From a virus (taxonomy: Duplodnaviria; Caudoviricetes): DNA of 59,357 bases. The stretch is from the IMG/VR virus record IMGVR_UViG_3300032261_000006, positions 1 through 59,357 of that record. One strand, given 5' to 3'. Both the position numbers and the translations under genes were made by a program. Below, one piece after another: positions 1-59,357 of this stretch. The notes beneath the pieces are model-generated. The model made no database searches and was not told where the DNA came from. It worked only from the letters and a program-made list of their open reading frames with translations. Position 1 is the stretch's first letter. Every line of letters begins with the position of its first letter.

Positions 1-788
1 TTGGCCTTCCGGATCATATAGCCGGTGCCGGTCAAAGTGCTGAACGACAAACACCAGAAATCCTGCCGGGTAACGCCGCGTTGTGTTTCCACCGGCACGG
101 TCTCGGTATCCGTGGCGCACGGGTCGTCGTCCGTGCCGTAAACTGCACTGGCCACGTCCGAAGCCGTCTCCAATTCCATATACATCGGGTCCGGAAATTC
201 GTCGACCGGCTGATCGTCGCCAAAGTCTAGGAAGGCTCGCAATCTTTTGAAATCATCCCGGCTGGTTTGAATGGCGCTGGTCTGGTGGAGGCCGAGAGCG
301 AAATGGATCATAGCAAAGGTCGGCACCCACACGCCGCACCAGTTTTGCTCACCCAAATAGCGACCATGCACGGCCTCCAGGTCATAATCACCGGCTAGAG
401 ATAACGCCGCAGGCCCCATCGGCACGATCAATTTCGGCTTCATCTTGTTGAGCAGACCCGGCAAATGGTAGGCCGCACATTGCTGTAGTAATTGCCGGTC
501 GCGCTTGGCGTTATAGACCGGCAAGTAACATTTCAAGCAATTGTCCATGCCGACGCCGCCACGCTCCAAACCGGCTAGCGGCAAGTAATGCTTATTCAGT
601 TCATCGGACGCGCCGCCCACGAAGCACCGGCCCTTGGAATTCTCCTCCTTACCAGGACCTTCACCGAGAAACAGCACGCCAGCGCCACCTGGAATGTCAG
701 GCGGAATCGGCGGACAACCTGAGACACGCGGGCAAGTTGGGCACGGCGTCATGCCATATCGCGCCGACCTCTGCTCTGCGTATGTCAT
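1..788 (-). CDS. N-terminal part of a family-4 uracil-DNA glycosylase / 3'-5' exonuclease fusion (continues at 59357, not in ORF track)
   Basis: Manual translation from ATG 788: CPTC, LFLGEGPGKEE..G.CFVG, DNCLKC, QQC and IHF match the UDG4 motifs and Fe-S cysteines. Then ExoI-like ATDTET. The frame is open to base 1 and joins in frame to the 58712..59341 ORF. Confidence 0.85.
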   Translation of the reverse strand, partial: MTYAEQRSARYGMTPCPTCPRVSGCPPIPPDIPGGAGVLFLGEGPGKEENSKGRCFVGGASDELNKHYLPLAGLERGGVGMDNCLKCYLPVYNAKRDRQLLQQCAAYHLPGLLNKMKPKLIVPMGPAALSLAGDYDLEAVHGRYLGEQNWCGVWVPTFAMIHFALGLHQTSAIQTSRDDFKRLRAFLDFGDDQPVDEFPDPMYMELETASDVASAVYGTDDDPCATDTETVPVETQRGVTRQDFWCLSFSTLTGTGYMIRKA

Positions 789-883
789 TGCTTCTTTCTC
801 TCGCGATTCGCCACAGATTCAAAATACGCTAAACCAGCGAAAAATCCAGCCGCAAAACAGATGAGCGCCCCAAGTATCATCAT
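785..883 (-). CDS. 32-aa single-TM peptide (MMILGALICFAAGFFAGLAYFESVANRERKKQ)
   Basis: Fills the gap exactly, with ATGA overlaps to both neighbours; hydrophobic segment plus basic tail. Confidence 0.55.
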   Translation of the reverse strand: MMILGALICFAAGFFAGLAYFESVANRERKKQ

Positions 884-1092
884 TGACTCTTCTCCGCCGA
901 CAGGACCCTAGTTATCTCACATAGAAACATGGCACACCAGAGCACGGCTGCTGCGTCATCGTCATCGGCCAGCGGATCTGCACCCGTAACGATCTTGTCT
1001 CTCAATAAGAGCAGGTGCTTGATGCCATGGTCAATCCGGTCCATAATGGCCTCTGTGTCGTGGGCCACATCCTCTGTTTTCTCCGGTTTCAT
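880..1092 (-). CDS. hypothetical protein
   Basis: 3' part of ORF 880..1350 from MKPEK; operon orientation. Confidence 0.55.
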   Translation of the reverse strand: MKPEKTEDVAHDTEAIMDRIDHGIKHLLLLRDKIVTGADPLADDDDAAAVLWCAMFLCEITRVLSAEKSQ

Positions 1093-1265
1093 CGCATTCC
1101 ACGACGTGCCATCCGGCCTGCGGTCTACACCAAGTTGACACCGCGCCGCGAGCCGCTCTAGCGAATGTGTGGTGATATAGTGAAATGGTGGTACCCTGGA
1201 CGACGAAACTAAACCGGATGCGTGCGTCACATTTGGAACGCGCTTTGTAGTCTTAATCGGCGATG

Positions 1266-1526
1266 TCACAATACTTTGACTCCTTTTGCAATTGATGGTC
1301 TCTCCTCTGGATGCAGCAGGCCCAACACGTAACCGAGCATGAAAGCGCAACCCAAATACCCAGCGCTTTTGGATGCCGCTGCCTGCACCGACATTGGCCT
1401 ATCCGCCAATTCCTCCATCCAAGCAGACATCGATTGCAGGCCCATGCTCTTCAGGAATTCGAGATTCCTTGGGTGTTCACCCAGAACTTCATGAACCAAT
1501 GTCTTGTGCACGTCAGCAACAGTCAC
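1266..1526 (-). CDS. hypothetical protein
   Basis: ATGA-coupled to the ERCC4 gene. Confidence 0.6.
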   Translation of the reverse strand: MTVADVHKTLVHEVLGEHPRNLEFLKSMGLQSMSAWMEELADRPMSVQAAASKSAGYLGCAFMLGYVLGLLHPEERPSIAKGVKVL

Positions 1527-2293
1527 GGTTTAATTCCGTTCCACTCCTGCCAGATTTTCAGTGCTAAGGTCTTGCCAATTCCTGCCACTTTCAACCAGTC
1601 GCTAACTTCAGCATTGGCCATGTTGCGGCCTGTATGGAAATATCCAACCACAGCGGTGGCCTTCTCCCAGCCGATTTTGTAGCACTCCTTGGCCACACGC
1701 TGCTCGAATGTCGGCTTCATCATCTGCACAAATTTCGGCAATTCGGTCCAGAATCCAAGATGCGCCCGGTGCTTGTCGTACTCTTTATCGTTCCACCAGT
1801 GATACAGATTGAGGATGACTTTGGCCGTCTCATCAGCGGTGCTGGTACGCTTGACCGCGATGCCGCCGAATTCTGCCATCGTGGTCAAGTATTTGTCCAA
1901 CTCAGAGTACATGAAGCTTGAACTGTTGGTATTCAGCTTTAGCGGCACCCATTTGTTGCCAAAGTATTCTTCCAATACCCCGTCGATGGGATTTGGTCTG
2001 TAGATGCCCTCGACAATCAGGTACCGGCGCTGATAGAGGTCGCTCATGTTTGGCGCTTGATTGGCAGAGAAGCGGCCCGAATACCGTATCGACTCCATCA
2101 TGCCGCGCACGCGTTTATATTCGATGCCGACGAAGATGCGTTTGCCGTCCGGCCCATTGCCCTCAAAAGCGTAATCCGCTGACGGCAAATCCATATATTC
2201 GACCGGAAGCGGACCGGCACCATCAATGATAGCTTTGATCAACGTCGCTTCGCGCCTATTTACGTGTCGCTCGCGCTGATCAATCAGAATCAA
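1523..2293 (-). CDS. ERCC4/XPF-family structure-specific nuclease
   Basis: IDQRE, ADY, IEYKR, LIVEG motifs and a C-terminal HhH (VAGIGKTLA). TTG start estimated. Confidence 0.85.
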   Translation of the reverse strand: MILIDQRERHVNRREATLIKAIIDGAGPLPVEYMDLPSADYAFEGNGPDGKRIFVGIEYKRVRGMMESIRYSGRFSANQAPNMSDLYQRRYLIVEGIYRPNPIDGVLEEYFGNKWVPLKLNTNSSSFMYSELDKYLTTMAEFGGIAVKRTSTADETAKVILNLYHWWNDKEYDKHRAHLGFWTELPKFVQMMKPTFEQRVAKECYKIGWEKATAVVGYFHTGRNMANAEVSDWLKVAGIGKTLALKIWQEWNGIKP

Positions 2294-2498
2294 GGTGCAT
2301 CCTTTTGTCGTACATGAGCCGTTTCTGCACCAACCGGCACGATTCACAGAGTTCCGGATGGGTGGCCCTCTCGCAAACGTGCGGATAAATAGCGTTGACG
2401 CCGTTCCTTGGTCGTTCCGGCTGCAACACCCTGCTGCCGTCTTCGTTGAACCAGCGTTTCAAGAGCCTGTGTCTGATTACTTCCTTTACTTCTTTCAT
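2280..2498 (-). CDS. hypothetical protein
   Basis: Fills the gap between the ATPase and ERCC4 genes with overlapping ends. Confidence 0.45.
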   Translation of the reverse strand: MKEVKEVIRHRLLKRWFNEDGSRVLQPERPRNGVNAIYPHVCERATHPELCESCRLVQKRLMYDKRMHLDSD

Positions 2499-3292
2499 TC
2501 CCAATCCTTTGGTGAGTTCTCGAACACAGCCGCCGCAACCTCGGCGAAGTTGCAGAGGTCGCCCTCAAATGTCATCCCGGTAACGCTCGGATTCTGTCTG
2601 CAATTCAGGATCCGGACGCCGAAAGTGTTGTCACCTGGGATGAAATAATGCTCCAGGTTGGATTGGATGAGATAAGCGGATTCGCCAAATCCCATGCGAT
2701 CATAAAGGCCTTCCCACGTATCGACGTCACGGCCTTGACTATCCTTCCTCCTGGAATAGACGCGCTTCATGCCGTGAACCAGCACGAGACTTTTGTCCGT
2801 ATCGTATGCCTTGCGGATGAAGCTTTTGTAAAGCTGATTCAGTGATAGATAAGCCTTCTTGATGTCGGCAGCTGGATTGAGTTGCCCGAATTCAGCGAGC
2901 CGCATCAATTCCCACATCTGGTCTGCGCGGTCAAATACTATAGTGCGCACATCTTTGTGGTCGAGCGCTCTAAAGTAAGCATCGCGCACGTTGTCGTAAT
3001 GTTTCTTGTAGCCGCGTTGGTCGGTGCTCCCGTCAAGCGGTGGAATGTTGTAATTAAAACCCCACAACTTGCGGCCTATACGGACGAATTTCTCGATCAC
3101 GCCTTCCAAGCCGATGTCCAAATTGATGTAGGCCACCGGGTCTGGTGCGTTGCGTAACCAGAAGTCCGATTTGCCGGTGCGATCCATACCCTGCGTGCCG
3201 AATAACGCCCGCTGCGGAATGTCGGCTGACGGCAATGTAAATCCAGCCGGTAATGGTGGCACCGGCTGGAATGCGTGTTTCACGAATGCCAT
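2495..3292 (-). CDS. AAA_24/Sak4-like P-loop ATPase (probable recombinase)
   Basis: Walker A GMDRTGKS, Walker B TIVFD, LVLVHG; adjacent to a PD-(D/E)xK nuclease. Confidence 0.7.
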   Translation of the reverse strand: MAFVKHAFQPVPPLPAGFTLPSADIPQRALFGTQGMDRTGKSDFWLRNAPDPVAYINLDIGLEGVIEKFVRIGRKLWGFNYNIPPLDGSTDQRGYKKHYDNVRDAYFRALDHKDVRTIVFDRADQMWELMRLAEFGQLNPAADIKKAYLSLNQLYKSFIRKAYDTDKSLVLVHGMKRVYSRRKDSQGRDVDTWEGLYDRMGFGESAYLIQSNLEHYFIPGDNTFGVRILNCRQNPSVTGMTFEGDLCNFAEVAAAVFENSPKDWE

Positions 3293-3880
3293 CTATTTGG
3301 TCTCCTTTTTTCTAAGCACGACCGGTGCATGTCCTGTAACCATCCGCCAATTTTCTACCAATTCTCGCTGCGAAAATTCCAGACGGTAAAGCCGATATCG
3401 GGCACCGGTCTGCTTATAGTCACCGTTCACCCAGAAAATGTGATACTGCGCCAACCTTGTGCCGTAAGCGTAGCAGTAACTCATCGTTTGCGTAAGCCAC
3501 AGCCATTCGGCCTCTAAATCCTGCTCGCGCCGCATGCTCTTCCAGGTGAGTTTGAATTCGTGCACCACCGGCTCGCCCACCAGATCCACGAAGCTGAGGC
3601 CGTCCGGTGTGAGGTAAATGCCGTCCTTTTTGACTTCACCTGGGCGATAAAGCATGTCAACATGTCTCGGCGCGATCCAAGCTTCCCAGGCGATGCCCAT
3701 GGCCACCCGCGCTTCACTGCCTTCGCTATCGGCTGGCTCGGCGCTTTCCTCTTTTAAAATGTTGGTAACTAGAGCGATGTCCCGCGTGATCTCGGTCAAA
3801 TGCAAACCCGGCGTACGCGCATCGTCGCTAGGACTGCCATACAGAGGAATCCGATACGGTATCGGTGTGATTTTCGGCAT
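3293..3880 (-). CDS. PD-(D/E)xK (Cas4-like) exonuclease
   Basis: G.AWE, TPDG, HEFKLT and QTMSY (QxxxY) motifs. Confidence 0.75.
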   Translation of the reverse strand: MPKITPIPYRIPLYGSPSDDARTPGLHLTEITRDIALVTNILKEESAEPADSEGSEARVAMGIAWEAWIAPRHVDMLYRPGEVKKDGIYLTPDGLSFVDLVGEPVVHEFKLTWKSMRREQDLEAEWLWLTQTMSYCYAYGTRLAQYHIFWVNGDYKQTGARYRLYRLEFSQRELVENWRMVTGHAPVVLRKKETK

Positions 3881-3895
3881 GGCTGTCCTTTACGG

Positions 3896-4057
3896 TCATG
3901 ACTCTTCGCTGATTTTGACGGCGAAAATTTTCAGACCAGGGTTTTGGTCGCGCAAATGTTGAGCATCACCCAACGATTCCACGGCGACACCCACTGTATC
4001 CAGAATCGACTCTTTGACTACTTGTTCATCATTGGATACGACGTACACTGTCGTCAT
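3896..4057 (-). CDS. small hypothetical protein
   Basis: GGAAGGGG RBS before MTTVYV. Confidence 0.5.
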   Translation of the reverse strand: MTTVYVVSNDEQVVKESILDTVGVAVESLGDAQHLRDQNPGLKIFAVKISEES

Positions 4058-4164
4058 ATGAGCCCCTTCCTTAAAACTGGATTGAGGCCCAAGGTCCGCT
4101 CGAACCATTAAAAGCTGGGCCTCAACCCAAGACCGCCCCTAGGCTGAGAAGGCGGCCAATTCGA

Positions 4165-5094
4165 TCAACCGACCTTTATGATTTCATCGCCGCTTATGAC
4201 GTAGCCGTCACGGATACCCATCAAGATCGGTTCAAGTACGTTGTTGTCCTGAAATGCCTTCAACGCCGAATCCCGGACGCCAGCCACCAGACCAGCCGCA
4301 TTCATTGCTTTGAAGACTTCGACGCGACATTTGCTGCGGTTCACTGCCTCGTCGCCCAATACAGTAACGAGGAAGGATTGCAGTATCTCTGAAATGTCGC
4401 CGCTCTGCGTATCCACGGTAGCGCCGTTGACTGGCCTAGCCGGTGCCGCTGCTGCTGCCGCTGCTGCCGGTTTGGCTGCAGCTTTAGCCGGTGCCACTGT
4501 TCCTATTTTCTGCCACGGCAGCCGGTGGATGATTCTCGGCACGGCCAATGTCTTTGGGAAATCGGATGGTTGCGCGTTGACCGTCTGTATCAGATTGGAT
4601 CTGCTGTTGGGAATGTTGCGTTCAGGCTGATTGATGATATGCAGCGCCACGTCCATATTGTCCAGCACCGAGAAGTCGTTTTGCAGTTTGTCCTCAGGGA
4701 ATCCGGCGTTCACGAGGTTGGACAGGTAAAGCCAGATGTTGCTGGATTCGGAAAGCTGAACTGAGCCGGTTAACGACACCAATTGCTTGCCGTCATCGCT
4801 CGGGCCGTATTTGGACGCGTCGCCGAGAGTGTAATACTGATAAAGCACGTCATCGGAGACCGGTTTGCCGCTGCTGAGCCCGACGAACGCTATACGGAGA
4901 AACGGTATCAATTGATTCGCCTTGCCCTCATAATCCCAGAGTACGATGCGATGCTCCAGGCCCCGGTAATCGCCTGCCGGTAAGACGAACCCGCCGCCTT
5001 TCACAAAGTTGCTGAGATTAAAGTTAATCGCTTTGCCCACGTCTGTAGTGGCTGGTTGGGTCGCAGCCGCCGCTGTTCTGTTCGTTGCCGCCAT
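4165..5094 (-). CDS. hypothetical replication-module protein (possibly ssDNA-binding)
   Basis: Strong RBS (AGAAGGA), LPAGDY start of a beta-rich domain, Ala/Lys/Pro linker. Function is inferred from position only. Confidence 0.45.
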   Translation of the reverse strand: MAATNRTAAAATQPATTDVGKAINFNLSNFVKGGGFVLPAGDYRGLEHRIVLWDYEGKANQLIPFLRIAFVGLSSGKPVSDDVLYQYYTLGDASKYGPSDDGKQLVSLTGSVQLSESSNIWLYLSNLVNAGFPEDKLQNDFSVLDNMDVALHIINQPERNIPNSRSNLIQTVNAQPSDFPKTLAVPRIIHRLPWQKIGTVAPAKAAAKPAAAAAAAAPARPVNGATVDTQSGDISEILQSFLVTVLGDEAVNRSKCRVEVFKAMNAAGLVAGVRDSALKAFQDNNVLEPILMGIRDGYVISGDEIIKVG

Positions 5095-5171
5095 TTCTAT
5101 CCTTCTTTCTGGCCGCGCTCTAAGCGGCCCCTGTAACTATCGTATCAGACCGTTGTCTCGTAGTCAATGCC

Positions 5172-6761
5172 TTATTCAAATAGTGGCCTCGGTACCGCAT
5201 TCACAGGCTGATACCGCGCCAGAAACGTCTTGGACAGCAAGTACTTGTATTTCGGAATCGCCCACTCGGCTTGATCATCGACTATGAAATCTTCGCACCA
5301 ATCGTCATCGGCTCGGTCGCCGCGACCGGCCTGCTGTTCTAATTTCTGCGTCATCAGATAAGGACCGTATTCTCTGTCGGCCTCCTGCCGAGCCTTCATG
5401 ACTTTGCTCCTGCCGTCAGGGAATGGCATCTTAGCGTGAATTTGCCACCGGCATTCGTCGTACGGAAAGTCGTAGCCAGTCCCGACAGCCGGTGAGATCA
5501 GTGCGACTGGCGGTATCGTTGCGCCCATCGCCTTGTAACGCTCCACAACCTTAGCCACCGGTTCCTTCCTATTTTTAGCCGACACAATGTCCATGCGGTT
5601 CAAACTCTGGATGATTTCTTCAGCCCGTTCATAGCTGTGCGTATGAATAATGCCATTGCGATTCAGCATCATTCTCGTCATGCTGATTTGATCGATGCGC
5701 AGCAGCCACTGGCTATGATCCTTCTGATGATGAACCATGCGTTGTGTCGGAACCCAATAAATCGGCGCAAGCTGCGGATCGAATACCGGTGGGTGATCCA
5801 CGAATTTGAAATCGCGGCCAGCCACGCCGAGAATGAACATGGTCTTGGGCCGGATGCCAGCGGAGACCAGAACCACTTTGGGAATCTTAAGGAACAGATA
5901 TGACTCCGAGTACCGTCCGACGCGGATCGGATCAAATTGATAGCCCTCGTCGGTCACGTCCCAGACCCAATCCTCAGCTTTAATCAGCGCCAGCATACCC
6001 AATTTTCTTGCCAAATTCTTTAAATGCTGATAGGTCCGCACCCAGGACGGTTTAGGGTCGCGGCTGCTCTGGATGTGCGCCCAGGCTTCCATCATCACAT
6101 TTACCGCAATTGGCCGGACCTCTGCGGCCCATTTCTTCCACACATGATTGGTCAGATCCTTTTCAGGCGGAAATCGTAGCTCGAGCATTTCCTCGATTTC
6201 GTGCACCGAAAGCCTGATTTGAAGGGCGTTGCCCAGCCAATCCGGTGCCGCGTGCGCTTCGTCGAACACGACCATGTTGAACGGGCCAAGACCGTTGCCG
6301 TATTTGTGCTGCATGATCCAAGCTGAGTAGTTGGTCAGGACCAGCCGCGCCGCTCGGGCCGCATTGTAGGCTCTGGTGTATGGGCACTGTGGCGTTCCCT
6401 TTTTTGGACATTTGCCCTGGTGGCCGTCCTCGCAAGTGTAGTCCGGTTTGTAGTCGCACGGATAGGCGGCTTTCCCTCTGATGTCCTTCATGCCGATCGA
6501 CTGGAATTCAGACTGAATCTGGTTCTGCAGGCCCTTGGTTGCCGTAACAAACGCGATGCGGCCCCCGTTTGGATGCAGGATCTGCGCCAATTCTACATAG
6601 AATCCGGTCTTGCCACTCCCGGTGGGCATGTTCTGAGGGTTGAACCGAAGGTCCGATTGAAGGGCCTCCTCCAGTGCATAGGTCTGCGACGGACGCCGCG
6701 TGTGGAATTTACCGGGCAGGCCGGATTCGACCGGCGAGCCCGGTATGGGATACGCCGTCAT
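5172..6761 (-). CDS. DinG/XPD-like SF2 helicase
   Basis: MPTGSGKT, Cys cluster (Fe-S), TNYS, DEAH, SA motif, GYDF, QQAGRGDR. Confidence 0.9.
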   Translation of the reverse strand: MTAYPIPGSPVESGLPGKFHTRRPSQTYALEEALQSDLRFNPQNMPTGSGKTGFYVELAQILHPNGGRIAFVTATKGLQNQIQSEFQSIGMKDIRGKAAYPCDYKPDYTCEDGHQGKCPKKGTPQCPYTRAYNAARAARLVLTNYSAWIMQHKYGNGLGPFNMVVFDEAHAAPDWLGNALQIRLSVHEIEEMLELRFPPEKDLTNHVWKKWAAEVRPIAVNVMMEAWAHIQSSRDPKPSWVRTYQHLKNLARKLGMLALIKAEDWVWDVTDEGYQFDPIRVGRYSESYLFLKIPKVVLVSAGIRPKTMFILGVAGRDFKFVDHPPVFDPQLAPIYWVPTQRMVHHQKDHSQWLLRIDQISMTRMMLNRNGIIHTHSYERAEEIIQSLNRMDIVSAKNRKEPVAKVVERYKAMGATIPPVALISPAVGTGYDFPYDECRWQIHAKMPFPDGRSKVMKARQEADREYGPYLMTQKLEQQAGRGDRADDDWCEDFIVDDQAEWAIPKYKYLLSKTFLARYQPVNAVPRPLFE

Positions 6762-7075
6762 ACTTCCTGATTCATCACCGACAATCCGACACCGGCAGCC
6801 ATGGCCTTGGGCGGATTACTCAGTTCCAATTTTTTGATTTGGGTTTCCAGAAAGACCATGGCCCGCTGCAAGTCTTTTATTTGTTCCGTCGCATCCGTGA
6901 CCTGTTGGCGCAGATGTTGGATGCACGGCCCGTGGTGTATATCAAAATGCTTGATGCGTGTCCATTCTTTGATGATTCTGTGGTCATGGCCTTTGGTTTC
7001 GCTGTAGACGTCGGTTAACTCTGCGCCGCAGATGTCACACGCGCCCGCTATTCGCGTCGTTCCTACTTCAGGCAT
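6758..7075 (-). CDS. hypothetical CxxC/coiled-coil protein
   Basis: First gene of the leftward operon; AAAGG RBS; ATGA overlap with the helicase. Confidence 0.6.
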   Translation of the reverse strand: MPEVGTTRIAGACDICGAELTDVYSETKGHDHRIIKEWTRIKHFDIHHGPCIQHLRQQVTDATEQIKDLQRAMVFLETQIKKLELSNPPKAMAAGVGLSVMNQEV

Positions 7076-7164
7076 CCTTTCGCCTCTTTCTGTTGGGGGA
7101 GGTGTTCCTGCAACCGGAGACCTGATGGGGAGGTCGCGGCCCGGCGCTCCTCATCCCACCGGCT

Positions 7165-7194
7165 ATTAGATCAGATCGCTTGTCCCAGAGTCAA
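7165..7194 (-). promoter_or_regulatory. promoter of the replication operon (TTGACT-18-TCTAAT)
   Basis: Closely similar context to 48942..48970 (ctattgactc..gacaa..tg.tctaat.gccg). Confidence 0.65.
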
Positions 7195-7302
7195 TAGGTG
7201 CCGCCACTAGGTCCGCGCCCAGGTATCCGGCCCTGGTGCGCAGGATAATTAAGTTTGGGCATATAAGCGAGAGGCCCGTCCGACGCGGGTCAGATACCCT
7301 AC

Positions 7303-7331
7303 TTGACAACGACAACGCCCACTGCTATCCT
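7303..7331 (+). promoter_or_regulatory. sigma70 promoter TTGACA-17-TGcTATCCT
   Basis: Perfect -35, 17-bp spacer, extended -10; upstream of ORF 7370. Confidence 0.75.
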
Positions 7332-7369
7332 AGGGGAGGCGGGGCTGCGGGGAAGGCGGGTGCAAAACG

Positions 7370-7747
7370 ATGGCAAACAGCAAACGACAACGCGAACTCA
7401 TTAAAAGCATTGGCTGGCAAAAGCTTGTGCGCGGCTCCACGAGGAAACAAAAGCAACGCAAGCGAGCCACCTTCGATGATTTCACGGACGTTGCAGGCCC
7501 GCCAACAATTCTGGATCGTGGAATTGTTGAAGTTATACGCCATGAGGGCCAACTGGCCGATGAAGCTATTCGCCGCATCGACGTTTGGTACCCGGAAGCC
7601 GGTGATCCGGTGATTGTCAAACGTCCTGATGGGCAACGGCGAACCGGCGTTTTGGTCAGGCGCATGGGCCGCTATTGCTGGGTCAGAGATTTCAAGAGCA
7701 GAAAGGTCATCACTACCGACATTGCGTCTGTGAGGCTCAATCGGTGA
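7370..7747 (+). CDS. hypothetical protein (SH3/KOW-like C-terminus possible)
   Basis: First ORF after the 7303 promoter. Confidence 0.6.
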   Translation: MANSKRQRELIKSIGWQKLVRGSTRKQKQRKRATFDDFTDVAGPPTILDRGIVEVIRHEGQLADEAIRRIDVWYPEAGDPVIVKRPDGQRRTGVLVRRMGRYCWVRDFKSRKVITTDIASVRLNR

Positions 7748-7935
7748 TGATCATTTATGTTCTAATCATCACCACCACAATCACGACCGCGCTTTACGTC
7801 ATCATCCGCTCTGTAGCAGAAAGCAACATGAACTTGCACGCCAAAATGGTCATCACGGCGTCTGTCGTTGCGATTCTGACCGCGTTCATGGCCCTGGTTT
7901 ACGTGATCTGGCGTGCAGCCGTTGGCGCTAATTGA
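7747..7935 (+). CDS. small two-TM membrane protein
   Basis: Two hydrophobic helices; coupled to the upstream stop. Confidence 0.55.
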   Translation: MIIYVLIITTTITTALYVIIRSVAESNMNLHAKMVITASVVAILTAFMALVYVIWRAAVGAN

Positions 7936-7967
7936 CCGGACCCGGCTGGCCGTGCTCCAATTGAAGT

Positions 7968-8222
7968 ATGGCCACATCACCGACAGTGACGCCGACGTCC
8001 GACGCCAGCCTGCGGGAAATGTCGCGTGGCACCGGAGTCTCGGTGTCTCATTTAAGCCGGATTTTCCGTGGAGAGCGGACGCCGAGTGTGTCCGTTTTGA
8101 TCAGGATGACGGGTTATTTGGGAGTGCCGATGGAGGAATTAGCAGTTACCTTCGCCCTAACACGAAGCCAGAACCGGGCTGACCGTAAGAAGCATAAACG
8201 GAAAGCCCGGTCCCGGCTCTAG
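7968..8222 (+). CDS. XRE/Cro-like HTH regulator
   Basis: SLREMSRGTGVSVSHLSRIFRGERTPSVSVLIRMTGYLGV is a typical HTH_3 pattern. Confidence 0.85.
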   Translation: MATSPTVTPTSDASLREMSRGTGVSVSHLSRIFRGERTPSVSVLIRMTGYLGVPMEELAVTFALTRSQNRADRKKHKRKARSRL

Positions 8223-8238
8223 TTGTTTAAATCAGCGG

Positions 8239-8469
8239 TTACCACGGACATGGGTTACAGTCCGGTAGCGGGCCGCCATCTTTCAAGCGAAACGGCTCAT
8301 CCGGTCCAGGCGGCATTGTCGGGCCGTGTGTCACCCAAACCGGCTCATCTGGTCCAGGCGGCATGGTTGGGCCGTGTCCGATGTATGGATCACGGTATGC
8401 GTTCAATTTTTGAGCGGCTGTAACGCTGATCAAACAGACGCCCATTGCGATTATCAATTTTCTCCGCAT
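8239..8469 (-). CDS. secreted peptide precursor with tandem HGPTMPPGPDEP cores
   Basis: AAAGGAG RBS, signal-peptide-like N-terminus, two identical 12-aa repeats that differ only at synonymous sites. Confidence 0.75.
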   Translation of the reverse strand: MRRKLIIAMGVCLISVTAAQKLNAYRDPYIGHGPTMPPGPDEPVWVTHGPTMPPGPDEPFRLKDGGPLPDCNPCPW

Positions 8470-8499
8470 TGATCTCCTTTCGCTTCAAAGATGAAGCCT

Positions 8500-8880
8500 C
8501 TATAAATGGCCGTCCTTCTTGGCAACCGATTCGGCCTCATTGAGCTTTTCACGTAAATTCAACACCCAGTCTTCAAGGTCTCGCACGTTGAATTGATTGT
8601 ATGTGTCGATTAACCTCTTGACACGTCTAAATTCTTCCAACTGTAGATCGATCTCGAATCCTGGAGCTATAGTTAAAGTGTTGTAGTCCCACCCAGGCAC
8701 CGGGCCGGTCCATTTGATGTATTCATCGCGCAATTTGTCCGGCACTTGAAGTCGTTTGCGCACGTCATAAAACACCATTAACGCATCGACAGGCTCATTG
8801 CTCTGAGCCCCAAGCACGTTACTTAAACCAATCCTCTGATGCATGGTTAATTTGATGTGATAAGTATCTTTCTCCGTCAT
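8500..8880 (-). CDS. hypothetical protein downstream of the tail fibre (possible chaperone)
   Basis: GAGGAG RBS before MTEKD; position after the fibre gene. Confidence 0.55.
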   Translation of the reverse strand: MTEKDTYHIKLTMHQRIGLSNVLGAQSNEPVDALMVFYDVRKRLQVPDKLRDEYIKWTGPVPGWDYNTLTIAPGFEIDLQLEEFRRVKRLIDTYNQFNVRDLEDWVLNLREKLNEAESVAKKDGHL

Positions 8881-8910
8881 TGTTGGTCTCCTCTTCACAA
8901 TCTATTTTGA

Positions 8911-8941
8911 CGGAAGGCCCGTCCCCCGGCCCTCTCGTAAA
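8911..8941. repeat. dispersed palindrome copy (GAGGCCC-N7-GGGCCTC family)
   Basis: GGAAGGCCC-GTCCCCC-GGCCCTCTCGTAAA; similar copies listed under findings. Confidence 0.7.
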
Positions 8942-8949
8942 ATGATCTT

Positions 8950-11900
8950 TTACGAAGCACAAATCATTCCCCGACGAACGACTTTGGTCCCTGATGATGT
9001 AGTGAATGTTGAAGTATCATCAACTAGACTGTGAACCACTCCACCTTGCGTAACCGATCCAGCAAATGCGCCGTTAATCGACAGAGCATTACTACCGTTA
9101 GACAAGTTTATTATTGGACTGCCACCAGCTGCTGCATCTATTACTATGCCACCGCCATGAGATCCTTGGTTGACTTGAAGCAAGGTGTCTGAACCGTCGC
9201 CAGCGGTCGAGTTGATGTACACCAAGCCCCCTGTAGTGATTCTCATTCTTTCAGCAGCGCTAGTCGAGAAGGCCAACGGGAGATACGTTCCGGTTCCAGA
9301 TCTATCCGTAATTAGATTGGCTACTCCTCCAGCGATGTAAAGAAATAATGTACTGGCGTTCAAAGTAGCTGTCAACACACCCATCACACTGCTACACCAA
9401 ACATTACCAATTCCATCTGAACGATCATTACTTGTTAAGCCAATAAGTAGAGAACCGGCTGTAGTTACACGCATCATTTGCGAGCCACCAAAAGCCCAAA
9501 CAAATGGCATAGTGGTGCCTGTCCCGGAATGGTCAGAGACAAATTGGGACAAACCGCCATTAACGCTAAGGTAAAATACAGAGGCATTCGTAGCAGCGGT
9601 AGCCAAACCAACTCCTCCGCCGCCCACCCCGATTATGCTCCCTGGAGTAGTATTGTTAAAGTAGTCTGTTCCCGTCAAACCGACAAGTAGCAGCCCACCC
9701 GTCATTATCCGCATCCGTTCAGCGCCGCCAACATTAAATGTTATCGGGAGTAAAGTTCCTCCTCCCAAGGCTCCGCTGGTAATTTGGCTGAGATTCGCCG
9801 AAGTGTCGCATTGGAATCCGAGAAAACTGGCGGTGGACGAGCCGGTGCTGTGGATCTGAATCCCCTGATAGGCCAGAATAGCCGTCGAGGTTACATTGGC
9901 CGTCGTACCGTTAAAGCCAAACGCATTGTTGAGGGCGTTGGCCTCAAAGTTGCCTGAAAGCTGCAGAGTTGCGCCGATGCCGCCGCTGGCTACTCGTGCA
10001 ATGAGCACTTGGCCGCTGGCCAAAATGCGCATCTTTTCACCACTATCGATGGTAAAGCCTATAGGAAGAGATGTGCCCGTGCCGGAGTGGGTAGAATCCA
10101 TTCTAGCAATGACACCGGTACAAAATAACGATAGAACGCTGGTGTTTGTGGGGGTGTTGATTTGTGCTATGGCTCCTTCAACAAAAAGCGATGCACCACC
10201 AAATCCAACATCGGTGCTCGATACGCCCAGGAGCAGATCGCCATTGACCAGCAGGCGCATCTGTTCAGTTCCATCGCTGAACCATGCCATCGGCCTTGTT
10301 GTACCAGTTCCCGAATGAGATGACTGAAATGTTATCAGAGCTGAATTGGATATGAGGCTCATTTGAAATACAGCTGCATTCGCAGCAGCGCTGATAAGAC
10401 CGATGGCGACCGATGCGGCAAACTGCCCGCTAGAATTGCTAAAAAAGTCCGAAGTTGTAATGCCTACCAACAGAGTGCCGCCGGTCATAAACCGCATTCT
10501 CTCGGTGCCATCAATGCTCCATATATAAGGACCTGTGGTTCCAGTGCCGGAATGGCCTGTATTGAAGAAAAAACCAGATCCAGGCTGAACGCTCATCGAA
10601 CCAAATGAAGCATTGGTGGTTCCCGTTGCACAAAAGATAGGACCATTAGCTGCAATGGCTCCATTAGTGACTGTTACGTCCGTGCTTGTGAGGCCGACCA
10701 ACACTTGATTCGTGATGGTTGTTGGATATAAAGTATTTCCAGTTTGCGTCCAAGGGCCGGAACCGGGTCCGCCTGATGTGAGATGGTCCCATTTATACTG
10801 GCAAGTCTGGCCATCAGTAGTGTTGGAATTCGTTGCATTGATGGTCAAATTCGGCACGACCGTGGTGGAAGTGACAACCAGCGGTGCCGTGCCGGTCGCG
10901 ATCGTGGATATCAGCTGAGTGCCTGTGATGGTGCCAATTACCGATAAATTGCCGCCAGTGCTGAGCGTCATCGATACCGTAGCTGACATGATCCATTGCA
11001 TCGGTAAAAGAGTGCCGGTTCCTCCCTGCGATGAAACGAACTGATTGGCACCACCGCCCATGTGCATTTGAAATACAGAGGCATTGGTCGTACCGGCAGT
11101 AGATACGATACCGAATCCGTTTCCAGCAGTGACGAACATGTGGCCAGTGAGCAGAGGCGTGCTAGTAAGCCCCAAATAAAGGTTGCCGGTGGCCGCCACG
11201 TCCAGCCGCATTTGCTCCGCACCGCTGGTATAAAACGCTAGCGGTGCGTAAGTGCCCGCCCCGCTTATGGTTGAGACTAAATTACAGGTTCCTCCAGTGA
11301 TGCTTAAACCGGCAACATTGGCGTTGGTTGTAGCGCTCACCACCGCAATTACATTGGAAGCAAGAATGTATCCGGCTCCCGCGCCGCTTAAATCGGTCGA
11401 AAGGAGACCGACCAACAGGGTTCCTGATTGTGCAAGCCTCATCTTCTCAGAAGGAGGAGCCGTGGGCGCTACGTTCCAAACAAACGGCTGCATGATGCCA
11501 GTGCCCGATACTTGGGAAGTGAACGTAATTCCACCATTAGATCCACCGATGGCAGTAACTATGAACACCGAAGCATTGGTAGCTGCAGAAATAACACCCA
11601 AAGTTTGACATACAATGGCATTGCTTCCGAAATAATCAGTTGAAGTAAAACCGTTAATTAAAACTCCTCCAGTAGTGAGCCGTTGCTTCTCGACTCCATC
11701 AATTCGCCAAGCTATGGGCCTAGTGGTGCCCGTGCCCGTGTGCGTTGAATTAAAGAATCCGGCTGTTGCGTCCACCCCGAAACCAAAGACGCTGGCGTTG
11801 GCCGCAGCCGAAACGCAGGCAATCGTAGCGGATGAAACGATTGAACCGTTGCTCAGGCTAAGATCTGTTGAAGTGATGCCGGTCAGGACGATGTTTGAGA

Positions 11901-11997
11901 TCGTGGATGGATAGAGATAGTTGCCAGTGAGCGTCCACAAGCTGGGAGGTGGTGGCCCGCCTGAGCTTCCACCAAATGACTCTATTACGCCGCGCAT
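8950..11997 (-). CDS. tail fibre / receptor-binding protein with about 10 repeated modules
   Basis: Recurring NASVF..SGTGT..P..F..G.E(R/K/Q)MR...G.LLVG.TSTD units; Gly/Ser/Thr-rich; follows the tail-tip gene. Confidence 0.8.
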   Translation of the reverse strand: MRGVIESFGGSSGGPPPPSLWTLTGNYLYPSTISNIVLTGITSTDLSLSNGSIVSSATIACVSAAANASVFGFGVDATAGFFNSTHTGTGTTRPIAWRIDGVEKQRLTTGGVLINGFTSTDYFGSNAIVCQTLGVISAATNASVFIVTAIGGSNGGITFTSQVSGTGIMQPFVWNVAPTAPPSEKMRLAQSGTLLVGLLSTDLSGAGAGYILASNVIAVVSATTNANVAGLSITGGTCNLVSTISGAGTYAPLAFYTSGAEQMRLDVAATGNLYLGLTSTPLLTGHMFVTAGNGFGIVSTAGTTNASVFQMHMGGGANQFVSSQGGTGTLLPMQWIMSATVSMTLSTGGNLSVIGTITGTQLISTIATGTAPLVVTSTTVVPNLTINATNSNTTDGQTCQYKWDHLTSGGPGSGPWTQTGNTLYPTTITNQVLVGLTSTDVTVTNGAIAANGPIFCATGTTNASFGSMSVQPGSGFFFNTGHSGTGTTGPYIWSIDGTERMRFMTGGTLLVGITTSDFFSNSSGQFAASVAIGLISAAANAAVFQMSLISNSALITFQSSHSGTGTTRPMAWFSDGTEQMRLLVNGDLLLGVSSTDVGFGGASLFVEGAIAQINTPTNTSVLSLFCTGVIARMDSTHSGTGTSLPIGFTIDSGEKMRILASGQVLIARVASGGIGATLQLSGNFEANALNNAFGFNGTTANVTSTAILAYQGIQIHSTGSSTASFLGFQCDTSANLSQITSGALGGGTLLPITFNVGGAERMRIMTGGLLLVGLTGTDYFNNTTPGSIIGVGGGGVGLATAATNASVFYLSVNGGLSQFVSDHSGTGTTMPFVWAFGGSQMMRVTTAGSLLIGLTSNDRSDGIGNVWCSSVMGVLTATLNASTLFLYIAGGVANLITDRSGTGTYLPLAFSTSAAERMRITTGGLVYINSTAGDGSDTLLQVNQGSHGGGIVIDAAAGGSPIINLSNGSNALSINGAFAGSVTQGGVVHSLVDDTSTFTTSSGTKVVRRGMICAS

Positions 11998-12017
11998 GCG
12001 TCCCTCCGTATCATAAT

Positions 12018-15000
12018 TTATCCGCCGCTAGCTTTAAACGTCATGCTTGCCCAGAAACCAGTAATGGTGCCGGTGGTCAGTCCGCTGAATGAATCGCCCG
12101 ATGCTGCGTTCCAAGTTATGGCGTTCGCATCCGATGTCGTTTTCACTATTATGATGGAAAGGCCAGTCCATGTACTGATTGGTGGCAGGAAAATGGTGAC
12201 CGGGCCGCCGCTGGTGTCCACCATAATGGTTTGCGAATTCGGCTGTGGATAGTAAGGTGAATTGGATGCCGTGATGCTGGCCGTTGGTCCGCCGTACATC
12301 GGGCCACTGAAGCTAATTCCTGGCAAATACTGTGGCCGCCAATTGGCCAGTGAATCGAAACCTTCAGTTCCATCCGCCGCCACTGCTACGATTTTGACAA
12401 TGACGCTGGCACCCTGCAAATTAGTGGTGTCGATGCTGAAATTGACGCTAAGGCCCTCAATGGTGGTGACGCTCAGTACATCCGAATCCATTGAATCAAT
12501 GGGAGTAGGTTCAATGATAACCGGCACCGAATTGTTGCTCAGTGCATTAACCGGAAACGGCTGCGTAGTCACAGTGGTGGCAGTATTGGCAGTGATGTAC
12601 CGAGACAGACCTATGCCCGTACCTTGGCCCCAAATGATGAGAGCTTTCTTGCCAACCCATTGATTGGTCGTAAAGTTCCACGCTGAGTCCGTGAAGATGC
12701 AAGACGTTGCCGTATTGTTTACCGATGGGGCTGCTGCAACAATAAAGACGTCTCCTGCCTGAACAACAGTATCGAGGGCCGTGCCGTCCACTGTAATGGT
12801 TCCGGTGAAAACCGTGCCGCTGCTGTTGGTCGTGCATGTGCGGCTGAGAACTGGAAATGTAGCGTGGCTGGCTCTATAATATAAATAGACCTTGCGTCCG
12901 ACCCATTGAGCGGTGGTCCAAGGTACACCATGCGCTTGTTGTCCCGGTACCGAATTGCCCGTCGTTATTACGTTGCCTGACACCGATCCGACGACAAAAT
13001 ATTCGACTCCGCCCGAGCCCATGCGGAAAATTTTCATTCGCAAGAGGTTGGTCTGTATGTCAGGTGGCCCGAATGTGCCGCCCGGAGGCGACAATTGAAC
13101 GGTGGGCCACTGAACAGTGAAATTGGCTGGTTGACCGAAGCCCCGCGTAACGGCTACCAAATTATTCGGGTCGGTGCCAAAATAAACGATGTAACCGACC
13201 GATGCTGGATCCCACGCCAACACTGTGACGAGGACTTGACCACTGCTGGCAGCGCCTGAAATCACCGTTTTAACAATGGCTGAATGGTACGACTGCGTAC
13301 AACTTAATAATTGGATCGTCGGATCCAAATTGGTCGAAGTGACGGCGCAATAATAGGTGCCGTCGCCCAAATTACCGCTTAATTGCTGCGTCCCAATCGT
13401 CACCACCGTCGGCGGAGTCATATTGTTGACTTTATTAACTGGTGCCCAGCCGCTGGTCTTGACTTTGGCGATGGCGTTGTTGAAAGCGTCCGTTTCCAAA
13501 TAGTCCAATGCCATTGCAAACGTTGAATAGGCAGCGGTATTTGGAAACGTGACATCAGTCACTAGCGGTACGGACACTATCGGATACCACGGATAAGGTC
13601 GAATGCGCGGTATTGAAATCGTGACCGGGTAAGTGGCCACTTGCGAAATGTCCTCTTCCGCCGCACCGGATAGGTTAAATGACGTGAACTTGAAGTAGCG
13701 CGTGGTATTGATGTCGGTCTGCTGGTAAGCCCAATCGAATACGGACTTATCAATAAACATGAATGGAGCGCCGCTGTTGTGCGCCGCTATGACAGTACCG
13801 AAGACGCCGCGTCTCAAGTACGTCAAATTGTATTGATTAGTCCCGGTCAGCGTGGCCGTCTGATAGGACATTAGTTCATTGTCCACCAAAATGAGTGAAA
13901 AGAACGCATCGGCTTGCTGCTGTGAATATGACTGCAGCGTGCCAAAGCTTTCAATCAAATTAACTGACAATGTACTGGTCGTGTCAGGGTCGTTCACAGC
14001 AGCCAAGGACGCGGTTGTGACGCCCATCGTGCTGGCTCCAGTTTGCTTTCCAGCATTGGTGTAATTTGTGTTGTCAATGCTAACATGGACATTGCAGCCG
14101 CCCCAATTTGGCCCACCGGAGAGTCCAATCAACAAGTTGTACATGATATCTTGCGTTATCTCTGCAGTAGCCTGAAAGAAGATCGGCGGATTGATCGAGC
14201 CCGGTGACGCGAAATAGCCAGGGCCGAAGCTGCTGGACACTTGTTTGCCGTGCAGCGTCGGTGCCGAAGTGGACCATGGGAAGTCTTCAGCCGTCACCGT
14301 CAATTGAGCCTTGTCATCCTCCTCAATTGTAAGAATGCGAACCGGCGCTGTATTGATGCCGAGAAATGGATCGGTGATGGTAACTAAATCCATCGGCTCC
14401 AGCAAGGCGTAAAAAGCCGGTAGAATGAATTTGTATTGATTGCGGATGTTGACCGACCGCTTGAGTTGTACGCCCACGACCTGCTGCGCTACACTTATTT
14501 CGGTGATGCCGTGGTACTGGCTCGGTGCCTGCATGCGGAGGCCGTACAAGGCAACAGCGTTGTCGTCCTGGTCGCTCAACGGTTCCGGCACGTAATTGCT
14601 CGACCGGTTTACCCATTCAATCTGGACCCCGTTGTACGCATCTCTCACCGATGGTCTATTTACTGTAAGCCAAGCACCGCCACCTTGCGGAATGAAGTCG
14701 TCGCCGTCTAAATCGTAAATCGGTTGCGTACTTGGCGTGTATTGATAGCCGTTGCCGACAGCGGTGGTGTCGCCATATGATCGCAGTTTCAATACACCAT
14801 CGGACCAAACCACATTGGCGTTGGCGATTTCTAGGACTTCCTGCAGACGCGTGGCCATTTTCTCTTGGCCTTCGAAGACCGGTGAGATGAAAATGCCGTT
14901 GGCCGCGCAGTATTTCCATACTTCGCCGCTGGCGTCGTAGCCAAATTGGGTACCGGCAGCCGGTAAATCAGCGTTGGACCAGCCGAGCGGCCCGATGAGC

Positions 15001-15905
15001 GGGTCGGTGAGCACATCTTGAATAATGGCCGGTGGCATTGCGTCGATGATGCCATTACCGAAGACCTTGCGGCCCATGACTTCCCAATTAAAATTTGGCA
15101 TTAGACCGCTGCTGCCAAGATTTAATGACGGAAAAGCTATGTAGGCCAATTCCGAATAGCCGAGAGCTTGATCCGGATGCTTGGACGTTAAATACGTCCA
15201 CGGTGCCTGACCAATCGCCCCATTAAACAGCGACCCGTTGAGGAAAGTTAACGGTGCACCGGAGACGCTGGTGCTGCTGACCCAGAACAAATAATCGACC
15301 AGAACCGTCTTACCAGCATCAGCCGCCGAAAACCCATAGACGCCGAGATTGTTTGTGTATTGACCGGCACCAGGAGCCGACGCCACTTTCAACATCGGCG
15401 TGTTTTGTGTGCCGGTGTAAGTGGTTGATCCAGGTGAACCGTAGTCGTTTACGGTAACCGTGTATGGGTCGAGCCGCACGACGCCGTTGTCTAATTGATA
15501 ATTGGTTCCGTTCCAATGGGACGTATAAGTGCCACCGCCACCAGGAACGACGAAGTACTCTTTGGACCGGTAAATTTGATACTGGTTCTTATCCTGCCAA
15601 ACATTCTGGATTCCGTTTATCTGTCCCTGACAGATGCCGACCATCATCGCCGACGAATAGTTGTATTGCTGGCCGCCGCTGCCGCCTTTGCCTCCACCGG
15701 CACCTTTGCCGCTGCCAAATTTGCCACCGGTGCTCGAAATTGGATTAGCTCGCCAATCGCCGCTCCAGATCAAATTGCCGCTAACTCTGGCCGTGCCGTA
15801 AATCACTTGAATCGGCGTGTTGTACAGGCTAGTCTGCACGCGGTAATCAAGCAACTTCCGATTGACCGCTGCCATCGATGATTTGGGAGGACTAAATAGT
15901 GACAT
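12018..15905 (-). CDS. central tail tip / host-specificity protein (GTA megatron / Phage-tail_3-like)
   Basis: QTSLYNTPIQVIYGTARVSGNLIW, LEPMDLVT, YLRRGVFGT and YFKFTSFN motifs. Confidence 0.85.
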   Translation of the reverse strand: MSLFSPPKSSMAAVNRKLLDYRVQTSLYNTPIQVIYGTARVSGNLIWSGDWRANPISSTGGKFGSGKGAGGGKGGSGGQQYNYSSAMMVGICQGQINGIQNVWQDKNQYQIYRSKEYFVVPGGGGTYTSHWNGTNYQLDNGVVRLDPYTVTVNDYGSPGSTTYTGTQNTPMLKVASAPGAGQYTNNLGVYGFSAADAGKTVLVDYLFWVSSTSVSGAPLTFLNGSLFNGAIGQAPWTYLTSKHPDQALGYSELAYIAFPSLNLGSSGLMPNFNWEVMGRKVFGNGIIDAMPPAIIQDVLTDPLIGPLGWSNADLPAAGTQFGYDASGEVWKYCAANGIFISPVFEGQEKMATRLQEVLEIANANVVWSDGVLKLRSYGDTTAVGNGYQYTPSTQPIYDLDGDDFIPQGGGAWLTVNRPSVRDAYNGVQIEWVNRSSNYVPEPLSDQDDNAVALYGLRMQAPSQYHGITEISVAQQVVGVQLKRSVNIRNQYKFILPAFYALLEPMDLVTITDPFLGINTAPVRILTIEEDDKAQLTVTAEDFPWSTSAPTLHGKQVSSSFGPGYFASPGSINPPIFFQATAEITQDIMYNLLIGLSGGPNWGGCNVHVSIDNTNYTNAGKQTGASTMGVTTASLAAVNDPDTTSTLSVNLIESFGTLQSYSQQQADAFFSLILVDNELMSYQTATLTGTNQYNLTYLRRGVFGTVIAAHNSGAPFMFIDKSVFDWAYQQTDINTTRYFKFTSFNLSGAAEEDISQVATYPVTISIPRIRPYPWYPIVSVPLVTDVTFPNTAAYSTFAMALDYLETDAFNNAIAKVKTSGWAPVNKVNNMTPPTVVTIGTQQLSGNLGDGTYYCAVTSTNLDPTIQLLSCTQSYHSAIVKTVISGAASSGQVLVTVLAWDPASVGYIVYFGTDPNNLVAVTRGFGQPANFTVQWPTVQLSPPGGTFGPPDIQTNLLRMKIFRMGSGGVEYFVVGSVSGNVITTGNSVPGQQAHGVPWTTAQWVGRKVYLYYRASHATFPVLSRTCTTNSSGTVFTGTITVDGTALDTVVQAGDVFIVAAAPSVNNTATSCIFTDSAWNFTTNQWVGKKALIIWGQGTGIGLSRYITANTATTVTTQPFPVNALSNNSVPVIIEPTPIDSMDSDVLSVTTIEGLSVNFSIDTTNLQGASVIVKIVAVAADGTEGFDSLANWRPQYLPGISFSGPMYGGPTASITASNSPYYPQPNSQTIMVDTSGGPVTIFLPPISTWTGLSIIIVKTTSDANAITWNAASGDSFSGLTTGTITGFWASMTFKASGG

Positions 15906-16323
15906 ATGGGCTGAAGAACCTGACAGGTCGAGCCACTAATGGCGGCTGGGTCGCGTCAACGTATTGCACCCCGGTGAGCCAGTGCGCATGAATTAAAAGA
16001 TGTGGCCACTCCAAAACGATGCCCGAATGGCCGTAGACTCTGGCGACGCGAAACATCACGACGTCACCGAGCCGTGGTGGCCCCGGTATCTCGGTCGCAA
16101 ATTCGCGTATGATGTCGAGGTAAATCTCTTCGTTGCGGTGTAAGTGCCAGTCCTGTGATAGAAACGGCGGATCAATCGGCACGCGGAATCCGCACGCACC
16201 GTAAACTTTGATCAGGATGCGACCGCAGTCCACACCCACGCCCTTTAGATCGGCGTTTTGATGGAATGGTGTGCCGATCCAGGTCCGCGCCTCCTCAATT
16301 ACAGCTTGCCGCGCCGCTTCCAA
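15892..16323 (-). CDS. NlpC/P60 tail-tip peptidase
   Basis: EARTWIGTPF, GVDCG, GHSGI, IHAH. TTG start estimated. Confidence 0.9.
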   Translation of the reverse strand: MEAARQAVIEEARTWIGTPFHQNADLKGVGVDCGRILIKVYGACGFRVPIDPPFLSQDWHLHRNEEIYLDIIREFATEIPGPPRLGDVVMFRVARVYGHSGIVLEWPHLLIHAHWLTGVQYVDATQPPLVARPVRFFSPYVTI

Positions 16324-16473
16324 TTCGGTCTCCGGTACACCCCCCGAGGGTAGGACGGCCCCACCGTCCCACCCCCGCCCGCCCTGCCTTCTAGCAGACC
16401 ACATGGACCGGCCCGTAGTCAATATATATGTCGGACCCACGTCGGACGGCCTTCTCGCTTATATACCCAGATC

Positions 16474-16965
16474 TCATGCCATGTCTCTGGCCAACCATCC
16501 GGACAAATTACTGGCCAATTCTGGGTAATGTTCTGCGACCCATTTGTGCCGCGCCTCGCATCCGGCTTTGAGGCACGCGAGCACTTCGCTTGCATCGTTG
16601 GCGTTTACGGCACCTAAAGTTCCCGGCCCAATGGTGCCGTCAGGTGTGACGCCCACGCAATTTTGCAGGATCTTGTTGACGGTCGGTCCTCCCAAATTCA
16701 CGGCCTCATTGAACACTTTCGATGCCAGTTCTGCGTTATCGATCCTGTCGTAGTGGTAATACTCCCAGAATCCCATCCGGTAGAACTCTGTCGCTTGCTC
16801 CTTGGTCAAATTGGCGATGTCGCTATCCCGCCAATGCGGGAAAAATTGTTGGGCCGTCTTCAATGTGACGCCCCATTTAGAAGGCCCACGCCCGTGGTCG
16901 TCTGGGATGAGCTTGCCGCCTTCATCTTTCAATACTTCAGCTACCGCGTCGTCGAATGTTGCCAT
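16474..16965 (-). CDS. endolysin, glycoside hydrolase family 108
   Basis: LKDEGG, D.G.G.SKWGVT, AVNLG, DG.IGP.TL, GWLAR. Confidence 0.88.
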   Translation of the reverse strand: MATFDDAVAEVLKDEGGKLIPDDHGRGPSKWGVTLKTAQQFFPHWRDSDIANLTKEQATEFYRMGFWEYYHYDRIDNAELASKVFNEAVNLGGPTVNKILQNCVGVTPDGTIGPGTLGAVNANDASEVLACLKAGCEARHKWVAEHYPELASNLSGWLARDMA

Positions 16966-17014
16966 TTATTTACTCCTTCAATTCAGGTCTTCGGTATCGA
17001 TTCAGGCCCCCGGT

Positions 17015-18229
17015 CTAGATGCCGGTCTCCGGTTCCGGTACATAGGGCTGGCCGCCAAAGTGGATGACGTTATTGAATTTGCCGGTGCAGGTCGCTACCG
17101 TCTTGTCACACCCGGCCACGGCGCTAAATGTGTCGCCAGCAGCCGGTGCCGATGGGAAGCCTGGGCTGACCTGTATGTTTCCGGTCGTGTATAAATTAAT
17201 CCTTCTGGAGAGGCCGTTGTTGGCCCCGCTCGTAAATGTGATGACGCCTTTAGTGAAATAGCCGTCGCTCGACATTCCTGGCGGCTGGATTCCCTGGAAG
17301 ATCCCAGCGGCATTCTCGGCCCAAGGTGAACCGATGGCGATTGGAGTGCTATTTTGCTTCATTTCGCCGCCGAAGCCGTTGCCGACATACACATTCCAGC
17401 CGGTCGCGCCCGTAGCTGTTGCTGGCGATGTGACTGTGATTATTCCGTTCTTAGGGGTTGTAACGAAGGTTGCCGGTGACGCTGCCGTTTCCCCTAAACC
17501 GGTCACATAAGTGATTCTTACATAGTAAGAGGCCGGTGGCAAGTTGACTCCACCCGGCGTTGAAGTTGTAACCGTTGGCGCAGCCGGTGGCGCTATTGCC
17601 CCGGCCTGCGTCAAATTGTTTGGGATGTTAATGGCAGTAGCGCCCGCCGAGACCGTGCCAGCGAAAGTGAATGAAGCTTTGACCGCCAGACACCCGGTAT
17701 CATAGAGTGTGTGGCGGCAACCGGCCTGATACAGATTGGCTGGAAACGGCACGTTCAACAGTTCTTTCTTGTCCTTCACCGTGAACACTGCATGAATCCG
17801 GTCCAATTCGCGGATCTCCGACACCGTACCCACGAACCAGATGATGGTGCCCATGGACGTGTCGCCGAAGCTGGCCATAAATAACCGCTCGACTTTGATT
17901 TGAGCCGCGTCGAATGCTCCATGCGCTATCGCCTGCAAAATTGGTGTGGTGCCGATTTGGTGCGTCGGGTCCGCGATGACAGTGACTTCAATGGATGAGA
18001 CTTCGAGCCCCGCCGTCTGTTTGACCCGGCTGCGCTCGACGAATGGGCCAAGAGCCGTAAACAGATTGCCCCCCACGGTCAAATTCGTCTGATATGAGGC
18101 CCATCGGAGCACGATGCCGGTGGCTAAAGTGATCGTGTATAGATCGACTATGCCAAATATCTCGCCGCCGACTGCGTTGACGGACAGATTTGTAAGATAA
18201 GTCTGAAGGGCCGTGGACGCGGCTTTCAT
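17015..18229 (-). CDS. baseplate hub protein (DUF2163/BR0599-like)
   Basis: YQAGCRHTLYDTGC, AGCDKT...C..KFNN..HFGG.PYVP.PE. Confidence 0.85.
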   Translation of the reverse strand: MKAASTALQTYLTNLSVNAVGGEIFGIVDLYTITLATGIVLRWASYQTNLTVGGNLFTALGPFVERSRVKQTAGLEVSSIEVTVIADPTHQIGTTPILQAIAHGAFDAAQIKVERLFMASFGDTSMGTIIWFVGTVSEIRELDRIHAVFTVKDKKELLNVPFPANLYQAGCRHTLYDTGCLAVKASFTFAGTVSAGATAINIPNNLTQAGAIAPPAAPTVTTSTPGGVNLPPASYYVRITYVTGLGETAASPATFVTTPKNGIITVTSPATATGATGWNVYVGNGFGGEMKQNSTPIAIGSPWAENAAGIFQGIQPPGMSSDGYFTKGVITFTSGANNGLSRRINLYTTGNIQVSPGFPSAPAAGDTFSAVAGCDKTVATCTGKFNNVIHFGGQPYVPEPETGI

Positions 18230-18840
18230 GAACGCACCCGCTTTAGCGTGACCTTTTTGACTTCGAATAGATTCTGCACAAAGTTCTCGAAATCGTAGAA
18301 ATCTTCCGCAAACCGGCACCGCCAGAAATAGCTAATGTCCGCTGCGATGGTCACCCCGCTAGCCGGTGCTGTATTGAAATGTAAATTACCAGTGGCGCTG
18401 ATGGTGTAGCTGGACGGTGCTTGCAAAACGGCGTTGATGTAGACGTTGTTGACCGGCGAGCCCAGCGTTGCGGTCACGCCGTTTATATCAAAGACCGGCT
18501 GTGTGTAGCCGCCCAAGGTCCTTTGCAATTGAAAGTCCTGCGTTGACGCATTGCCGGTGCCGATAGATTGACCGGTCACTCTATTGTCAGTGACGTCATA
18601 AAACAGGAACGAATCGAACGAGCCGTTGCGCTGGAGATAGAAGCCGAAGAGATTCTGGTAATCGCCAGCCGTCATATCTAACACCGAATACGTGATGTCA
18701 AAATCATAGTACGCGTATGGGTAGTTTGCGATACGAACTTCGAGCCCGGTGGCCGCTGCCTGGACGATAGTGTTGAATCTTGGCCGCTTGACAACTGGCC
18801 ACGTTTCACCGATCAATTGCGGATAGATGGCGTTGCTCAT
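18226..18840 (-). CDS. distal tail protein (DUF2460-like)
   Basis: GLEVRIA, RNGSFDSFLFYD, IGTGN....FQL, CRFAED. Confidence 0.85.
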   Translation of the reverse strand: MSNAIYPQLIGETWPVVKRPRFNTIVQAAATGLEVRIANYPYAYYDFDITYSVLDMTAGDYQNLFGFYLQRNGSFDSFLFYDVTDNRVTGQSIGTGNASTQDFQLQRTLGGYTQPVFDINGVTATLGSPVNNVYINAVLQAPSSYTISATGNLHFNTAPASGVTIAADISYFWRCRFAEDFYDFENFVQNLFEVKKVTLKRVRS

Positions 18841-18933
18841 GGCTTTAACTCCTCATAAAGACCAATAGCGCCAAGATGAAAAGAGCCATGAGGACTGCGG
18901 CTATCAGTATAAGTTTATCGGGTGGTTTCATAT

Positions 18934-21603
18934 TTATGCAAGCGCAAAGCTGCCGTCGCGAAGCATTTCTCGCATGATCTTGTTCAATTCATTTTTGTTT
19001 CGCCGTATGGAATCCGGCGTCTCGTTGGCTCCCGCATGATAGTGGACCGTAGTCGCTCCGCTTGTCATGTTCTGAATTTTATCAGACAGCATCGGACTGA
19101 GCACCATTTCACCGCCTTGCAACGCCGCCGTCATGTCATAGGGCACGATACCGCCATTGTGAAAGACGCCTTCCGGCGCGAATGCGATGATCGCGGAATA
19201 TGCCTCCACGGCGGCTGCCGGTGCCAGTTCCGGCCCCACAATTGGAATCGCTGCTGTAGATGCGTAGGCGTGTGCGGCACCGACTGCTGCTGTGCCAGTT
19301 ATTTCCGCAACGTTTTGCGCAGCGCTGGCTGCAGCGCTTTCCTCCGCATTGATGATGTGCAGCGCCGTCAGCAATTTGTTCAGACCCAACTCGGCCGCCT
19401 CGCGGCTTATAATTGAAACTAAATGTTGAGCCACGACTCTGGCCAACATGGAAATCCAATCCGACAGAATTTGCACGCCCATATTCTGGAACGCGCCGAC
19501 GAGCGTCGTCTGGCCTTTAATCAGCTGCGTCACTGAACTTTGAAAAGCGGTCCCGATTCCGTTGAAGAGCTGATCATAAACGGCCTTGACCGCCAATGCG
19601 TGCCGTCTGGTACTGGCCTCCATCGAAGCTTGATTGGCGTCGGTCACTCTCTGCATTTCAGCTTGTGCCCGCGCTATTTCGCGAGGGTCGCCGCCCGTGG
19701 TCGCCATGGACAAACGGCGTGCGGCTGACGCTGCAGCTAATTCGCGTTCTTTGGCTTCGATGGCGTCTAATTGTTCGAGTTGCTCCCTAGTGGAAATAAG
19801 ACCCAGGTCGCGTTGAAGGTTGATACGGTCAGTCTCCAGTTTGAGCATTCGTTCCTGATGGGCGATGTTTTGCGTTTCCTTTTCCTCATCGACCCGCCGC
19901 TGTTCGTCCGCTTCCTTCTTTTTGGCTGCCGCATATTCCTCGTTGAATTTGGTTATGATGTCTATTTCTTTTTTGTAATCGTTGAGATGCCGGATGTACC
20001 GCTCATCTTCGATCGATTTCAATTCAGCTTCCGTTTTGCGCTCCGCCGCAAGTCTGGCTTCCTGGGCTTTGTTATTGTTAGCCTGCGCCTCCGCCGCGTA
20101 TTTATCCATGATGGCCTGCCGCTCGGCCTCGGCAGCTTCCACCTTCTCCGGATGGGTTGGATCTTCCTTTGCCAGCGCTATTTTCTGGGCAATGATGCCG
20201 AGAGCGATGTCGCGTTCCTTAGCTGCGGCCTCGGTCAACAGTGCAAACTTAAGGGTCTCGCCCAATTGCAGGATTTTGGCCGACGATTCGATTTGCTCCT
20301 TTTCCATCGCCGCCATCCGGCTGGCGTGTGCCAATTGCGCCGTGATTTCGGCTTCCTGCAGAGCTTTGGTGTTCTCAAATAATCCTTCGACGCCGCCGCC
20401 CGCCCCTTTCGGCCCTTCAGCTACTGAGGCAAACATACTGCGCACTTTGGTTTCGGTGCTGCCCAAGATGTTCTGGACGTCCTGCAACGCCAAGCGCCAA
20501 TTGTTGGCCATGCGTTCGCCGCCAGCGCTTAATTCATCCACGGCTGCGCGGAAGTTGCCGCTGGACGCTTCCAACAGAGCCTTGCCGGTGCTGGCAATGG
20601 CAGTTACTATGGTGTTCAGCGAGTAATAGATGGTTTTGCCGATGATTTCAAAAGCGGCCATGACTTCATAACCGGCTGCCACTATGGTTCTGAGAGCCAG
20701 CACTACTGCTGGGAATACGTCGGCCAGGGCCTCTCGGAAAATCCGGCTTAATTCGGCCTCTTGCTGCTGCAACGCTTTGGCCGATGCCGCTGCCGCCTGT
20801 TGGGCCTCCGCCATTCCCTTTGATGCTTCCATTTGCTCGCGGATAGCTTCACTGCCCTGTGCCAGGAAGCCGACCATTTCACGCGAATTCCGGCCCAACA
20901 GCAAAGTGGAAGCGCCGAGATCTCTGGCCCGGTCGCTGCTGGTGGCCATGTGATCTGCCATCTGCAGCAAAACATTGATCGCGTCCGGCGCTTCGTTGGC
21001 CCAAGTTTTTGTCGAGACTCCCAGGTCATTGAACGCTTGAATCGCCCGTGGACTGCCTTCCGATACTGAGTAAATGGCGCGGCTGAGCCGTTGTAGAGCC
21101 ACGCCAAAATTGTCAGTGCTGACCCCGGACGTCTCCATCGCACCTTTCATTTCGGCGATTCTGGCGATGCTGAGGCCGGTGGCCTCCGACAGATGCGACA
21201 TCTGGATTTCGGCTTCCTTGAATCTGTTCAGCATTTCAAGGAAAATGCCCGCGATGAATACGTTGCCAATAATGGCACCCATCGCGGTAAATGAAGACGA
21301 TACGCCCGTGGCCGAAATTCTGGCCTTCTCGGCAAATTCCTCGACCGATTCGCCCATCGAATTCATTTGCGATCGGAACATTTCGCTGAGAGATTGCGTT
21401 TCCGCTCCCAATTGCGCCTGGGAAGCGGCCACGTCCGTATCGGTCTTCTGTAGCGAAAGCAAAGCATCGTTCAGCGTGCCAACTTGTGTGGCCAGTTGCG
21501 CTAACTGTTCACTCAGAGCAGCCGAGGAATCAATTGTTTCCGTGAACGTTGTTGCCGCGTCGTTGGTCGCGGTTATCCGAATGTCAACAGCATTATCGGC
21601 CAT
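18934..21603 (-). CDS. tape measure protein
   Basis: 889-aa Ala-rich helical protein after the tail chaperones; FHNGGIVP..A.LQGGEMVL C-terminus. Confidence 0.88.
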   Translation of the reverse strand: MADNAVDIRITATNDAATTFTETIDSSAALSEQLAQLATQVGTLNDALLSLQKTDTDVAASQAQLGAETQSLSEMFRSQMNSMGESVEEFAEKARISATGVSSSFTAMGAIIGNVFIAGIFLEMLNRFKEAEIQMSHLSEATGLSIARIAEMKGAMETSGVSTDNFGVALQRLSRAIYSVSEGSPRAIQAFNDLGVSTKTWANEAPDAINVLLQMADHMATSSDRARDLGASTLLLGRNSREMVGFLAQGSEAIREQMEASKGMAEAQQAAAASAKALQQQEAELSRIFREALADVFPAVVLALRTIVAAGYEVMAAFEIIGKTIYYSLNTIVTAIASTGKALLEASSGNFRAAVDELSAGGERMANNWRLALQDVQNILGSTETKVRSMFASVAEGPKGAGGGVEGLFENTKALQEAEITAQLAHASRMAAMEKEQIESSAKILQLGETLKFALLTEAAAKERDIALGIIAQKIALAKEDPTHPEKVEAAEAERQAIMDKYAAEAQANNNKAQEARLAAERKTEAELKSIEDERYIRHLNDYKKEIDIITKFNEEYAAAKKKEADEQRRVDEEKETQNIAHQERMLKLETDRINLQRDLGLISTREQLEQLDAIEAKERELAAASAARRLSMATTGGDPREIARAQAEMQRVTDANQASMEASTRRHALAVKAVYDQLFNGIGTAFQSSVTQLIKGQTTLVGAFQNMGVQILSDWISMLARVVAQHLVSIISREAAELGLNKLLTALHIINAEESAAASAAQNVAEITGTAAVGAAHAYASTAAIPIVGPELAPAAAVEAYSAIIAFAPEGVFHNGGIVPYDMTAALQGGEMVLSPMLSDKIQNMTSGATTVHYHAGANETPDSIRRNKNELNKIMREMLRDGSFALA

Positions 21604-21949
21604 TCTTTTGCTTCCTCATCATTTCCTGTACTTCCACCGGTATTGATTCCGTGGCCCTGGTGCCCTGAAATCCGGATGCACGCGCCTCATTCATGAAACC
21701 GTGCGGATCCGAAATCCATCGGCCTCTCTTCTTTTTGCTGAGGCCGAGTTGCGCCGCTTTCAAATCGTGAAGAGGTGGGTGCTCGGTCCAATATTGCAGC
21801 AGGACCAGCACCCGCTCCAGCGTCATTTCTTCATCGATGTATTCCCACGGCCAACCCGTGACTGTGATAATTCGCCCGTAAATGTAAGGCCAGTCGATGT
21901 CTGCCCAATGCTTTAAGTCTGGGTCACGCTTACGGGCGTCATTTCCCCC
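21593..21949 (-). CDS. tail assembly chaperone, frameshifted (GT) extension
   Basis: -1 frame relative to 21913..22290; GWPWEYID..MTL..YW.EHPP. Confidence 0.7.
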   Translation of the reverse strand, partial: GGNDARKRDPDLKHWADIDWPYIYGRIITVTGWPWEYIDEEMTLERVLVLLQYWTEHPPLHDLKAAQLGLSKKKRGRWISDPHGFMNEARASGFQGTRATESIPVEVQEMMRKQKNGR

Positions 21950-22290
21950 GAGTCGCGCACCCAGGGCTGGCCGCTGTTGTTGATGCCGATGGCCGCCTGC
22001 CAAGCTTGACCTAGCGTGCGCCCGTCAAACACTTCCTCCACTTTCTGGACAGTGATATCCGGATAATTGCGGGTCAAAGCTGCGTGAACGATGATGACTT
22101 GAACATCACGTCGTCGGCCCACCGCTTCCATGGTAGCGCCAATGTCGCCATTGGTGGCCTCCGGGATTTTGATGTCGTCGTGCTGCTTCAGCGTTGCCGC
22201 CAAATCGCGTAGCTGTGCGCAATTTAGAGGCGGCACGATAAGTATGTCGTCGCCATCTTCAAATGGCACACCTCGATACTTGACCTTCAT
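21913..22290 (-). CDS. tail assembly chaperone (G)
   Basis: Lies between tail tube and tape measure; IVPPLN, AALTRNYPDIT. Confidence 0.75.
   Translation of the reverse strand: MKVKYRGVPFEDGDDILIVPPLNCAQLRDLAATLKQHDDIKIPEATNGDIGATMEAVGRRRDVQVIIVHAALTRNYPDITVQKVEEVFDGRTLGQAWQAAIGINNSGQPWVRDSGEMTPVSVTQT
21943..21949 (-). promoter_or_regulatory. programmed -1 frameshift site GGGGGAA
   Basis: TCG GGG GAA ATG near the chaperone 3' end; a -1 shift enters the downstream ORF. Confidence 0.65.
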
Positions 22291-22354
22291 GGTGCTGGTC
22301 TCCTTAAGATTGTTGGGGATTTGTTAGAGGGCCGTCCGACGGCCCCCAGATTTA

Positions 22355-23107
22355 CTACTGATCCATGTACTCGTAGAAGATGTTGCCAGCGTTGTCGCTG
22401 AACGCCGAGAAGTCGAACTCAGGAATCGCGAAATCCTCGTTCTTGAAATTGAATGACAACTTGGAGCTGATGCAATTCGGGAATTGGAACGCAATGTTGT
22501 TGCCGAATTGATTGTTGTACAGCCAAGTCTCGAAGGTCGGCATCGAGCCCATGGGTTTGTTCGTTACTTGGACGTTGGTGCCGGTGGTGGCGCTGCTCGC
22601 CGTGTAATTGTACGTGATGAACACTGGCGTGGTCTGCCCCGCGTTGAACGTGTAGACGCCCGTTGATTCAACGACCGAGTATTGCATAGCGGCTGGCGCT
22701 GTTGATACCTTGGTCATGACGATGCCAGTATTCACGTCGCGGACACCCTGATCTTCTTTGAAAGTGCCTGATGGAACCGTGACCGTGACGGTTCCGCCTG
22801 TGACCGTGTGCAATTCATCGATCACGCCGATGACTTGGTTGCCGGTATTGACGCTGGCACCAAAGAATAGATCGTTAAACACCTTCGCGTAGAACGTCGC
22901 GAATTTGGCTTTGAAGTTGATCTTGCCTTGAGTACGAGCGATGGCGACGGGAAACTGCAGCTTACCGAATAGTTCCTTCTGTGAAGCCGCGATGTCCACC
23001 GTAATTTCTTGCATCGTGCCCAATTGCATTGGCGTAGGATTGGCAGCGGCGTTTGGGCCAAAGGGCTTGCAAACCGCCGTACCAACGCCGAATACGTAGA
23101 AACCCAT
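22355..23107 (-). CDS. major tail tube protein
   Basis: Position; KELFGKLQFPVAIAR, DFAIPEFDFSAFSD; strong RBS. Confidence 0.8.
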   Translation of the reverse strand: MGFYVFGVGTAVCKPFGPNAAANPTPMQLGTMQEITVDIAASQKELFGKLQFPVAIARTQGKINFKAKFATFYAKVFNDLFFGASVNTGNQVIGVIDELHTVTGGTVTVTVPSGTFKEDQGVRDVNTGIVMTKVSTAPAAMQYSVVESTGVYTFNAGQTTPVFITYNYTASSATTGTNVQVTNKPMGSMPTFETWLYNNQFGNNIAFQFPNCISSKLSFNFKNEDFAIPEFDFSAFSDNAGNIFYEYMDQ

Positions 23108-23119
23108 GGGAATTCTCCT

Positions 23120-23569
23120 TTACAAAGCTAATATGCGAATCGGTACGATGGCGACGCCTTGATTGCCTAAGACGCCTTCATCGGTTCTAATCTCACCTAT
23201 GATCTTGGCCTCCACGACGAGACCGCCCAAAGTCTGCTTCATGTGCGGCTGATCCGGCCTGATCGGCGGAGCCGGAAAATTGCGGTCAACGTAATCGAGG
23301 ATCGGATTCATGAGACTGGACATAACTGCCAACTGATCGTCACCGGCGTAAATGTAGAAGATCCAATCGACGATCAACGTCCAAATGTGCGGCATGCCGA
23401 CGTAAGTAGAACGGACCTCCTCTTTGATCTGCTGCTGAAAGAACGCTGGCTGCTCGGAGGCCGGAACTTGCGACCAGACCCGCGCTCTGCGGCTAGTAGT
23501 GACAAGGCCCGGTGCCTTGGCCCCAATTTGGAACAGCGCATCGTAGATCTTCTCTCTGTCCGATATCAT
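23120..23569 (-). CDS. tail terminator / completion protein
   Basis: Position before the tube gene; QTLGGLV, DEGVLG.Q.VAIVPI. Confidence 0.65.
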   Translation of the reverse strand: MISDREKIYDALFQIGAKAPGLVTTSRRARVWSQVPASEQPAFFQQQIKEEVRSTYVGMPHIWTLIVDWIFYIYAGDDQLAVMSSLMNPILDYVDRNFPAPPIRPDQPHMKQTLGGLVVEAKIIGEIRTDEGVLGNQGVAIVPIRILAL

Positions 23570-24021
23570 TCAATTGCCCCGACCGCCGCTTCTGCCAATT
23601 GCCGCTTGATGTCTTCCAGCCGATCCGCCAGCGCCGACCGTAGATAGCTGCGCACCGGAAACGTGATTGAATGTGCAGCGACCAAGTGCCGGTCGCCTTT
23701 CACGCTGCGGGCCAGATGCTCCCGGACCGTAAATGTGCCTCCGTATTCATGGATCTTGCCGTACCAAGCTTCCTGACCCGTGCCGACGATGGCCGTCCAA
23801 CTGTTCACGCTGTTTTCTTCCACCACCTGCGTGGTGCTGCGCTGTAAATGTCCGGTCCGGTGATGCAGCACTTGTCCCTGCAGCTTCTCCATGACGATAT
23901 AGCGCTGCATTTCTATGGCGATGCGCAACATCGCTTGATGCACGGATTCGTTGAGCCCTTCCGATTGGGCTACGAGTGAACTGTTTAGCTCGCTGAGCCC
24001 TGAAACGTCAATGTTGATCAT
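23566..24021 (-). CDS. HK97 gp10-like neck/tail component
   Basis: RTGHLQRS, YGKIHEYGG, PVRSYLRSAL. Confidence 0.75.
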   Translation of the reverse strand: MINIDVSGLSELNSSLVAQSEGLNESVHQAMLRIAIEMQRYIVMEKLQGQVLHHRTGHLQRSTTQVVEENSVNSWTAIVGTGQEAWYGKIHEYGGTFTVREHLARSVKGDRHLVAAHSITFPVRSYLRSALADRLEDIKRQLAEAAVGAIE

Positions 24022-24911
24022 GGCGCTATCATGGACCTCTGTCTGTAGCGGTTGATGACCAGCATCACTTCATCTGGCATTTCCTTTTCGGAATAGCTGA
24101 TCACTTCGCCGCCGATTGATTGCGACCTCTGGTCTGAATGCTTCGACCTGTTGAACTTCTGCGTTACCAATTCCAAGGCCGCCTGCTTCAGATCCAGCGG
24201 CACCACTTGGAACCCGCCGTTGTAGGAGATAGTGATGTTCTGGTAGCCGCGATTGAAAGCGAAACCACCGCTGAGGTACGGGTAAATCGCTATCGGCAGC
24301 AGGTGCCGGTCCACCATGTAGACTGTTGTGCTGTCGTTTGTCCACCCGGCTGTCACCCCGTCCGACTGTGGCACCGACACTCTGTCGACTACCACTGAAG
24401 CGATGGAATTGATAGGAGTATTCCGCAATACCATCCGGTCTCCGCCGTTGCCGTTGCGGGTTTCTGTGTAACTCGCAGCTTCCAAATTGCGCTCAATCTT
24501 CTGGCGAATCAATGTGGAGGCCGACGTAATGAGCCGCGACAATTTGCGGTCCTGCGTGTCCACTGAGAGATCTAACCAGTCTTTGATTTCCTGTAGCGAG
24601 CACAGATCCAGCGGACTGCCGTACACGACCAGCGGCGACGGATTCACCGTGAAATTGCCGGTGCTAGTCACTGTCACCGTGCCAGTTCCGAGCCATTCGT
24701 AGGTGTGAATTCCGGCGACGGTCGTCACGAAATCGAAATGGAAATTGCCAAGGCTGTCGCGAACGATATTGCCGACTGGCCACGTTTGCGCTGGTTGCGT
24801 GCCGTCAGGTACTTGGACGGTGAGCGTGACGTTGGTCGGATCGACCGGATTGTTGTTGAGATCGGTAAACGCCACGCTTATTCTGGATGTGTCGCCAATG
24901 TTATAGCTCAT
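24018..24911 (-). CDS. head-tail adaptor with N-terminal Ig-like domain
   Basis: LCSLQEIKDWL...D.KLSRLITSAS, YNGGF..VPLDLKQA, INRYR. Confidence 0.75.
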   Translation of the reverse strand: MSYNIGDTSRISVAFTDLNNNPVDPTNVTLTVQVPDGTQPAQTWPVGNIVRDSLGNFHFDFVTTVAGIHTYEWLGTGTVTVTSTGNFTVNPSPLVVYGSPLDLCSLQEIKDWLDLSVDTQDRKLSRLITSASTLIRQKIERNLEAASYTETRNGNGGDRMVLRNTPINSIASVVVDRVSVPQSDGVTAGWTNDSTTVYMVDRHLLPIAIYPYLSGGFAFNRGYQNITISYNGGFQVVPLDLKQAALELVTQKFNRSKHSDQRSQSIGGEVISYSEKEMPDEVMLVINRYRQRSMIAP

Positions 24912-27900
24912 ATGTTCTTAGAAGTTGCTTTCCAGAAATTTGATGTACCGCTAGCAACGTCTGGTCTGGTGGTTTTGCTGGTGATGGGATGGCCGGTCGC
25001 TTTGCTGGTGGCGAGCCCAGGTGCTCCCAAGCGATACAGAATGAATGTCCATATCCCCCTAAACAGAGCCATCGACGCCGCTATCGCATGGGCAATGGCT
25101 TTACCAACAGTTGCGCCGAAAGTTGCCATCGATGCGACCAGCGTTTTCAATGTGGATCTTCCTAGGGCCGCCGACATCGTTGCCATGGAAGCTATGAACA
25201 CGACTGCTTTACCTGTACCGTGCGCCAGAGCCCCACTCATCGTGGCCATCGATGCCGATAGTGATTTGCTGATCGATTTAGTTATTGCAGCCGACATCGT
25301 GGCCAGCGATGCCACCAGCACCTTACCTGCGGATTTGATTTGCGTGACCGCCATCGTTGCCATCGACGCCACCAATGATTTCTGCGTCTGTTTGATCAGG
25401 GCCGCTGACATCGTGGCCATCGAAGCAGCGAACGTCGCAACTCTGGATCTGCCGCCAGCCAATGCGCCTGCAAACGTGGCCATCGTCGCAGTCAACACTT
25501 TACCGACGGTTTTTGTGATGGTGGCATTCATCGTCGCCATTGTTGCTGGAATGCCGTGCAGTGTGCGTTTGGTGATGGAGCCGCTGAATGTGGCCATTGA
25601 CGCGGCAAGCGCCATCAATTTAGACTTGATCGTCGTTAATGTTCCGGCGAAAGTGGCCATTGACGCTGCAAGAGTTTTGGACGTGAATTTGGTGACGGCA
25701 CCGGCAAACGTCGCCATCGATGCAATTAGTGGCGCTCCAATGAATCTACCCATTGCACCGGCAAATGCAGCCATAGAAGCCGCGAGCCCGTGGGCCGTTC
25801 TCTTTGAAATAGCGCCTGACATTGTGGCCATGGACGCGGCCAACGACAGCATTTTAGTCCTGATGGTGGCCAGCGCGCCGTTGAATGTTGCCATAGACGC
25901 GGCCAGGGACTTCGACAGGAACTTAACGAGAGTTCCGGAGAACGCGGCTATAGACGCCGCTAATGATTTGCCGGTCATCTTCGCCAGAGTCCCGCCCATC
26001 GTGGCCATCGACGCTGCAAAGGTTTGGATTTTGGATTTAGCTGCTGCCAGCACGCCCGCGAATGTAGCCATAGACGCGGCCAGCAGCTTCGATACCCGTT
26101 TAGTTAAAGTTGCAGCCATCGTTGCCATGGACGCAACAAGAGCCTTCAGCCCTGATTTGGCCATTGTTCCAGTGAATGTGGCCATGGACGCAGCTAGCAG
26201 CTTCAATACACTTTTAGTGATAGTGGCATTCATCACCGCCATGGATGCCGCCATCAAACGCGGTGCCAGTCTTGCGATGGTAGCATTCATGGTGGCCATA
26301 GAAGCGGCCAACAATTTTGATATTGATTTAGACAGCACGCCGCCCATGGTGGCCATGGAAGCCGCGAGCGGTCGCAATAATTGCTTTGTTATTACACCGG
26401 CAAAAGTGGAAGTGGTTGCAGGCAGCGCCCTGCCGATTTGCTTAGCTAAAGCCCCGCCCATGGTGGCCATGGAAGCGACGAAAGCTTGAGCTTTGAGTTT
26501 GACCGCCGCCATGGCACCAGCGAACATGCTGCCCCCGGTAGTTGCCGGTGCCAATGCCAAAGTGGCTGCTTGTACGTTGACATTGCCGGAAGAATTGGTC
26601 TGCTTCCATGTGAGCGTGAGAGTTTGACTAGCCGACGCAGCTTTGTAGTAGATCGTGTACACTCCATTCAGAGCTACAGCGACGCCACTATTCATCGTGG
26701 AATCAACGTAATCTGATGAACTACTATCGCTCAAATGTGCAGTTAGTTGTGGAGTTGCATCCGAGAACAATCCGCAATACAGCCTCAACATTCGCAAGGT
26801 CGTATCGGCAGGCACCGTAAATGAATAGGTGCCATTTAGTACGTTGATATAGATTCCAATGCCGCTGCCTGCGGTTCCGGTGTAACTAGCGGTCGGCGTC
26901 CCATCCGACCAAGAAAACGCGGTCGGATTGTTGGTAAAAAGCGATGGTGTGGCACCAGTAGCAGTAACATTGCTGATTTGGGTGCCGCCTGTAGACTTAT
27001 GGATAAAATCGGTGTTGGCGACTTGGCCCCATTTTGCCCAATCTGTTACGCCCTCTGCCGTGAGATCGACAACTGAGGCAGCTGCTGCTGCAAGGCCTAA
27101 TTGCGCCATGTTGCCATACAAACCCACCGCAGGCGGAAACGTAGTCGTAGCCGCTCGCACTTCGATGCCGACGCAGACGAACGAAGTAACGGTGGTCCCG
27201 GTAACTGATGTTGCTGTCGAGCCTGACGATGCACTTTGATATTGCATCGTCATGTTGTTGGCGTAGCTAGCTCCGTTTACATCTAAAACTGCACTTAACG
27301 TGCCGGTTTGCGTTGAATGGGCTGGGTCGCCATAAGCTGCTGCCATGACGATTATGTTTCCAGTGAGAGACCCGACCGTCAAAGGAAACGTGGTAGAAGT
27401 ACTTAAATACCCATTAATAGTTGCACCACCATTGTCAGGTGGAGTGGCATTCCCTGTGAAGGAAATTGCAGCAGCTATGGAAACCTGCGTGCCCGACGAC
27501 CACGTGACCACAAAGTTGTTGGCACCTGTGGCTGGCAATGTGAGACGGAACAGAAATATAGAGCCGGTATGACCCGTGTAGGAGTTGCCCAACAATGTCA
27601 TCGAGGTGCCAGCATAAGTGACGGTCGGAATAACTCCGGAACCATCAAGCGTGACAACCAGATAAAGTACTGTACCGGCAGTGTTTGTAAAACTCCAAGT
27701 CCACGGGCTGGTAGACGATGTTACCCCAACGCCAGACGGCATCTGGCTGTCGACGACTAATGACGCGCCGCCAACCGATGCTGTGAATGCTACTGGTGAA
27801 CGTATTTCAATGACGGCGGATTGCCAGCCGATTGCTGTATTGCCGGTGACGTTGGTCGCTGTCCAGTTTGTGGTTCTAACCGCCTCGGTATCGGATGCCA

Positions 27901-28363
27901 CCAGCGTCGCGACGCTAGTTTCCAGCGTCATACCAGTAGGAGCGGTCGCCGCAGCGCTGGTTTTGTTTCCACCGAATCCGACCAACCAGGACCGGCTGCC
28001 GAGATCTTTTAGCGTCAGCGCCGCATAAGTAAGCGTAGCAGTGGCACCCGTGCTGGTGGAACTGGCCCCAACAGCAGCCGACCCGACAGAGCCTGCTCCA
28101 CGGAAAACGATGCATGCGACTGCTGTGGCGTTGGTCCAAGTTCCGACGTTTGTTTCTGTGCCGTTGGAAATTTTGTACCCGGTGATCATGGCACAGACGT
28201 TGGCCGAATTTGTGGTGATTTGAGTGTATCCCGCTGGCAGGGTTGGTGCCGTTGCAGCGCTGGCGTTGAAAGCGGCCACGACAATCAAATCACCGCTGGT
28301 TGGCGCGGTGATGGTTGCGGTGTTGGCTGTTGCCGACACTTGCTGTGTGCGGGAAATGGCCAT
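24908..28363 (-). CDS. large virion fibre/decoration protein with about 26 ASMAT repeats
   Basis: Beta-rich N-terminal domains, then ~19-21-aa periodic repeats. Confidence 0.7.
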   Translation of the reverse strand: MAISRTQQVSATANTATITAPTSGDLIVVAAFNASAATAPTLPAGYTQITTNSANVCAMITGYKISNGTETNVGTWTNATAVACIVFRGAGSVGSAAVGASSTSTGATATLTYAALTLKDLGSRSWLVGFGGNKTSAAATAPTGMTLETSVATLVASDTEAVRTTNWTATNVTGNTAIGWQSAVIEIRSPVAFTASVGGASLVVDSQMPSGVGVTSSTSPWTWSFTNTAGTVLYLVVTLDGSGVIPTVTYAGTSMTLLGNSYTGHTGSIFLFRLTLPATGANNFVVTWSSGTQVSIAAAISFTGNATPPDNGGATINGYLSTSTTFPLTVGSLTGNIIVMAAAYGDPAHSTQTGTLSAVLDVNGASYANNMTMQYQSASSGSTATSVTGTTVTSFVCVGIEVRAATTTFPPAVGLYGNMAQLGLAAAAASVVDLTAEGVTDWAKWGQVANTDFIHKSTGGTQISNVTATGATPSLFTNNPTAFSWSDGTPTASYTGTAGSGIGIYINVLNGTYSFTVPADTTLRMLRLYCGLFSDATPQLTAHLSDSSSSDYVDSTMNSGVAVALNGVYTIYYKAASASQTLTLTWKQTNSSGNVNVQAATLALAPATTGGSMFAGAMAAVKLKAQAFVASMATMGGALAKQIGRALPATTSTFAGVITKQLLRPLAASMATMGGVLSKSISKLLAASMATMNATIARLAPRLMAASMAVMNATITKSVLKLLAASMATFTGTMAKSGLKALVASMATMAATLTKRVSKLLAASMATFAGVLAAAKSKIQTFAASMATMGGTLAKMTGKSLAASIAAFSGTLVKFLSKSLAASMATFNGALATIRTKMLSLAASMATMSGAISKRTAHGLAASMAAFAGAMGRFIGAPLIASMATFAGAVTKFTSKTLAASMATFAGTLTTIKSKLMALAASMATFSGSITKRTLHGIPATMATMNATITKTVGKVLTATMATFAGALAGGRSRVATFAASMATMSAALIKQTQKSLVASMATMAVTQIKSAGKVLVASLATMSAAITKSISKSLSASMATMSGALAHGTGKAVVFIASMATMSAALGRSTLKTLVASMATFGATVGKAIAHAIAASMALFRGIWTFILYRLGAPGLATSKATGHPITSKTTRPDVASGTSNFWKATSKNI

Positions 28364-28852
28364 TTAAGTCCAGCGTTCGTTCAGATTCACCACGCCAGGG
28401 CTGTGCACATGCGGCTTTATGCCTAATTGCTCCATTCGGTGCGCAATCAGGCGATCTAAACCGCAATAGAACTCAGTGTGCTGACAACACGTCGGAAAGG
28501 GCCTCTGGAGAAATCCTGGGTACTGCTGTATGAATTCGGCGCTGAATTTGGTGCAGCCGAGCCCATCTATGATCCAACCGACCGAGCAATAATAGGGCAA
28601 TGTGCACCACTGTTCCGGGCATAGTTCCAGTGTCGAAATGCCACCGGGCCAGACTACAATGTCGTGTTCAACGATGATAAAGCTTTGACCCTCATTCCAG
28701 AGCCGCGACAGCAAATTATAATAAGAATTGTCGTGCTCCATGTGCTTAAATTCGGCCTCCTGGCCGTCTTGCGCCAGAGATAGGCGGACGGCCTGGAGGC
28801 TCCATGGTTGCGATTTCTCTGATTTGAGAGCGAATGGTACGACGACGCGCAT
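28364..28852 (-). CDS. GT-A fold glycosyltransferase-like protein
   Basis: RVVVPF start, FIIVEHDIV (DxD-like), GLGCTKFS, G..PHVH. Confidence 0.6.
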   Translation of the reverse strand: MRVVVPFALKSEKSQPWSLQAVRLSLAQDGQEAEFKHMEHDNSYYNLLSRLWNEGQSFIIVEHDIVVWPGGISTLELCPEQWCTLPYYCSVGWIIDGLGCTKFSAEFIQQYPGFLQRPFPTCCQHTEFYCGLDRLIAHRMEQLGIKPHVHSPGVVNLNERWT

Positions 28853-28856
28853 TTTT

Positions 28857-29537
28857 CTACGTGCCGCCAGCATTCACGGTCAGAGTGTAGGTGAATTGGA
28901 TCGAGTCGCCGCTCGCTACGGTAATGACGCCGAATACCCGCCTGTCCCATAGCGTGCCGCCTTGGGCTGCCTGATTGAACAAGCCCCATTCGGTGATGGA
29001 GAGCGCACCGGCATAAGTGATGGTGCCAATGCTCCTGTATTGATTGGTCACCGGATTCGATTGCGTGCCGGTGGCCCTGGTGGTTGGACCGGCCTGCGTG
29101 CCGAGGCCCGCATCGGTCGAAGTTGCGGCCACGGTGCCGGTGCCGGAATCGTGGAAGTTCATCGACGAAATGCGCGGCGACACTTGGCCCGACGCAAAAT
29201 CGGTAGCCAGAAAATTCGCGCCGCCAGTGACCACGAGGCCGCCGACGCCCAAGCCGATGAGATTTTGGACGCGTGGATCCGAGAGCAGTTTGGTCAACAT
29301 GTGCGTTTGATCCACGACGCCGTAAATTGACAGGAAAGCGGCGAATCCCATCGTGGCAGGAATAACGCCCCGCTGTTTGAGACCGCGCCAGATCGCCCGC
29401 CACCATTGAATGGGCCTCCCGATGAGACGGTGCTTTCTGCCGTCCGATAGGATGCCAAGGTCTTCGTGTGTGCCGTTTCTCCGGATCACTTTGGCCGAGA
29501 GTGATCCGTTCACGTCAATGATTTGTTGCATGTCCAT
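28857..29537 (-). CDS. virion structural protein
   Basis: VVTGGANF, SGTG, ITEWGLFN, GDSIQFTYTL; follows the capsid gene. Confidence 0.7.
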   Translation of the reverse strand: MDMQQIIDVNGSLSAKVIRRNGTHEDLGILSDGRKHRLIGRPIQWWRAIWRGLKQRGVIPATMGFAAFLSIYGVVDQTHMLTKLLSDPRVQNLIGLGVGGLVVTGGANFLATDFASGQVSPRISSMNFHDSGTGTVAATSTDAGLGTQAGPTTRATGTQSNPVTNQYRSIGTITYAGALSITEWGLFNQAAQGGTLWDRRVFGVITVASGDSIQFTYTLTVNAGGT

Positions 29538-29663
29538 TTCTTAGATTCCTCTCTGATGCCCGTCCCGACGTATTATGAGCGGCCCCGGAGGAGACCAACA
29601 GCCCAAGACCGCCCACACTCACCGTCCCCTGTAAGCGGCGGCAAGATCGGTTGGCGAGCGACG

Positions 29664-31160
29664 TCAGCCGAGCTTAATGTTGGCGATGAGGCCCATCCCA
29701 AATGGCACATAAGCTTGCAACACGCCATCGAAATAGACGCCATACTGATATTTGCGCGTGACCAAAGGCCATTCGATCTGGTAATACTCCTGCCGGGTCA
29801 GCAAGCGTCGTGCGGCTGGCACGTTGGCGTTGGGGTACGGCACAATGTCCAAATCGAAGAAGATCGCATTGGTGGACATGTAAGGATGCAGCCGGATCGG
29901 TATCTCTAAAGTGCCGCCCATGGCAAACTTGTTGAGATAGGACCCGACCACGGTGCCCGCCACCACATTGCCCTGGTCACTGCGGCCCGTTTCCAAATTC
30001 ACACGCATGATAGGCGTGCCGCCGTTGACCACAATTTTGGTGGTAATGTTTTTGCGCATCGCACCGCTGACCCACATGATGGAGGGCGAAATGCGGTAAT
30101 TGTCCCACCAGAACTGGAGCGCGGTATCGATTTCTGCGCAACCACCGGCACCGTCCGCCGTGAGCGTGGCGTTGTCTAGCGATTTGTAATAGCCGGTCGA
30201 ATTGAGGGCCTGTGCAATGAGGCCGTCGTAATCGAGGGTGTTCCTGGAATTGTCGGCGCTGAGGCCAACGGCACCGGCGTTGTACAAAGTGCCGGTCGGT
30301 ACAGCGGTGATCGTCACCGCGTTTATCGGCGTGATCGCCACCAAATTGCAGGACGCGGGAGTAGCGGCAGTTCCGATAAACCACGCGTAAGCGAACGCAC
30401 CTTTGGTAGCAGGAACCGTAGCGGTGATCGAGCCGCCAGCTACGGTAGTGACACCGGCACTGGCGACCGAAATTTGACCGATGCCGCCACCAAACGTATC
30501 TGTAGAGCCGTCAGCGTTGGTTCTGGTAATGGTTGGCGATAAACCGGCATTGGTGCCGGTAGCGAAATTGCGCGACGTGTCCAAAAATGCCTGCTGCGTC
30601 ATTGCCACGCAAAACAGGAAATAAGTGGTCGCGGCCAGCGAACCGCCAGTTGCAACGGCAGTGCCGACTGGCGTGCCGGTGACGCCGAGAGCCATACTGT
30701 TGTTGCCGTTGAGGTCAGTGATTTCCTCCTGAATCATGACCGATTGCAACAAAGTGAGACCAGCCAGGGCTCGTGCGTCGTCGAATCCGCGAGCGGCCAA
30801 TTCGGCTTCAAAAGTCACCGAATTCTCAAGGCCCATCGCTTTATGCGTGCCCAGCATGTCGGCTTCCTGTAACGTGATGACGCCGCCGCGATTTCCTTCC
30901 GCCAGTCCGGCGCGAACGTTCGCGGTATTGATGCCGGTGATTTGCTTCCAGTGGACTGCGAGACCGGCTCCGGGTTGAGCCGATGCGCGTGGAATTTCAT
31001 TGCGCAGCGGCGTTATGACTGGATAGAGCAGTTTGGCTGCCGGTTCCAGATCGTAGGCCACGATGCCCAAGGTGGTATCGATACCGGCCTTCTGTAGGGC
31101 AAGCGGCTGTTGAAAGTCCTTCAACATTTGAAGGGTGCGATCAATGATGCGAGGGTCCAT
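29664..31160 (-). CDS. major capsid protein
   Basis: YDLEPAAKLLYPVITPLRN.IPR, RQEYYQIEWP..RKYQYGVY; position after the protease. Confidence 0.85.
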   Translation of the reverse strand: MDPRIIDRTLQMLKDFQQPLALQKAGIDTTLGIVAYDLEPAAKLLYPVITPLRNEIPRASAQPGAGLAVHWKQITGINTANVRAGLAEGNRGGVITLQEADMLGTHKAMGLENSVTFEAELAARGFDDARALAGLTLLQSVMIQEEITDLNGNNSMALGVTGTPVGTAVATGGSLAATTYFLFCVAMTQQAFLDTSRNFATGTNAGLSPTITRTNADGSTDTFGGGIGQISVASAGVTTVAGGSITATVPATKGAFAYAWFIGTAATPASCNLVAITPINAVTITAVPTGTLYNAGAVGLSADNSRNTLDYDGLIAQALNSTGYYKSLDNATLTADGAGGCAEIDTALQFWWDNYRISPSIMWVSGAMRKNITTKIVVNGGTPIMRVNLETGRSDQGNVVAGTVVGSYLNKFAMGGTLEIPIRLHPYMSTNAIFFDLDIVPYPNANVPAARRLLTRQEYYQIEWPLVTRKYQYGVYFDGVLQAYVPFGMGLIANIKLG

Positions 31161-31211
31161 GTGTTCAATCTCCTGAAGAAGAATTCGCGAATTGAGTCAA
31201 GGCTGGGAAGG

Positions 31212-33005
31212 CTAGCGCTTGCCTACGATGACTCGGCTTGGGCCGGAAGAAATGGAAGCCCTGGCAGCTTCGAGGGCTTTGGTCATGTCGGTTTGGCTGC
31301 CTTTGGTGGCGACGGATTCGCTAACCGGCGGATGGCCGTCGTTTCCTTTGTCGACGACTGTGGTCACCACCTGAGAAGGAGCGGGTTGGTTGAGGAATTT
31401 GCCGATAAACGCCGTCAGCAATTCGCTCTGTTTTTCGAAAGACGCCTCCATCGCAGTCAGACGGCTATCGTATTTCTCCATGGCGCCGCTGATCAACTTG
31501 GCGGCTGGTGCGTCTTCCTGCGCAGCGGTTCTGTGCTCTATGTTGTGCTGTACCGGCTCCTCGCTCTTCTCTTTCAATTCGCCCTCGCCGAGCAATTCTT
31601 TCAGCGAGTCGCCCATGCTCCTGTGATGGTTGGCGATCCTGTCCACGTGTTTGCCGATCTCAGCCAAATGCGTGGCCATTTTTTGCAAATCGGTGTTGTC
31701 AGGAGCAAGGAGAGCCGCTTTCTGGACCACCTTGCTCAGTTCGTGTAGCTTCGTGACCATTGCGGTCACCTCCTTACCTATTGCTGCTTGACCTACTAAC
31801 TCTTTGGATTCCTCCTGCGCCAATTGGACGAGCAATTGACCCAAATGATCCAATTCCTCGCGCATTTTGGCCGGTAACTCCGATTCGTCCATCTCGTATT
31901 CGGCTTCCTCCTCCAGACAGTTCTGGATGCAAGCCAACTGCTCCAAGATGCAAGCCAGCGCCGAGACGTCCTGCATGCTCTTTTTCAATTCGAAGCCGAA
32001 TAATGTTTTGGCGTGCTGCGCCGCGAATCCGGAAGCGTCAATTCCGTGCTTCTTTGCTTCCGAAACGATGCGCCGTGCCGCTGTCTTTTTCTTTTCGGCG
32101 TCCGGCATGTCGGTCTGGTTGAACCGACCGAGAGCCGCTCGCACATGGCCCTCGTCGTGCACCGGCAAATGCCAAGTGGATTTGTCCTTTGGATCGCCTA
32201 CATAAGCGTGATCGCGCATCGGCACCGCTTCGCCGCTGTGCGTCTTGGTATTGTTGTCGTCCTCCTTCCGCAATTTACGCATCGACGCCATACCCTCGGC
32301 AAATTCTGCGCGCAAACCGTCGACCGACTTTTGCAGTTCGTAGAGATAGCCGTCCGGCCCGCCCACAAATTTGCGCAATTCCGTGCCGGTGCCGTCTAAT
32401 TTGACGGCTTCAAACGTCGCCCCGTACATGCACGGGTTATCTACCAGCGAGCCTTCGACAGGACGTGCCGTGTAGCGTGTGGCTTTGAGCACCGGGTCGT
32501 CCCAGCGTTTGACGTAATCGCCGCCGACCGAGAATCCGGTGTAGACGCCTTCCATGCATTTCTTCCAGGCTTGATCATCCACGACTTTTGCGCCGACGCG
32601 CACCTTTTTGGCCGGATCGTCGTATTCAACCGCAATGAACTTACCTGCTGCGCCGCCAGATTTGCCGTGCATCTCGCGCAGGTTCCCCATGGAGGGCTGG
32701 TCGAGATGGTCGGTCATCTTCTGGAATTGTGTATTCCATTCCTTGAAATAAGGAACGCTGGACGCGTAATCGAAGATCTCTTTGGCTTTGTCCACGGCCT
32801 CTTCAGCCAGAATGCCCCAGACCTCTCTTCGCTGCTCGTCCACTTTAGTGATCGGAATGAACATTTTCATAGTGCGTTTCCTCCGGGATTTTCCGGCCTT
32901 TCTGTAGGCTGCTGCCGCCGCCTGATCAGCCGGATGCCCAGCTTCTATCATTTCGCTGATGTTCTCCGAGATCGTCGCTTGACTGGAACCCGGCTTGAGC
33001 GGCAT
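31212..33005 (-). CDS. prohead protease / scaffold fusion
   Basis: KVDEQRREVWG, NLREMH, GVYTGFSVGG, EGSLVDNPC; extra PLK..S..TISENI and LPVHDEGHVRAALGRFNQ domains. Confidence 0.85.
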   Translation of the reverse strand: MPLKPGSSQATISENISEMIEAGHPADQAAAAAYRKAGKSRRKRTMKMFIPITKVDEQRREVWGILAEEAVDKAKEIFDYASSVPYFKEWNTQFQKMTDHLDQPSMGNLREMHGKSGGAAGKFIAVEYDDPAKKVRVGAKVVDDQAWKKCMEGVYTGFSVGGDYVKRWDDPVLKATRYTARPVEGSLVDNPCMYGATFEAVKLDGTGTELRKFVGGPDGYLYELQKSVDGLRAEFAEGMASMRKLRKEDDNNTKTHSGEAVPMRDHAYVGDPKDKSTWHLPVHDEGHVRAALGRFNQTDMPDAEKKKTAARRIVSEAKKHGIDASGFAAQHAKTLFGFELKKSMQDVSALACILEQLACIQNCLEEEAEYEMDESELPAKMREELDHLGQLLVQLAQEESKELVGQAAIGKEVTAMVTKLHELSKVVQKAALLAPDNTDLQKMATHLAEIGKHVDRIANHHRSMGDSLKELLGEGELKEKSEEPVQHNIEHRTAAQEDAPAAKLISGAMEKYDSRLTAMEASFEKQSELLTAFIGKFLNQPAPSQVVTTVVDKGNDGHPPVSESVATKGSQTDMTKALEAARASISSGPSRVIVGKR

Positions 33006-33009
33006 AAGT

Positions 33010-33246
33010 TTACACCGGTGGCGTCGCTGGCGCTGTTGTTTCCGTTGACGTTGCCTCTGCTGGCGTTGCCTCTGCTGGCGTTGCCGCTTCCGGTGCTGGT
33101 GGCGGTTCCGGTATCAAGTCAACGCGTATCACAGCCACCATGTGAGCCTGCGACATGACGTGAATTTCACCGGCTGAAGTTGGAGCTTTCGGCAGTTCCA
33201 ATTCGACTTTATTGCCATCTTCTAGATAGCAAAGGAACTTTGGCAT
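33010..33246 (-). CDS. hypothetical protein with PAEAT repeats
   Basis: 15-bp tandem unit GTTGCCTCTGCTGGC near 33050-33085. Confidence 0.55.
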   Translation of the reverse strand: MPKFLCYLEDGNKVELELPKAPTSAGEIHVMSQAHMVAVIRVDLIPEPPPAPEAATPAEATPAEATSTETTAPATPPV

Positions 33247-33252
33247 TTTTCT

Positions 33253-33645
33253 TCACCTCCCGTACATGTGTTTGGTACGTTCGCTTATTTCTTGAGCCCT
33301 GCGTCGATACTCCTCTCCGAGTTGTCTCGATTCTTCCTGCTGCAGAGCTTCTAACCTGGAAATCGATCGTCGCTGAATGGCAACTGCAGCGTTGAGGTAA
33401 TTACGCGCCTTCTCAACGTCAGCCCAAGCGGCATCGGCTGCTGCTTTTGGTGCCATCGCGTCTAACTGAGCTTCGCGTTCCACTGTACCCGGATAAGCGT
33501 CTGCCGGTTCATGTTCCGGCTCCGGTGCCGGATCTGGCTGCGGATCGGACCGGTGCCCCAAAATTGACAGCGGCAGTGGCTGTGGCAGCGGCTTCTGCGG
33601 CTTCGGGTTACTTTTCGGCTTCCGGTTATTTATTCTGGTTGCCAT
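33253..33645 (-). CDS. hypothetical protein
   Basis: GAGG RBS, operon packing. Confidence 0.6.
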   Translation of the reverse strand: MATRINNRKPKSNPKPQKPLPQPLPLSILGHRSDPQPDPAPEPEHEPADAYPGTVEREAQLDAMAPKAAADAAWADVEKARNYLNAAVAIQRRSISRLEALQQEESRQLGEEYRRRAQEISERTKHMYGR

Positions 33646-33651
33646 TTTGCC

Positions 33652-34281
33652 TCACAATAGATACGTAGTGATTTGATTCTGCACCGCTGTCTGTAAATTA
33701 GCGTCGCTGACGCCGTAAAGCACCGTGTTAACTAACGGGTCAAGAACGACCGGCAAAGCGATGACGTTGACGACGCCGCTCAGATTACCAACCGCTTGCC
33801 TTGCCCATGCAGCTCGACTGGAATGACTCGTAGTCGTGATTGGTTCCGCCATGATTTGGGCAATAAACGCAACCACAGCCGCTTGGATGCGAGCCCGGAA
33901 ATTTCCGTCATTAGCCGTATTAAAAGAGTTTGTATAATCAACAACCTTCGTCGCGTCTGTATTGGCAATGGAATCGACACTTGTTTGGATTTGGGCGTCC
34001 GTTATGGCAGCGTCAATTGTATCTGGCGGAGTACCCTTGGCTAACGCGCTGACTGAACTGATAATGTTTGGATCTTGAGTCACCCTCGGCATGAGAAAAT
34101 TCATTGCCGTGCCCTGGATGTTTTGCAGCGATTTAGTCGCCCAAGCGAGACGCTGCTCGTGATTGGGTGCCGTTGCAGCTTCAGTGGCGACTGTGTTGAT
34201 GTAAGTCTCCAAGGCGTACGTCACGCGTTGGATGAATGAAGCGTCAGCGGCCAGAGCCTTCATATCGGAGTAGGCAGCCAT
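33652..34281 (-). CDS. hypothetical virion-module protein with internal duplication
   Basis: Two copies of D..F..R...A......E......H..R.AWA. Confidence 0.65.
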   Translation of the reverse strand: MAAYSDMKALAADASFIQRVTYALETYINTVATEAATAPNHEQRLAWATKSLQNIQGTAMNFLMPRVTQDPNIISSVSALAKGTPPDTIDAAITDAQIQTSVDSIANTDATKVVDYTNSFNTANDGNFRARIQAAVVAFIAQIMAEPITTTSHSSRAAWARQAVGNLSGVVNVIALPVVLDPLVNTVLYGVSDANLQTAVQNQITTYLL

Positions 34282-35385
34282 TTATTCCTCCCCTTCGGTT
34301 TCACTTATTAGCACAGCCACGTTGGTGCAGTTGCAATTCGGGTGGTACGGCGCACTTTCGTCGCCGCTCGGGTATTCCTCACCGAGAGGAATTGGACCGG
34401 CATCGGCATTATCGTCACATTCATCATCGTGGTCGTGGTCATCGCTCAACAACGATTCCGTGGCCTCCACGACACCCGACCTCTTCCAGGAATTCAACGC
34501 GCCATTCATGCTGGCCATGGCGGTTTCGGTGCGCGCTATCATTTTGGCCCGCGCTTCGCTGAATTCATAATTGTTCTCCAGGACTACTTTCAATTGGGCC
34601 GGTGTGAGGCCGTCCTGGTAAGCCTGCGTAATGTGGTCGCGCAGCATGTCCCTGGTTCCTTCAGTGATGGCCCATTTGGCGTCCGGATTATCGATCAATT
34701 GGCCGTTGACCCATTTTTTGCCGACCATTTCAGCAGCACGGTCCTCGGCATATTCGATCGCATCCGTATTGAGCAGATCAACGATGCGCGTTTCATCGAC
34801 CGTGACTTGTACGTTATCGGTCAATTCACGCCATGCTCGCATAGCTTCCTGACGGCCCAATTCACCCAGAATGGCCGGAATCTGCCGCACCATGTCGTCC
34901 ATCTGGCTCAAATCGATGGCATCTAACAGCACGTCTAAACTCTTCTTTTCGATATAGGCCGACACCACGTCGTCACGGACCTGTGATTCAACCTCGTCGA
35001 AGTTGCTGCTGATCACTTCAAATAGCTGCCGCCGCGCCTGGGCCTTGGCTGGCGATTCAGAATCGGGCCGGATCTTTAATTTGTACGCGGCTTTGGCCAA
35101 TTTACCGACGATGTTGTTTCCAGTCACGCCATCGGTGATGAGAATTTCGGTGTGGCCTTCCATCATACCGATAAGCGCTTTGGCCGTGGTAACTACATCG
35201 GCTGGCTGCCGGATGGCTCGCAGTTCCTCGATGCATTGCTCCACTTCTGCTTTACCGTCAATCCGGCCCTGGTCGAAGAGGATGGACGTGAATTTGCCGT
35301 TGGCCGCCGCAATCAGATCGGCGTAGCCATTGTTCGAAGCAAACTGGCCCTGCGATCCGTCCTCTGTCACCAGTTCATAGCTCAT
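34282..35385 (-). CDS. MuF / SPP1 gp7-like minor head protein
   Basis: RAKMIARTETAMA, ECDDN, PYHPNCNC. Confidence 0.85.
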   Translation of the reverse strand: MSYELVTEDGSQGQFASNNGYADLIAAANGKFTSILFDQGRIDGKAEVEQCIEELRAIRQPADVVTTAKALIGMMEGHTEILITDGVTGNNIVGKLAKAAYKLKIRPDSESPAKAQARRQLFEVISSNFDEVESQVRDDVVSAYIEKKSLDVLLDAIDLSQMDDMVRQIPAILGELGRQEAMRAWRELTDNVQVTVDETRIVDLLNTDAIEYAEDRAAEMVGKKWVNGQLIDNPDAKWAITEGTRDMLRDHITQAYQDGLTPAQLKVVLENNYEFSEARAKMIARTETAMASMNGALNSWKRSGVVEATESLLSDDHDHDDECDDNADAGPIPLGEEYPSGDESAPYHPNCNCTNVAVLISETEGEE

Positions 35386-38099
35386 TTGACTAGCGTCTTC
35401 AACTCGGCCAGCGTGACTTTCTGCATGCTTCCAATGCGAAAGCTGCCGACGCCCTTGCTGAAATAATAGGAGGCTCGGCTGCGGTCGCGCATGTCGGCTA
35501 CCACGGTGTACATGCGTAGATTGTTCTGCGCCGCAAAGTCCAACTTGCGCGCCCGCGATTCCGGGTGCATGGTGATCTTGTCATTTTTATTGTCGATCAG
35601 CGTCTTGATTTCAATGCCCCGGCCCTTGTCGTGTAGATCAAATGGGGCATTATCGTCTGTGCGCTCGATACCGAGAGCGGAGGCAAGTTTACGCTCGCTT
35701 TCATCGGCAATGCGCTGTTTCTCGGCGGTTGACGGTTTGTAGTTAGCTTTGGCCAATTCAGCCTTGGTACTAACCCTGCCACCTTCAGGCGGAGCGGCCC
35801 CGGCACCGGCAGTAAATTCGCCTTTCTCATCCCGTGGGTGATCTTCTTCACTCCAATCAGCCTTTCGCACCCCGGTATTCTGTTCCACCGCTGCGGCCCG
35901 GTCGTCCCAGAAACGTATGATGTCCGGCGTCTTCTCCGACGTCACCGGCAGCACCGCGCCGAAAACTTCACGACACCAATCTTCAATGTGGGCTCGCGCA
36001 CCGTTTGGGTCGCCGTTGGCTACGCGTGCAGTGAAAATCACAACCGGTCGGCCTTCGGCAAGGAATCGCTTCACGCGATTGACCATCATCGGGATTGGTG
36101 CGCCGATGTGGTCAACGCCTTGGAATCCATTGTATTCAGCCAAGGTGCCGTCCAAATCCACGGCCTCGGTGCCGAAATCGAGACCCAGGGAGGTCTTGTA
36201 TTCGGAGACCGGCACGGCTTCAATTTCGCCGAGCGAATCAAGCGGATACATCGACAGGAACGCTTCAACCGCTTGATCCTGGCTCTGGAACCCGATCAAT
36301 ACTTTGTCCTCGTCATCGTAAGTGAAATCCGCGATGTACACCATTTCCGCCGATTCATCCGGCCCGAGAATCGCATCAATTTCGTCTCCGTCCCGTCCGT
36401 CGGTGCCTCTGATAAATCCGTAATCATGTTGAAGCAGCCGATCATAAACCACTGCGTTTTGGTCGTCGCGGATGGTTCGCTGCGTGTTTGCCGGGAATTC
36501 AATAGCTATGGGAAGACCGGCGAATTGTCGAAGGGTCAGTAAACCAGAGTCTTTTTTTTTTAACCTCTTGACTATCGGCACGCCGCGTTCACTGGCAGTC
36601 GTCGGTGGTGGTGGCGCTTGCCCCGGTTGCGGCAACAGTCCGCCTCCCATTTGCCCCGGCTGCGGTGGCGGAACTCTGCCAATGTCGGTGGCTGGTATCG
36701 GGCCGGTGCCGGTCAGAACGTAAGGCGGCACGCCAAATGGATCTTCGCCATCGCGCTCGCGTAGTTCATCGATCGAATACTTGCCCATGGAGACGTAGAT
36801 CTTGTCGATCTGGGCCTGCTTCAATTGATCCGACTGCTGTTCATCCTGCCAAGCGAATTCAATATCCGATTCATTGATGAAGTACGGATCTTGAATCAGC
36901 ATATTCATCACTTCTTCAAGAAACGACATCAACGGAATCAAACCTTCGGCCAGCGCCGCTTCCTGCAAACTTTGACTAGTGGCTCGGTTCATGATGCGGA
37001 CAAATGGCGTAGGCGGCACGGAGAAGCAATAACAGACCACGCGAGCCAACCATTCGTCCATTTCGTCTTTGAGCATCTCGGCTTTGGTCTGCAGAATGTT
37101 CTTGGCTTCCGGTACGATCCACATTCGCCGCCGCGCCTGCAGGTCGCCACTGTATTGATCCAGCATCTTTTGCAACTTATCAATTTCTTCCAGAGACCAC
37201 GTGTCCGGCGCTGAAATAATCATTTCAGGCACGTTGCCGCTGGTGTAATAAGCAAGCTGTGACATCTGCCGCCGCAAGGCCAAATTGATAGTGATGAGGA
37301 TCTGTTCGACCGGACCGAAACCGTAGATGCGCCGCGAACGAATGTTGCGCGGGCAATAGGCCATTTCACTGGCTTTGATGTTGGTTGCCGGTAAGCCTTT
37401 GATGATTTGTTGATAGGCAAAGCTTGGCGGTTGTGGCGTCCGGCCGTTTTGATCGATCAAACGCTTGATGTATTGACCATCAACCACATCGATGGCCCAG
37501 ATGCCACCGCCGTTGGTGCGTCTCGGATAAATTGACAGCGCATCAGTGACAAAAATGTCCTCAAGCACGGCCCGAATCCACTGTTGCCAAGAGTGGTCTC
37601 CGTCCGGCTTCTTGAAAAATTCAGTCAAATCCCGGATGCGCGGATCGGTCAACGTTTTGGATTGCATGTCGGCAATCTTCACTCCCGGCAATTGCTTCAG
37701 CCGGAAATGCCACGGCATCTTCGAGACTTGATCCTTGCGCGTTTCAATCACGAGCCGCAGCAAGTCGTAATTGTCGGCCAGCGAAATCAATTGCTGAAAT
37801 GAGACGCCTTCGGTCGATTTCGGATAAGTGGCCTGCAGGTTGACGCCGAATGGGTAGTCAAATGTGCGGACCTCAAAATCCGGTGGCGCAACGGGCGGCA
37901 ACGGCTGCTGCGGCCCAAACCACTCACGACCGGTTAGCGTGGCGATGGCGTTGTAGGACCTGCCAGCAAACGTAAACGAGCCCTCAGAAGCTCGTGACTG
38001 TTCCATGGTCGGCGTGCCGGAAATCGCCAGCGGATAAACTGGCGCTGCGCGACCGGCATCAGCGTCATGGGGTGTGATTAATTTGTCGAGAAAGGCCAT
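35382..38099 (-). CDS. portal protein fused to inorganic pyrophosphatase, HAD phosphatase and PD-(D/E)xK domains
   Basis: Portal: LVIETRKDQ, YGFGPVE, YYTSGNVP, SIDELRERDGEDP. InPase: YGFIRGT.GRDGDEID, DEDK. HAD: VDLDGTLA, IFTAR, WDDRA. Then HPRDEKGEF and PFDL..IEIKT. Confidence 0.85.
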   Translation of the reverse strand: MAFLDKLITPHDADAGRAAPVYPLAISGTPTMEQSRASEGSFTFAGRSYNAIATLTGREWFGPQQPLPPVAPPDFEVRTFDYPFGVNLQATYPKSTEGVSFQQLISLADNYDLLRLVIETRKDQVSKMPWHFRLKQLPGVKIADMQSKTLTDPRIRDLTEFFKKPDGDHSWQQWIRAVLEDIFVTDALSIYPRRTNGGGIWAIDVVDGQYIKRLIDQNGRTPQPPSFAYQQIIKGLPATNIKASEMAYCPRNIRSRRIYGFGPVEQILITINLALRRQMSQLAYYTSGNVPEMIISAPDTWSLEEIDKLQKMLDQYSGDLQARRRMWIVPEAKNILQTKAEMLKDEMDEWLARVVCYCFSVPPTPFVRIMNRATSQSLQEAALAEGLIPLMSFLEEVMNMLIQDPYFINESDIEFAWQDEQQSDQLKQAQIDKIYVSMGKYSIDELRERDGEDPFGVPPYVLTGTGPIPATDIGRVPPPQPGQMGGGLLPQPGQAPPPPTTASERGVPIVKRLKKKDSGLLTLRQFAGLPIAIEFPANTQRTIRDDQNAVVYDRLLQHDYGFIRGTDGRDGDEIDAILGPDESAEMVYIADFTYDDEDKVLIGFQSQDQAVEAFLSMYPLDSLGEIEAVPVSEYKTSLGLDFGTEAVDLDGTLAEYNGFQGVDHIGAPIPMMVNRVKRFLAEGRPVVIFTARVANGDPNGARAHIEDWCREVFGAVLPVTSEKTPDIIRFWDDRAAAVEQNTGVRKADWSEEDHPRDEKGEFTAGAGAAPPEGGRVSTKAELAKANYKPSTAEKQRIADESERKLASALGIERTDDNAPFDLHDKGRGIEIKTLIDNKNDKITMHPESRARKLDFAAQNNLRMYTVVADMRDRSRASYYFSKGVGSFRIGSMQKVTLAELKTLVK

Positions 38100-38326
38100 T
38101 ATTTGCGAGACCCGATCATTGCAGCCCAAATCATAGCCGCGCCCGTAAAAACGAGAGCGCCTGGACCGGCATAAGGTGTAGGCAAACGCCAGATGCCGAC
38201 GGCAATCGCGCCGATGCCGCCGAAGAAAATGACGTCGAGAAGGAGATTGCGTAATTTGGTGTTCTTGAATTCCACCACTCGCTGGTTGGCTTTGGCCAGT
38301 GCCGTATTGGCTTTATCGGAAATCAT
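38099..38326 (-). CDS. two-TM membrane protein (holin candidate)
   Basis: Two hydrophobic helices; directly upstream of the portal. Confidence 0.55.
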   Translation of the reverse strand: MISDKANTALAKANQRVVEFKNTKLRNLLLDVIFFGGIGAIAVGIWRLPTPYAGPGALVFTGAAMIWAAMIGSRK

Positions 38327-38553
38327 TCATCCTCCAAGTAGTGCCAAGTGCCGGGTGTCAGGTCTTTATCGTACGCAGCTTCGACAAGTATCTCACCAGG
38401 AATTGAATCGAAAACCAGCCGCAGGTGGATCCTGGTGCTGTTATCGTGGGCCGGTATTCCGACGAATTCGGCCCAACAATAGACCGTGCCGTATTTGGTG
38501 CCGCTAGAATAACGAACAACAGCACCGAGAACCGACGGACGCCTCTCATTCAA
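38323..38553 (-). CDS. hypothetical protein
   Basis: PSVLG.VV.Y, L.L.VF, PGTWH; ATGA-coupled. Confidence 0.6.
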   Translation of the reverse strand: MNERRPSVLGAVVRYSSGTKYGTVYCWAEFVGIPAHDNSTRIHLRLVFDSIPGEILVEAAYDKDLTPGTWHYLEDE

Positions 38554-38996
38554 CGCAACTGGTCCAGACCGCTCTTTGGGAATTTGAAGTCGGCAGCTGC
38601 GACATTGGCGATCATGGAATGCTGATTGAATTGGTCCTTATGGTTCTCGTACGCCGCTTCAAGTTGTAGAGCTAGCGCCTCGTTTCCCTCGGATTTAGCT
38701 TTCTGCGCACCCTTCAAGGCAAGCCTTGCCGCGTCGGCGTGTGCCAATGCAGCGTCCCGGTGAGCGCCGTATGAAGGATGGCCCTCGGCCCGCAAACTGG
38801 CCTCGTCCGCCAAATTCACAGCAGCGTGCAAGTCGTCCAGTCCCAGCGGTTCCGGTAGAGGCGGTGAATCGGTGATCGGTATTTTATCTTCGATCGACGA
38901 TTCGGTGTGTAATTTGGTCAGCGATTCCGGCTTGATGCGTTCCTTTTCCGCCGCGTTGAAAGCCGCGATAAACAGTTCTGGCGTCATAGTCCACAT
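38550..38996 (-). CDS. hypothetical protein
   Basis: GGGAG RBS after TerL. Confidence 0.6.
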   Translation of the reverse strand: MWTMTPELFIAAFNAAEKERIKPESLTKLHTESSIEDKIPITDSPPLPEPLGLDDLHAAVNLADEASLRAEGHPSYGAHRDAALAHADAARLALKGAQKAKSEGNEALALQLEAAYENHKDQFNQHSMIANVAAADFKFPKSGLDQLR

Positions 38997-39002
38997 GCTC
39001 CC

Positions 39003-40541
39003 TTAATACAACGATACGACTGGTTTCTGATTTTGCCGCTGCGTTTCTCTTTCTCTCTCCAATGCTTCACTGTAATGGCCGATGATAGCCGCAGCGCCGC
39101 TCGGAATTTCAGCATAAGCCAACATTGCGGCCTCCGCATGGTCCGGTGATTTCACGCCGCGCCGCCGTGCATCCTCTTTGGATTCGATCTCGACTTTGCC
39201 TTTGGCATTGTGTTCATACCGCAATGAGGAAAGCTGCGCAATGTCCTTGTCGTCTAGGCCCGCGATTTCACCGGTCTGGAATCGCATGCGCAACTGCCAA
39301 TAAAGCTGGGCCTTGAGGTTGGCAAATTCCAATTCGCCACGGCGCTTGGATTTGTTGGCTGGTTCCACGCCGACGTTGACGTATTTTATATTCGGTATAC
39401 CTTCGCTCTCCAGATGCTTCAGCAAATAATAGCCGATGCCAACCGAATCGCCGTTCAGCCGAGCCAACCGCTCCTTATATTGACGGAGAACGTGCAGCAC
39501 TTTGCCGCGTGGGTCGCGGTCAGCCCAGGACCATTTTCCGATGCGGCGTCCCTGGCTATTGCGAAGAACTAATACAGTTTCGTCTTCGCCTGGACCGGCG
39601 ATGTCCAGACCCCCGTACAGGTCGTCGGTCTCGCTTGATTCGATTTCGCGGTGTTTGGCCAATTCCAACCAGGAAAGCGGAAACAAAGCGTCAGGCGACT
39701 CCGCAGGGAAATTGCCGAGCACGCGTGATTGGAAGATCGGCGAATCTTCGCCCCACTCGTCGTATTTCTCGCGCACCCAGCGCCGCGTGATGAGATAAGG
39801 CCGGATGTTGTCATCCAACTCATCCTCGGTCATTTTCAGCAGCTTTTCTTTGGTCACGCCACGAAAATTCGGCGTGTCGAATGCCGAAATGGTGCACGTG
39901 TGCCATCCGAAGCGGTTCTGGGCGAAAGCGTCGTAAAAAGGACCAGAAGTCACGACAGGATTGCCGAGAGCCAGCACATGAACGTCACCGCCTGCGCGGA
40001 TTCCTTCGACTGCTTCCCAGATTTTAGGATCGACGCCCGGTGCTTCATCCAACACAATCAAAATATGGCCGCTGTGGAAGCCCTGGAATCGCGCACCTTC
40101 GATTTTAGTGTTGACTGAAGTAGAAAAGCCAATGGCATAGCGCTTTGGCGTGATCTTGAGCAAGGTCTGGTTTGGCTGTGGGAACTTGAGGCGGGAATAG
40201 CGCAAAGCTGCGTGGATCTCGCCCCAAAGCAGAACACGGACTTGAATGTCGGTGGGAGCAGTTGTAATCACTACACCATCGGTGTAGCGAGCGAGCCAAA
40301 ACAGGACCAATTCCGCTGCGGAATACGTTTTGCCCGACGAGTGACAAGCCTTGACCGCGACCCGCCGATGCTTCATGACCATCCGGTGAATCTCGGCCTG
40401 TTTGGACCAGATGTCATGCTGCAAATAATGGCGGGAAAACGTATCAGGCGACAGCGCCAAATTGCGCGCCAGCCGCTGCCGTCTCGTCAATGGAGTCACT
40501 GTCATTTTTAAGTCAAAAATGGGCGGATGTTCAACAATCAA
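39003..40541 (-). CDS. terL: terminase large subunit
   Basis: Walker A CHSSGKT, TAPT, Walker B IVLDEA, GNP, GLDIA..G.D, SPDHAEA. Confidence 0.93.
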   Translation of the reverse strand: MIVEHPPIFDLKMTVTPLTRRQRLARNLALSPDTFSRHYLQHDIWSKQAEIHRMVMKHRRVAVKACHSSGKTYSAAELVLFWLARYTDGVVITTAPTDIQVRVLLWGEIHAALRYSRLKFPQPNQTLLKITPKRYAIGFSTSVNTKIEGARFQGFHSGHILIVLDEAPGVDPKIWEAVEGIRAGGDVHVLALGNPVVTSGPFYDAFAQNRFGWHTCTISAFDTPNFRGVTKEKLLKMTEDELDDNIRPYLITRRWVREKYDEWGEDSPIFQSRVLGNFPAESPDALFPLSWLELAKHREIESSETDDLYGGLDIAGPGEDETVLVLRNSQGRRIGKWSWADRDPRGKVLHVLRQYKERLARLNGDSVGIGYYLLKHLESEGIPNIKYVNVGVEPANKSKRRGELEFANLKAQLYWQLRMRFQTGEIAGLDDKDIAQLSSLRYEHNAKGKVEIESKEDARRRGVKSPDHAEAAMLAYAEIPSGAAAIIGHYSEALERERETQRQNQKPVVSLY

Positions 40542-40565
40542 ACACCCGCCCGCCTCAAGAGGGGT

Positions 40566-40907
40566 TCAAGAGGGTTTCGCAACCGGTGGTGGCGTGGGCG
40601 CTGTTGGCGGATGCGCTGTAGTGGTGGTCGTGGTGGTAGTGGTGGTCGGCGCTGCCGAATGCGGAGTATTGGCCTTCACCGCAGCCGACAAGGAATCCGT
40701 GTTGGCTTTGATGCCGTCTATGACCTTCTGCAAATCTGCCGAGCTGATAGAAGGTCCCTTATTGGCCAATTCTTGGATTTTGGCAGTAAGACCGTTGAGG
40801 AGAGTCACGGCGGACTGATCTACGGTCTTCTCCGCGTTAACTGCGTTAAGCAAATCCTGCAAACTTGCAGGCGCAGGTGTCGTTGGAGGCGTTGGGGTTG
40901 TTGCCAT
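40566..40907 (-). CDS. hypothetical coiled-coil protein with Thr/Pro tails
   Basis: TV..SA.TLL.GL pattern; AAAGG RBS. Confidence 0.6.
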   Translation of the reverse strand: MATTPTPPTTPAPASLQDLLNAVNAEKTVDQSAVTLLNGLTAKIQELANKGPSISSADLQKVIDGIKANTDSLSAAVKANTPHSAAPTTTTTTTTTTAHPPTAPTPPPVAKPS

Positions 40908-40948
40908 TGTGATGTTGCCTTTCCTTTAATAGGCCAAATGAATTAAAT

Positions 40949-40978
40949 GGAAGGCCCGGAAGACGGGCCTCTCGTGAA
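40949..40978. repeat. dispersed palindrome copy
   Basis: GGAAGGCCC-GGAAGAC-GGGCCTCTCGTGAA. Confidence 0.75.
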
Positions 40979-40980
40979 TA

Positions 40981-41616
40981 TTATTGGTTTGCTGCCTTTT
41001 CGTCAGTGGCGATGAGTCTATCAAATACATTAAGCGTTACATCCTCGGTCGTGTCTTCCGGTCTCACGTCGCCGAGAGCCCTGCTGGTCAATTCGCAGCC
41101 AGCTTTGGCCAACGTGGCCGCAACTTGTTTATCGTACCACTTCACCGGCTGAATAATGGTTTGATTCGCACCGGCAATCTTCCTGGTAAGTGTAATCGGA
41201 TATTCGAGCATCTCTTTGGCTTGATTCAACATCGCCTCACCGATGCCCCACAGTTGCTCGCGCTGTTCGTCCCGGCGTTTGATCCATAAATCAGCTTTTT
41301 CTTCGACGCGGGTCCGGACCGCATCTTCCTCCATTCGGATCAAATGTTCGTCCCAAAGTTTAGCGCGTTGTGCCCAATTATGGATGCTGACCCAATCGGA
41401 GAAGAAATGTGGCACCTGCACACGATTCATGGCGATGCGCTTCTTGCTCAGTTTGGATACATCGGCGTGCAGCACGTACAGGCGATAAGCGCCAGCTACC
41501 GTGCGTTCTAGACCAAGGCCAATGTAGAACTGGAAAGCGGCAAACTGCAGGTCGGTCTCATTCGTCAGCCGCTCCCACGGTTGCTTCTTCCGTGGCGGCA
41601 CGACTTTGGGCGTCAT
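40981..41616 (-). CDS. terS: terminase small subunit (probable)
   Basis: PWER...ET..QFAAFQ.Y..LG..R and W...HNWAQRAKLWD; upstream of terL. Confidence 0.7.
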   Translation of the reverse strand: MTPKVVPPRKKQPWERLTNETDLQFAAFQFYIGLGLERTVAGAYRLYVLHADVSKLSKKRIAMNRVQVPHFFSDWVSIHNWAQRAKLWDEHLIRMEEDAVRTRVEEKADLWIKRRDEQREQLWGIGEAMLNQAKEMLEYPITLTRKIAGANQTIIQPVKWYDKQVAATLAKAGCELTSRALGDVRPEDTTEDVTLNVFDRLIATDEKAANQ

Positions 41617-41712
41617 TTTTACACTCCTCGCAAATGTCAGGATAGCCGACGCCGTGTTTGCACAGCCAAAGGTCGGTCGACGGTGGATATTTGTGATGGA
41701 ACATCGCTTTCA

Positions 41713-42216
41713 TTACGGCCTCCATTTGGGCAAAGTGCAGAAAGGCCCGTCCGCAAAAGCGAGAAAATAGGTGCGAACTACAATCTCATTCGGAGTGTGA
41801 TCGCGTCTGCGGTCGGCTTCAATTCGCCTCAATTCGGGCTTGGAAAATGATGCAACATCGGCTGGCGACAAATCCCAGCCGAGCCGTTGCTCCGGTGGGC
41901 GCATTATCGCGCCGTGCGTCAAAATTCGATGCGCGTGCACGATGCGCCGCTGCCCGCTGTTCAGCCGCACGATTTCGCGCCGCGTGGTCCGGTTTGCAGC
42001 GCACAGGCTGTAGCCAAGGTCGATGGATTTCAACGTGCAACCTAGCACGCGGTCATGATTGTGGCGTGAAAAGAAGGGAACCGCGATTCCGTCGCGGCAA
42101 AGCTGATCGACGATCCGTCTATCAGCGGAGTAGGCGAAATTACCGGAAGGATAACAAACGCGCAGCTTTACGGCCAAAGCGGTCTCCAGACAGCGAAACG
42201 CCCATAAAAGCGGCAA
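41713..42216 (-). CDS. hypothetical protein (start uncertain)
   Basis: Only long ORF in late orientation between the late promoter and terS. Confidence 0.4.
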   Translation of the reverse strand: MPLLWAFRCLETALAVKLRVCYPSGNFAYSADRRIVDQLCRDGIAVPFFSRHNHDRVLGCTLKSIDLGYSLCAANRTTRREIVRLNSGQRRIVHAHRILTHGAIMRPPEQRLGWDLSPADVASFSKPELRRIEADRRRDHTPNEIVVRTYFLAFADGPFCTLPKWRP

Positions 42217-42421
42217 GCCCTGAGGGTTCCGGGCCTGAAACCGGAGAACCGCAGGCTACGATCCACGGTTTCCGGCTCCAAACCCGCATCGAACCAGAGC
42301 CAAGTGAGAGAGACAAACTCCGGTCCAAACCAGCTGACCCAACGAAGCTGGTGTCAAACACCGTTTCAGAGCAAACGGTTTGCGTCAGTTTCACAGACCT
42401 AATTGAACTACGCTACTTTCG

Positions 42422-42450
42422 ATTCTACCAGATCTGTAAGCCGGTGTCAA
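42422..42450 (-). promoter_or_regulatory. probable late promoter TTGACA-17-TGgTAGAAT
   Basis: Near-consensus sigma70 promoter at the head of the packaging/structural genes. Confidence 0.75.
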
Positions 42451-42499
42451 GTGGGCGGCCCGGTGCGGCTCGGAAGCATACACCACAGGCGTGTGGTGG

Positions 42500-42787
42500 C
42501 TAGTTGTTGACGGCCCGACCGCTGCCCAAACATGGAATTTTAACGCGCACCGGATCGTCAGGACGGCCTACCGCTGTAATTGCGACAACCATGCCGCACG
42601 TGGCACATTTGATATGCCAATAGCCGCATTCAGGAGCCGGATACGGCAACTCCACCAGACAATTCAACTTCTGGCAATCCATGTTAACTTCCACGCCGTT
42701 TGGGAAGGCCGGGTCTGGCGCATTTCGCGCCTTTCCCCGGCCCGACTTCACGAATGTGATCTGTTTATCCTTGCGGTCGACCCACAT
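42500..42787 (-). CDS. hypothetical Cys-rich protein
   Basis: GGAGG RBS; LPYPAPECG, CATCG, GRPDDP. Confidence 0.65.
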   Translation of the reverse strand: MWVDRKDKQITFVKSGRGKARNAPDPAFPNGVEVNMDCQKLNCLVELPYPAPECGYWHIKCATCGMVVAITAVGRPDDPVRVKIPCLGSGRAVNN

Positions 42788-44425
42788 TCAATCCTCCTTT
42801 TGGACCTCCACGTCAACGAACGTGTCCATGGCCCGCGTGATCGCCACGTAGTGCAGGTTGGTCTCCTGCTGCATTTGCCAATCCTGCCGAGCGAATTTCG
42901 ACGGCATCCAAAGATTCCGCCCGTAGAGGAAAACTCGCGGCCATTCGCGGCCCTTGGATTTGTGAATGGAGGAAAGCGTCAAGGTCAACGCTGGCGTGCC
43001 GTCCGCAGTGTCGGCAAACATCGATTCAACGCGCTTTTTGAGATCGGCCACGGTCGATGCTGGCGGCATGCCCTCGATGAAAGCCAGCAGCGTGTCCACT
43101 TTGTCGGTGATTTGGTCGGCTTCCAACTCCCGGCCCTTCGCCATCAACCGTGCGATTTGGCGGATCTTGTATTCCTTCAACTTGTTGACCAGGACGTCCA
43201 TCCGGTTGACCTTCCATTTGGAGGCCAATTCGATGATGCCCCTGCCGATTTCGCGGCCTTCAACATGGCAAGGAACGCCGCGCCGAATCAGGGAATAAGC
43301 GAGCCCGATAAGCGGTGCATTTTTGCGGCAAAGGATCGCATCGGTCGGCTGGAATTCGGTCTGCATGAACTCGGTCCGTCTGACCTGCAGCTTGACCACG
43401 CCGTCAATGGCGGTTTCGGCGGCCCGAATGTGAGAAACGAATGCCTGCGCATGCTCCACGACCAGCTTTGGGCAGCGCCAGGAAACGGTAAGCGGAATGT
43501 CCTTGGCGTTGAATTCGTGCCGGATGATGTCGAGCGAGTCCGAATCGGCCCCGGTGAAACCGTAGATGGCCTGATGCCGGTCACCAACAAAAACTGCACG
43601 GCCACCGGGTTTCAGCATCTTTTTGGCCAGGAAACGCCGAGCCGGATTGATGTCCTGCGCTTCATCCACGAACAGCCAGTCATTCTGCCAAACCCGGCAA
43701 TGGGCCATCAGCGGCAAATAGATCTGGTCGTCGAAATCAACAACCTCGCGAGCGATGGCATTGCCACGCTGCAGAACCTCTTGCGCCAACGTCACACCGG
43801 TTTTCAGCAACTCTTCGTGATTGGAACGGAGGCGGCCATCCTCGTCGGCCAGATGGCCTTCCAGGTCAAAGTGGTCCACGATGTCCCACCATGCGTCGTC
43901 CTTGGAAATCGGAACCACCACGCCGATGCAACGCTGTTTGGCTAGCGAGACCAGAGCCTTAACGAAGCTGTGGTAAATCGGGTCCAGATCCATGTCGCCT
44001 GCGATCCGCCGAAACTTGAAGTAACCGGCCTGCGGATACCGACCGGTGACGTCCAGGCCCTCAAGCTTGCAATCCGGCGCTGCCTTGCGCCAAGCGCCCC
44101 AACCGAAACTGTGGAAAGTGCCGACCTTGACCGTGGTGGGTAGACCGGCCCTGATCATCTTGCCAGCGATCTCGTCGGCGATCTTTTTGTTGTAGGCAGC
44201 CACGTCGATGAACGTTCGCGGCTGCAGCTTCACCGCCGCCTTGACCATTTCGATGATAGTGGTGGTTTTGCCCGACCCAGCGACGGCTTCCAGGATGCAA
44301 TTGCCGCGCCCGGTAGTAACCCAATCGACCGCTGCCATCTGTTGCGGGGAGAGAGTGTTGATTCGGACTGCCGGTGCCTGATCCGGTTCCGGCTTGAAGT
44401 TCGAGAGACCAAAATTGACCGTCAT
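42788..44425 (-). CDS. UvrD/Rep-family SF1 helicase
   Basis: AVAGSGKTT, TFHS, VDEAQD, VGD.HQAIYGF, SWRCP, IHKSKGREW, YVAITRA. AAAGGA RBS before the ATG at 44425. Confidence 0.92.
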   Translation of the reverse strand: MTVNFGLSNFKPEPDQAPAVRINTLSPQQMAAVDWVTTGRGNCILEAVAGSGKTTTIIEMVKAAVKLQPRTFIDVAAYNKKIADEIAGKMIRAGLPTTVKVGTFHSFGWGAWRKAAPDCKLEGLDVTGRYPQAGYFKFRRIAGDMDLDPIYHSFVKALVSLAKQRCIGVVVPISKDDAWWDIVDHFDLEGHLADEDGRLRSNHEELLKTGVTLAQEVLQRGNAIAREVVDFDDQIYLPLMAHCRVWQNDWLFVDEAQDINPARRFLAKKMLKPGGRAVFVGDRHQAIYGFTGADSDSLDIIRHEFNAKDIPLTVSWRCPKLVVEHAQAFVSHIRAAETAIDGVVKLQVRRTEFMQTEFQPTDAILCRKNAPLIGLAYSLIRRGVPCHVEGREIGRGIIELASKWKVNRMDVLVNKLKEYKIRQIARLMAKGRELEADQITDKVDTLLAFIEGMPPASTVADLKKRVESMFADTADGTPALTLTLSSIHKSKGREWPRVFLYGRNLWMPSKFARQDWQMQQETNLHYVAITRAMDTFVDVEVQKED

Positions 44426-44500
44426 GATATCCTTTCGACCAATGGTAGAGTTTACGAGAGCCCCGGCGTCCGGCGTCCTCGTTTGTGTGTCCATATTTTT

Positions 44501-44530
44501 ATTAAAACATGGAGAGCACCGGTTTGTCAA
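44501..44530 (-). promoter_or_regulatory. early-family promoter TTGACA-18-TTTAAT
   Basis: AATACTTGACAAACC..CATGTTTTAAT. Confidence 0.75.
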
Positions 44531-44686
44531 GTATTGGGAAGGTTACGTAAGAATGGGTTTGCCATACCTGTTTTCAGGTTACTTGGTTGTACTTCCCAAG
44601 TTGGTTCCGTGGCCTTGCCCGTTAATTGCAACCGCCCGGCCCTTGCAGTTGACCTTCCATTCAGGTTCCCGGTATCGGTTCCGGTA

Positions 44687-44884
44687 TCAGAATCTAGGTG
44701 CCATCGTCAGCCAGATGGCCATAAGCGCAAAGAAACTGGCCTCCGGGTAAACGCGGCCACTCACGCCTAGATAAAGAGCGTAGAGAGCCGCCGCCCAGGA
44801 CAGAACCGCCAGAACTACATGGAAAATACTTTTACCGGTCATCGGTGCCACAGGTGTTCCTCCTTGGGTTGTAGTAACCGCCAT
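44687..44884 (-). CDS. small two-TM membrane protein
   Basis: GGAGG RBS; hydrophobic. Confidence 0.55.
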   Translation of the reverse strand: MAVTTTQGGTPVAPMTGKSIFHVVLAVLSWAAALYALYLGVSGRVYPEASFFALMAIWLTMAPRF

Positions 44885-45314
44885 GCGTCCTCCAATTCAG
44901 GTTTCGGTTTAGGTCTCCGGATTTGGGGGCTGGCTGGTCCGACCTACCTCCGGACCTGATGCGTCTGCCAGCAAGACGGCCCTGACCACCAGGACTAATG
45001 CCCAGGTTCCCTACAACCTGGGAAAGAAGGAGGCATTCTCACCTCCGTTATCCCGTGGCTTACTGGATTTGCCGCGAGCTTCCCTATAGCCGACACTGCG
45101 ATCGGGTTCCAGCGGGAGCCCTTGGTTCCCCCCCTACCCCAGACCCCACCCCCCTTCCCCTATCTCAACATGGCTGGCTGGTGGCTGTCAATACCCTGGT
45201 GGGAGCGGTGGATGCTGCGGACAGACATCGCAGTCGTCTTGGACGTCATACAAAAGGGCTGGTCGAGAAGTGTTATCAGCTTCTCACCAGCCAACGAGCC
45301 GCTCCCATAATTTG

Positions 45315-46091
45315 TCACTGTTTTTCTCCGGACCGTCCCGTAAAAATGTTGAAAAGTGTCCATTGACGGTCGTCGGTTTTACCGGTGGTTTTGATCTCAA
45401 ATAGATTACTGTTGGTTGCGGCGTCGATGCCCGATACCGGCAAGGGCAACCGGCCCCGCCCGCCTGGAAGTTGACCGGCACGCAGCATCCAGACCAGCAA
45501 GATCGATATGTCGTAGCGCTGCAGCCGGTCACCCAGGCATTGGGAATGCATCGATTGCCGCCCGTCCGGCAGGATGTGGCATGAATCGATGGCATAGACT
45601 GCCAGCAAGTAATCAGAAATCATGGACCGGTGACATTTCCACCAGAGGCCCTCCGCGCAGCAAATCGCAATTTTCGCGCCCTGAATCCGGTTGACTAAAC
45701 CGGCAGCCGCCCGTTGAAAGTCGCCGAGCAGGGTAAAGAACGAGTAATGATAAAGGCCAAGGCTCGTCCATTCCGGCCCTGGCCCCGGCTTCCTCTTCTT
45801 TGCGATTTCGTGCTTAGGGAATCGTGCGCCTGCGTACGCAGCCAAATTCACTTCCGGCAGGAAGGGTTGGTAACTAAGGTGTCTGGCCGTCCAGCCGCCT
45901 AAATCCGGCATCCAAATGTATTGAATTCCGGCATTGTACAGATGGGCCGTCATCGGCATGCGCGAAAAATGTGGCAAATGGCTGACCGGATGCGACCGGA
46001 CATCGACAAGGCATTTGATACCGGCCCCGGTGAGCAAATGAGTGAAGACGTCGAAGTCTTGATAGTTGGAATGCCCGATCGTGTAGATCAT
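45315..46091 (-). CDS. DUF488-family protein
   Basis: IYTIGHS, LVDVRS.P.S..PHF, LGG, CCAE..WKCHR..I. Confidence 0.85.
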   Translation of the reverse strand: MIYTIGHSNYQDFDVFTHLLTGAGIKCLVDVRSHPVSHLPHFSRMPMTAHLYNAGIQYIWMPDLGGWTARHLSYQPFLPEVNLAAYAGARFPKHEIAKKRKPGPGPEWTSLGLYHYSFFTLLGDFQRAAAGLVNRIQGAKIAICCAEGLWWKCHRSMISDYLLAVYAIDSCHILPDGRQSMHSQCLGDRLQRYDISILLVWMLRAGQLPGGRGRLPLPVSGIDAATNSNLFEIKTTGKTDDRQWTLFNIFTGRSGEKQ

Positions 46092-46402
46092 TGATATACC
46101 TCCAGGTAATCGGATTCCCAATATTCTGGCTCGGGCATAAGTTCAGTCCAGATGGAGATAGCTACGCATTTCTCGCCTGGGTAAATCGGTCTTCCACAAC
46201 TGTCGCAATTGAAGTAATTAAGCGATAACTGTTGCGGAATTCCGTTCACGTAGAGGATTCGATTCTTTGGATTAGGGCGCTTTGCGACCCCGCGAGTCAC
46301 GCGTTCGAATTTGGCAGGCTCGCCTTGATCTGTGCGCGACAGAATAAGCCTCTTGTTGCTACTAACTTTAGCTCTCCCGCAATCTTTGCAGTGGAGTCTC
46401 AT
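46088..46402 (-). CDS. hypothetical Zn-finger protein
   Basis: CKDC ... CDSC; ATGA-coupled. Confidence 0.55.
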   Translation of the reverse strand: MRLHCKDCGRAKVSSNKRLILSRTDQGEPAKFERVTRGVAKRPNPKNRILYVNGIPQQLSLNYFNCDSCGRPIYPGEKCVAISIWTELMPEPEYWESDYLEVYQ

Positions 46403-46614
46403 TTGTGGCCTGCCTTCCAACCCTTCCGGCTTTGCCGCAAATAGGTCATCGCATGGCGCAGTGTGCGCACAGCTTCCGCAAATTCAGGTTCCGGTACCGT
46501 GGTGTCGGCGCAGAGATCGACAACTGCAACCATCAGCGCTACTTCAGTCGGTCGCCGATTTTTAGCAATGCATCTGATGCCGACGCGTTGATCATTCGTT
46601 ATGTAGCATTTCAT
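46399..46614 (-). CDS. hypothetical protein
   Basis: ATGA-coupled in the early-left operon. Confidence 0.5.
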   Translation of the reverse strand: MKCYITNDQRVGIRCIAKNRRPTEVALMVAVVDLCADTTVPEPEFAEAVRTLRHAMTYLRQSRKGWKAGHK

Positions 46615-46886
46615 GCTATCACCACTTTGGATCCGTTCGTTTCGTTGTACCATCGCTGATCAAAATCGAGCATCGCAGCTTCCGGCGTATTGCCCCGGCC
46701 CGCCACGCCCACGATCGATCTTTGGGTGCCCCGGCCCGTGATGTCCATCACTGTCTCGGTATCGCCAGTGCCGTAAATGGCGATGAACTGCGAGCCGTTA
46801 TGCAGCAGCCGAGGTTTGAAGACCCGGCTGGGCCGCAGCGATTCGCGTAAGAGTTCAGCAATTGATTGGAGTGATTGTGATTCCAT
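46611..46886 (-). CDS. hypothetical protein
   Basis: AAGGAG RBS; G.G.TPE.AM.DFD. Confidence 0.65.
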   Translation of the reverse strand: MESQSLQSIAELLRESLRPSRVFKPRLLHNGSQFIAIYGTGDTETVMDITGRGTQRSIVGVAGRGNTPEAAMLDFDQRWYNETNGSKVVIA

Positions 46887-46940
46887 TTGGTCTCCTTATT
46901 CATTCCCATTCTACCGCCCAAGATCAACGTTCCTTTTTAC

Positions 46941-47150
46941 TCATTTTTTGTCAGGCTCCCGTATCTTGCCAAAGGCCCACTCCGCCCAATCTAGATCTAT
47001 TTTGGCAATCGCTGTCAGCAGGATGCCGTGCCCTACGTCCATCGGTATATGGACCGCGCCAGTACCTGTTAAAGCCGCCAGAACGATGATTGCGAGGTTG
47101 AGCACGAAGCCGAAGGTTAGTTTTAATAATTCAATAGTCCTATCATTCAT
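46941..47150 (-). CDS. small membrane protein (holin-like)
   Basis: AAGGA RBS; hydrophobic segments. Confidence 0.45.
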   Translation of the reverse strand: MNDRTIELLKLTFGFVLNLAIIVLAALTGTGAVHIPMDVGHGILLTAIAKIDLDWAEWAFGKIREPDKK

Positions 47151-47284
47151 GCTCGTCCTTTTCGTAGATATCGAATATCGGCGGCAAATTCGGTGGTGGT
47201 CCGGGTGGATCCACACTTTGGAATTTTTTGGGGACGGGCCTACGGAAAACTGTAATGAACGCTTTCAGCAAACTGAGCACCGGA

Positions 47285-47599
47285 TTACTTGCGCGCCTTG
47301 GCATCATTCTCTTCCTGTAGTTGTTGCCGAATGGATTCCGCCACGTCGGATGCATAGCGAGACAAATACGTAAAGAGGGCCTCAGCCTCCGCAGCGCCGA
47401 TACCCTGGTATTCAGGGAACCGGCGGAAATAATAGCAAAGCTGCGTCCGCGTCATTTGATTCTCCTCTGGAATGGGAGGCCCGAATTCGGCCTCCGCCTC
47501 TTCCATCAGTTCGCGCTCCTGCTGGCCTTCCATTTCCAGCTCACATTGCACGCACACCAGTTGCCCTGGCAGCGTTTCTCCGTCGCACCGTCCGCACAT
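47285..47599 (-). CDS. hypothetical Zn-finger protein
   Basis: CGRC ... CVQC. Confidence 0.5.
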   Translation of the reverse strand: MCGRCDGETLPGQLVCVQCELEMEGQQERELMEEAEAEFGPPIPEENQMTRTQLCYYFRRFPEYQGIGAAEAEALFTYLSRYASDVAESIRQQLQEENDAKARK

Positions 47600-47600
47600 T

Positions 47601-47843
47601 TTAGAAGCCCTCCGATTTTAGGAATTCGTTGCCAACCTCCTCGACTTTGCGCTCGAACTCGACCCGAGCCCTGGTCTCCGATTCGAATGGCCATTCACCG
47701 GTCAAATGGCCGCTGCGCCTGACCCGCAGCAGGAACGGGCCGCTGGAGCCTTTCACGACCGAAACTTCGACGCCCGGTGCCGGTGTCGAAAAGACCAAAG
47801 TGCTTGGGTGCCGGTTGTTGGAATCAAACCGTGTGGCTGTCAT
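47601..47843 (-). CDS. hypothetical protein
   Basis: GGGAG RBS before MTATR. Confidence 0.5.
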   Translation of the reverse strand: MTATRFDSNNRHPSTLVFSTPAPGVEVSVVKGSSGPFLLRVRRSGHLTGEWPFESETRARVEFERKVEEVGNEFLKSEGF

Positions 47844-47854
47844 GGCGTGTCTCC

Positions 47855-48037
47855 CTACCGGCTCCGGTGGATGTTTCCACATTCCACCTTGAACAGCATT
47901 CCCTTGGCATTTACGACGGTCACTTCGGCTGCATACGATAACCGGCATATGTAATTCCAGGTCTGCTCTGTATCGGCCATGGTCCGCTTTGCGTTCCCTG
48001 CCGTTTCAATCGTTAGCATCGTCGTTGTCGTTGTCAT
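47855..48037 (-). CDS. hypothetical protein
   Basis: First ORF after promoter 48059-48088. Confidence 0.45.
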   Translation of the reverse strand: MTTTTTMLTIETAGNAKRTMADTEQTWNYICRLSYAAEVTVVNAKGMLFKVECGNIHRSR

Positions 48038-48058
48038 CGCGCCTGCCCCCCATTTTCC

Positions 48059-48088
48059 ATTGGAACATGAGAAATTATGGTTTGTCAA
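48059..48088 (-). promoter_or_regulatory. early-family promoter TTGACA-18-TCCAAT
   Basis: AATACTTGACAAACC..CATGTTCCAATGGAAAATGG. Confidence 0.7.
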
Positions 48089-48100
48089 GTATTTGATGGG

Positions 48101-48292
48101 TTACTTTGATGGGTTACTTTCCGGTTTAGCCCCCTGGTGCCCGCAATGATAACAGGTGCCCTGCGGGTCACGCTGTTTGTGCTCGCAGTCGCGTTGAATC
48201 CGCCTATAAGTCTCCATGCGCGTCTCCTCCCTTCGCACGCGTGCGTATAGGCCGTTGCCGATCGGTACGTAGTGGAATGTATAAACTTTCAT
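48101..48292 (-). CDS. hypothetical protein
   Basis: AGGAG RBS; CEH...CYHCG. Confidence 0.5.
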   Translation of the reverse strand: MKVYTFHYVPIGNGLYARVRREETRMETYRRIQRDCEHKQRDPQGTCYHCGHQGAKPESNPSK

Positions 48293-48312
48293 GCCGTTTA
48301 ATCTCCTAATAT

Positions 48313-48343
48313 TTTACGAGAGGCCCGTCCTTCGGGCCTCCCA
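48313..48343. repeat. dispersed palindrome copy
   Basis: TTTACGAGAGGCCC-GTCCTTC-GGGCCTCCCA. Confidence 0.75.
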
Positions 48344-48353
48344 TTTAAATGCC

Positions 48354-48668
48354 TCAAAAGTGTGGGTCGTAGTACCGCCGCTGCGTGCCCAGGCTGACCC
48401 CTCCGCTGCCGACTTTGTTGCCCATGACCCGGTATATGCCGTCCGATCGCCGCGTCGCTTTCCAAGTCCGGCCCTGGCTTTTGGCCGCGAAAGGTTGATA
48501 CCGGTATTGAGCCGAGCCGTCCTGCTGTGAACCCGAAATCACAATAGCATCGACCTCTCGAATGGTGATTTGATAGCCGGTGCGGCTAACCGCTTCCACG
48601 ACGCCTGGGTAACAGTCCGTCACGCTGTAAACTGTCGCTATCGTACCGATCATCGGCTTCGTCTTCAT
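48354..48668 (-). CDS. conserved phage hypothetical protein
   Basis: GGAGG RBS; G.AT....TD.YP ... LG..R.YYDPHF. Confidence 0.7.
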   Translation of the reverse strand: MKTKPMIGTIATVYSVTDCYPGVVEAVSRTGYQITIREVDAIVISGSQQDGSAQYRYQPFAAKSQGRTWKATRRSDGIYRVMGNKVGSGGVSLGTQRRYYDPHF

Positions 48669-48689
48669 CGCGCCTTACCTCCACTTTCG

Positions 48690-48719
48690 ATTAAACCACG
48701 GCAAATCGCCGTTTGTCAA
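48690..48719 (-). promoter_or_regulatory. early-family promoter TTGACA-18-TTTAAT
   Basis: AATACTTGACAAAC..CGTGGTTTAATCGAAAGTGGAGG. Confidence 0.75.
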
Positions 48720-48741
48720 GTATTTGGCAGGCATGCTGGGG

Positions 48742-48915
48742 TTACGCTATCCTTTGTGCCTCTACAAGCAGTGCCTTCGCTATATCCACCGCTTGCTCCT
48801 TGGATAGAGAAACGACGGCAAGGTCGCCTGTCTCCTCCACAAAATGGATCCGTATAGTGTTGGACACACAGACAACCTTCGCCTTGTGTGGGTTCACAGT
48901 GATCGAGCCCGACAT
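48742..48915 (-). CDS. 57-aa hypothetical protein (MSGSITVNPHK...), not in ORF track
   Basis: GGGAGG RBS and its own promoter. Confidence 0.55.
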   Translation of the reverse strand: MSGSITVNPHKAKVVCVSNTIRIHFVEETGDLAVVSLSKEQAVDIAKALLVEAQRIA

Positions 48916-48941
48916 ATTCGCCGCAGCACCTCCCTACGGCC

Positions 48942-48970
48942 ATTAGAACACCCCGTTGTCTCTGAGTCAA
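48942..48970 (-). promoter_or_regulatory. promoter TTGACT-17-TCTAAT
   Basis: Back-to-back with the 48984 promoter; twin of 7165..7194. Confidence 0.65.
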
Positions 48971-48983
48971 TAGTTTCAAATAC

Positions 48984-49013
48984 TTGACAAGCCCATGCGG
49001 TTTGTGTTTTAAT
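48984..49013 (+). promoter_or_regulatory. early-family promoter TTGACA-18-TTTAAT
   Basis: AATACTTGACAAGCC..TGTTTTAATAAAAAATGGAGG. Confidence 0.75.
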
Positions 49014-49035
49014 AAAAAATGGAGGAATTGGCGCG

Positions 49036-49389
49036 ATGGCAACGAAGATAAAGGACGTGAAGGTCGGACAGACCTGGGTAGCGAAGGTCAGCGGCAAGCT
49101 GGTCCGGGTGCAGATAAAGGAGGAATTGCCGACCCGGTGGTCTTCCTCACCCAGGCCCTACGGGTCGGAGAAGCACGGCGGCTGGCGTGCCGTGAATCTG
49201 GCGACCGGCAAAGTCGTCTGGATCAAATCCCCGCAGCGGCTGCGCTATCAGCCGCCAGCGGCCCATGACCACGTGGCTGAGGCCCGGTCACGGCAAACCG
49301 GCTTTGCAGTCGAGCAGTTAGAAAAGGAAGCAAAGGCGGCCATGCCTGAGGCATTCGACTCTCCGGAGGGCGACGATGAGAACCGTTGA
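49036..49389 (+). CDS. conserved phage hypothetical protein
   Basis: DVKVG..W.AKVSGKLV.V, GW.A.NLATG....IKS.QRLR. Confidence 0.7.
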   Translation: MATKIKDVKVGQTWVAKVSGKLVRVQIKEELPTRWSSSPRPYGSEKHGGWRAVNLATGKVVWIKSPQRLRYQPPAAHDHVAEARSRQTGFAVEQLEKEAKAAMPEAFDSPEGDDENR

Positions 49390-49780
49390 GGAAATAAAAG
49401 CCGAAATCGATAGTATGCGCCAGCCGGTACATGATGCCGAGGCCGAAGTCGAACGGCTTCGGTTAGTTCACCAAAAAGCTCTGGATGAAGTCGAACAAGC
49501 ACGGCAGGCGGCCTTGAATCTGCTTCGTGGCATTCGCCCACGGCTTGAAGCCTTGGTGGCTGAACTGCGGAAATCGGAAGGCGTTGCCAAATTGCACCGG
49601 CTCACTCCCGGTCAAATAGTCGTGTGGCAACAGTCCAATGGTTGGAGCGGTCGAGACTCGCGTCGTGCCCGAATCGTGCGCATTAGTCTGACCAGGGTTC
49701 AAATCGAACTGGCCAATCCGTACGCGGATGAAGCCAAGCGCCGATGGGTTGACCCGAAGAACATTACGGTCGAGCTATAG
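49376..49780 (+). CDS. hypothetical coiled-coil + SH3-like protein
   Basis: GGAGG RBS, operon packing. Confidence 0.6.
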   Translation: MRTVEEIKAEIDSMRQPVHDAEAEVERLRLVHQKALDEVEQARQAALNLLRGIRPRLEALVAELRKSEGVAKLHRLTPGQIVVWQQSNGWSGRDSRRARIVRISLTRVQIELANPYADEAKRRWVDPKNITVEL

Positions 49781-49812
49781 CTTTGCGTAACTTTGTGAAA
49801 TTGCAGCACATC

Positions 49813-49842
49813 TTGACAAACTGCAGTTTCGCATGGTTTAAT
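49813..49842 (+). promoter_or_regulatory. early-family promoter TTGACA-18-TTTAAT
   Basis: CTTGACAAAC..CATGGTTTAATGG. Confidence 0.75.
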
Positions 49843-49862
49843 GGTTTTAGAGGGCGCGACAA

Positions 49863-50756
49863 ATGACACCAAACAATAGCGAGAAGATCATCGACAAAAT
49901 CAAGAAGCTCCTGGCACTGGCTGCCGGTGCTGGCACGGAAGAGGAAGCCGACGCAGCATCCGGCAAGGTGCAGGAACTCCTGGCCTCCTACAATCTGAGC
50001 ATGGCTGAAGTGCACGCCCAGCCGGATTCGGTCAAGGCCACCACCGATGCCGAGGAGGCCAAGCGGGTCAAGGACACATACAAACGGTCCGCGATGTACG
50101 AGTATCAGCAGCGGCTATGGAATGCCATCGCCAAAGCGAATTTCTGCTGGTACTTCCGGGCACCGGTTCTCAAGCAGAACTCCAGAGGCGTTTGGATGAA
50201 GGCGACCTACCATCACATGATTGTCGGCAAGGAGGTCAATGTTCTGGCCGTCCGCTTGATGGGCGATTATCTGGAAGAGACCATCAACCGGCTTTGCCCA
50301 TACAAACCGGGCCGCGACTCCAGCCGCTCGTGGATTTCCTGGAAGGAAGGCTGTGCGGCCCGTCTCGGCAAGCGTCTGCAGGATCGCAAAGTCCAAATGG
50401 AAGAGGCGTCAGCCGCTGCTACCACCACGGCCCTGGTTCGCCTGTCGGACGTCTTCGAGAGCGAGTACGACGAAAACTTCCGGTTCATGTACGGCGAGGA
50501 GTCCTACCAGCTCATGAAGAATCCGGCCCCGGTGTCCGTGGTCGTGGCCGAGCCGGTTGAGACCGATGCCCAGCGTCGAGCCCGTGAAGACAAGGAGTTC
50601 AAATACTGGCAGAAGCACGACGCCAAGCAGAAGCGCGAGCGCGAGCGTTACTGGTCCAAACGCGATCTGAACGCGTGGCGCGAAGGTGAAGAAGTTGGTA
50701 ACGATATCGGCCTTGACGCCCAGGTCAAGGACCGCAACCAAAAGGACTTGAAATGA
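49863..50756 (+). CDS. DUF2786-domain protein
   Basis: KIIDKIKKLLALA....EEEA..A..K.QELL..YNL. Confidence 0.8.
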   Translation: MTPNNSEKIIDKIKKLLALAAGAGTEEEADAASGKVQELLASYNLSMAEVHAQPDSVKATTDAEEAKRVKDTYKRSAMYEYQQRLWNAIAKANFCWYFRAPVLKQNSRGVWMKATYHHMIVGKEVNVLAVRLMGDYLEETINRLCPYKPGRDSSRSWISWKEGCAARLGKRLQDRKVQMEEASAAATTTALVRLSDVFESEYDENFRFMYGEESYQLMKNPAPVSVVVAEPVETDAQRRAREDKEFKYWQKHDAKQKRERERYWSKRDLNAWREGEEVGNDIGLDAQVKDRNQKDLK

Positions 50757-50992
50757 GACTCTTCTTGATCTGCTATCGCGAAGGTGTCCGGATGTCGGTC
50801 ACTCAATACTCGGACGAGGCCCGGTTAAACCGGGCCAAATCCGCCTGGGTCGGCCTATTTGAGAGCCGGACTGCCCAGGTTTTCACCGACCGGACTAACA
50901 GTTTGACCGAGGCCGATGTGGCGGCCCTGGTCGGCCAATTCGTCGAAGGCCCGTCGAACGGCCTTCTCCGAGGTAACCCCACCAAATCTTGA
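50753..50992 (+). CDS. hypothetical protein
   Basis: ATGA-coupled. Confidence 0.5.
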   Translation: MRLFLICYREGVRMSVTQYSDEARLNRAKSAWVGLFESRTAQVFTDRTNSLTEADVAALVGQFVEGPSNGLLRGNPTKS

Positions 50993-51018
50993 CAAACCAC
51001 AGTTTACCGTGGTTTAAT
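50989..51018 (+). promoter_or_regulatory. early-family promoter TTGACA-18-TTTAAT
   Basis: CTTGACAAACC..CGTGGTTTAATGGAAAATGGAGG. Confidence 0.75.
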
Positions 51019-51041
51019 GGAAAATGGAGGCAGGGAAGGCG

Positions 51042-51278
51042 ATGAAATCGATGAGGGAAGTTTTGATCGACAAGATCCGGAAGGAAGCCGCCGACAGCAA
51101 AGTCCCGGTGGCCGACGTCTGCAAGGAACTTGGCATCGACCGCGATCCGCCGAGCACCTCCTGGTTGGAGGATTTCACCGACGACGAAATCAGCCGGATC
51201 CGGCAAGCTTACCGGCTGATCACCAAACGGCAAAAGTTCGTGGCCCGCAATGAGCGGTTGGCACGGGGGTCGAAATGA
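51042..51278 (+). CDS. hypothetical protein
   Basis: After promoter and RBS. Confidence 0.55.
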   Translation: MKSMREVLIDKIRKEAADSKVPVADVCKELGIDRDPPSTSWLEDFTDDEISRIRQAYRLITKRQKFVARNERLARGSK

Positions 51279-51481
51279 CGCGAGCAGTAGCACTCAACAA
51301 CATCGAAGTCTTGACGGTGAATATGAAGCTCTCCCAAGAGGACATCGCGTTGGTCGTCGGCTTCGTGACAGGCGTGAAGGTGGAAGTGGACGACGGTAGC
51401 GGCAAAGATCCGTTTGACGCACTGACCGACGACCAAGTGATAGCGGTTAATCGGCGGTTGCGGCTGGTAAATATAGCTTAG
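51275..51481 (+). CDS. hypothetical protein
   Basis: ATGA-coupled. Confidence 0.55.
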   Translation: MTRAVALNNIEVLTVNMKLSQEDIALVVGFVTGVKVEVDDGSGKDPFDALTDDQVIAVNRRLRLVNIA

Positions 51482-51493
51482 GAGGCAAGTAAA

Positions 51494-51838
51494 ATGACGG
51501 CGCGACGAAAGCACGACGACCCGGCAGCGATTTCAGCCCGGTTGCGTAAGACATTCGCAGAAGTGAATCACAACGTCAAGGCCCGCAAGGCGGCCCTGGC
51601 CAACGGCACTGCCCTGGTGCCCAAACCCAAAGTGGATCCGGCGACCGGTCCGCTCTGCGGCTGCGGCTGCAAAGAGCGCACGCGTGGTGGCCGGTTCAAG
51701 ATGGGCCATGACGCCCGCTATTTGATGCCGATCGTGAGAGCGGTGCGTGCCGGTGATCGCAAGTTGGCTGAATTGAAGGCCGAAGACCGGCCTCGCGTGA
51801 AATCCTATTTGGCCGCGTACAAGGAGATGATGAAGTAA
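51494..51838 (+). CDS. CxCGC..F..GHDAR motif protein
   Basis: CGCGCKERTRGGRFKMGHDAR; AGGAGG RBS. Confidence 0.7.
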   Translation: MTARRKHDDPAAISARLRKTFAEVNHNVKARKAALANGTALVPKPKVDPATGPLCGCGCKERTRGGRFKMGHDARYLMPIVRAVRAGDRKLAELKAEDRPRVKSYLAAYKEMMK

Positions 51839-51847
51839 CGCGATATA

Positions 51848-51879
51848 AGCGGGAGGCCCTCTGACCGGGCCTCTCGCAA
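51848..51879. repeat. dispersed palindrome copy
   Basis: GCGGGAGGCCC-TCTGACC-GGGCCTCTCGC. Confidence 0.75.
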
Positions 51880-51902
51880 ATTTGACAAAGGAGATCAAAA
51901 CG

Positions 51903-52178
51903 ATGAAGCAATATCACGGCTGGATCTATATCGAACAATCTGAAGGCTACTCAGATCACTTCAAGACTCACCGGAGCATTAAGGGCAACTCTGAAGTTAA
52001 AGCGTTTGGCTATGGAGCGGCTGGAGCAGCAAAGGCCGTGGACTACTTCGAGACCACGCTTAAGCTCGGGCCGGTGAAGCTGGAGAAGACCCCGCTCGGT
52101 TTGCGTGTATTCACGGATGCGGATGTGCTGGAGTATCACCCGGAGGCCGACGACCCGGAACCCAACCCGAATACTTGA
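51903..52178 (+). CDS. hypothetical protein
   Basis: AAGGAG RBS before MKQYH. Confidence 0.6.
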   Translation: MKQYHGWIYIEQSEGYSDHFKTHRSIKGNSEVKAFGYGAAGAAKAVDYFETTLKLGPVKLEKTPLGLRVFTDADVLEYHPEADDPEPNPNT

Positions 52179-52203
52179 CAGACAGCGTTCCTCATGTTTC
52201 AAT
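52175..52203 (+). promoter_or_regulatory. early-family promoter TTGACA-17-TTCAAT
   Basis: AATACTTGACAGAC..CATGTTTCAATAAAGAAAGGAG. Confidence 0.7.
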
Positions 52204-52221
52204 AAAGAAAGGAGACCGGAA

Positions 52222-52881
52222 ATGGCGGCATCAGCCAAGGTGAAGATGGTGTTTTCCTCAGGGTTCAGGTTCGTTAAAGGCGGTAGAGTCACAGCGATTC
52301 TCGACCCGGACGGCAAAGTCACGCTGAAGGATGACGGCGGTAATCTCGAAATGTTCCACACATGGCGGGAATACGTCACCTCACAGAAGGATGTGCCGAT
52401 CAACATTAACGATGAAGACCTGATTTTGGCGCAGTTGAGCACGACGCTCGGCGAAGTCGAAGTCATAACCGTAAACGCTGGAACGGTAGTCGAGAAGACC
52501 AGGGAACAGAAGGTCCGACCGATCAAGTCCGGCAAGCAGCCCACGGAAGCGGCTGCCCCAGCCGAGGGAACCGGCGACACAAAGGAGACCGAAGATATGG
52601 CGGCTAGTGCTGCTGTAGCGAAGCCCAAGAAACAAGCGGCGAAGAAAACCGCGCCCGCTAAGAAGACAACGACTCCCAAAAAGAAGGACCCGAAATCTGC
52701 TGAGAATGAATGCGCGTGCGGCTGCGGCGATATGGTGCCTCGCACTTTTGCTCAAGGCCACGACGCCCGTCTGAAAGGCTGGTGCCTGCAGATTTCACGC
52801 GGACAGAAGAAACTGAATGAACTGCAGCCCATCGCGCAGAAATGGTTCCGTGACAACGGCTACAAGGTCGGCAAGGGCTGA
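52222..52881 (+). CDS. protein with histone-like Lys/Ala linker and CxCGC..F..GHDAR motif
   Basis: KPKKQAAKKTAPAKK; CACGCG....RTFAQGHDAR. Confidence 0.7.
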   Translation: MAASAKVKMVFSSGFRFVKGGRVTAILDPDGKVTLKDDGGNLEMFHTWREYVTSQKDVPININDEDLILAQLSTTLGEVEVITVNAGTVVEKTREQKVRPIKSGKQPTEAAAPAEGTGDTKETEDMAASAAVAKPKKQAAKKTAPAKKTTTPKKKDPKSAENECACGCGDMVPRTFAQGHDARLKGWCLQISRGQKKLNELQPIAQKWFRDNGYKVGKG

Positions 52882-53011
52882 CCAGGGTTCCTGGGTTGCT
52901 GCGTGTCGCGCCCAGCACGCCCAGGCGGAGAGGACCGGAGGTCAGGCCCGGTCCTCCTCTCCGATGAACGGCGGTTCTCAAGTTGAACCGCTGCTCATCC
53001 GGGAGACCAAA

Positions 53012-53500
53012 ATGAAGCTTGTACTTATTCTTGTTTTAGCAGCGGCGACCGGCTGGGCCAATGACTGGTCGGTCACGCCATTAACGGATAGATTCACTGG
53101 CGCACCGTTTGTGGTTTTTGCTCTGCAAGCCGACGGGCCGGTTGCCCGTGGCATCTACAGCACTGTGCCGATGTTCCTCATCTATTGTGCGAATGGTAAA
53201 TGGAATGAGTCTCAACTCAAATTCGGATCAGGCATGCTTCTGGCTCGCGACGTTAATCAGCACAATCAGATGACGGAAGAGCGCAACGATGACAAAATAC
53301 ACGTACATTTTTGGAACGTTGCCGACGACTTCTCGGTTTTCTTCGTAGATCGCAAGGCGACTAGAGATCTCATCTACAGCAAAATCACGCGGATCAAATT
53401 TGCCGATGCTCTGGGCCGTGGCTATGTCGCAGATTTCACGCCTCACGGTATGAACTTCGCTGCACTGAGGGAAGCGTGCGGGAAAGCGTTTGAGAAATGA
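53012..53500 (+). CDS. secreted/periplasmic protein
   Basis: Signal peptide MKLVLILVLAAATGWA, then W......D.FT. Confidence 0.65.
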   Translation: MKLVLILVLAAATGWANDWSVTPLTDRFTGAPFVVFALQADGPVARGIYSTVPMFLIYCANGKWNESQLKFGSGMLLARDVNQHNQMTEERNDDKIHVHFWNVADDFSVFFVDRKATRDLIYSKITRIKFADALGRGYVADFTPHGMNFAALREACGKAFEK

Positions 53501-53673
53501 AGATCGAAATTGATGAAGACGTCCTGGCTCTGCTGCGGAAGGCGACTTACAAATTCCTGAAACAGAACTCCAAGGACCCGGAATTCAACATCATCTTCCG
53601 CGCTCTGGAGATCGCCGACAAAATTGCTCTCACTCACGAATTGCGGGCTAAGCAAAGACCGGAGACTTCATGA
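53497..53673 (+). CDS. 58-aa hypothetical protein (not in ORF track)
   Basis: ATGA overlaps on both sides. Confidence 0.55.
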   Translation: MKIEIDEDVLALLRKATYKFLKQNSKDPEFNIIFRALEIADKIALTHELRAKQRPETS

Positions 53674-53831
53674 GGGTAACTTTTAAAGTTAAAGAATTGA
53701 TTGAAGAATTGCGGAAATTCGACCCCGAGATCGAGGTTTATATGTGGTCAACCGGATATGACGGGGAAATACCCATAACTAAGATACACAAAACTGATTA
53801 CGATGGCTCTATCTGTCTTGCGCAAAATTAA
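53670..53831 (+). CDS. 53-aa hypothetical protein (KVKELIEELRKFDPEIEV)
   Basis: ATGA-coupled; converges with the replication operon. Confidence 0.55.
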   Translation: MRVTFKVKELIEELRKFDPEIEVYMWSTGYDGEIPITKIHKTDYDGSICLAQN

Positions 53832-54007
53832 GATTTCTTCGCCACCTTCTCCCGTTGTCTGGTAGCTTCTCTTAGCAATTCTCGCGCTAATTGTGTCGCC
53901 TCCACAACGTTTCCCACCTTGGCATCATCCAACCACAATCGGGCAGCGATTTTAGCCACCGCTAAATCTTCCTCATTCCACGCGGGCGGGTCCCATCTTG
54001 GCATCAT
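53828..54007 (-). CDS. 59-aa hypothetical protein (MMPRWDPPAW...)
   Basis: GAGGAGG RBS; last gene of the replication operon. Confidence 0.55.
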   Translation of the reverse strand: MMPRWDPPAWNEEDLAVAKIAARLWLDDAKVGNVVEATQLARELLREATRQREKVAKKS

Positions 54008-54602
54008 TCCTCCTCAGGAAGCCTTCGTCAGTGATGGCTAGACTTTTGGCCCGGTCCAGGTACCGGTGCTCTGCGTATTTCGGAGACCAGCCCCACTCCG
54101 AGCCCTCATAGTGCGCTGAAATGACGGTAGCACGTGACAACGCTGCTGGACAGGTAAACTCTTTGAGCAGCGGCAAGTTATCCGGATGCGGCACCAGACC
54201 GGCATTGACTTCAGCTTTGACCATGCCCTTATCCCAATGGTCGAAGTCCGAAAGTTCAGCTATCGTCACCGGCTTCACGCTGTATTTGGCTAGAATGACC
54301 GCTGTGATGGCATCATCAATATCGCGGTATGGCTTCATTTCGGCCAATCGCTTGATCGGCGCTGTCTGGTCCAAGATGTAAGCTTCAGCAGCGTCATGCA
54401 GCAGGCCCAATTTTGCGAACCGGCTCGGCGTAACTAACGAGAGCCGTATGCAATGTTCAGCCACTGAATAGAACCGCCGCGTGTGACCGGCGTAGCGGCA
54501 AATGTTGGACAAAGCATGCGCAATGTCCGCGATGCAAATCTGCTCAGGTTGCGGATCCAATGGATCGAGCCGCTTGCCGGTAAAAGTCGGTACCCACGTC
54601 AT
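53973..54602 (-). CDS. HD-domain deoxynucleotide phosphohydrolase (YfbR/YfdR-like; DatZ-role candidate)
   Basis: DIAHALSNICRYAGH, YSVAEH, LLHDAAEAY..D...PIK. Confidence 0.85.
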   Translation of the reverse strand: MTWVPTFTGKRLDPLDPQPEQICIADIAHALSNICRYAGHTRRFYSVAEHCIRLSLVTPSRFAKLGLLHDAAEAYILDQTAPIKRLAEMKPYRDIDDAITAVILAKYSVKPVTIAELSDFDHWDKGMVKAEVNAGLVPHPDNLPLLKEFTCPAALSRATVISAHYEGSEWGWSPKYAEHRYLDRAKSLAITDEGFLRRNDAKMGPARVE

Positions 54603-55093
54603 TAGCCCTGGCCTCCTGTGCTACCAAATCCGTTTTCGCCGCGATCACCGGCTGGAAAGTCCTTGGCCGCGACCTCTTGCATGTCCGACGACATCAAATG
54701 ATGGAGAATGAGTTGAATGAGCCGTTCGCCTCTCTTTACTGTGACGCGTTCATCAGTCGGATTGTAAATTGAGGCCCACAATTCGCCGCGATAGCCGTTG
54801 TCGATGATGGCAGTGTTGACTATCAAATTCCGCTTGAAGAATGTGCTGGATCGACCGACGATAGAAGCCCAAGCCCCGTCCGGCAAGGCCACGCGTAAAT
54901 TAGTCGGCACGTTGGCCCAGCATTTCGGGTCGATAGAGACTTGCCTGCTTGCGGACAGATCAAATCCGGCATCGCCTGGATAGTGCCGAATCGGCGTAAA
55001 GTACGGCAATTCCTGGTTTACCGGCGCAAAGAGGATCGTCGGTCTAATCGCTTTCGGGTTCTGGGTCATACTTACTTTCGGGTTCTGGGTCAT
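54602..55093 (-). CDS. dut: trimeric dUTPase-family protein
   Basis: Five motifs: AGFDL, GRSS, IIDNGYRGE, RLIQL, RGENGFGSTG. Confidence 0.9.
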   Translation of the reverse strand: MTQNPKVSMTQNPKAIRPTILFAPVNQELPYFTPIRHYPGDAGFDLSASRQVSIDPKCWANVPTNLRVALPDGAWASIVGRSSTFFKRNLIVNTAIIDNGYRGELWASIYNPTDERVTVKRGERLIQLILHHLMSSDMQEVAAKDFPAGDRGENGFGSTGGQG

Positions 55094-56168
55094 ACTTTAA
55101 TTCCTGTGAGACTAAATTGATGTAATTACTGACGATGAGATCATCCTGGTGCGGCCCGGTGAAGATCATAGTGACTGGTGCGCCAGCCATCACTTCCATT
55201 CGCGCAATATGTTCAACGGTTTTATCGTCTAATTGGTTGTGCTGGCGCACGCTACGGTTAGCGTAACTGATGTAATCGGCACCATGCAGAACTAAGTTTG
55301 TGGGCCGGTTCACCCGGATAGATCGCTTGAACAATTCCCAATCCCATTCACCGACGCGCCGTATCTTTCTGGTGACCGAGGTCAATTCGATCAACGGCAT
55401 GTTAGCAGGGAATCCGGCCCGTTCATGCACGGTTTGCCAATCGATTTCCTTATACATCGGACCGGAATTGCCACCGACGCGGATCGGGTAGGACCGGTAA
55501 ACTGCGTAAATTCGGTCGCATGTTCTCGGCGACAGACCGCATTCGGCCAGGAAAGTGGAGGCTGCAGTGTCCTTGGACGTGCACCACGGATAGTGCGGCA
55601 CGCAGAATAGCGAGAGGCCCAGGCCCTGCGTACCTTCAACGATAATGCGTTTGCCACTGTCGTGTATTTCGTTCAACAACTCCACTGTGTCCGTAATGAA
55701 CGATACCAGATCCGGCACGTCGCGAGCCAAAGTTGCATCACGCATGGCCCGCTTCGAAGCCGTCCACCCGGTGCCGGTCTGCGTGGAGCCGATGCGATCG
55801 CCCAAATTCACGCTGCGCTCCTTCGCTGCTCCGATATCGACGACGGCAGCCATCGGGTCGATCTTCAAAGAAGGTCGAATGTTGATGTCGAGACTGTCCA
55901 ACTGATAAATTTCCTTCCACAGCAATTCAGGATCAACAATAGAGCCAGCGGCGATGACGTAATATAGCCGAGGGTTCCGGCTTGCCACGGCTGATGGGAT
56001 TTGACGCATCACCATGGACTGTTGGCCGAAATACACGGTGTGTCCGGCATTTGGCCCTCCACATCGCACTGCTGCGCCAACGCTTGGATCGTCGCGGCAA
56101 AGTTGGACCACACATTTTCCTTTACCGCTGCTTCCATAAAAACCGTCCACTACGACCGTGACCGGCAT
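55044..56168 (-). CDS. purZ: PurZ-like N6-succinyl-2-amino-dAMP synthetase (PurA paralog)
   Basis: DGFYGSSGKGK (Ser in place of PurA Asp13), PNAGHT, IGST.TG, EGTQG, YPWCTS, RSYPIRVGGNSGP, TSVTRKIRRVG, HGADY. Confidence 0.85.
   Translation of the reverse strand: MPVTVVVDGFYGSSGKGKCVVQLCRDDPSVGAAVRCGGPNAGHTVYFGQQSMVMRQIPSAVASRNPRLYYVIAAGSIVDPELLWKEIYQLDSLDINIRPSLKIDPMAAVVDIGAAKERSVNLGDRIGSTQTGTGWTASKRAMRDATLARDVPDLVSFITDTVELLNEIHDSGKRIIVEGTQGLGLSLFCVPHYPWCTSKDTAASTFLAECGLSPRTCDRIYAVYRSYPIRVGGNSGPMYKEIDWQTVHERAGFPANMPLIELTSVTRKIRRVGEWDWELFKRSIRVNRPTNLVLHGADYISYANRSVRQHNQLDDKTVEHIARMEVMAGAPVTMIFTGPHQDDLIVSNYINLVSQELKYDPEPESKYDPEPESD
55051..55097. repeat. 24-bp tandem duplication in the purZ/dut overlap
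   Basis: CTTTCGGGTTCTGGGTCATACTT(A) x2. Confidence 0.9.
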
Positions 56169-56374
56169 TGATGTTTAAACCTCCCTGCTGTCAATAGCTT
56201 GGTGAATCCTTCCACGATGATTTCAGCAAGCTGTGATGCGTTTGCATTGATTCCCGGAATCATCACCAGCACGATCGCTTTCTCTTCCTTCACAATTTCA
56301 ATAGTTGTGTATCCGTCCTGATGCCAGGACCTGGGAATCCGCTCTAGCGTGTTGATATAAAATGATGGCATCAA
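56150..56374 (-). CDS. hypothetical protein
   Basis: Overlaps both neighbours; directly upstream of purZ. Confidence 0.5.
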   Translation of the reverse strand: MMPSFYINTLERIPRSWHQDGYTTIEIVKEEKAIVLVMIPGINANASQLAEIIVEGFTKLLTAGRFKHQCRSRS

Positions 56375-56811
56375 CTTTCCTTTTTGTCCGGGTTCGTCAT
56401 TTCGATGGTGGTGTAGGACGTGGACCAGGACGTCTCCTGCAGGATTTCATTCACATCTTCCGCTGACACGCCATGCGTCAGCATCGATTTTGTCAGTTTA
56501 TCGATACCCACGCCAGAGGCCCGTCCGTCTTTCACTCGGAAAATGCGGCCATTGTAAACAAAGGCCCGACCGAATGGAATCAGAGACGATGCCAATTCAT
56601 CGATGATGCCACCGCCTTCATGTTTGCCGTGATTCTTCTTTCCTTTTAATGCAGTTTCGGCTTCATCAATCGCTTCCTTAAAGGCTCGGCACCGGTCGAG
56701 CAGATCCATGATTCGCGTCTGCTCTCTGCTGTTTTTGATGACCGCGAGATTGAGCACGCCCTCCGGTGCCGGTTCCGGTACCCGCTGCTGCTTTTTCGTC
56801 TTTGTCGCCAT
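56371..56811 (-). CDS. hypothetical protein
   Basis: AGGAGG RBS. Confidence 0.65.
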   Translation of the reverse strand: MATKTKKQQRVPEPAPEGVLNLAVIKNSREQTRIMDLLDRCRAFKEAIDEAETALKGKKNHGKHEGGGIIDELASSLIPFGRAFVYNGRIFRVKDGRASGVGIDKLTKSMLTHGVSAEDVNEILQETSWSTSYTTIEMTNPDKKES

Positions 56812-56822
56812 AGATCCTCCTA

Positions 56823-57068
56823 TTACAGCATACCAGATTGTTGTCTCGTGGTCAATACCACAGTTTTAGTCTTTGTGGCAGCATATTCCTGGCGCTTGGC
56901 TTCTAACTCTTCCGGCGTTGGTTGCTTCCATTTAGTGCTGCTCAAATTGACATAATCGCGAAACCATGCCAGCACGCTGAGTGTGGCTTCGTGAATCTCC
57001 TCATCATGTGCACCGTAGCAGATTGAGCACTCCTCTTCAGGCGGTTTCGATTTCCTGGATTTTTCCAT
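56823..57068 (-). CDS. hypothetical CxxC-H protein
   Basis: CSICYGAHDEEIHEAT; start uncertain. Confidence 0.5.
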   Translation of the reverse strand: MEKSRKSKPPEEECSICYGAHDEEIHEATLSVLAWFRDYVNLSSTKWKQPTPEELEAKRQEYAATKTKTVVLTTRQQSGML

Positions 57069-57381
57069 GGGTGAAACTCTGCTTAAGCGCCACCAAATCC
57101 GCCACAGCTTGGGCCAGTTCTGATAGTCGAACGTTCTGCCTGTACTGGGGTTCTTTATGAGTAGATTCATACCACAATTCGGCTAATTTGATCACCTTGC
57201 ATTCAACTACACGTAAATCGAAATAGCGGGTGGACTGATGATCGGCCTTCGATTCCGCCCGCAGTTTCTTGTATTCCGGCGAATGAATCGTGCAGTAATT
57301 GTGGCCCTGATATTCGCAGGTGGCATTACGTCTGCACGCGACGCCGTAGGTGGTGGTTGCTGAGCATGATTTGTTCATCAT
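57037..57381 (-). CDS. Zn-finger hypothetical protein
   Basis: CSATT..G..CRRNA......YCTIH; ATGA overlap with the pol stop. Confidence 0.6.
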   Translation of the reverse strand: MMNKSCSATTTYGVACRRNATCEYQGHNYCTIHSPEYKKLRAESKADHQSTRYFDLRVVECKVIKLAELWYESTHKEPQYRQNVRLSELAQAVADLVALKQSFTHGKIQEIETA

Positions 57382-58715
57382 TTCTCTAACTTCCCCCATC
57401 GATCGCCATAAGCGTAGCTCGACTTGATTGGAGTTGCGAATCTAACGCAGTTGGCGACGATCTCTTGACATTGAACCAGACTTTCCTCGATGCTGCGCTC
57501 GTAGCCTTCGACGAGCAATTCGTCGTGAATTTGCAGCAACGGCATAATGGGCAGGCCGCTTACGATGGTATCCCAAATTTCGGCCATGGCCAATTTCATT
57601 ACGGTCTGCGCCGTCGATTGAATTCGGTGTGAATAGGCATACCGGAGACCGGCTTCAACGATGCGCTTATGAACGGATTTCACCTCCGGAATCCAGCGAA
57701 TGCGGCCCGCATAATCCCAAGTATAGCCGTACTGACGAGCCCGACTGTACTGCTCATTCATTGCCGGTCGGATCTCTGAATAGACGCCAAACCAGGAGTT
57801 GATGGCTTCAGCACACTTTATCAGCGGCCATGAATCGACGTAGGCTTGCCGGTCGGCCTCCGTCCAGGATTTGTCGGAAGCTACTAGAATTTGGTCGCGC
57901 AAGCCCTCTTCAGTGATGCCGAAGAGGATACCGAAACCGATACGCTTGGCCGGATACCGGTGCTTCATCTTGTCTAATTTGTCCACCGGTAAATGGAAAA
58001 TGCGGCTGGCCGTCTCCGCATGAATGTCGCCATCCCGCAGGAACGTGTCAATCATCGGAAAGCAATCGGCGTCATCCGCAGCCGTGCGCATTTCGATCTG
58101 CGACAAATCGATAGTGCCCAGCTTCCGGCCCGGTGGTGCGATATAGCCGTCTCGAATTCGTTTACCGAGATCGGTACGGACCGGTTGCGCCATCAAATTC
58201 GGCTCTGATGATGAAATGCGTCCCGGCACCTGTCGCGTGACTCGCAGTGTGGTACGTACGCGGCCATCATCTTGGCTAGCGATGACCGGCAATACATCGG
58301 TATAAGACGTGCGCAACTTGTGTACTTCAGTGAATTCCTGTATCTTTGGGATGCACAGGTGCTGATGTTTGATCGATTCCAGCGCTTCGTCGTCCACTAT
58401 GTACCGTCTTTTGGACGCAACTTTCTTGATGTGCATCGGCTTGAGTTTAAGTCGATCGAACAGCAGAGCCGCGATCTGGTCCGGTGAGCCTAGATTGATC
58501 CGATAATTGGTAAGCCTGCGCACATCCTCGGTCAGCCGCTCTTCCTCTTCCTTCAGGTATCGACTGAATTTGTGAAAATGGTCCTTATCAATGAGGATGC
58601 CATTAGCTTGCATCGCCGCCACCATCGGCATGACGCCCAGGTCCAGCCGCCGAATGTTGGTGGTCGAGGGTTGATCCAGGAGCCGTACACCGTTATAGCA
58701 GGTTTGTTTAATCAT
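57378..58715 (-). CDS. polA: family A DNA polymerase, polymerase domain only
   Basis: NLGSPDQI..LLF, GRISSSEPNL, motif A DLSQIEMR, motif B RYPAKRIGFGILFG, motif C QIHDEL. The ATG at 58715 overlaps the exonuclease stop (ATGA). Confidence 0.92.
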   Translation of the reverse strand: MIKQTCYNGVRLLDQPSTTNIRRLDLGVMPMVAAMQANGILIDKDHFHKFSRYLKEEEERLTEDVRRLTNYRINLGSPDQIAALLFDRLKLKPMHIKKVASKRRYIVDDEALESIKHQHLCIPKIQEFTEVHKLRTSYTDVLPVIASQDDGRVRTTLRVTRQVPGRISSSEPNLMAQPVRTDLGKRIRDGYIAPPGRKLGTIDLSQIEMRTAADDADCFPMIDTFLRDGDIHAETASRIFHLPVDKLDKMKHRYPAKRIGFGILFGITEEGLRDQILVASDKSWTEADRQAYVDSWPLIKCAEAINSWFGVYSEIRPAMNEQYSRARQYGYTWDYAGRIRWIPEVKSVHKRIVEAGLRYAYSHRIQSTAQTVMKLAMAEIWDTIVSGLPIMPLLQIHDELLVEGYERSIEESLVQCQEIVANCVRFATPIKSSYAYGDRWGKLEK

Positions 58716-59357
58716 GCGAGTACAAACTTCCCCGGCCTCATCTGCCGGAATCGCACGGCCAGCCGCCGCAGCATCCACCAGACTCGCAAAGTGGCGTCAG
58801 AGTCACGGCAGGAATAATGCGTCACACGCCGCTTATCCCGCTCCCAGGCTAGTTCAATGCTGGGTACCGGCATCGGCCCAAACATGCTGATCGCGGGCAA
58901 TTTCTCCTCGTCCGACCAGTTGCGCCAGCGGTCGAGTAGGTCCGTTTCTGGGTCCTTTGTGGCGTCTCCGAGCCCTCTCCTTAGTTTCTGAGTGAGGCTC
59001 TGAGGCCGATATAGCCGGTAGCTTCCGTCATCGTTCAGGACAAGGTATTCCTCTGGTTTCGGCCATTCCCATTGGGCCAGCGTCTCGAAATATTCGATGG
59101 CCTTCTGACGGGCAAATGGTCGGACCAGATCCTCGAATTCCTCCATCTTCATTCCGCACAGCCGCCAAGCCAGAACCTTGAGCGATTGCGGCTGGTTGCC
59201 CAGATGATAGGCCCGGACCATGGTGTCGTCAAATCGGCGTAGAAATAGGCCGATCTGCTCATAGACCGGCCCGTCAAACAGGTAATTGTGCACCAGCCAT
59301 AGACCGCGCCTGCGTCTGGCCCATTTCTTATATTCTTCCAAGGCCCGTTCGTTGGCC
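58712..59357 (-). CDS. C-terminal part of the UDG / 3'-5' exonuclease fusion
   Basis: ExoII HNYLFD, DTMV.AY, SLK.LA, ExoIII YSCRDS; frame is open to the window end and joins 1..788. Confidence 0.85.
   Translation of the reverse strand, partial: ANERALEEYKKWARRRRGLWLVHNYLFDGPVYEQIGLFLRRFDDTMVRAYHLGNQPQSLKVLAWRLCGMKMEEFEDLVRPFARQKAIEYFETLAQWEWPKPEEYLVLNDDGSYRLYRPQSLTQKLRRGLGDATKDPETDLLDRWRNWSDEEKLPAISMFGPMPVPSIELAWERDKRRVTHYSCRDSDATLRVWWMLRRLAVRFRQMRPGKFVLA

Follow-up and report, generated by a model that had tools for sequence, protein, structure and literature searches.

A proposed two-gene family A DNA polymerase with a glycosylase-exonuclease subunit in a phage with probable 2-aminoadenine DNA

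The window analyzed here, i.e., the whole stretch of 59,357 nucleotides of the IMG/VR record IMGVR_UViG_3300032261_000006 (Duplodnaviria; Caudoviricetes), encodes a UDG domain together with a 3'-5' exonuclease domain and, in a separate gene, a family A polymerase domain. This locus raises the question of whether the two products form one replicase and which base its glycosylase domain would act on. The explanation as a whole, to which we assign a probability of about 70%, is a two-gene family A replicase with a UDG likely active on template uracil, in a soil phage for which DNA containing 2-aminoadenine (Z) is probable.

A gene across the ends of the window

A minus-strand open reading frame of 262 aa (788..3), not closed at the window start, carries the motifs CPTC, GEGPG, N..KC, one more Cys, His-Phe-Ala and DTE. 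A second minus-strand frame of 214 aa, containing HNYLFD and YSCRDSD, comes in at 59356 and stops at 58712-58714. Six nucleotides are common to both window ends, bases 1-6 being identical to 59352-59357. A plain end-to-end join doubles two residues, and collapsing the six nucleotides yields the reading ..YMIRKANERALEEY.. exactly as in the homologue P0001 (475 aa), which is 100% identical to the window protein over the 262 aa and differs, by reading, in one residue of the C-terminal half. The hidden gene across the join proposed in a preliminary description is thus borne out, as the frames 788..3 and 59356..58712 unite to 475 aa after this collapse. The 475-aa protein was found uninterrupted in other assemblies, and the 90% cluster of P0001 has a 475-aa member on 11 contigs, the longest of 59,554 nt. 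Contigs of the soil runs X12 and X11 extend 678 and 79 nt, respectively, beyond the window end. Because of P0001 and P0010 and of these continuing contigs, the sequence speaks for a complete genome, circular or permuted, of ~59,351 bp, despite the grading of the record by IMG/VR as 'linear' and 71% complete, and the window would represent a permuted copy of this complete ~59.35 kb phage genome.

The 5' part of the UDG-exonuclease (UDG-exo) gene lies at 1..788 on the minus strand, with the ATG at 788-786, residues 1-262 and two bases of codon 263. The 3' part occupies 58712..59351 on the same strand, with the last base of codon 263, residues 264-475 and the TGA at 58714-58712. The terminal redundancy of 6 nt (59352..59357, no strand assigned) repeats window bases 1-6, and its collapse reproduces P0001. 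As the N-terminal stretch MTYAEQRS..CP.CP is kept in homologues, the ATG at 788-786 was favored over the listed gene calls of 438 aa. The product would be a family-4 UDG of the Fe-S type packed rigidly against a DnaQ-type 3'-5' exonuclease.

The glycosylase and exonuclease domains

The N-terminal half matches the Pfam family UDG PF03167 (E 6.5e-13). In the AF2 model of the UDG-exo protein (pLDDT 95.5, pTM 0.90), structural alignment places a family-4 UDG fold at residues 9-191 (216..764, minus strand), which superimposes on T. thermophilus UDG 1ui1 with Z 21.9 and an rmsd of 2.6 Å (VIA-align; 176 of 188 residues aligned). Toward the stand-alone family-4 UDGs of T. thermophilus (1ui0) and S. 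tokodaii (4zbx) and toward UdgX, fold similarities of Z 20-22 were found, and phmmer matched the UDG domain to 1ui0 with E 1.6e-10. Shared with the stand-alone family-4 enzymes are GEGPG, a Phe following GR, N..KC, four Cys and the His of motif B; the window protein differs from them in the fused exonuclease and in a Phe replacing the Pro after the His. Family-4 UDGs carry a motif A of the form GE(A/G)PG, an uracil-pocket Phe and Asn, and a motif B HP(S/A). In the alignment with 1ui0, GEGPG, GRCFVG and NCLKC of the window stand opposite GEGPG, GRPFVG and NIVKC. Motif A comprises residues 42-46 (651..665, minus strand), and its Glu43 position is occupied by Glu in 66 of the 77 family members and by Asp in another 6. 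The uracil-pocket Phe56 is kept in 67/77 and Asn83 (542-540) in 76/77. The four Cys and Asn83 span 477..743 on the minus strand: C16 (743-741), C19 (734-732), C87 (530-528) and C104 (479-477) are present in 61, 62, 75 and 77 of the 77 rows, respectively, and the misses of C16 and C19 are mostly N-terminal gaps. These Cys are putative 4Fe-4S ligands, a role for which we assume that the family-4 pattern applies. The Fe-S UDG features of the preliminary description, GEGPG, N..KC and His followed by Phe, are all present, and so are the ExoI, ExoII and ExoIII motifs that it placed after the UDG.

Motif B, His162-Phe163 (300..305, minus strand), is aligned with FHPA of 1ui0. The His is found in 75 of the 77 members; the next position is Pro in 75 and Phe in only two, the window protein being one of those with Phe. 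After N..KC the window protein is unlike the stand-alone family-4 UDGs, as the Pro/Arg-rich stretch following KC in 1ui0 is not kept. The NCBIfam model UDG_fam4 (TIGR00758) gives 59.3 bits, below its cut-off of 125.3, and is still the top-scoring UDG model. Because of the His-Phe variant, the altered stretch after N..KC and the score below the cut-off, the glycosylase could be weakened or retargeted.

The UDG might accordingly be viewed as a structural module only, i.e., a processivity factor or scaffold lacking glycosylase activity. Such a role was suggested for the N4-like enzymes and earlier for the SPO1 and T5 polymerases; the processivity idea appears in an excerpt of PMC3201878, and excerpts of PMC10201439 describe the UDG of N4-like PolAs as inactive. 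It would also agree with the His-Phe pair found in 2/77 members, with the UDG_fam4 score of 59 against 125 and with the UDG residues that contact the polymerase subunit in the prediction described below. However, the uracil-pocket residues Glu, Phe, Asn and His are kept in 66-76 of the 77 members and the four Cys in 61-77, whereas the N4-like enzymes have lost their uracil-pocket residues, as stated in an excerpt of PMC10201439. UDG-PolAs with retained catalytic residues are active (PMC13697223, section 19), and the SPO1-like and SP15-like UDG-PolAs keep these residues as the window protein does. We regard a purely structural role as unlikely, at odds of roughly one in five in its favor. The catalytic residue of the phiLo UDG-PolA is E53 (PMC13697223, section 19), to which Glu43 would correspond, judging by the motif. 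According to the same section, in the only experimentally studied UDG-PolAs template dU is excised and C5-modified dT is left untouched. Judging by its conserved residues, the UDG domain of the window is most likely catalytically active, and by analogy to the SP15-like UDG-PolAs it would scan the template for uracil beside the polymerase, editing of the primer end being the task of the exonuclease. Unlike in SP15-like phages, no PolX, ligase or AP endonuclease was found among the 27 scanned ORFs of the 73 in the window.

The exonuclease motifs of the DnaQ type are complete, with ExoI DxE, ExoII Nx3(F/Y)D (N285/D289) and ExoIII Yx3D. All three lie on the minus strand: ExoI D227-T-E229 at 102..110 (D and E in 77/77 members), ExoII H284..D289 at 59290-59273 (D289 in 77/77) and ExoIII Y442..D446 at 58816-58802 (Y442 and D446 in 77/77). 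The fold aligns with Klenow 1kfd over 177 positions within model residues 199-464 (Z 19.5, rmsd 2.8 Å), and the domain carries a long insert between ExoII and ExoIII, the two motifs lying about 150 residues apart. PF01612 is precomputed on the homologues P0003-P0006; a Pfam search with the C-terminal half of the window protein alone gave no match.

The polymerase gene, its separation and the predicted complex

The adjoining gene (57378..58715, minus strand) encodes a family A polymerase of 445 aa plus stop that consists of the polymerase domain only (PF00476, E 9.7e-76). Asp203 of motif A is encoded at 58109-58107; motif B extends over 57959-57918, its B4 position Phe265 being at 57923-57921, and His397-Asp398 of motif C falls at 57527-57522, all on the minus strand. 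The alignment with the Taq large fragment (E 9e-56) takes in DYSQIELR, the stretch of motif B and HDE. Taq, Klenow and Bst lead the PDB matches, of which 60 out of 71 were listed, and T7 polymerase is absent among these 60. The minus strand reads ..GTA CTC GCA TGA at the junction, and the ATG at 58715-58713 opens MIKQTCYNGVRLL.., so that the ATGA overlap onto a polymerase-only gene, which had been described before, is present at 58712..58715 (minus strand). The UDG-exo protein would be one subunit and the 445-aa polymerase, translated from the next gene by ATGA coupling, the other.

The preliminary description had also suspected a sequencing frameshift at 58712-58715. Upstream of its ATG the polymerase frame stays open for 21 codons, and 33 of 80 relatives are fused, as would be expected if the separation were an artefact of a sequencing indel or were bypassed by a programmed -1 frameshift that gives a fused protein. 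However, at 58712-58715 the contigs of X10, X11 and X12, three further soil runs, show 0 differences and 0 gaps; the overlap, read by eye, contains no X XXY YYZ slippery site; and the split recurs at the homologous place in 29 relatives, of which 23 have whole genes between the halves. The suspicion of a frameshift error is refuted on these grounds, and an artefact or a bypass of the split is hardly credible. Overlapping stop and start codons were also seen at the homologous place in three (L005, L009 and L014) of the five adjacent-split relatives that were read. Among the runs listed as containing the locus, none was of RNA.

The homologues are abundant, which excludes chance: an alignment-based scan returned 167 IMG/VR relatives, and 329 cluster representatives were found at E<=1e-30. 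An IMG/VR scan with the single window protein as query gave no relatives, phage records contained no close relatives (tblastn of the N-terminal half gave 3 weak UDG matches), and the species-genome collection yielded one relative, on a contig of a MAG labeled Patescibacteria, which is no usable hint at the host. Of the best 150 cluster representatives, 110 have at most 600 aa and 38 have at least 800 aa. Among 80 IMG/VR loci, UDG-exo and polymerase are split in 29 and fused in 33; another 10 are probably fused but cut short by the contig end, and 8 have no polymerase in the locus. Six of the split loci are adjacent, and in the other 23 the match ends are separated by 345-4364 nt with other genes, including HNH and cpYpsA. 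The junction is homologous across relatives, the polymerase opening with M..YNGVRLL.

In the UDG-exo tree, the 29 split loci, the window and 3 unclassified loci are separated from 39 fused and 4 unclassified ones (SH-aLRT 99), and in the polymerase tree 25 split loci and the window are separated from 37 fused ones (branch support 95). The two trees, both from 'quick' searches in which the window sits on a long branch, are congruent. Motif B of the window resembles that of the fused clades and not the Leu-B3 core of the split clade. A module swap, i.e., acquisition of the polymerase from elsewhere, was considered and rejected, as the polymerase tree groups the window with the split clade. From these sequences, the split clade descends from, or is sister to, the fused UDG-PolA family, and the split arrangement has an old origin and is frequent in viral metagenomes. 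It would go back to a single old gene fission within the phage UDG-PolA lineage, exactly at the boundary of the exonuclease and polymerase domains.

Prediction of the complex of UDG-exo and polymerase gave a score of 0.80, compared with 0.00 for the best of three controls, and passes a mark also attained by 58 of 80 solved complexes and by 2 of 110 mismatched pairs. At least 77% of the contacts agree between runs, and the partner pLDDT is at least 86. Predicted contacts to the polymerase involve exonuclease residues 286-318, 410-418 and 461-468 and UDG residues 59-67 and 167-177. Since the partners are the halves of a split gene and solved PolA structures exist, a UDG-PolA among them, resemblance to these structures may account for the pass. 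The top Foldseek match of the UDG-exo model is the phage phiLo UDG-PolA 9qhs_A (E 2.3e-12), on which the global superposition is poor (TM 0.32, rmsd 17.5 Å), so that the orientation of UDG and exonuclease is not equated with that in phiLo. In the model, the two products most likely rebuild the three-domain body of the fused enzymes, with exonuclease and UDG both touching the polymerase. The two-subunit replicase put forward in the preliminary description thus gains support from the 29 split relatives, the congruent trees and the complex score of 0.80 versus 0.00.

The phage UDG-PolA fusions, i.e., SP15-like (phiLo, PDB 9qhs; YerA41), SPO1-like and N4-like, have the same order of family-4 UDG, 3'-5' exonuclease and PolA polymerase; the SPO1 precedent had been cited correctly, as judged from an excerpt of PMC10201439. 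In models described in excerpts of that source, their UDG contacts both other domains, likewise in the window prediction. In contrast to the one-polypeptide UDG-PolAs, the chain of the window is cut into two genes after the exonuclease domain by the stop at 58714-58712. The SP15-like enzymes have large inserts and a C-terminal domain, for which the 445-aa polymerase would have no room, judging by its length. The S-SBP1-like split PolA of T7-like cyanophages has the same fission at the exonuclease/polymerase boundary with adjacent overlapping genes (PMC10201439, section 32), and there the predicted complex restores the fused fold, as for the window pair. Its PolA lineage is probably not that of the window polymerase, whose best solved matches, among the 60 listed of 71, are Taq and Klenow. 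The window further differs in that its exonuclease subunit bears a UDG and in that its clade is large and old and often has genes between the halves. Excerpts of PMC10201439 report the fission in PolA as a first in a small T7-like group. The present loci show that the fission of family A polymerases goes beyond this one group; they define a large environmental clade whose glycosylase and proofreading domains form a subunit produced apart from the polymerase. The split UDG-exo and polymerase seem to be undescribed so far; no description was found in the parts of the literature covered by the search, whose supplementary data may list such sequences. The pair would be suited to studying the coupling of proofreading, base excision and synthesis on separable subunits.

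The 2-aminoadenine context

The replicase genes share an operon, on the minus strand, with those for a PurZ-type synthetase, a Dut-like enzyme and an HD phosphohydrolase. The synthetase (55044..56168, 374 aa; PF00709, E 6e-43) has best phage matches annotated as PurZ with 33-39% identity, and its ygSSgkgk stands opposite wgDEgkgs of P. horikoshii PurA 2d7u, which places Ser13 (56132-56130) at the site of the essential Asp13 of PurA. Ser in place of this Asp is the rule for PurZ (PMC12884076, section 24). The NCBIfam PurZ model NF038379 gives 200.1 bits, below its cut-off of 300; the archaeal-type PurA model scores higher (274.9), yet below its own cut-off of 368. Among solved matches, archaeal PurA (183 bits) ranks before PurZ0 (149) and PurZ (112). 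As archaeal PurA is the best solved match and the PurZ model score is below the cut-off, the identity as PurZ is uncertain. The Dut-like gene (54602..55093, 163 aa; PF00692, E 1.9e-26) is a candidate DutZ, a dATP/dGTP/dUTP diphosphatase as described in excerpts of PMC12884076, and shares 40% identity with the Dut domain of Arthrobacter phage HunterDalle. The HD-type phosphohydrolase-like gene (53973..54602, 209 aa) matches PHROG 318 (E 1.4e-51) and neither a Pfam nor an NCBIfam family. A match of the thymidylate-synthase type (PF00303, PF02511), which would point to T-modification, was not found, and the window has a PurZ context in contrast to the T-hypermodification context of the UDG-PolA fusions. 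From these genes, the phage DNA probably carries 2-aminoadenine in place of adenine.

At position B4 of motif B, as defined in PMC10201439 (section 30) and by F459 in an excerpt of PMC8599892, the window Phe stands opposite the Tyr of NFGVLYG in Taq and opposite a Phe of the Korravirus PolA encoded beside PurZ. We take this Korravirus PolA to be a Wayne-like DpoZ. The change of the motif-B Tyr to Phe would thus match both known DpoZ groups, and because of the operon context and the B4 Phe the polymerase probably replicates 2-aminoadenine (ZTGC) DNA. Tyr at B4 is missing in all 8 relatives with a Ser-type PurZ, and a Ser-type PurZ is missing in all 49 relatives with Tyr at B4. Loci L024 and L049, which have Tyr at B4 and a PF00709 gene, were considered as a counter-example and rejected, as the gene keeps the Asp and is a PurA, not a PurZ. 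In excerpts of PMC10201439, the B4 Phe is considered unlikely to account for the choice of Z over A.

The PolA-type DpoZ enzymes (phiVC8-like, PDB 7pbk; Wayne-like) adjoin PurZ-type and Dut-like genes as in the window, and the order polymerase, PurZ and Dut of Korravirus HunterDalle is that of the window. They have the B4 Phe and the long ExoII-ExoIII insert in common with it, and 7pbk matches the window exonuclease domain at Z 17.9. The window polymerase differs in being split and accompanied by a UDG, shows only 25-28% identity to Arthrobacter phage PolAs and scores far below both NCBIfam DpoZ cut-offs (60.8 versus 500 for phiVC8-like NF038380; 53.7 versus 350 for Wayne-like NF038381). It carries the marks of the DpoZ functional class, namely the B4 Phe and a PurZ-type gene alongside, and may prefer dZTP over dATP.

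A further suggestion of the preliminary description was a possible policing of Z-related bases by the editing subunit. A UDG retargeted to the purines of Z-DNA, removing misincorporated adenine or damaged Z, might be suggested by the rare His-Phe variant, by UDG-PolA type enzymes found together with a Ser-type PurZ in two separate lineages, one being the window and the other a fused clade with 7 records, and by the co-occurrence of PF03167 with dZ contigs in an excerpt of a 2025 preprint (10.1101/2025.10.22.683976). However, a PF00709 gene is present in 0 of 6 split-clade genomes with at least 90% completeness, and only one other split lineage has such a gene, a true PurA with Asp. The residues of the pocket are those of uracil enzymes in the 77 members, and the studied UDG-PolAs excise dU. 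We know of no purine-acting family-4 UDG. Deamination of Z at position 6 yields guanine, a normal base that leaves nothing for a glycosylase to police. The claim was not upheld, and we consider purine policing very improbable; scanning for template uracil, as in the SP15-like UDG-PolAs, is likelier. Since none of the six near-complete split-clade genomes has a PF00709 gene, the split architecture is not tied to Z: on sequence grounds it is older than the Z genes and for the most part unconnected with them. The adaptation to Z would be recent and would concern the polymerase subunit together with the nucleotide pool rather than the UDG-exo protein. A template-scanning UDG may keep uracil out of DNA made from a pool altered by the Dut-like enzyme. 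The preprint excerpt ties the UDG domain statistically to dZ contigs and gives no cause; the window locus offers a concrete gene for this link, as in some PurZ phages the UDG belongs to the replicase.

Excerpts of PMC12884076 recognize two PolA-type DpoZ lineages in the Z-DNA literature. The split replicase may tentatively be counted as a third, independently evolved Z-DNA polymerase and the fused clade with Asn at B4 as a fourth, a reading to which we give about one chance in three. Loss of the B4 Tyr would then be a recurrent signature, with Asn in the fused clade and Phe in the window, the phiVC8-like DpoZ and the Wayne-like DpoZ. The polymerase pair is a candidate enzyme for the production of Z-DNA. 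In the fused UDG-PolA clade with Asn at B4, a Ser-type PurZ is present in all four complete genomes.

The UDG-exo gene and its junction with the polymerase gene

A minus-strand ORF beginning with the ATG at 788 is still open after 262 codons, where the window starts, and a second one on the same strand reads in from the window end and terminates with a TGA stop at 58714-58712. Window bases 1-6 are repeated as 59352-59357, and when this 6-nt repeat shared by both ends is collapsed the cross-end reading is ..YMIRKANERALEEY.., exactly as in P0001, a homologous database protein of 475 aa. P0001 is 100% identical to the 262-aa N-terminal half and, by our own reading of both sequences, differs from the window at a single residue in the C-terminal half. 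The hidden ORF postulated across the join in the preliminary description is thereby borne out; the plain end-to-end join proposed there gave the right frame and, without the 6-nt collapse, two residues too many. The 90%-identity cluster of P0001 contains one 475-aa member found on 11 contigs, the longest of 59,554 nt, and the gene is therefore uninterrupted in other assemblies. Two contigs of other soil runs extend beyond the window end by 678 and 79 nt. The record is labeled in IMG/VR as linear and 71% complete; most likely it is a permuted complete genome of ~59,351 bp.

The AlphaFold2 model of P0001 (77-row alignment) reached a pLDDT of 95.5 and a pTM of 0.90, and the mutual position of the UDG and exonuclease domains is therefore defined. 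Residues 9-191 superpose on the T. thermophilus family-4 UDG (Z 21.9, rmsd 2.6 Å, 176 residues) and residues 199-464 on the Klenow 3'-5' exonuclease (Z 19.5, rmsd 2.8 Å, 177 residues). The Foldseek top match is the cryo-EM structure of the phage phiLo UDG-PolA (9qhs_A, E 2.3e-12), with a poor global superposition (TM 0.32). Among the 77 aligned family members, position 43 (GEGPG) is Glu in 66 and Asp in 6, Phe56 is kept in 67, Asn83 in 76 and His162 in 75, the four cysteines in 61, 62, 75 and 77 (the missing ones mostly in N-terminally truncated rows), and the exonuclease residues D227, E229, D289, Y442 and D446 in 77 each. The His-Phe of the window is unusual, 75 of 77 members having His-Pro. 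The best NCBIfam UDG model is family-4, with a score of 59 below the cut-off of 125. Superpositions and retained residues together confirm the earlier reading of a family-4 UDG and exonuclease motifs in one protein.

The junction sequence on the minus strand is GCA TGA; the ATG of pol lies at 58715-58713, and its protein opens with MIKQTCYNGVRLL... The pol ORF encodes 445 aa, matches PF00476 (E 9.7e-76) and aligns with the Taq large fragment across motifs A, B and C (E 9e-56), so that the ATGA overlap onto a polymerase-only gene, as described before, holds. This stretch is present in 24 soil runs of 16 studies, nine of these being possible sources.

Extent and origin of the split form

UDG-PolA fusions, their activity, T7-like exo/pol fission and the Z-selective polymerase DpoZ are already in print. 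In the portions of the literature searched, supplements aside, no UDG-exo protein encoded apart from the polymerase was found described as a large clade. An alignment-based scan of IMG/VR yielded 167 relatives; 80 loci among them were retained. UDG, exonuclease and polymerase share one ORF in 33 loci, and in 10 the frame, which also contains pol, is still open at the contig edge; 29 possess an exo stop and a separate pol ORF, either adjacent (6) or with genes between (23; 345 to 4364 nt from the exo stop to the start of the pol match), and in 8 the contig is over before any pol. Five of the adjacent split loci were inspected; in all of them the exo end and the pol start (M..YNGVRLL) lie where they do in the window, and stop and start signals overlap in L005, L009 and L014.

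Two quick IQ-TREE searches with SH-aLRT support were performed. The UDG-exo tree, built from 75 of the 80 loci and P0001 (five were dropped because the UDG/exo match was absent, out of frame or contained a stop), separates 29 split loci, the window and 3 unclassified loci from 39 fused and 4 unclassified loci (support 99). The pol tree of 62 loci and the window, for which 18 loci lacking a match across motif B were dropped, shows the same division (25 split loci and the window versus 37 fused; support 95). One event therefore explains the pattern, which in these phylogenies would be a single fission, or less simply a single fusion, with both halves having co-evolved since. Among 1.84 billion cluster representatives, 3752 proteins matched with E<=0.001, 329 of them with E<=1e-30; among the best 150, 110 have at most 600 aa, 2 are intermediate and 38 have at least 800 aa.

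It had been suspected that the split is a sequencing frameshift at 58712-58715, and an obligatory ribosomal frameshift could likewise produce a fused protein. Contigs of three other soil-metagenome runs show 0 substitutions and 0 gaps at these positions, the split is homologous in 29 relatives, split loci form one clade in each tree, and short proteins are common, thus making both readings very unlikely.

The genes between exo and pol in the 23 non-adjacent relatives (among the split loci L006-L035, L049 and L074) mostly lack a family. Ten inserted ORFs were scanned, comprising one HNH endonuclease (L028), one cpYpsA SLOG protein (L029), two weak matches, including one to DUF1599 in L006, and six without any match. 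Insertion of a mobile endonuclease may have caused or exploited the fission. In the split relative L020 (13778-16273) the pol ORF has ~830 codons and the match to the window pol ends at residue 366, which may indicate a large insertion, possibly an intein. An error, a pseudogene or recoding could each account for the in-frame TGA that the closest IMG/VR relative, L005 (3206-4588), has at codon 413 of its pol match.

Predicted binding of the two subunits and probable role of the UDG domain

The complex of UDG-exo and pol, predicted from alignments of 77 and 37 rows, scored 0.80, compared with 0.00 for the best of three controls; 58 of 80 solved complexes, and 2 of 110 mismatched pairs, score that high. 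The runs have 77% or more of their contacts in common, with a partner pLDDT of at least 86. Confident contacts are predicted for exonuclease residues 286-318, 410-418 and 461-468 and UDG residues 59-67 and 167-177, touching pol residues 16-37, 136-163 and 329-356. This pattern agrees with the UDG-PolA models of PMC10201439, where the UDG sits wedged between the exonuclease and the polymerase. The prediction supports binding of the two subunits; the high score may reflect likeness to solved structures, because the gene is a split one and structures exist for family A polymerases, a UDG-PolA among them. Together with the conserved split and the congruent trees, the modeled complex leaves the proposed two-subunit replicase standing as the probable arrangement.

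Missoury et al. (PMC13697223), working on the SP15-like UDG-PolAs of phages YerA41 and phiLo, report that the UDG domain is active, that the 5' template strand is guided to this domain with dU being flipped close to E53 and H178, that dU but not C5-modified dT is excised, and that the abasic site is bypassed with mainly dA inserted. The corresponding Glu and His are kept in the window protein, so that by analogy template uracil scanning is the best-supported inference: the UDG domain would scan the template for uracil beside the polymerase, while the exonuclease would edit the primer end. The older view of the UDG as a processivity module (PMC3201878; for N4-like enzymes, PMC10201439) remains a rival, against which speaks the strong conservation of the pocket residues in the 77-member family. 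Upstream of UDG-exo in the same operon (1523-6761, minus strand), an ERCC4-type nuclease, a Sak4-like/AAA_24 protein and a ResIII/Helicase_C_2 DNA helicase are encoded; PolX, ligase and AP endonuclease were not seen among the window ORFs scanned.

Motif B, PurZ and further features of the window

Pol is followed downstream, on its own strand, by four small ORFs that match no family and then by three nucleotide-metabolism genes: a PurZ-type PF00709 protein (56168-55044, minus strand, E 6e-43), a Dut-like protein (55093-54602, minus; PF00692, E 1.9e-26; 40% identity with the Dut domain in HunterDalle, an Arthrobacter phage) and an HD-type phosphohydrolase-like protein (54602-53973, minus; PHROG 318, E 1.4e-51). 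The order pol, PurZ, Dut matches that of HunterDalle, which we take to be a relative of phage Wayne. The top phage matches of the PF00709 protein are annotated PurZ genes (33-39% identity), and in the alignment Ser occupies the site of the essential Asp of PurA; according to PMC12884076, this Ser is found in all 147 phage PurZ and the Asp in 99% of PurA. A caveat to the PurZ assignment is that among solved structures it scored best with an archaeal PurA (183 bits; 149 with PurZ0 and 112 with phiVC8 PurZ), and that its NCBIfam PurZ score of 200 lies below the cut-off of 300. At ~55044-55093 an 8-residue repeat is visible in the C-terminus of PurZ (KYDPEPES, twice) and likewise in the N-terminus of the overlapping Dut-like protein (MTQNPK, twice), which points to a tandem duplication of 24 nt within the gene overlap.

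The window pol scores below both NCBIfam DpoZ cut-offs (60.8 versus 500 and 53.7 versus 350) and thus belongs to neither known DpoZ family; it shares only 25-28% identity with PolAs of Arthrobacter phages. In its motif B (..GFGILFG) a Phe, at position B4, aligns to the Tyr of Taq NFGVLYG and to the Phe of HunterDalle PolA. B4 corresponds to F459 in phiVC8 (PMC8599892). In PMC10201439, Phe at B4 is unique to both DpoZ clusters, and its authors doubt that it accounts for the choice of Z over A. In the literature searched, as far as covered and supplements aside, neither B4 changes recurring beyond two DpoZ groups nor a UDG-type PolA as replicase of PurZ phages was encountered.

B4 was surveyed in 62 relatives and the window. 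Tyr is present in 49 relatives, none with a Ser-type PurZ, including 7 genomes at least 90% complete. Two of the Tyr records, L024 and L049, from the split clade, carry a PF00709 gene (~15666-16820, plus strand) that keeps the Asp (GDEGKG) and is therefore PurA; as PurZ it is ruled out, being a true PurA-type auxiliary gene. Asn is confined to one fused clade of 12 (L036, L047, L053, L056, L059, L064 and L072; also L045, L055, L057, L063 and L070) with motif B ..GFGILNL, Leu replacing the next Gly; 7 of the 12, including all 4 complete genomes (40-45 kb), encode a Ser-type PurZ (GSEAKGK), the other 5 being fragments of 15-50% completeness. PurZ genes for this clade are in L086-L089. Phe is shared by the window and L058, which is 42% complete and in which no PurZ was found. 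Position B3 is Leu in the core split clade (L005-L029; ..C[IV]LASIYD) and Phe in the window and fused clades. The co-occurrence of B4 and PurZ represents few independent events, the Asn clade being one lineage, and this clade is a candidate further class of Z-DNA polymerases.

Within the split clade only the window encodes a Ser-type PurZ. The suggestion that UDG-exo polices Z or A content is not sustained, PurZ being present in 0 of 6 near-complete split-clade genomes and the architecture common to many PurZ-less phages; judged from the sequences, the trait tracking PurZ lies in the pol subunit.

Elsewhere in the window, a 915-aa portal protein (35382-38129, minus strand; PF04860) contains an inorganic-pyrophosphatase-like InPase domain at residues 535-647 (PF18823, E 4.8e-22). 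The stretch 25100-26481 (minus strand), within a 1151-aa ORF (24908-28363), holds 9-10 degenerate copies of a 23-52 nt unit spaced at multiples of 57 nt and is a repeat-built part of a large structural protein. Two conserved intergenic repeat families, ..GTTTGTCAAGTATT.. (44496-44542, 48054-48100 and 48685-48731) and ..TCTTGACAAAC..GGTTTAATGG (49804-49844 and 50980-51020), are likely phage promoters or operator sites of the early region.

Follow-up and report, generated by a model that had tools for sequence, protein, structure and literature searches.

Two lineages of the Z-selective phage polymerase DpoZ have been recognised in published work up to February 2026, and the accounts of them in PMC12884076 and PMC10201439 leave the basis of their Z preference open. 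The phiVC8-like lineage (PolA cluster #18 or DpoZ-2; PDB 7PBK) comprises family A enzymes of PurZ phages, built as a single exonuclease-polymerase chain without a UDG domain and marked by Leu at motif B position B3, Gly548 and three insertions. The Wayne-like lineage (cluster #19 or DpoZ-1), likewise one polypeptide without a UDG domain, forms a clade related to the D29-like PolAs and occurs together with a PurZ0-like synthetase and a DutZ-like dUTPase. Phe at motif B position B4 is given in PMC10201439 as the sole substitution common to both clades, and we confirmed it in the sequences of phiVC8 DpoZ (F459) and Wayne DpoZ; the earlier note on the locus described here had mentioned it for the phiVC8 type. 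These accounts report no mutant of this Phe, and the authors of the DpoZ structure state that Phe459 is unlikely to set specificity and that a Tyr-to-Phe mutant of Taq works on ATGC DNA (PMC10201439). Exonuclease-dead phiVC8 DpoZ retains its Z/A ratio. Cyanophage S-2L, also a PurZ phage with dATP-clearing enzymes (PurZ, DatZ, MazZ), reaches full Z substitution without a selective polymerase (PMC10201439), its own being a non-selective PrimPol of another family that lacks the B4 position. Two further PolA types are similar in gene or domain organisation to the locus studied here. In the UDG-PolAs (N4-like cluster #17; SPO1, SP-15 and YerA41-like), which are linked to thymidine hypermodification, an N-terminal family-4 UDG is followed by a 3'-5' exonuclease and the polymerase, while in the split T7-like PolA (S-SBP1-like, cluster #5), already described in PMC10201439, adjoining genes encode exonuclease and polymerase, with stop and start codons that overlap.

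The polymerase considered here is encoded in a window of 59,357 nt (IMG/VR record IMGVR_UViG_3300032261_000006, positions 1-59,357), which is a tailed-phage contig closing as a circle. Its gene (57378..58715, minus strand), contained in the open reading frame 57378-58778(-), encodes a 445-aa family A polymerase domain with thumb, palm and fingers and without an exonuclease domain, and matches PF00476 over profile positions 2-380 of 381 (E 9.7e-76). An AF2 model, a check proposed in the earlier note, reached a pLDDT of 88.6, and its fold matches KlenTaq, the top match in Foldseek (TMq 0.84-0.87, 30% identity). The nearest solved structures are those of bacterial Pol I large fragments (phmmer: KlenTaq 9e-56, Klenow 4e-47, Bst 5e-44), which share all catalytic residues with the window polymerase at about 30% identity; compared to them, the latter has Phe instead of Tyr at B4, altered TGR, PNLQNIP and motif 6 sequences, and an exonuclease that is not covalently attached.

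In the HMMER alignment to KlenTaq and in the family alignment, motifs A (DLSQIEMR) and C (QIHDE) are intact and all catalytic residues are retained. Within motif B, or helix O (RYPAKRIGFGILFGIT; 57912..57959, minus strand), Arg754, Lys758 and Phe762 are kept, position B3 is Phe, and position B4, which is Tyr766 in E. coli and Tyr671 in Taq, is occupied by Phe265 (codon TTC, 57921..57923, minus strand). The pre-motif A segment (TRQVPGRISSSEPNLMAQPVR; 58176..58238, minus strand) retains Arg668 and shows PNLMAQP in place of PNLQNIP, and Thr is changed to Pro in TGR, the sequence TRQVPGR occupying the usual TGR site. Motif 6 (LRYAYSHRIQSTAQTVMK; 57594..57647, minus strand), which reads LRYAYSHRIQSTAQT in both alignments, has Ser for Asn845 and Thr for Asp854 and keeps Gln849. 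The E. coli residue numbers are those we take to apply to these positions. The alignments thus bear out the substitutions and intact motifs listed in the earlier note, while its description of the altered residues as normally invariant overstates the case for several of them: among 91 more distant homologues (P0030-P0120), Tyr766 is found in 75, Asn845 in 85, Gln849 in 87 and the Thr of TGR in 72, compared to 55 for Gln677, 59 for Asn678 and only nine for Asp854, a position held by Gly in 75.

The earlier note had tied this cluster of changes to reading of the minor groove, a rationale which finds no support in the family. PNLMAQP, xGR, Asn845Ser and loss of Asp854 are all seen in relatives lacking purZ (for example L065, L165, L157, L010, L176 and L177), as is Gln849Ser, and were rejected as Z markers on this ground. 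They also vary inside the window's own clade, where the Asn845 position is Ser in 15 members and Asn in 12, and the Gln849 position Gln in 17 and Ser in 11. Arg668 is unaltered, as is Gln849 in the window. On the sequences compared, xGR, PNLMAQP, Asn845Ser and Asp854Thr are clade or family traits with no demonstrable link to Z.

The interval 57378-58715 represents the polymerase half of the enzyme only, the exonuclease being encoded by a separate upstream gene that the earlier note did not mention. The 5' part of this gene (1..788, minus strand) carries a family-4-type UDG domain (PF03167, E 6.5e-13 in P0241) and ExoI (DTET), and its 3' part (58712..59357, minus strand; phrog_17) carries ExoII (HNYLFD) and ExoIII (YSCRD). 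The first six nucleotides of the contig equal its last six, the gene stays in frame through the junction (59357 into 788-1(-)), and residues 29-230 of the homologue L024 are followed across it by residues 233-435, the gene with all three exonuclease motifs being complete across the closed contig. Its stop codon overlaps the polymerase start as ATGA. Polymerase-only proteins of 358-507 aa also make up the 28 closest homologues, which come from independent assemblies; close homologues have 430-475 aa and match PF00476 alone. UDG, exonuclease and polymerase are fused in a single reading frame (PF03167, PF01612 and PF00476) in 81 of 89 related loci; in a sister clade bearing Tyr at B4, exonuclease and polymerase genes lie 0.4-4 kb apart. 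By its domain content, the window's enzyme is a UDG-PolA, that is, a family-4 UDG, a 3'-5' exonuclease and a polymerase, encoded in this clade as two genes; their products presumably associate, since in most relatives they form one fused protein. The spacer between ExoII and ExoIII is enlarged to about 150 aa in both Tyr and non-Tyr members, and was discarded as a Z-specific trait. In the raw list of open reading frames the two frames share 67 nt, as might be expected if the exonuclease/polymerase break were a sequencing frameshift or a sign of decay and the odd residues those of a dying gene. Such an origin is extremely improbable, given the retained catalytic residues and the confident AF2 model, and a frameshift artefact at the junction was rejected in view of the clean ATGA and of the polymerase-only genes of the same length in the 28 closest homologues.

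The window polymerase gave no significant BLASTP match to phiVC8 DpoZ and 28% identity over 237 aa to Wayne DpoZ, and in the tree both known DpoZ clades fall outside its family, the Wayne-like DpoZ lying outside the 73-row family with a support of 97. Membership in either clade is thereby ruled out, and Phe at B3 also speaks against the phiVC8-like one, where this position is Leu. In addition, 7PBK is absent from the best 60 of 72 PDB sequence matches, and the helix-O insertion of phiVC8 is not evident in the sequence alignment to KlenTaq. The phiVC8-like system shares with the window a datZ-like HD gene nearby, and differs in encoding one chain without UDG where the window has two genes, one of them carrying UDG. 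The proposal in the earlier note of a lineage independent of both clades is accordingly upheld by BLASTP and tree. In INPHARED, just one record spans 80% or more of a full-length member of the family, with 29% identity, and no N4-like phages were found among the best matches listed in the homologue searches. The window polymerase, judged from its alignments and tree position, belongs to a metagenome-only UDG-PolA family outside both DpoZ clades, and may credibly be regarded as a third, independent PurZ-linked polymerase lineage with putative selectivity for Z over A. The validated enzymes phiDpoZ1 and phiDpoZ2 (10.1101/2025.10.22.683976) may belong to the same family. Compared to the described UDG-PolAs, the window's enzyme is split in two genes and linked to purZ; compared to the split T7-like PolA, it belongs to a different PolA subfamily and its exonuclease gene additionally carries the UDG.

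The genes downstream of the polymerase point to Z-containing DNA. At a distance of 1-3 kb they encode a synthetase of PurZ type, a DutZ-like dUTPase and an HD hydrolase. The (2-amino)adenylosuccinate synthetase of PurZ type (55044..56168, minus strand; PF00709, E 6e-43; phrog_1211), 1.2 kb downstream of the polymerase, shares 39% identity with Wayne PurZ0 and 33% with phiVC8 PurZ. It contains GFYGSSGKGK, with an aromatic residue at the Phe12 position and Ser at the position of PurA Asp13, the latter replacement being the published criterion for PurZ, and all of the best 120 homologues scored have Ser or Gly at this site. The adjoining dUTPase-fold protein (54602..55093, minus strand; PF00692) is DutZ-like, with 40% identity to the Dut half of Wayne gp53 (E 2e-34), an enzyme that hydrolyses dATP, dGTP and dUTP. 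The HD phosphohydrolase (53973..54602, minus strand; phrog_318, E 1.4e-51) is a DatZ-like candidate; its identity to phiVC8 DatZ is only 28% over 117 aa (E 5e-5), and it has no Pfam match at E <=0.01. Since purZ is present, the phage is predicted from its gene content to make ZTGC DNA.

The presence of a UDG domain joined to an exonuclease, the adjacent dUTPase-fold gene and the literature linking UDG-PolAs to T-modified genomes could also suggest another DNA chemistry, in which the UDG domain serves uracil or modified-thymine handling as in the SP-15 and YerA41-like enzymes. This is very unlikely to account for the polymerase substitutions. The UDG domain occurs in a Tyr member (L032) as well as in non-Tyr members (L024, L061 and the window), and therefore cannot explain the split at B4, which instead follows purZ; moreover, the open reading frames scanned, many of which matched nothing, included no thymidine-modification genes.

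To relate B4 to purZ within the family, 110 unique loci were compiled and purZ was scored by whole-record PF00709 searches, with 11 metagenome loci left out. In the strict set (n=47), 35 non-Tyr loci have purZ and none lacks it, while 11 Tyr loci lack purZ and one has it (Fisher 2.7e-10 for the raw table, which ignores shared ancestry). The non-Tyr residue is Phe, Asn (as in L015) or Thr (as in L024). In records at least 90% complete, purZ accompanies Asn in 10 of 10 and Thr in the single case, and Tyr in neither of two; in the Tyr-bearing sister clade it is found in none of 31 records, eight of them complete. The earlier note had named the same residues in purZ-less relatives as evidence that would speak against its reading, and for B4 no such case was found: in the two sets of purZ-less records at least 70% complete (11 and 13), none is non-Tyr. 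The second locus search was biased towards Tyr because its pattern contained LYG. Non-Tyr loci without a visible purZ (L009, L018, L019, L021, L034, L175 and L190) are all fragments at most 54% complete. In the opposite direction, L011 has Tyr at B4 yet carries purZ, and the Tyr-bearing P0023 probably does so too, as its source and record extent coincide with those of a PurZ homologue; six close PolA relatives coincide with PurZ homologues in this manner. In the window's own clade, B4 is Phe in 27 of 29 members, and linkage to purZ is seen directly only for the window. Among the residues singled out in the earlier note, only the helix-O Tyr, in the loci compared, tracks purZ.

Whether this association goes beyond shared ancestry bears on the view that the clustered substitutions, B4 included, are lineage-specific drift, a phylogenetic baggage unrelated to Z. 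That the other substitutions occur in purZ-less relatives fits this view, and there are not enough contrasts to reach significance at 0.05: of six independent contrasts on supported branches of the IQ-TREE tree, purZ changes the same way in five, the opposite way in none and shows no difference in one (sign test, p 0.0625), and a 131-row FastTree with only three supported contrasts is uninformative for the sign test. Against it, B4 changes at least seven times on the IQ-TREE tree, with purZ in the scorable contrasts, an AU test rejects one common origin for the non-Tyr rows (p 1.1e-5), no complete enough purZ-less record is non-Tyr, and the same residue is changed in two unrelated DpoZ clades (PMC10201439). 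We consider drift an improbable explanation for B4.

A reverse sample gives a different perspective. IMG/VR yielded 80 Ser-type PurZ loci, 33 of them with a PolA no more than 10 kb away, and these PurZ-adjacent PolAs have Tyr at B4 in 24 cases and Phe in nine; the B4 change is therefore not required in a PurZ phage. The association is in other words one-sided, a non-Tyr residue implying purZ without the converse, and the substitute residue differs by clade. Such a pattern could arise if the polymerase were a non-selective replicase copying Z-DNA, with A excluded by control of the nucleotide pool through PurZ, the DutZ-like enzyme and the HD enzyme, and with Tyr lost under a relaxed constraint permitted by a genome in which all pairs have three hydrogen bonds. 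The dATP-clearing enzymes encoded nearby, the S-2L precedent and the doubts of the structure authors about Phe459 (PMC10201439) are all in line with this possibility, which we regard as a serious, if less probable, alternative. It sits less easily with the near uniformity of the B4 residue in each clade over 45-67% sequence divergence (Asn and Thr are uniform in theirs), which suggests purifying selection more than drift, and with the fact that both biochemically Z-selective DpoZ clades bear the same B4 change (PMC10201439).

The reading we favour, at about an even chance, is that the window polymerase serves as the polymerase subunit in the replicase of a ZTGC phage and acts as a DpoZ analogue that to some extent prefers dZTP to dATP, the B4 change being tied to Z:T replication. 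A PurZ phage would have acquired this lineage separately from the phiVC8-like and Wayne-like clades, and the helix-O Tyr would have been replaced by Phe as in both of these. The preference for dZTP would reside in the polymerase domain, and removal of dATP and supply of dGMP would fall to the DutZ-like and HD enzymes. The helix-O Tyr is linked to the steric gate at Glu710. Loss of its hydroxyl, or of the whole ring in the sister clades with Asn or Thr, would weaken the gate formed by Tyr, Glu710 and the template, so that further extension might rely more on a nascent pair with three hydrogen bonds.

More tentatively, B4 may be a recurrent switch that sets the Z:T preference, in place of the exonuclease or the clade-specific insertions, and that has been lost at least five times independently in one uncultured UDG-PolA family, each time in a purZ lineage, beyond the two known DpoZ clades; we hold this to be possible rather than probable. 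If so, the Z:T preference would be abolished by reversion to Tyr and created by loss of Tyr in a purZ-less sister enzyme such as L152 or L032. With the window, the B4 substitution is found in a third lineage, unrelated to the other two, and the family offers closely related natural pairs, Tyr without purZ and Phe, Asn or Thr with purZ, which reduce the question of Z preference to a simple revertant test. In the DpoZ and PurZ polymerase literature examined, we found no description of a UDG-fused or split PurZ-linked PolA, or of Asn or Thr at B4. If selective, such polymerases would be candidates for the synthesis of Z-DNA in vitro. A 2025 preprint noted an association of UDG domains with dZ-modified contigs and left it unexplained; a UDG that forms part of the polymerase in these phages would explain it. 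The fission of exonuclease and polymerase genes, besides the T7-like case, here occurs in a second PolA subfamily.

The polymerase encoded at 57378-58715 (minus strand, 445 aa) is an intact polymerase subunit with a separate UDG-exonuclease partner gene and a neighbourhood of purZ, dutZ-like and HD hydrolase genes. Its ATG, at 58715, lies inside an ORF of 57378-58778, and the product matches Pfam DNA_pol_A over profile positions 2-380 of 381 (E 9.7e-76) and aligns in HMMER with KlenTaq (E 9e-56), Klenow (4e-47) and Bst Pol I (5e-44); a confident AlphaFold2 model built with 25 relatives as input (pLDDT 88.6, pTM 0.84) compares to KlenTaq with a TMq of 0.84-0.87 at 30% identity. Read from the HMMER alignment to KlenTaq and from a 120-protein family alignment, Pro replaces the Thr of 'TGR' (TRQVPGR), PNLMAQP stands where PNLQNIP is expected, motif 6 is LRYAYSHRIQSTAQT, and motif B is RYPAKRIGFGILFGIT, with Phe265 (TTC, 57921-57923) at the site of the Pol I helix-O Tyr (B4), while motifs A (DLSQIEMR) and C (QIHDE) are undamaged. 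All the motifs listed in the earlier note are thereby borne out. The residue numbers used here (Tyr766, Asn845, Gln849, Arg668, Glu710, Asp854) are those of E. coli.

[quoted passage not shown] The family was sampled with search patterns that leave out B4, and the 146 loci (L-numbers) so obtained in IMG/VR and JGI metagenomes gave 110 unique polymerases. The presence of purZ was scored by a PF00709 search of whole viral records, 11 metagenome records being left out, and a genome was called purZ-less only if its record was at least 70% complete (CheckV estimates), as absence on fragments is uninformative. At B4 the family has Tyr, Asn, Thr or Phe, and HMMER alignments place L015 Asn and L024 Thr opposite the Tyr of Klenow and Taq. 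In the 47 scorable rows a non-Tyr residue occurs with purZ 35 times and never without it, and Tyr occurs once with purZ (L011) and 11 times without; in records at least 90% complete, purZ is present with Asn (10/10) and Thr (1/1) and absent with Tyr (0/2). Non-Tyr polymerases without a visible purZ are found only on fragments at most 54% complete (L009, L018, L019, L021, L034, L175 and L190). The exceptional L011 (IMGVR_UViG_3300029288_000534), the only family member to combine Tyr (GFGILYQIS) with purZ, located 3.2 kb upstream, branches within Asn-type purZ lineages, and its Tyr may be a reversion.

Among the ranked homologues P0001-P0029, which represent the clade of the window, B4 is Phe in 27 and Tyr in two, and a Tyr lineage inside this clade (P0030 and L165, the latter 100% complete) is purZ-less too. 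Six close relatives match PurZ homologues in source and in the exact length of the longest contig (20170, 4365, 57277, 55327, 23387 and 12254), the one matching at 12254 being a Tyr bearer, P0023. In the Tyr-bearing sister clade a second search found purZ in 0/31 records, including 0/8 complete ones, all of them canonical (TGR, PNLQNIP, LYG and Asn845), in a set biased towards Tyr because LYG formed part of one of the two patterns used. Large UDG-PolA clades carry Asn (with purZ in L015, L025, L027, L028, L030, L033, L039, L044, L047, L050 and others) or Thr (with purZ in L024, L056, L058, L060, L072, L073, L133 and others) for the helix-O Tyr, an exchange of an aromatic for a small polar residue that is unusual for a replicative PolA.

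The B4 changes are distributed over several parts of the IQ-TREE phylogeny: the clade of the window (17 rows, support 96) and the Tyr-bearing, purZ-less split clade are sisters (support 99), and the clades with Thr or Asn are placed elsewhere, each beside Tyr lineages. The AU test rejects grouping the 36 non-Tyr rows in one clade (delta lnL 722, p 1.1e-5), the group being defined by the trait, but after the tree had been seen. Supported branches reduce 40 scorable rows to six independent contrasts, in which purZ is concordant in five, opposite in none and without difference in one, giving a sign test p of 0.0625, the lowest attainable with five contrasts; the raw table (23/0/1/16; Fisher 2.7e-10) ignores shared ancestry.

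Approached from the synthetase, loss of the B4 Tyr is not required by purZ and the relation is one-sided, since 24 of the 33 PolAs found within 10 kb of PurZ in the best 80 of 271 IMG/VR PurZ loci keep Tyr and nine carry Phe. Ser occupies the position of PurA Asp13 in 80/80 of these best 80 loci, and the neighbouring PolAs are mostly 28-51% identical to Wayne DpoZ. The 24 Tyr loci (within L215-L264, e.g. L227, L229 and L239) have the gene order of Wayne, and identity of their PolAs to Wayne DpoZ is 28-34% in most cases; such a Tyr PolA beside a Ser-type PurZ differs from published surveys of cultured phages, where only Phe-bearing DpoZ lies beside PurZ.

This one-sidedness, together with the variety of residues replacing Tyr, speaks for the main rival explanation, in which Z does no more than allow the B4 Tyr to be lost, whereas a function is favoured by the near-fixation of each clade's own residue and by the occurrence of the same change in two clades of proven Z selectivity. 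At the insertion site the helix-O Tyr stacks on the template, and it bonds to the steric-gate Glu, and its replacement by Ser or Ala gives mutator enzymes; a Bst Y714S-mismatch entry is among the PDB structure matches of the window polymerase. The UDG-exonuclease and polymerase proteins presumably assemble, as the fused relatives suggest, and the phage DNA is predicted to contain Z. The B4 change may affect gating or holding of the nascent pair by the fingers, in favour of pairs with three hydrogen bonds. In the available text of Czernecki et al. 2021 (PMC8599892), Phe459 is the sole characteristic substitution common to both DpoZ clades, a point restated in Czernecki et al. 2023 (PMC10201439), and is judged unlikely to explain specificity; the same text describes a triple exonuclease mutant of phiVC8 DpoZ with an unchanged A/Z ratio, and no Phe459 mutant was found in it.

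The other residues that had been proposed as Z markers do not hold up, as they are also seen in purZ-less relatives. PNLMAQP is present in L065 (100% complete, purZ-less), Ser or Asn replaces the Thr of TGR in the complete, purZ-less L165 and L157, Ser845 is found in L010, L176 and L177, and the family usually has Gly at 854 (75/91). Within P0001-P0029 the Thr site of TGR is likewise variable (S15, G8, T4, P1, N1), as are the sites of Asn845 (S15, N12, A1), Gln849 (Q17, S11) and Glu710 (E25, Q4).

The 445-aa gene encodes the polymerase half of the enzyme alone, and its ATG overlaps the TGA of the upstream ORF as ATGA. The 3' part of the UDG-exonuclease gene (58712-59357, minus strand; ExoII HNYLFD, ExoIII YSCRD) runs off the right contig end and the 5' part (788-1, minus strand; UDG PF03167 E 6.5e-13, ExoI DTET) off the left end. 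As the contig starts and ends with the same six bases (TTGGCC), the two ORFs match in frame, and homologues align without gaps over both pieces (for example L024, residues 29-230 left, 233-435 right), the record probably represents a complete genome assembled as a circle; its IMG/VR label is linear, 71% complete. The order is thus UDG and exonuclease (about 477 aa), then polymerase (445 aa), and the predicted UDG domain (1-788, minus strand) retains a GEGPG...E motif. The exonuclease/polymerase break is no error, since the same polymerase-only form (358-507 aa) is seen in the 28 closest homologues, which come from independent assemblies. A split layout across the whole family is ruled out, 81/89 loci with an exonuclease match being fused (PF03167, PF01612 and PF00476) and 8/89 split; separate genes characterise the clade of the window and the Tyr-bearing clade that is sister to it. 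In the latter, the polymerase gene is preceded at a distance of 0.4-4 kb by a UDG-exonuclease ORF of 449-516 aa, possibly with genes between (L151, L152, L155, L159, L164), which is more extreme than the adjacent genes described for T7-like phages, the only phages with such fission in the available text of Czernecki et al. 2023 (PMC10201439).

Downstream of the polymerase on the same strand, the PurZ-type synthetase (55044-56168, minus strand; PF00709, phrog_1211) shares 39% identity with Wayne PurZ0 and 33% with phiVC8 PurZ, and in its GSSGKGK Ser replaces the catalytic Asp of PurA, the PurZ criterion in the accessible parts of PMC12884076 and bioRxiv 10.1101/2025.10.22.683976. Two further genes on this strand encode a protein with the dUTPase fold, which shares 40% identity with the Dut half of Wayne gp53, an enzyme that hydrolyses dATP, dGTP and dUTP (PMC12884076), and an HD hydrolase (phrog_318) whose similarity to phiVC8 DatZ is weak. 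Four small ORFs (74-146 aa) between polymerase and purZ (56150-57399, minus strand) have no Pfam or PHROG match, and the remaining window is a tailed-phage genome with terminase, portal, tape-measure and tail genes and two helicases. Cellular homologues (P0138, P0143 and others), including one named as Nitrospira tepida (4.7-Mb contig) and one as an Archaeoglobaceae MAG, are about 45% identical to the window PurZ, on a par with many phage ones, and have Ser or Gly at Asp13.

The polymerase has no significant BLASTP match to phiVC8 DpoZ and 28% identity to Wayne DpoZ over 237 aa, and an IQ-TREE phylogeny of 78 polymerase domains places both references outside the 73-row family (support 97), in agreement with the independence proposed in the earlier note. 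The family is essentially absent from INPHARED, where the top identities (32-37%) are to fragments without annotation or to bacterial Pol I, and a single record spans 80% or more of a full-length member, at 29% identity. Judged by these comparisons of sequence, it is an uncultured UDG-PolA group set apart from both DpoZ clades. In their available portions, Czernecki et al. 2023 (PMC10201439) describe UDG-PolAs and ask whether Z specificity arose in further PolA subfamilies, Poubanne et al. 2026 (PMC12884076) report two DpoZ groups among NCBI viruses, and Missoury et al. 2026 (PMC13697223) treat UDG-PolAs of T-modified phages, not Z. The accessible part of a preprint by Yang et al. 2025 (bioRxiv 10.1101/2025.10.22.683976) presents 'novel DpoZ homologs' recovered from metagenomes enriched for dZ; two of these homologues increase Z incorporation in vivo, and the set possibly overlaps with the present family. 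It also associates UDG domains with dZ contigs, leaving this unexplained; UDG as a polymerase part (window 1-788, minus strand; L024, L032, L011, L061) may explain this PF03167 link.

Some sites vary in an unusual manner. Gln849, usually treated as invariant, is Ser in 11 of 28 clade members (P0002, P0004, P0010-P0012, P0014, P0019, P0021-P0023 and P0028) and in the complete, purZ-less L157, and the steric-gate Glu710 of motif A, the partner of the B4 Tyr hydroxyl, is Gln in 4/29 (P0006, P0016, P0017 and P0018). The HD dyad of motif C, termed universally conserved in the literature, is YD in L058 and L060 (Thr type) and in P0034, P0042 and P0064, several YD-type polymerases also having Ser for the next Glu.
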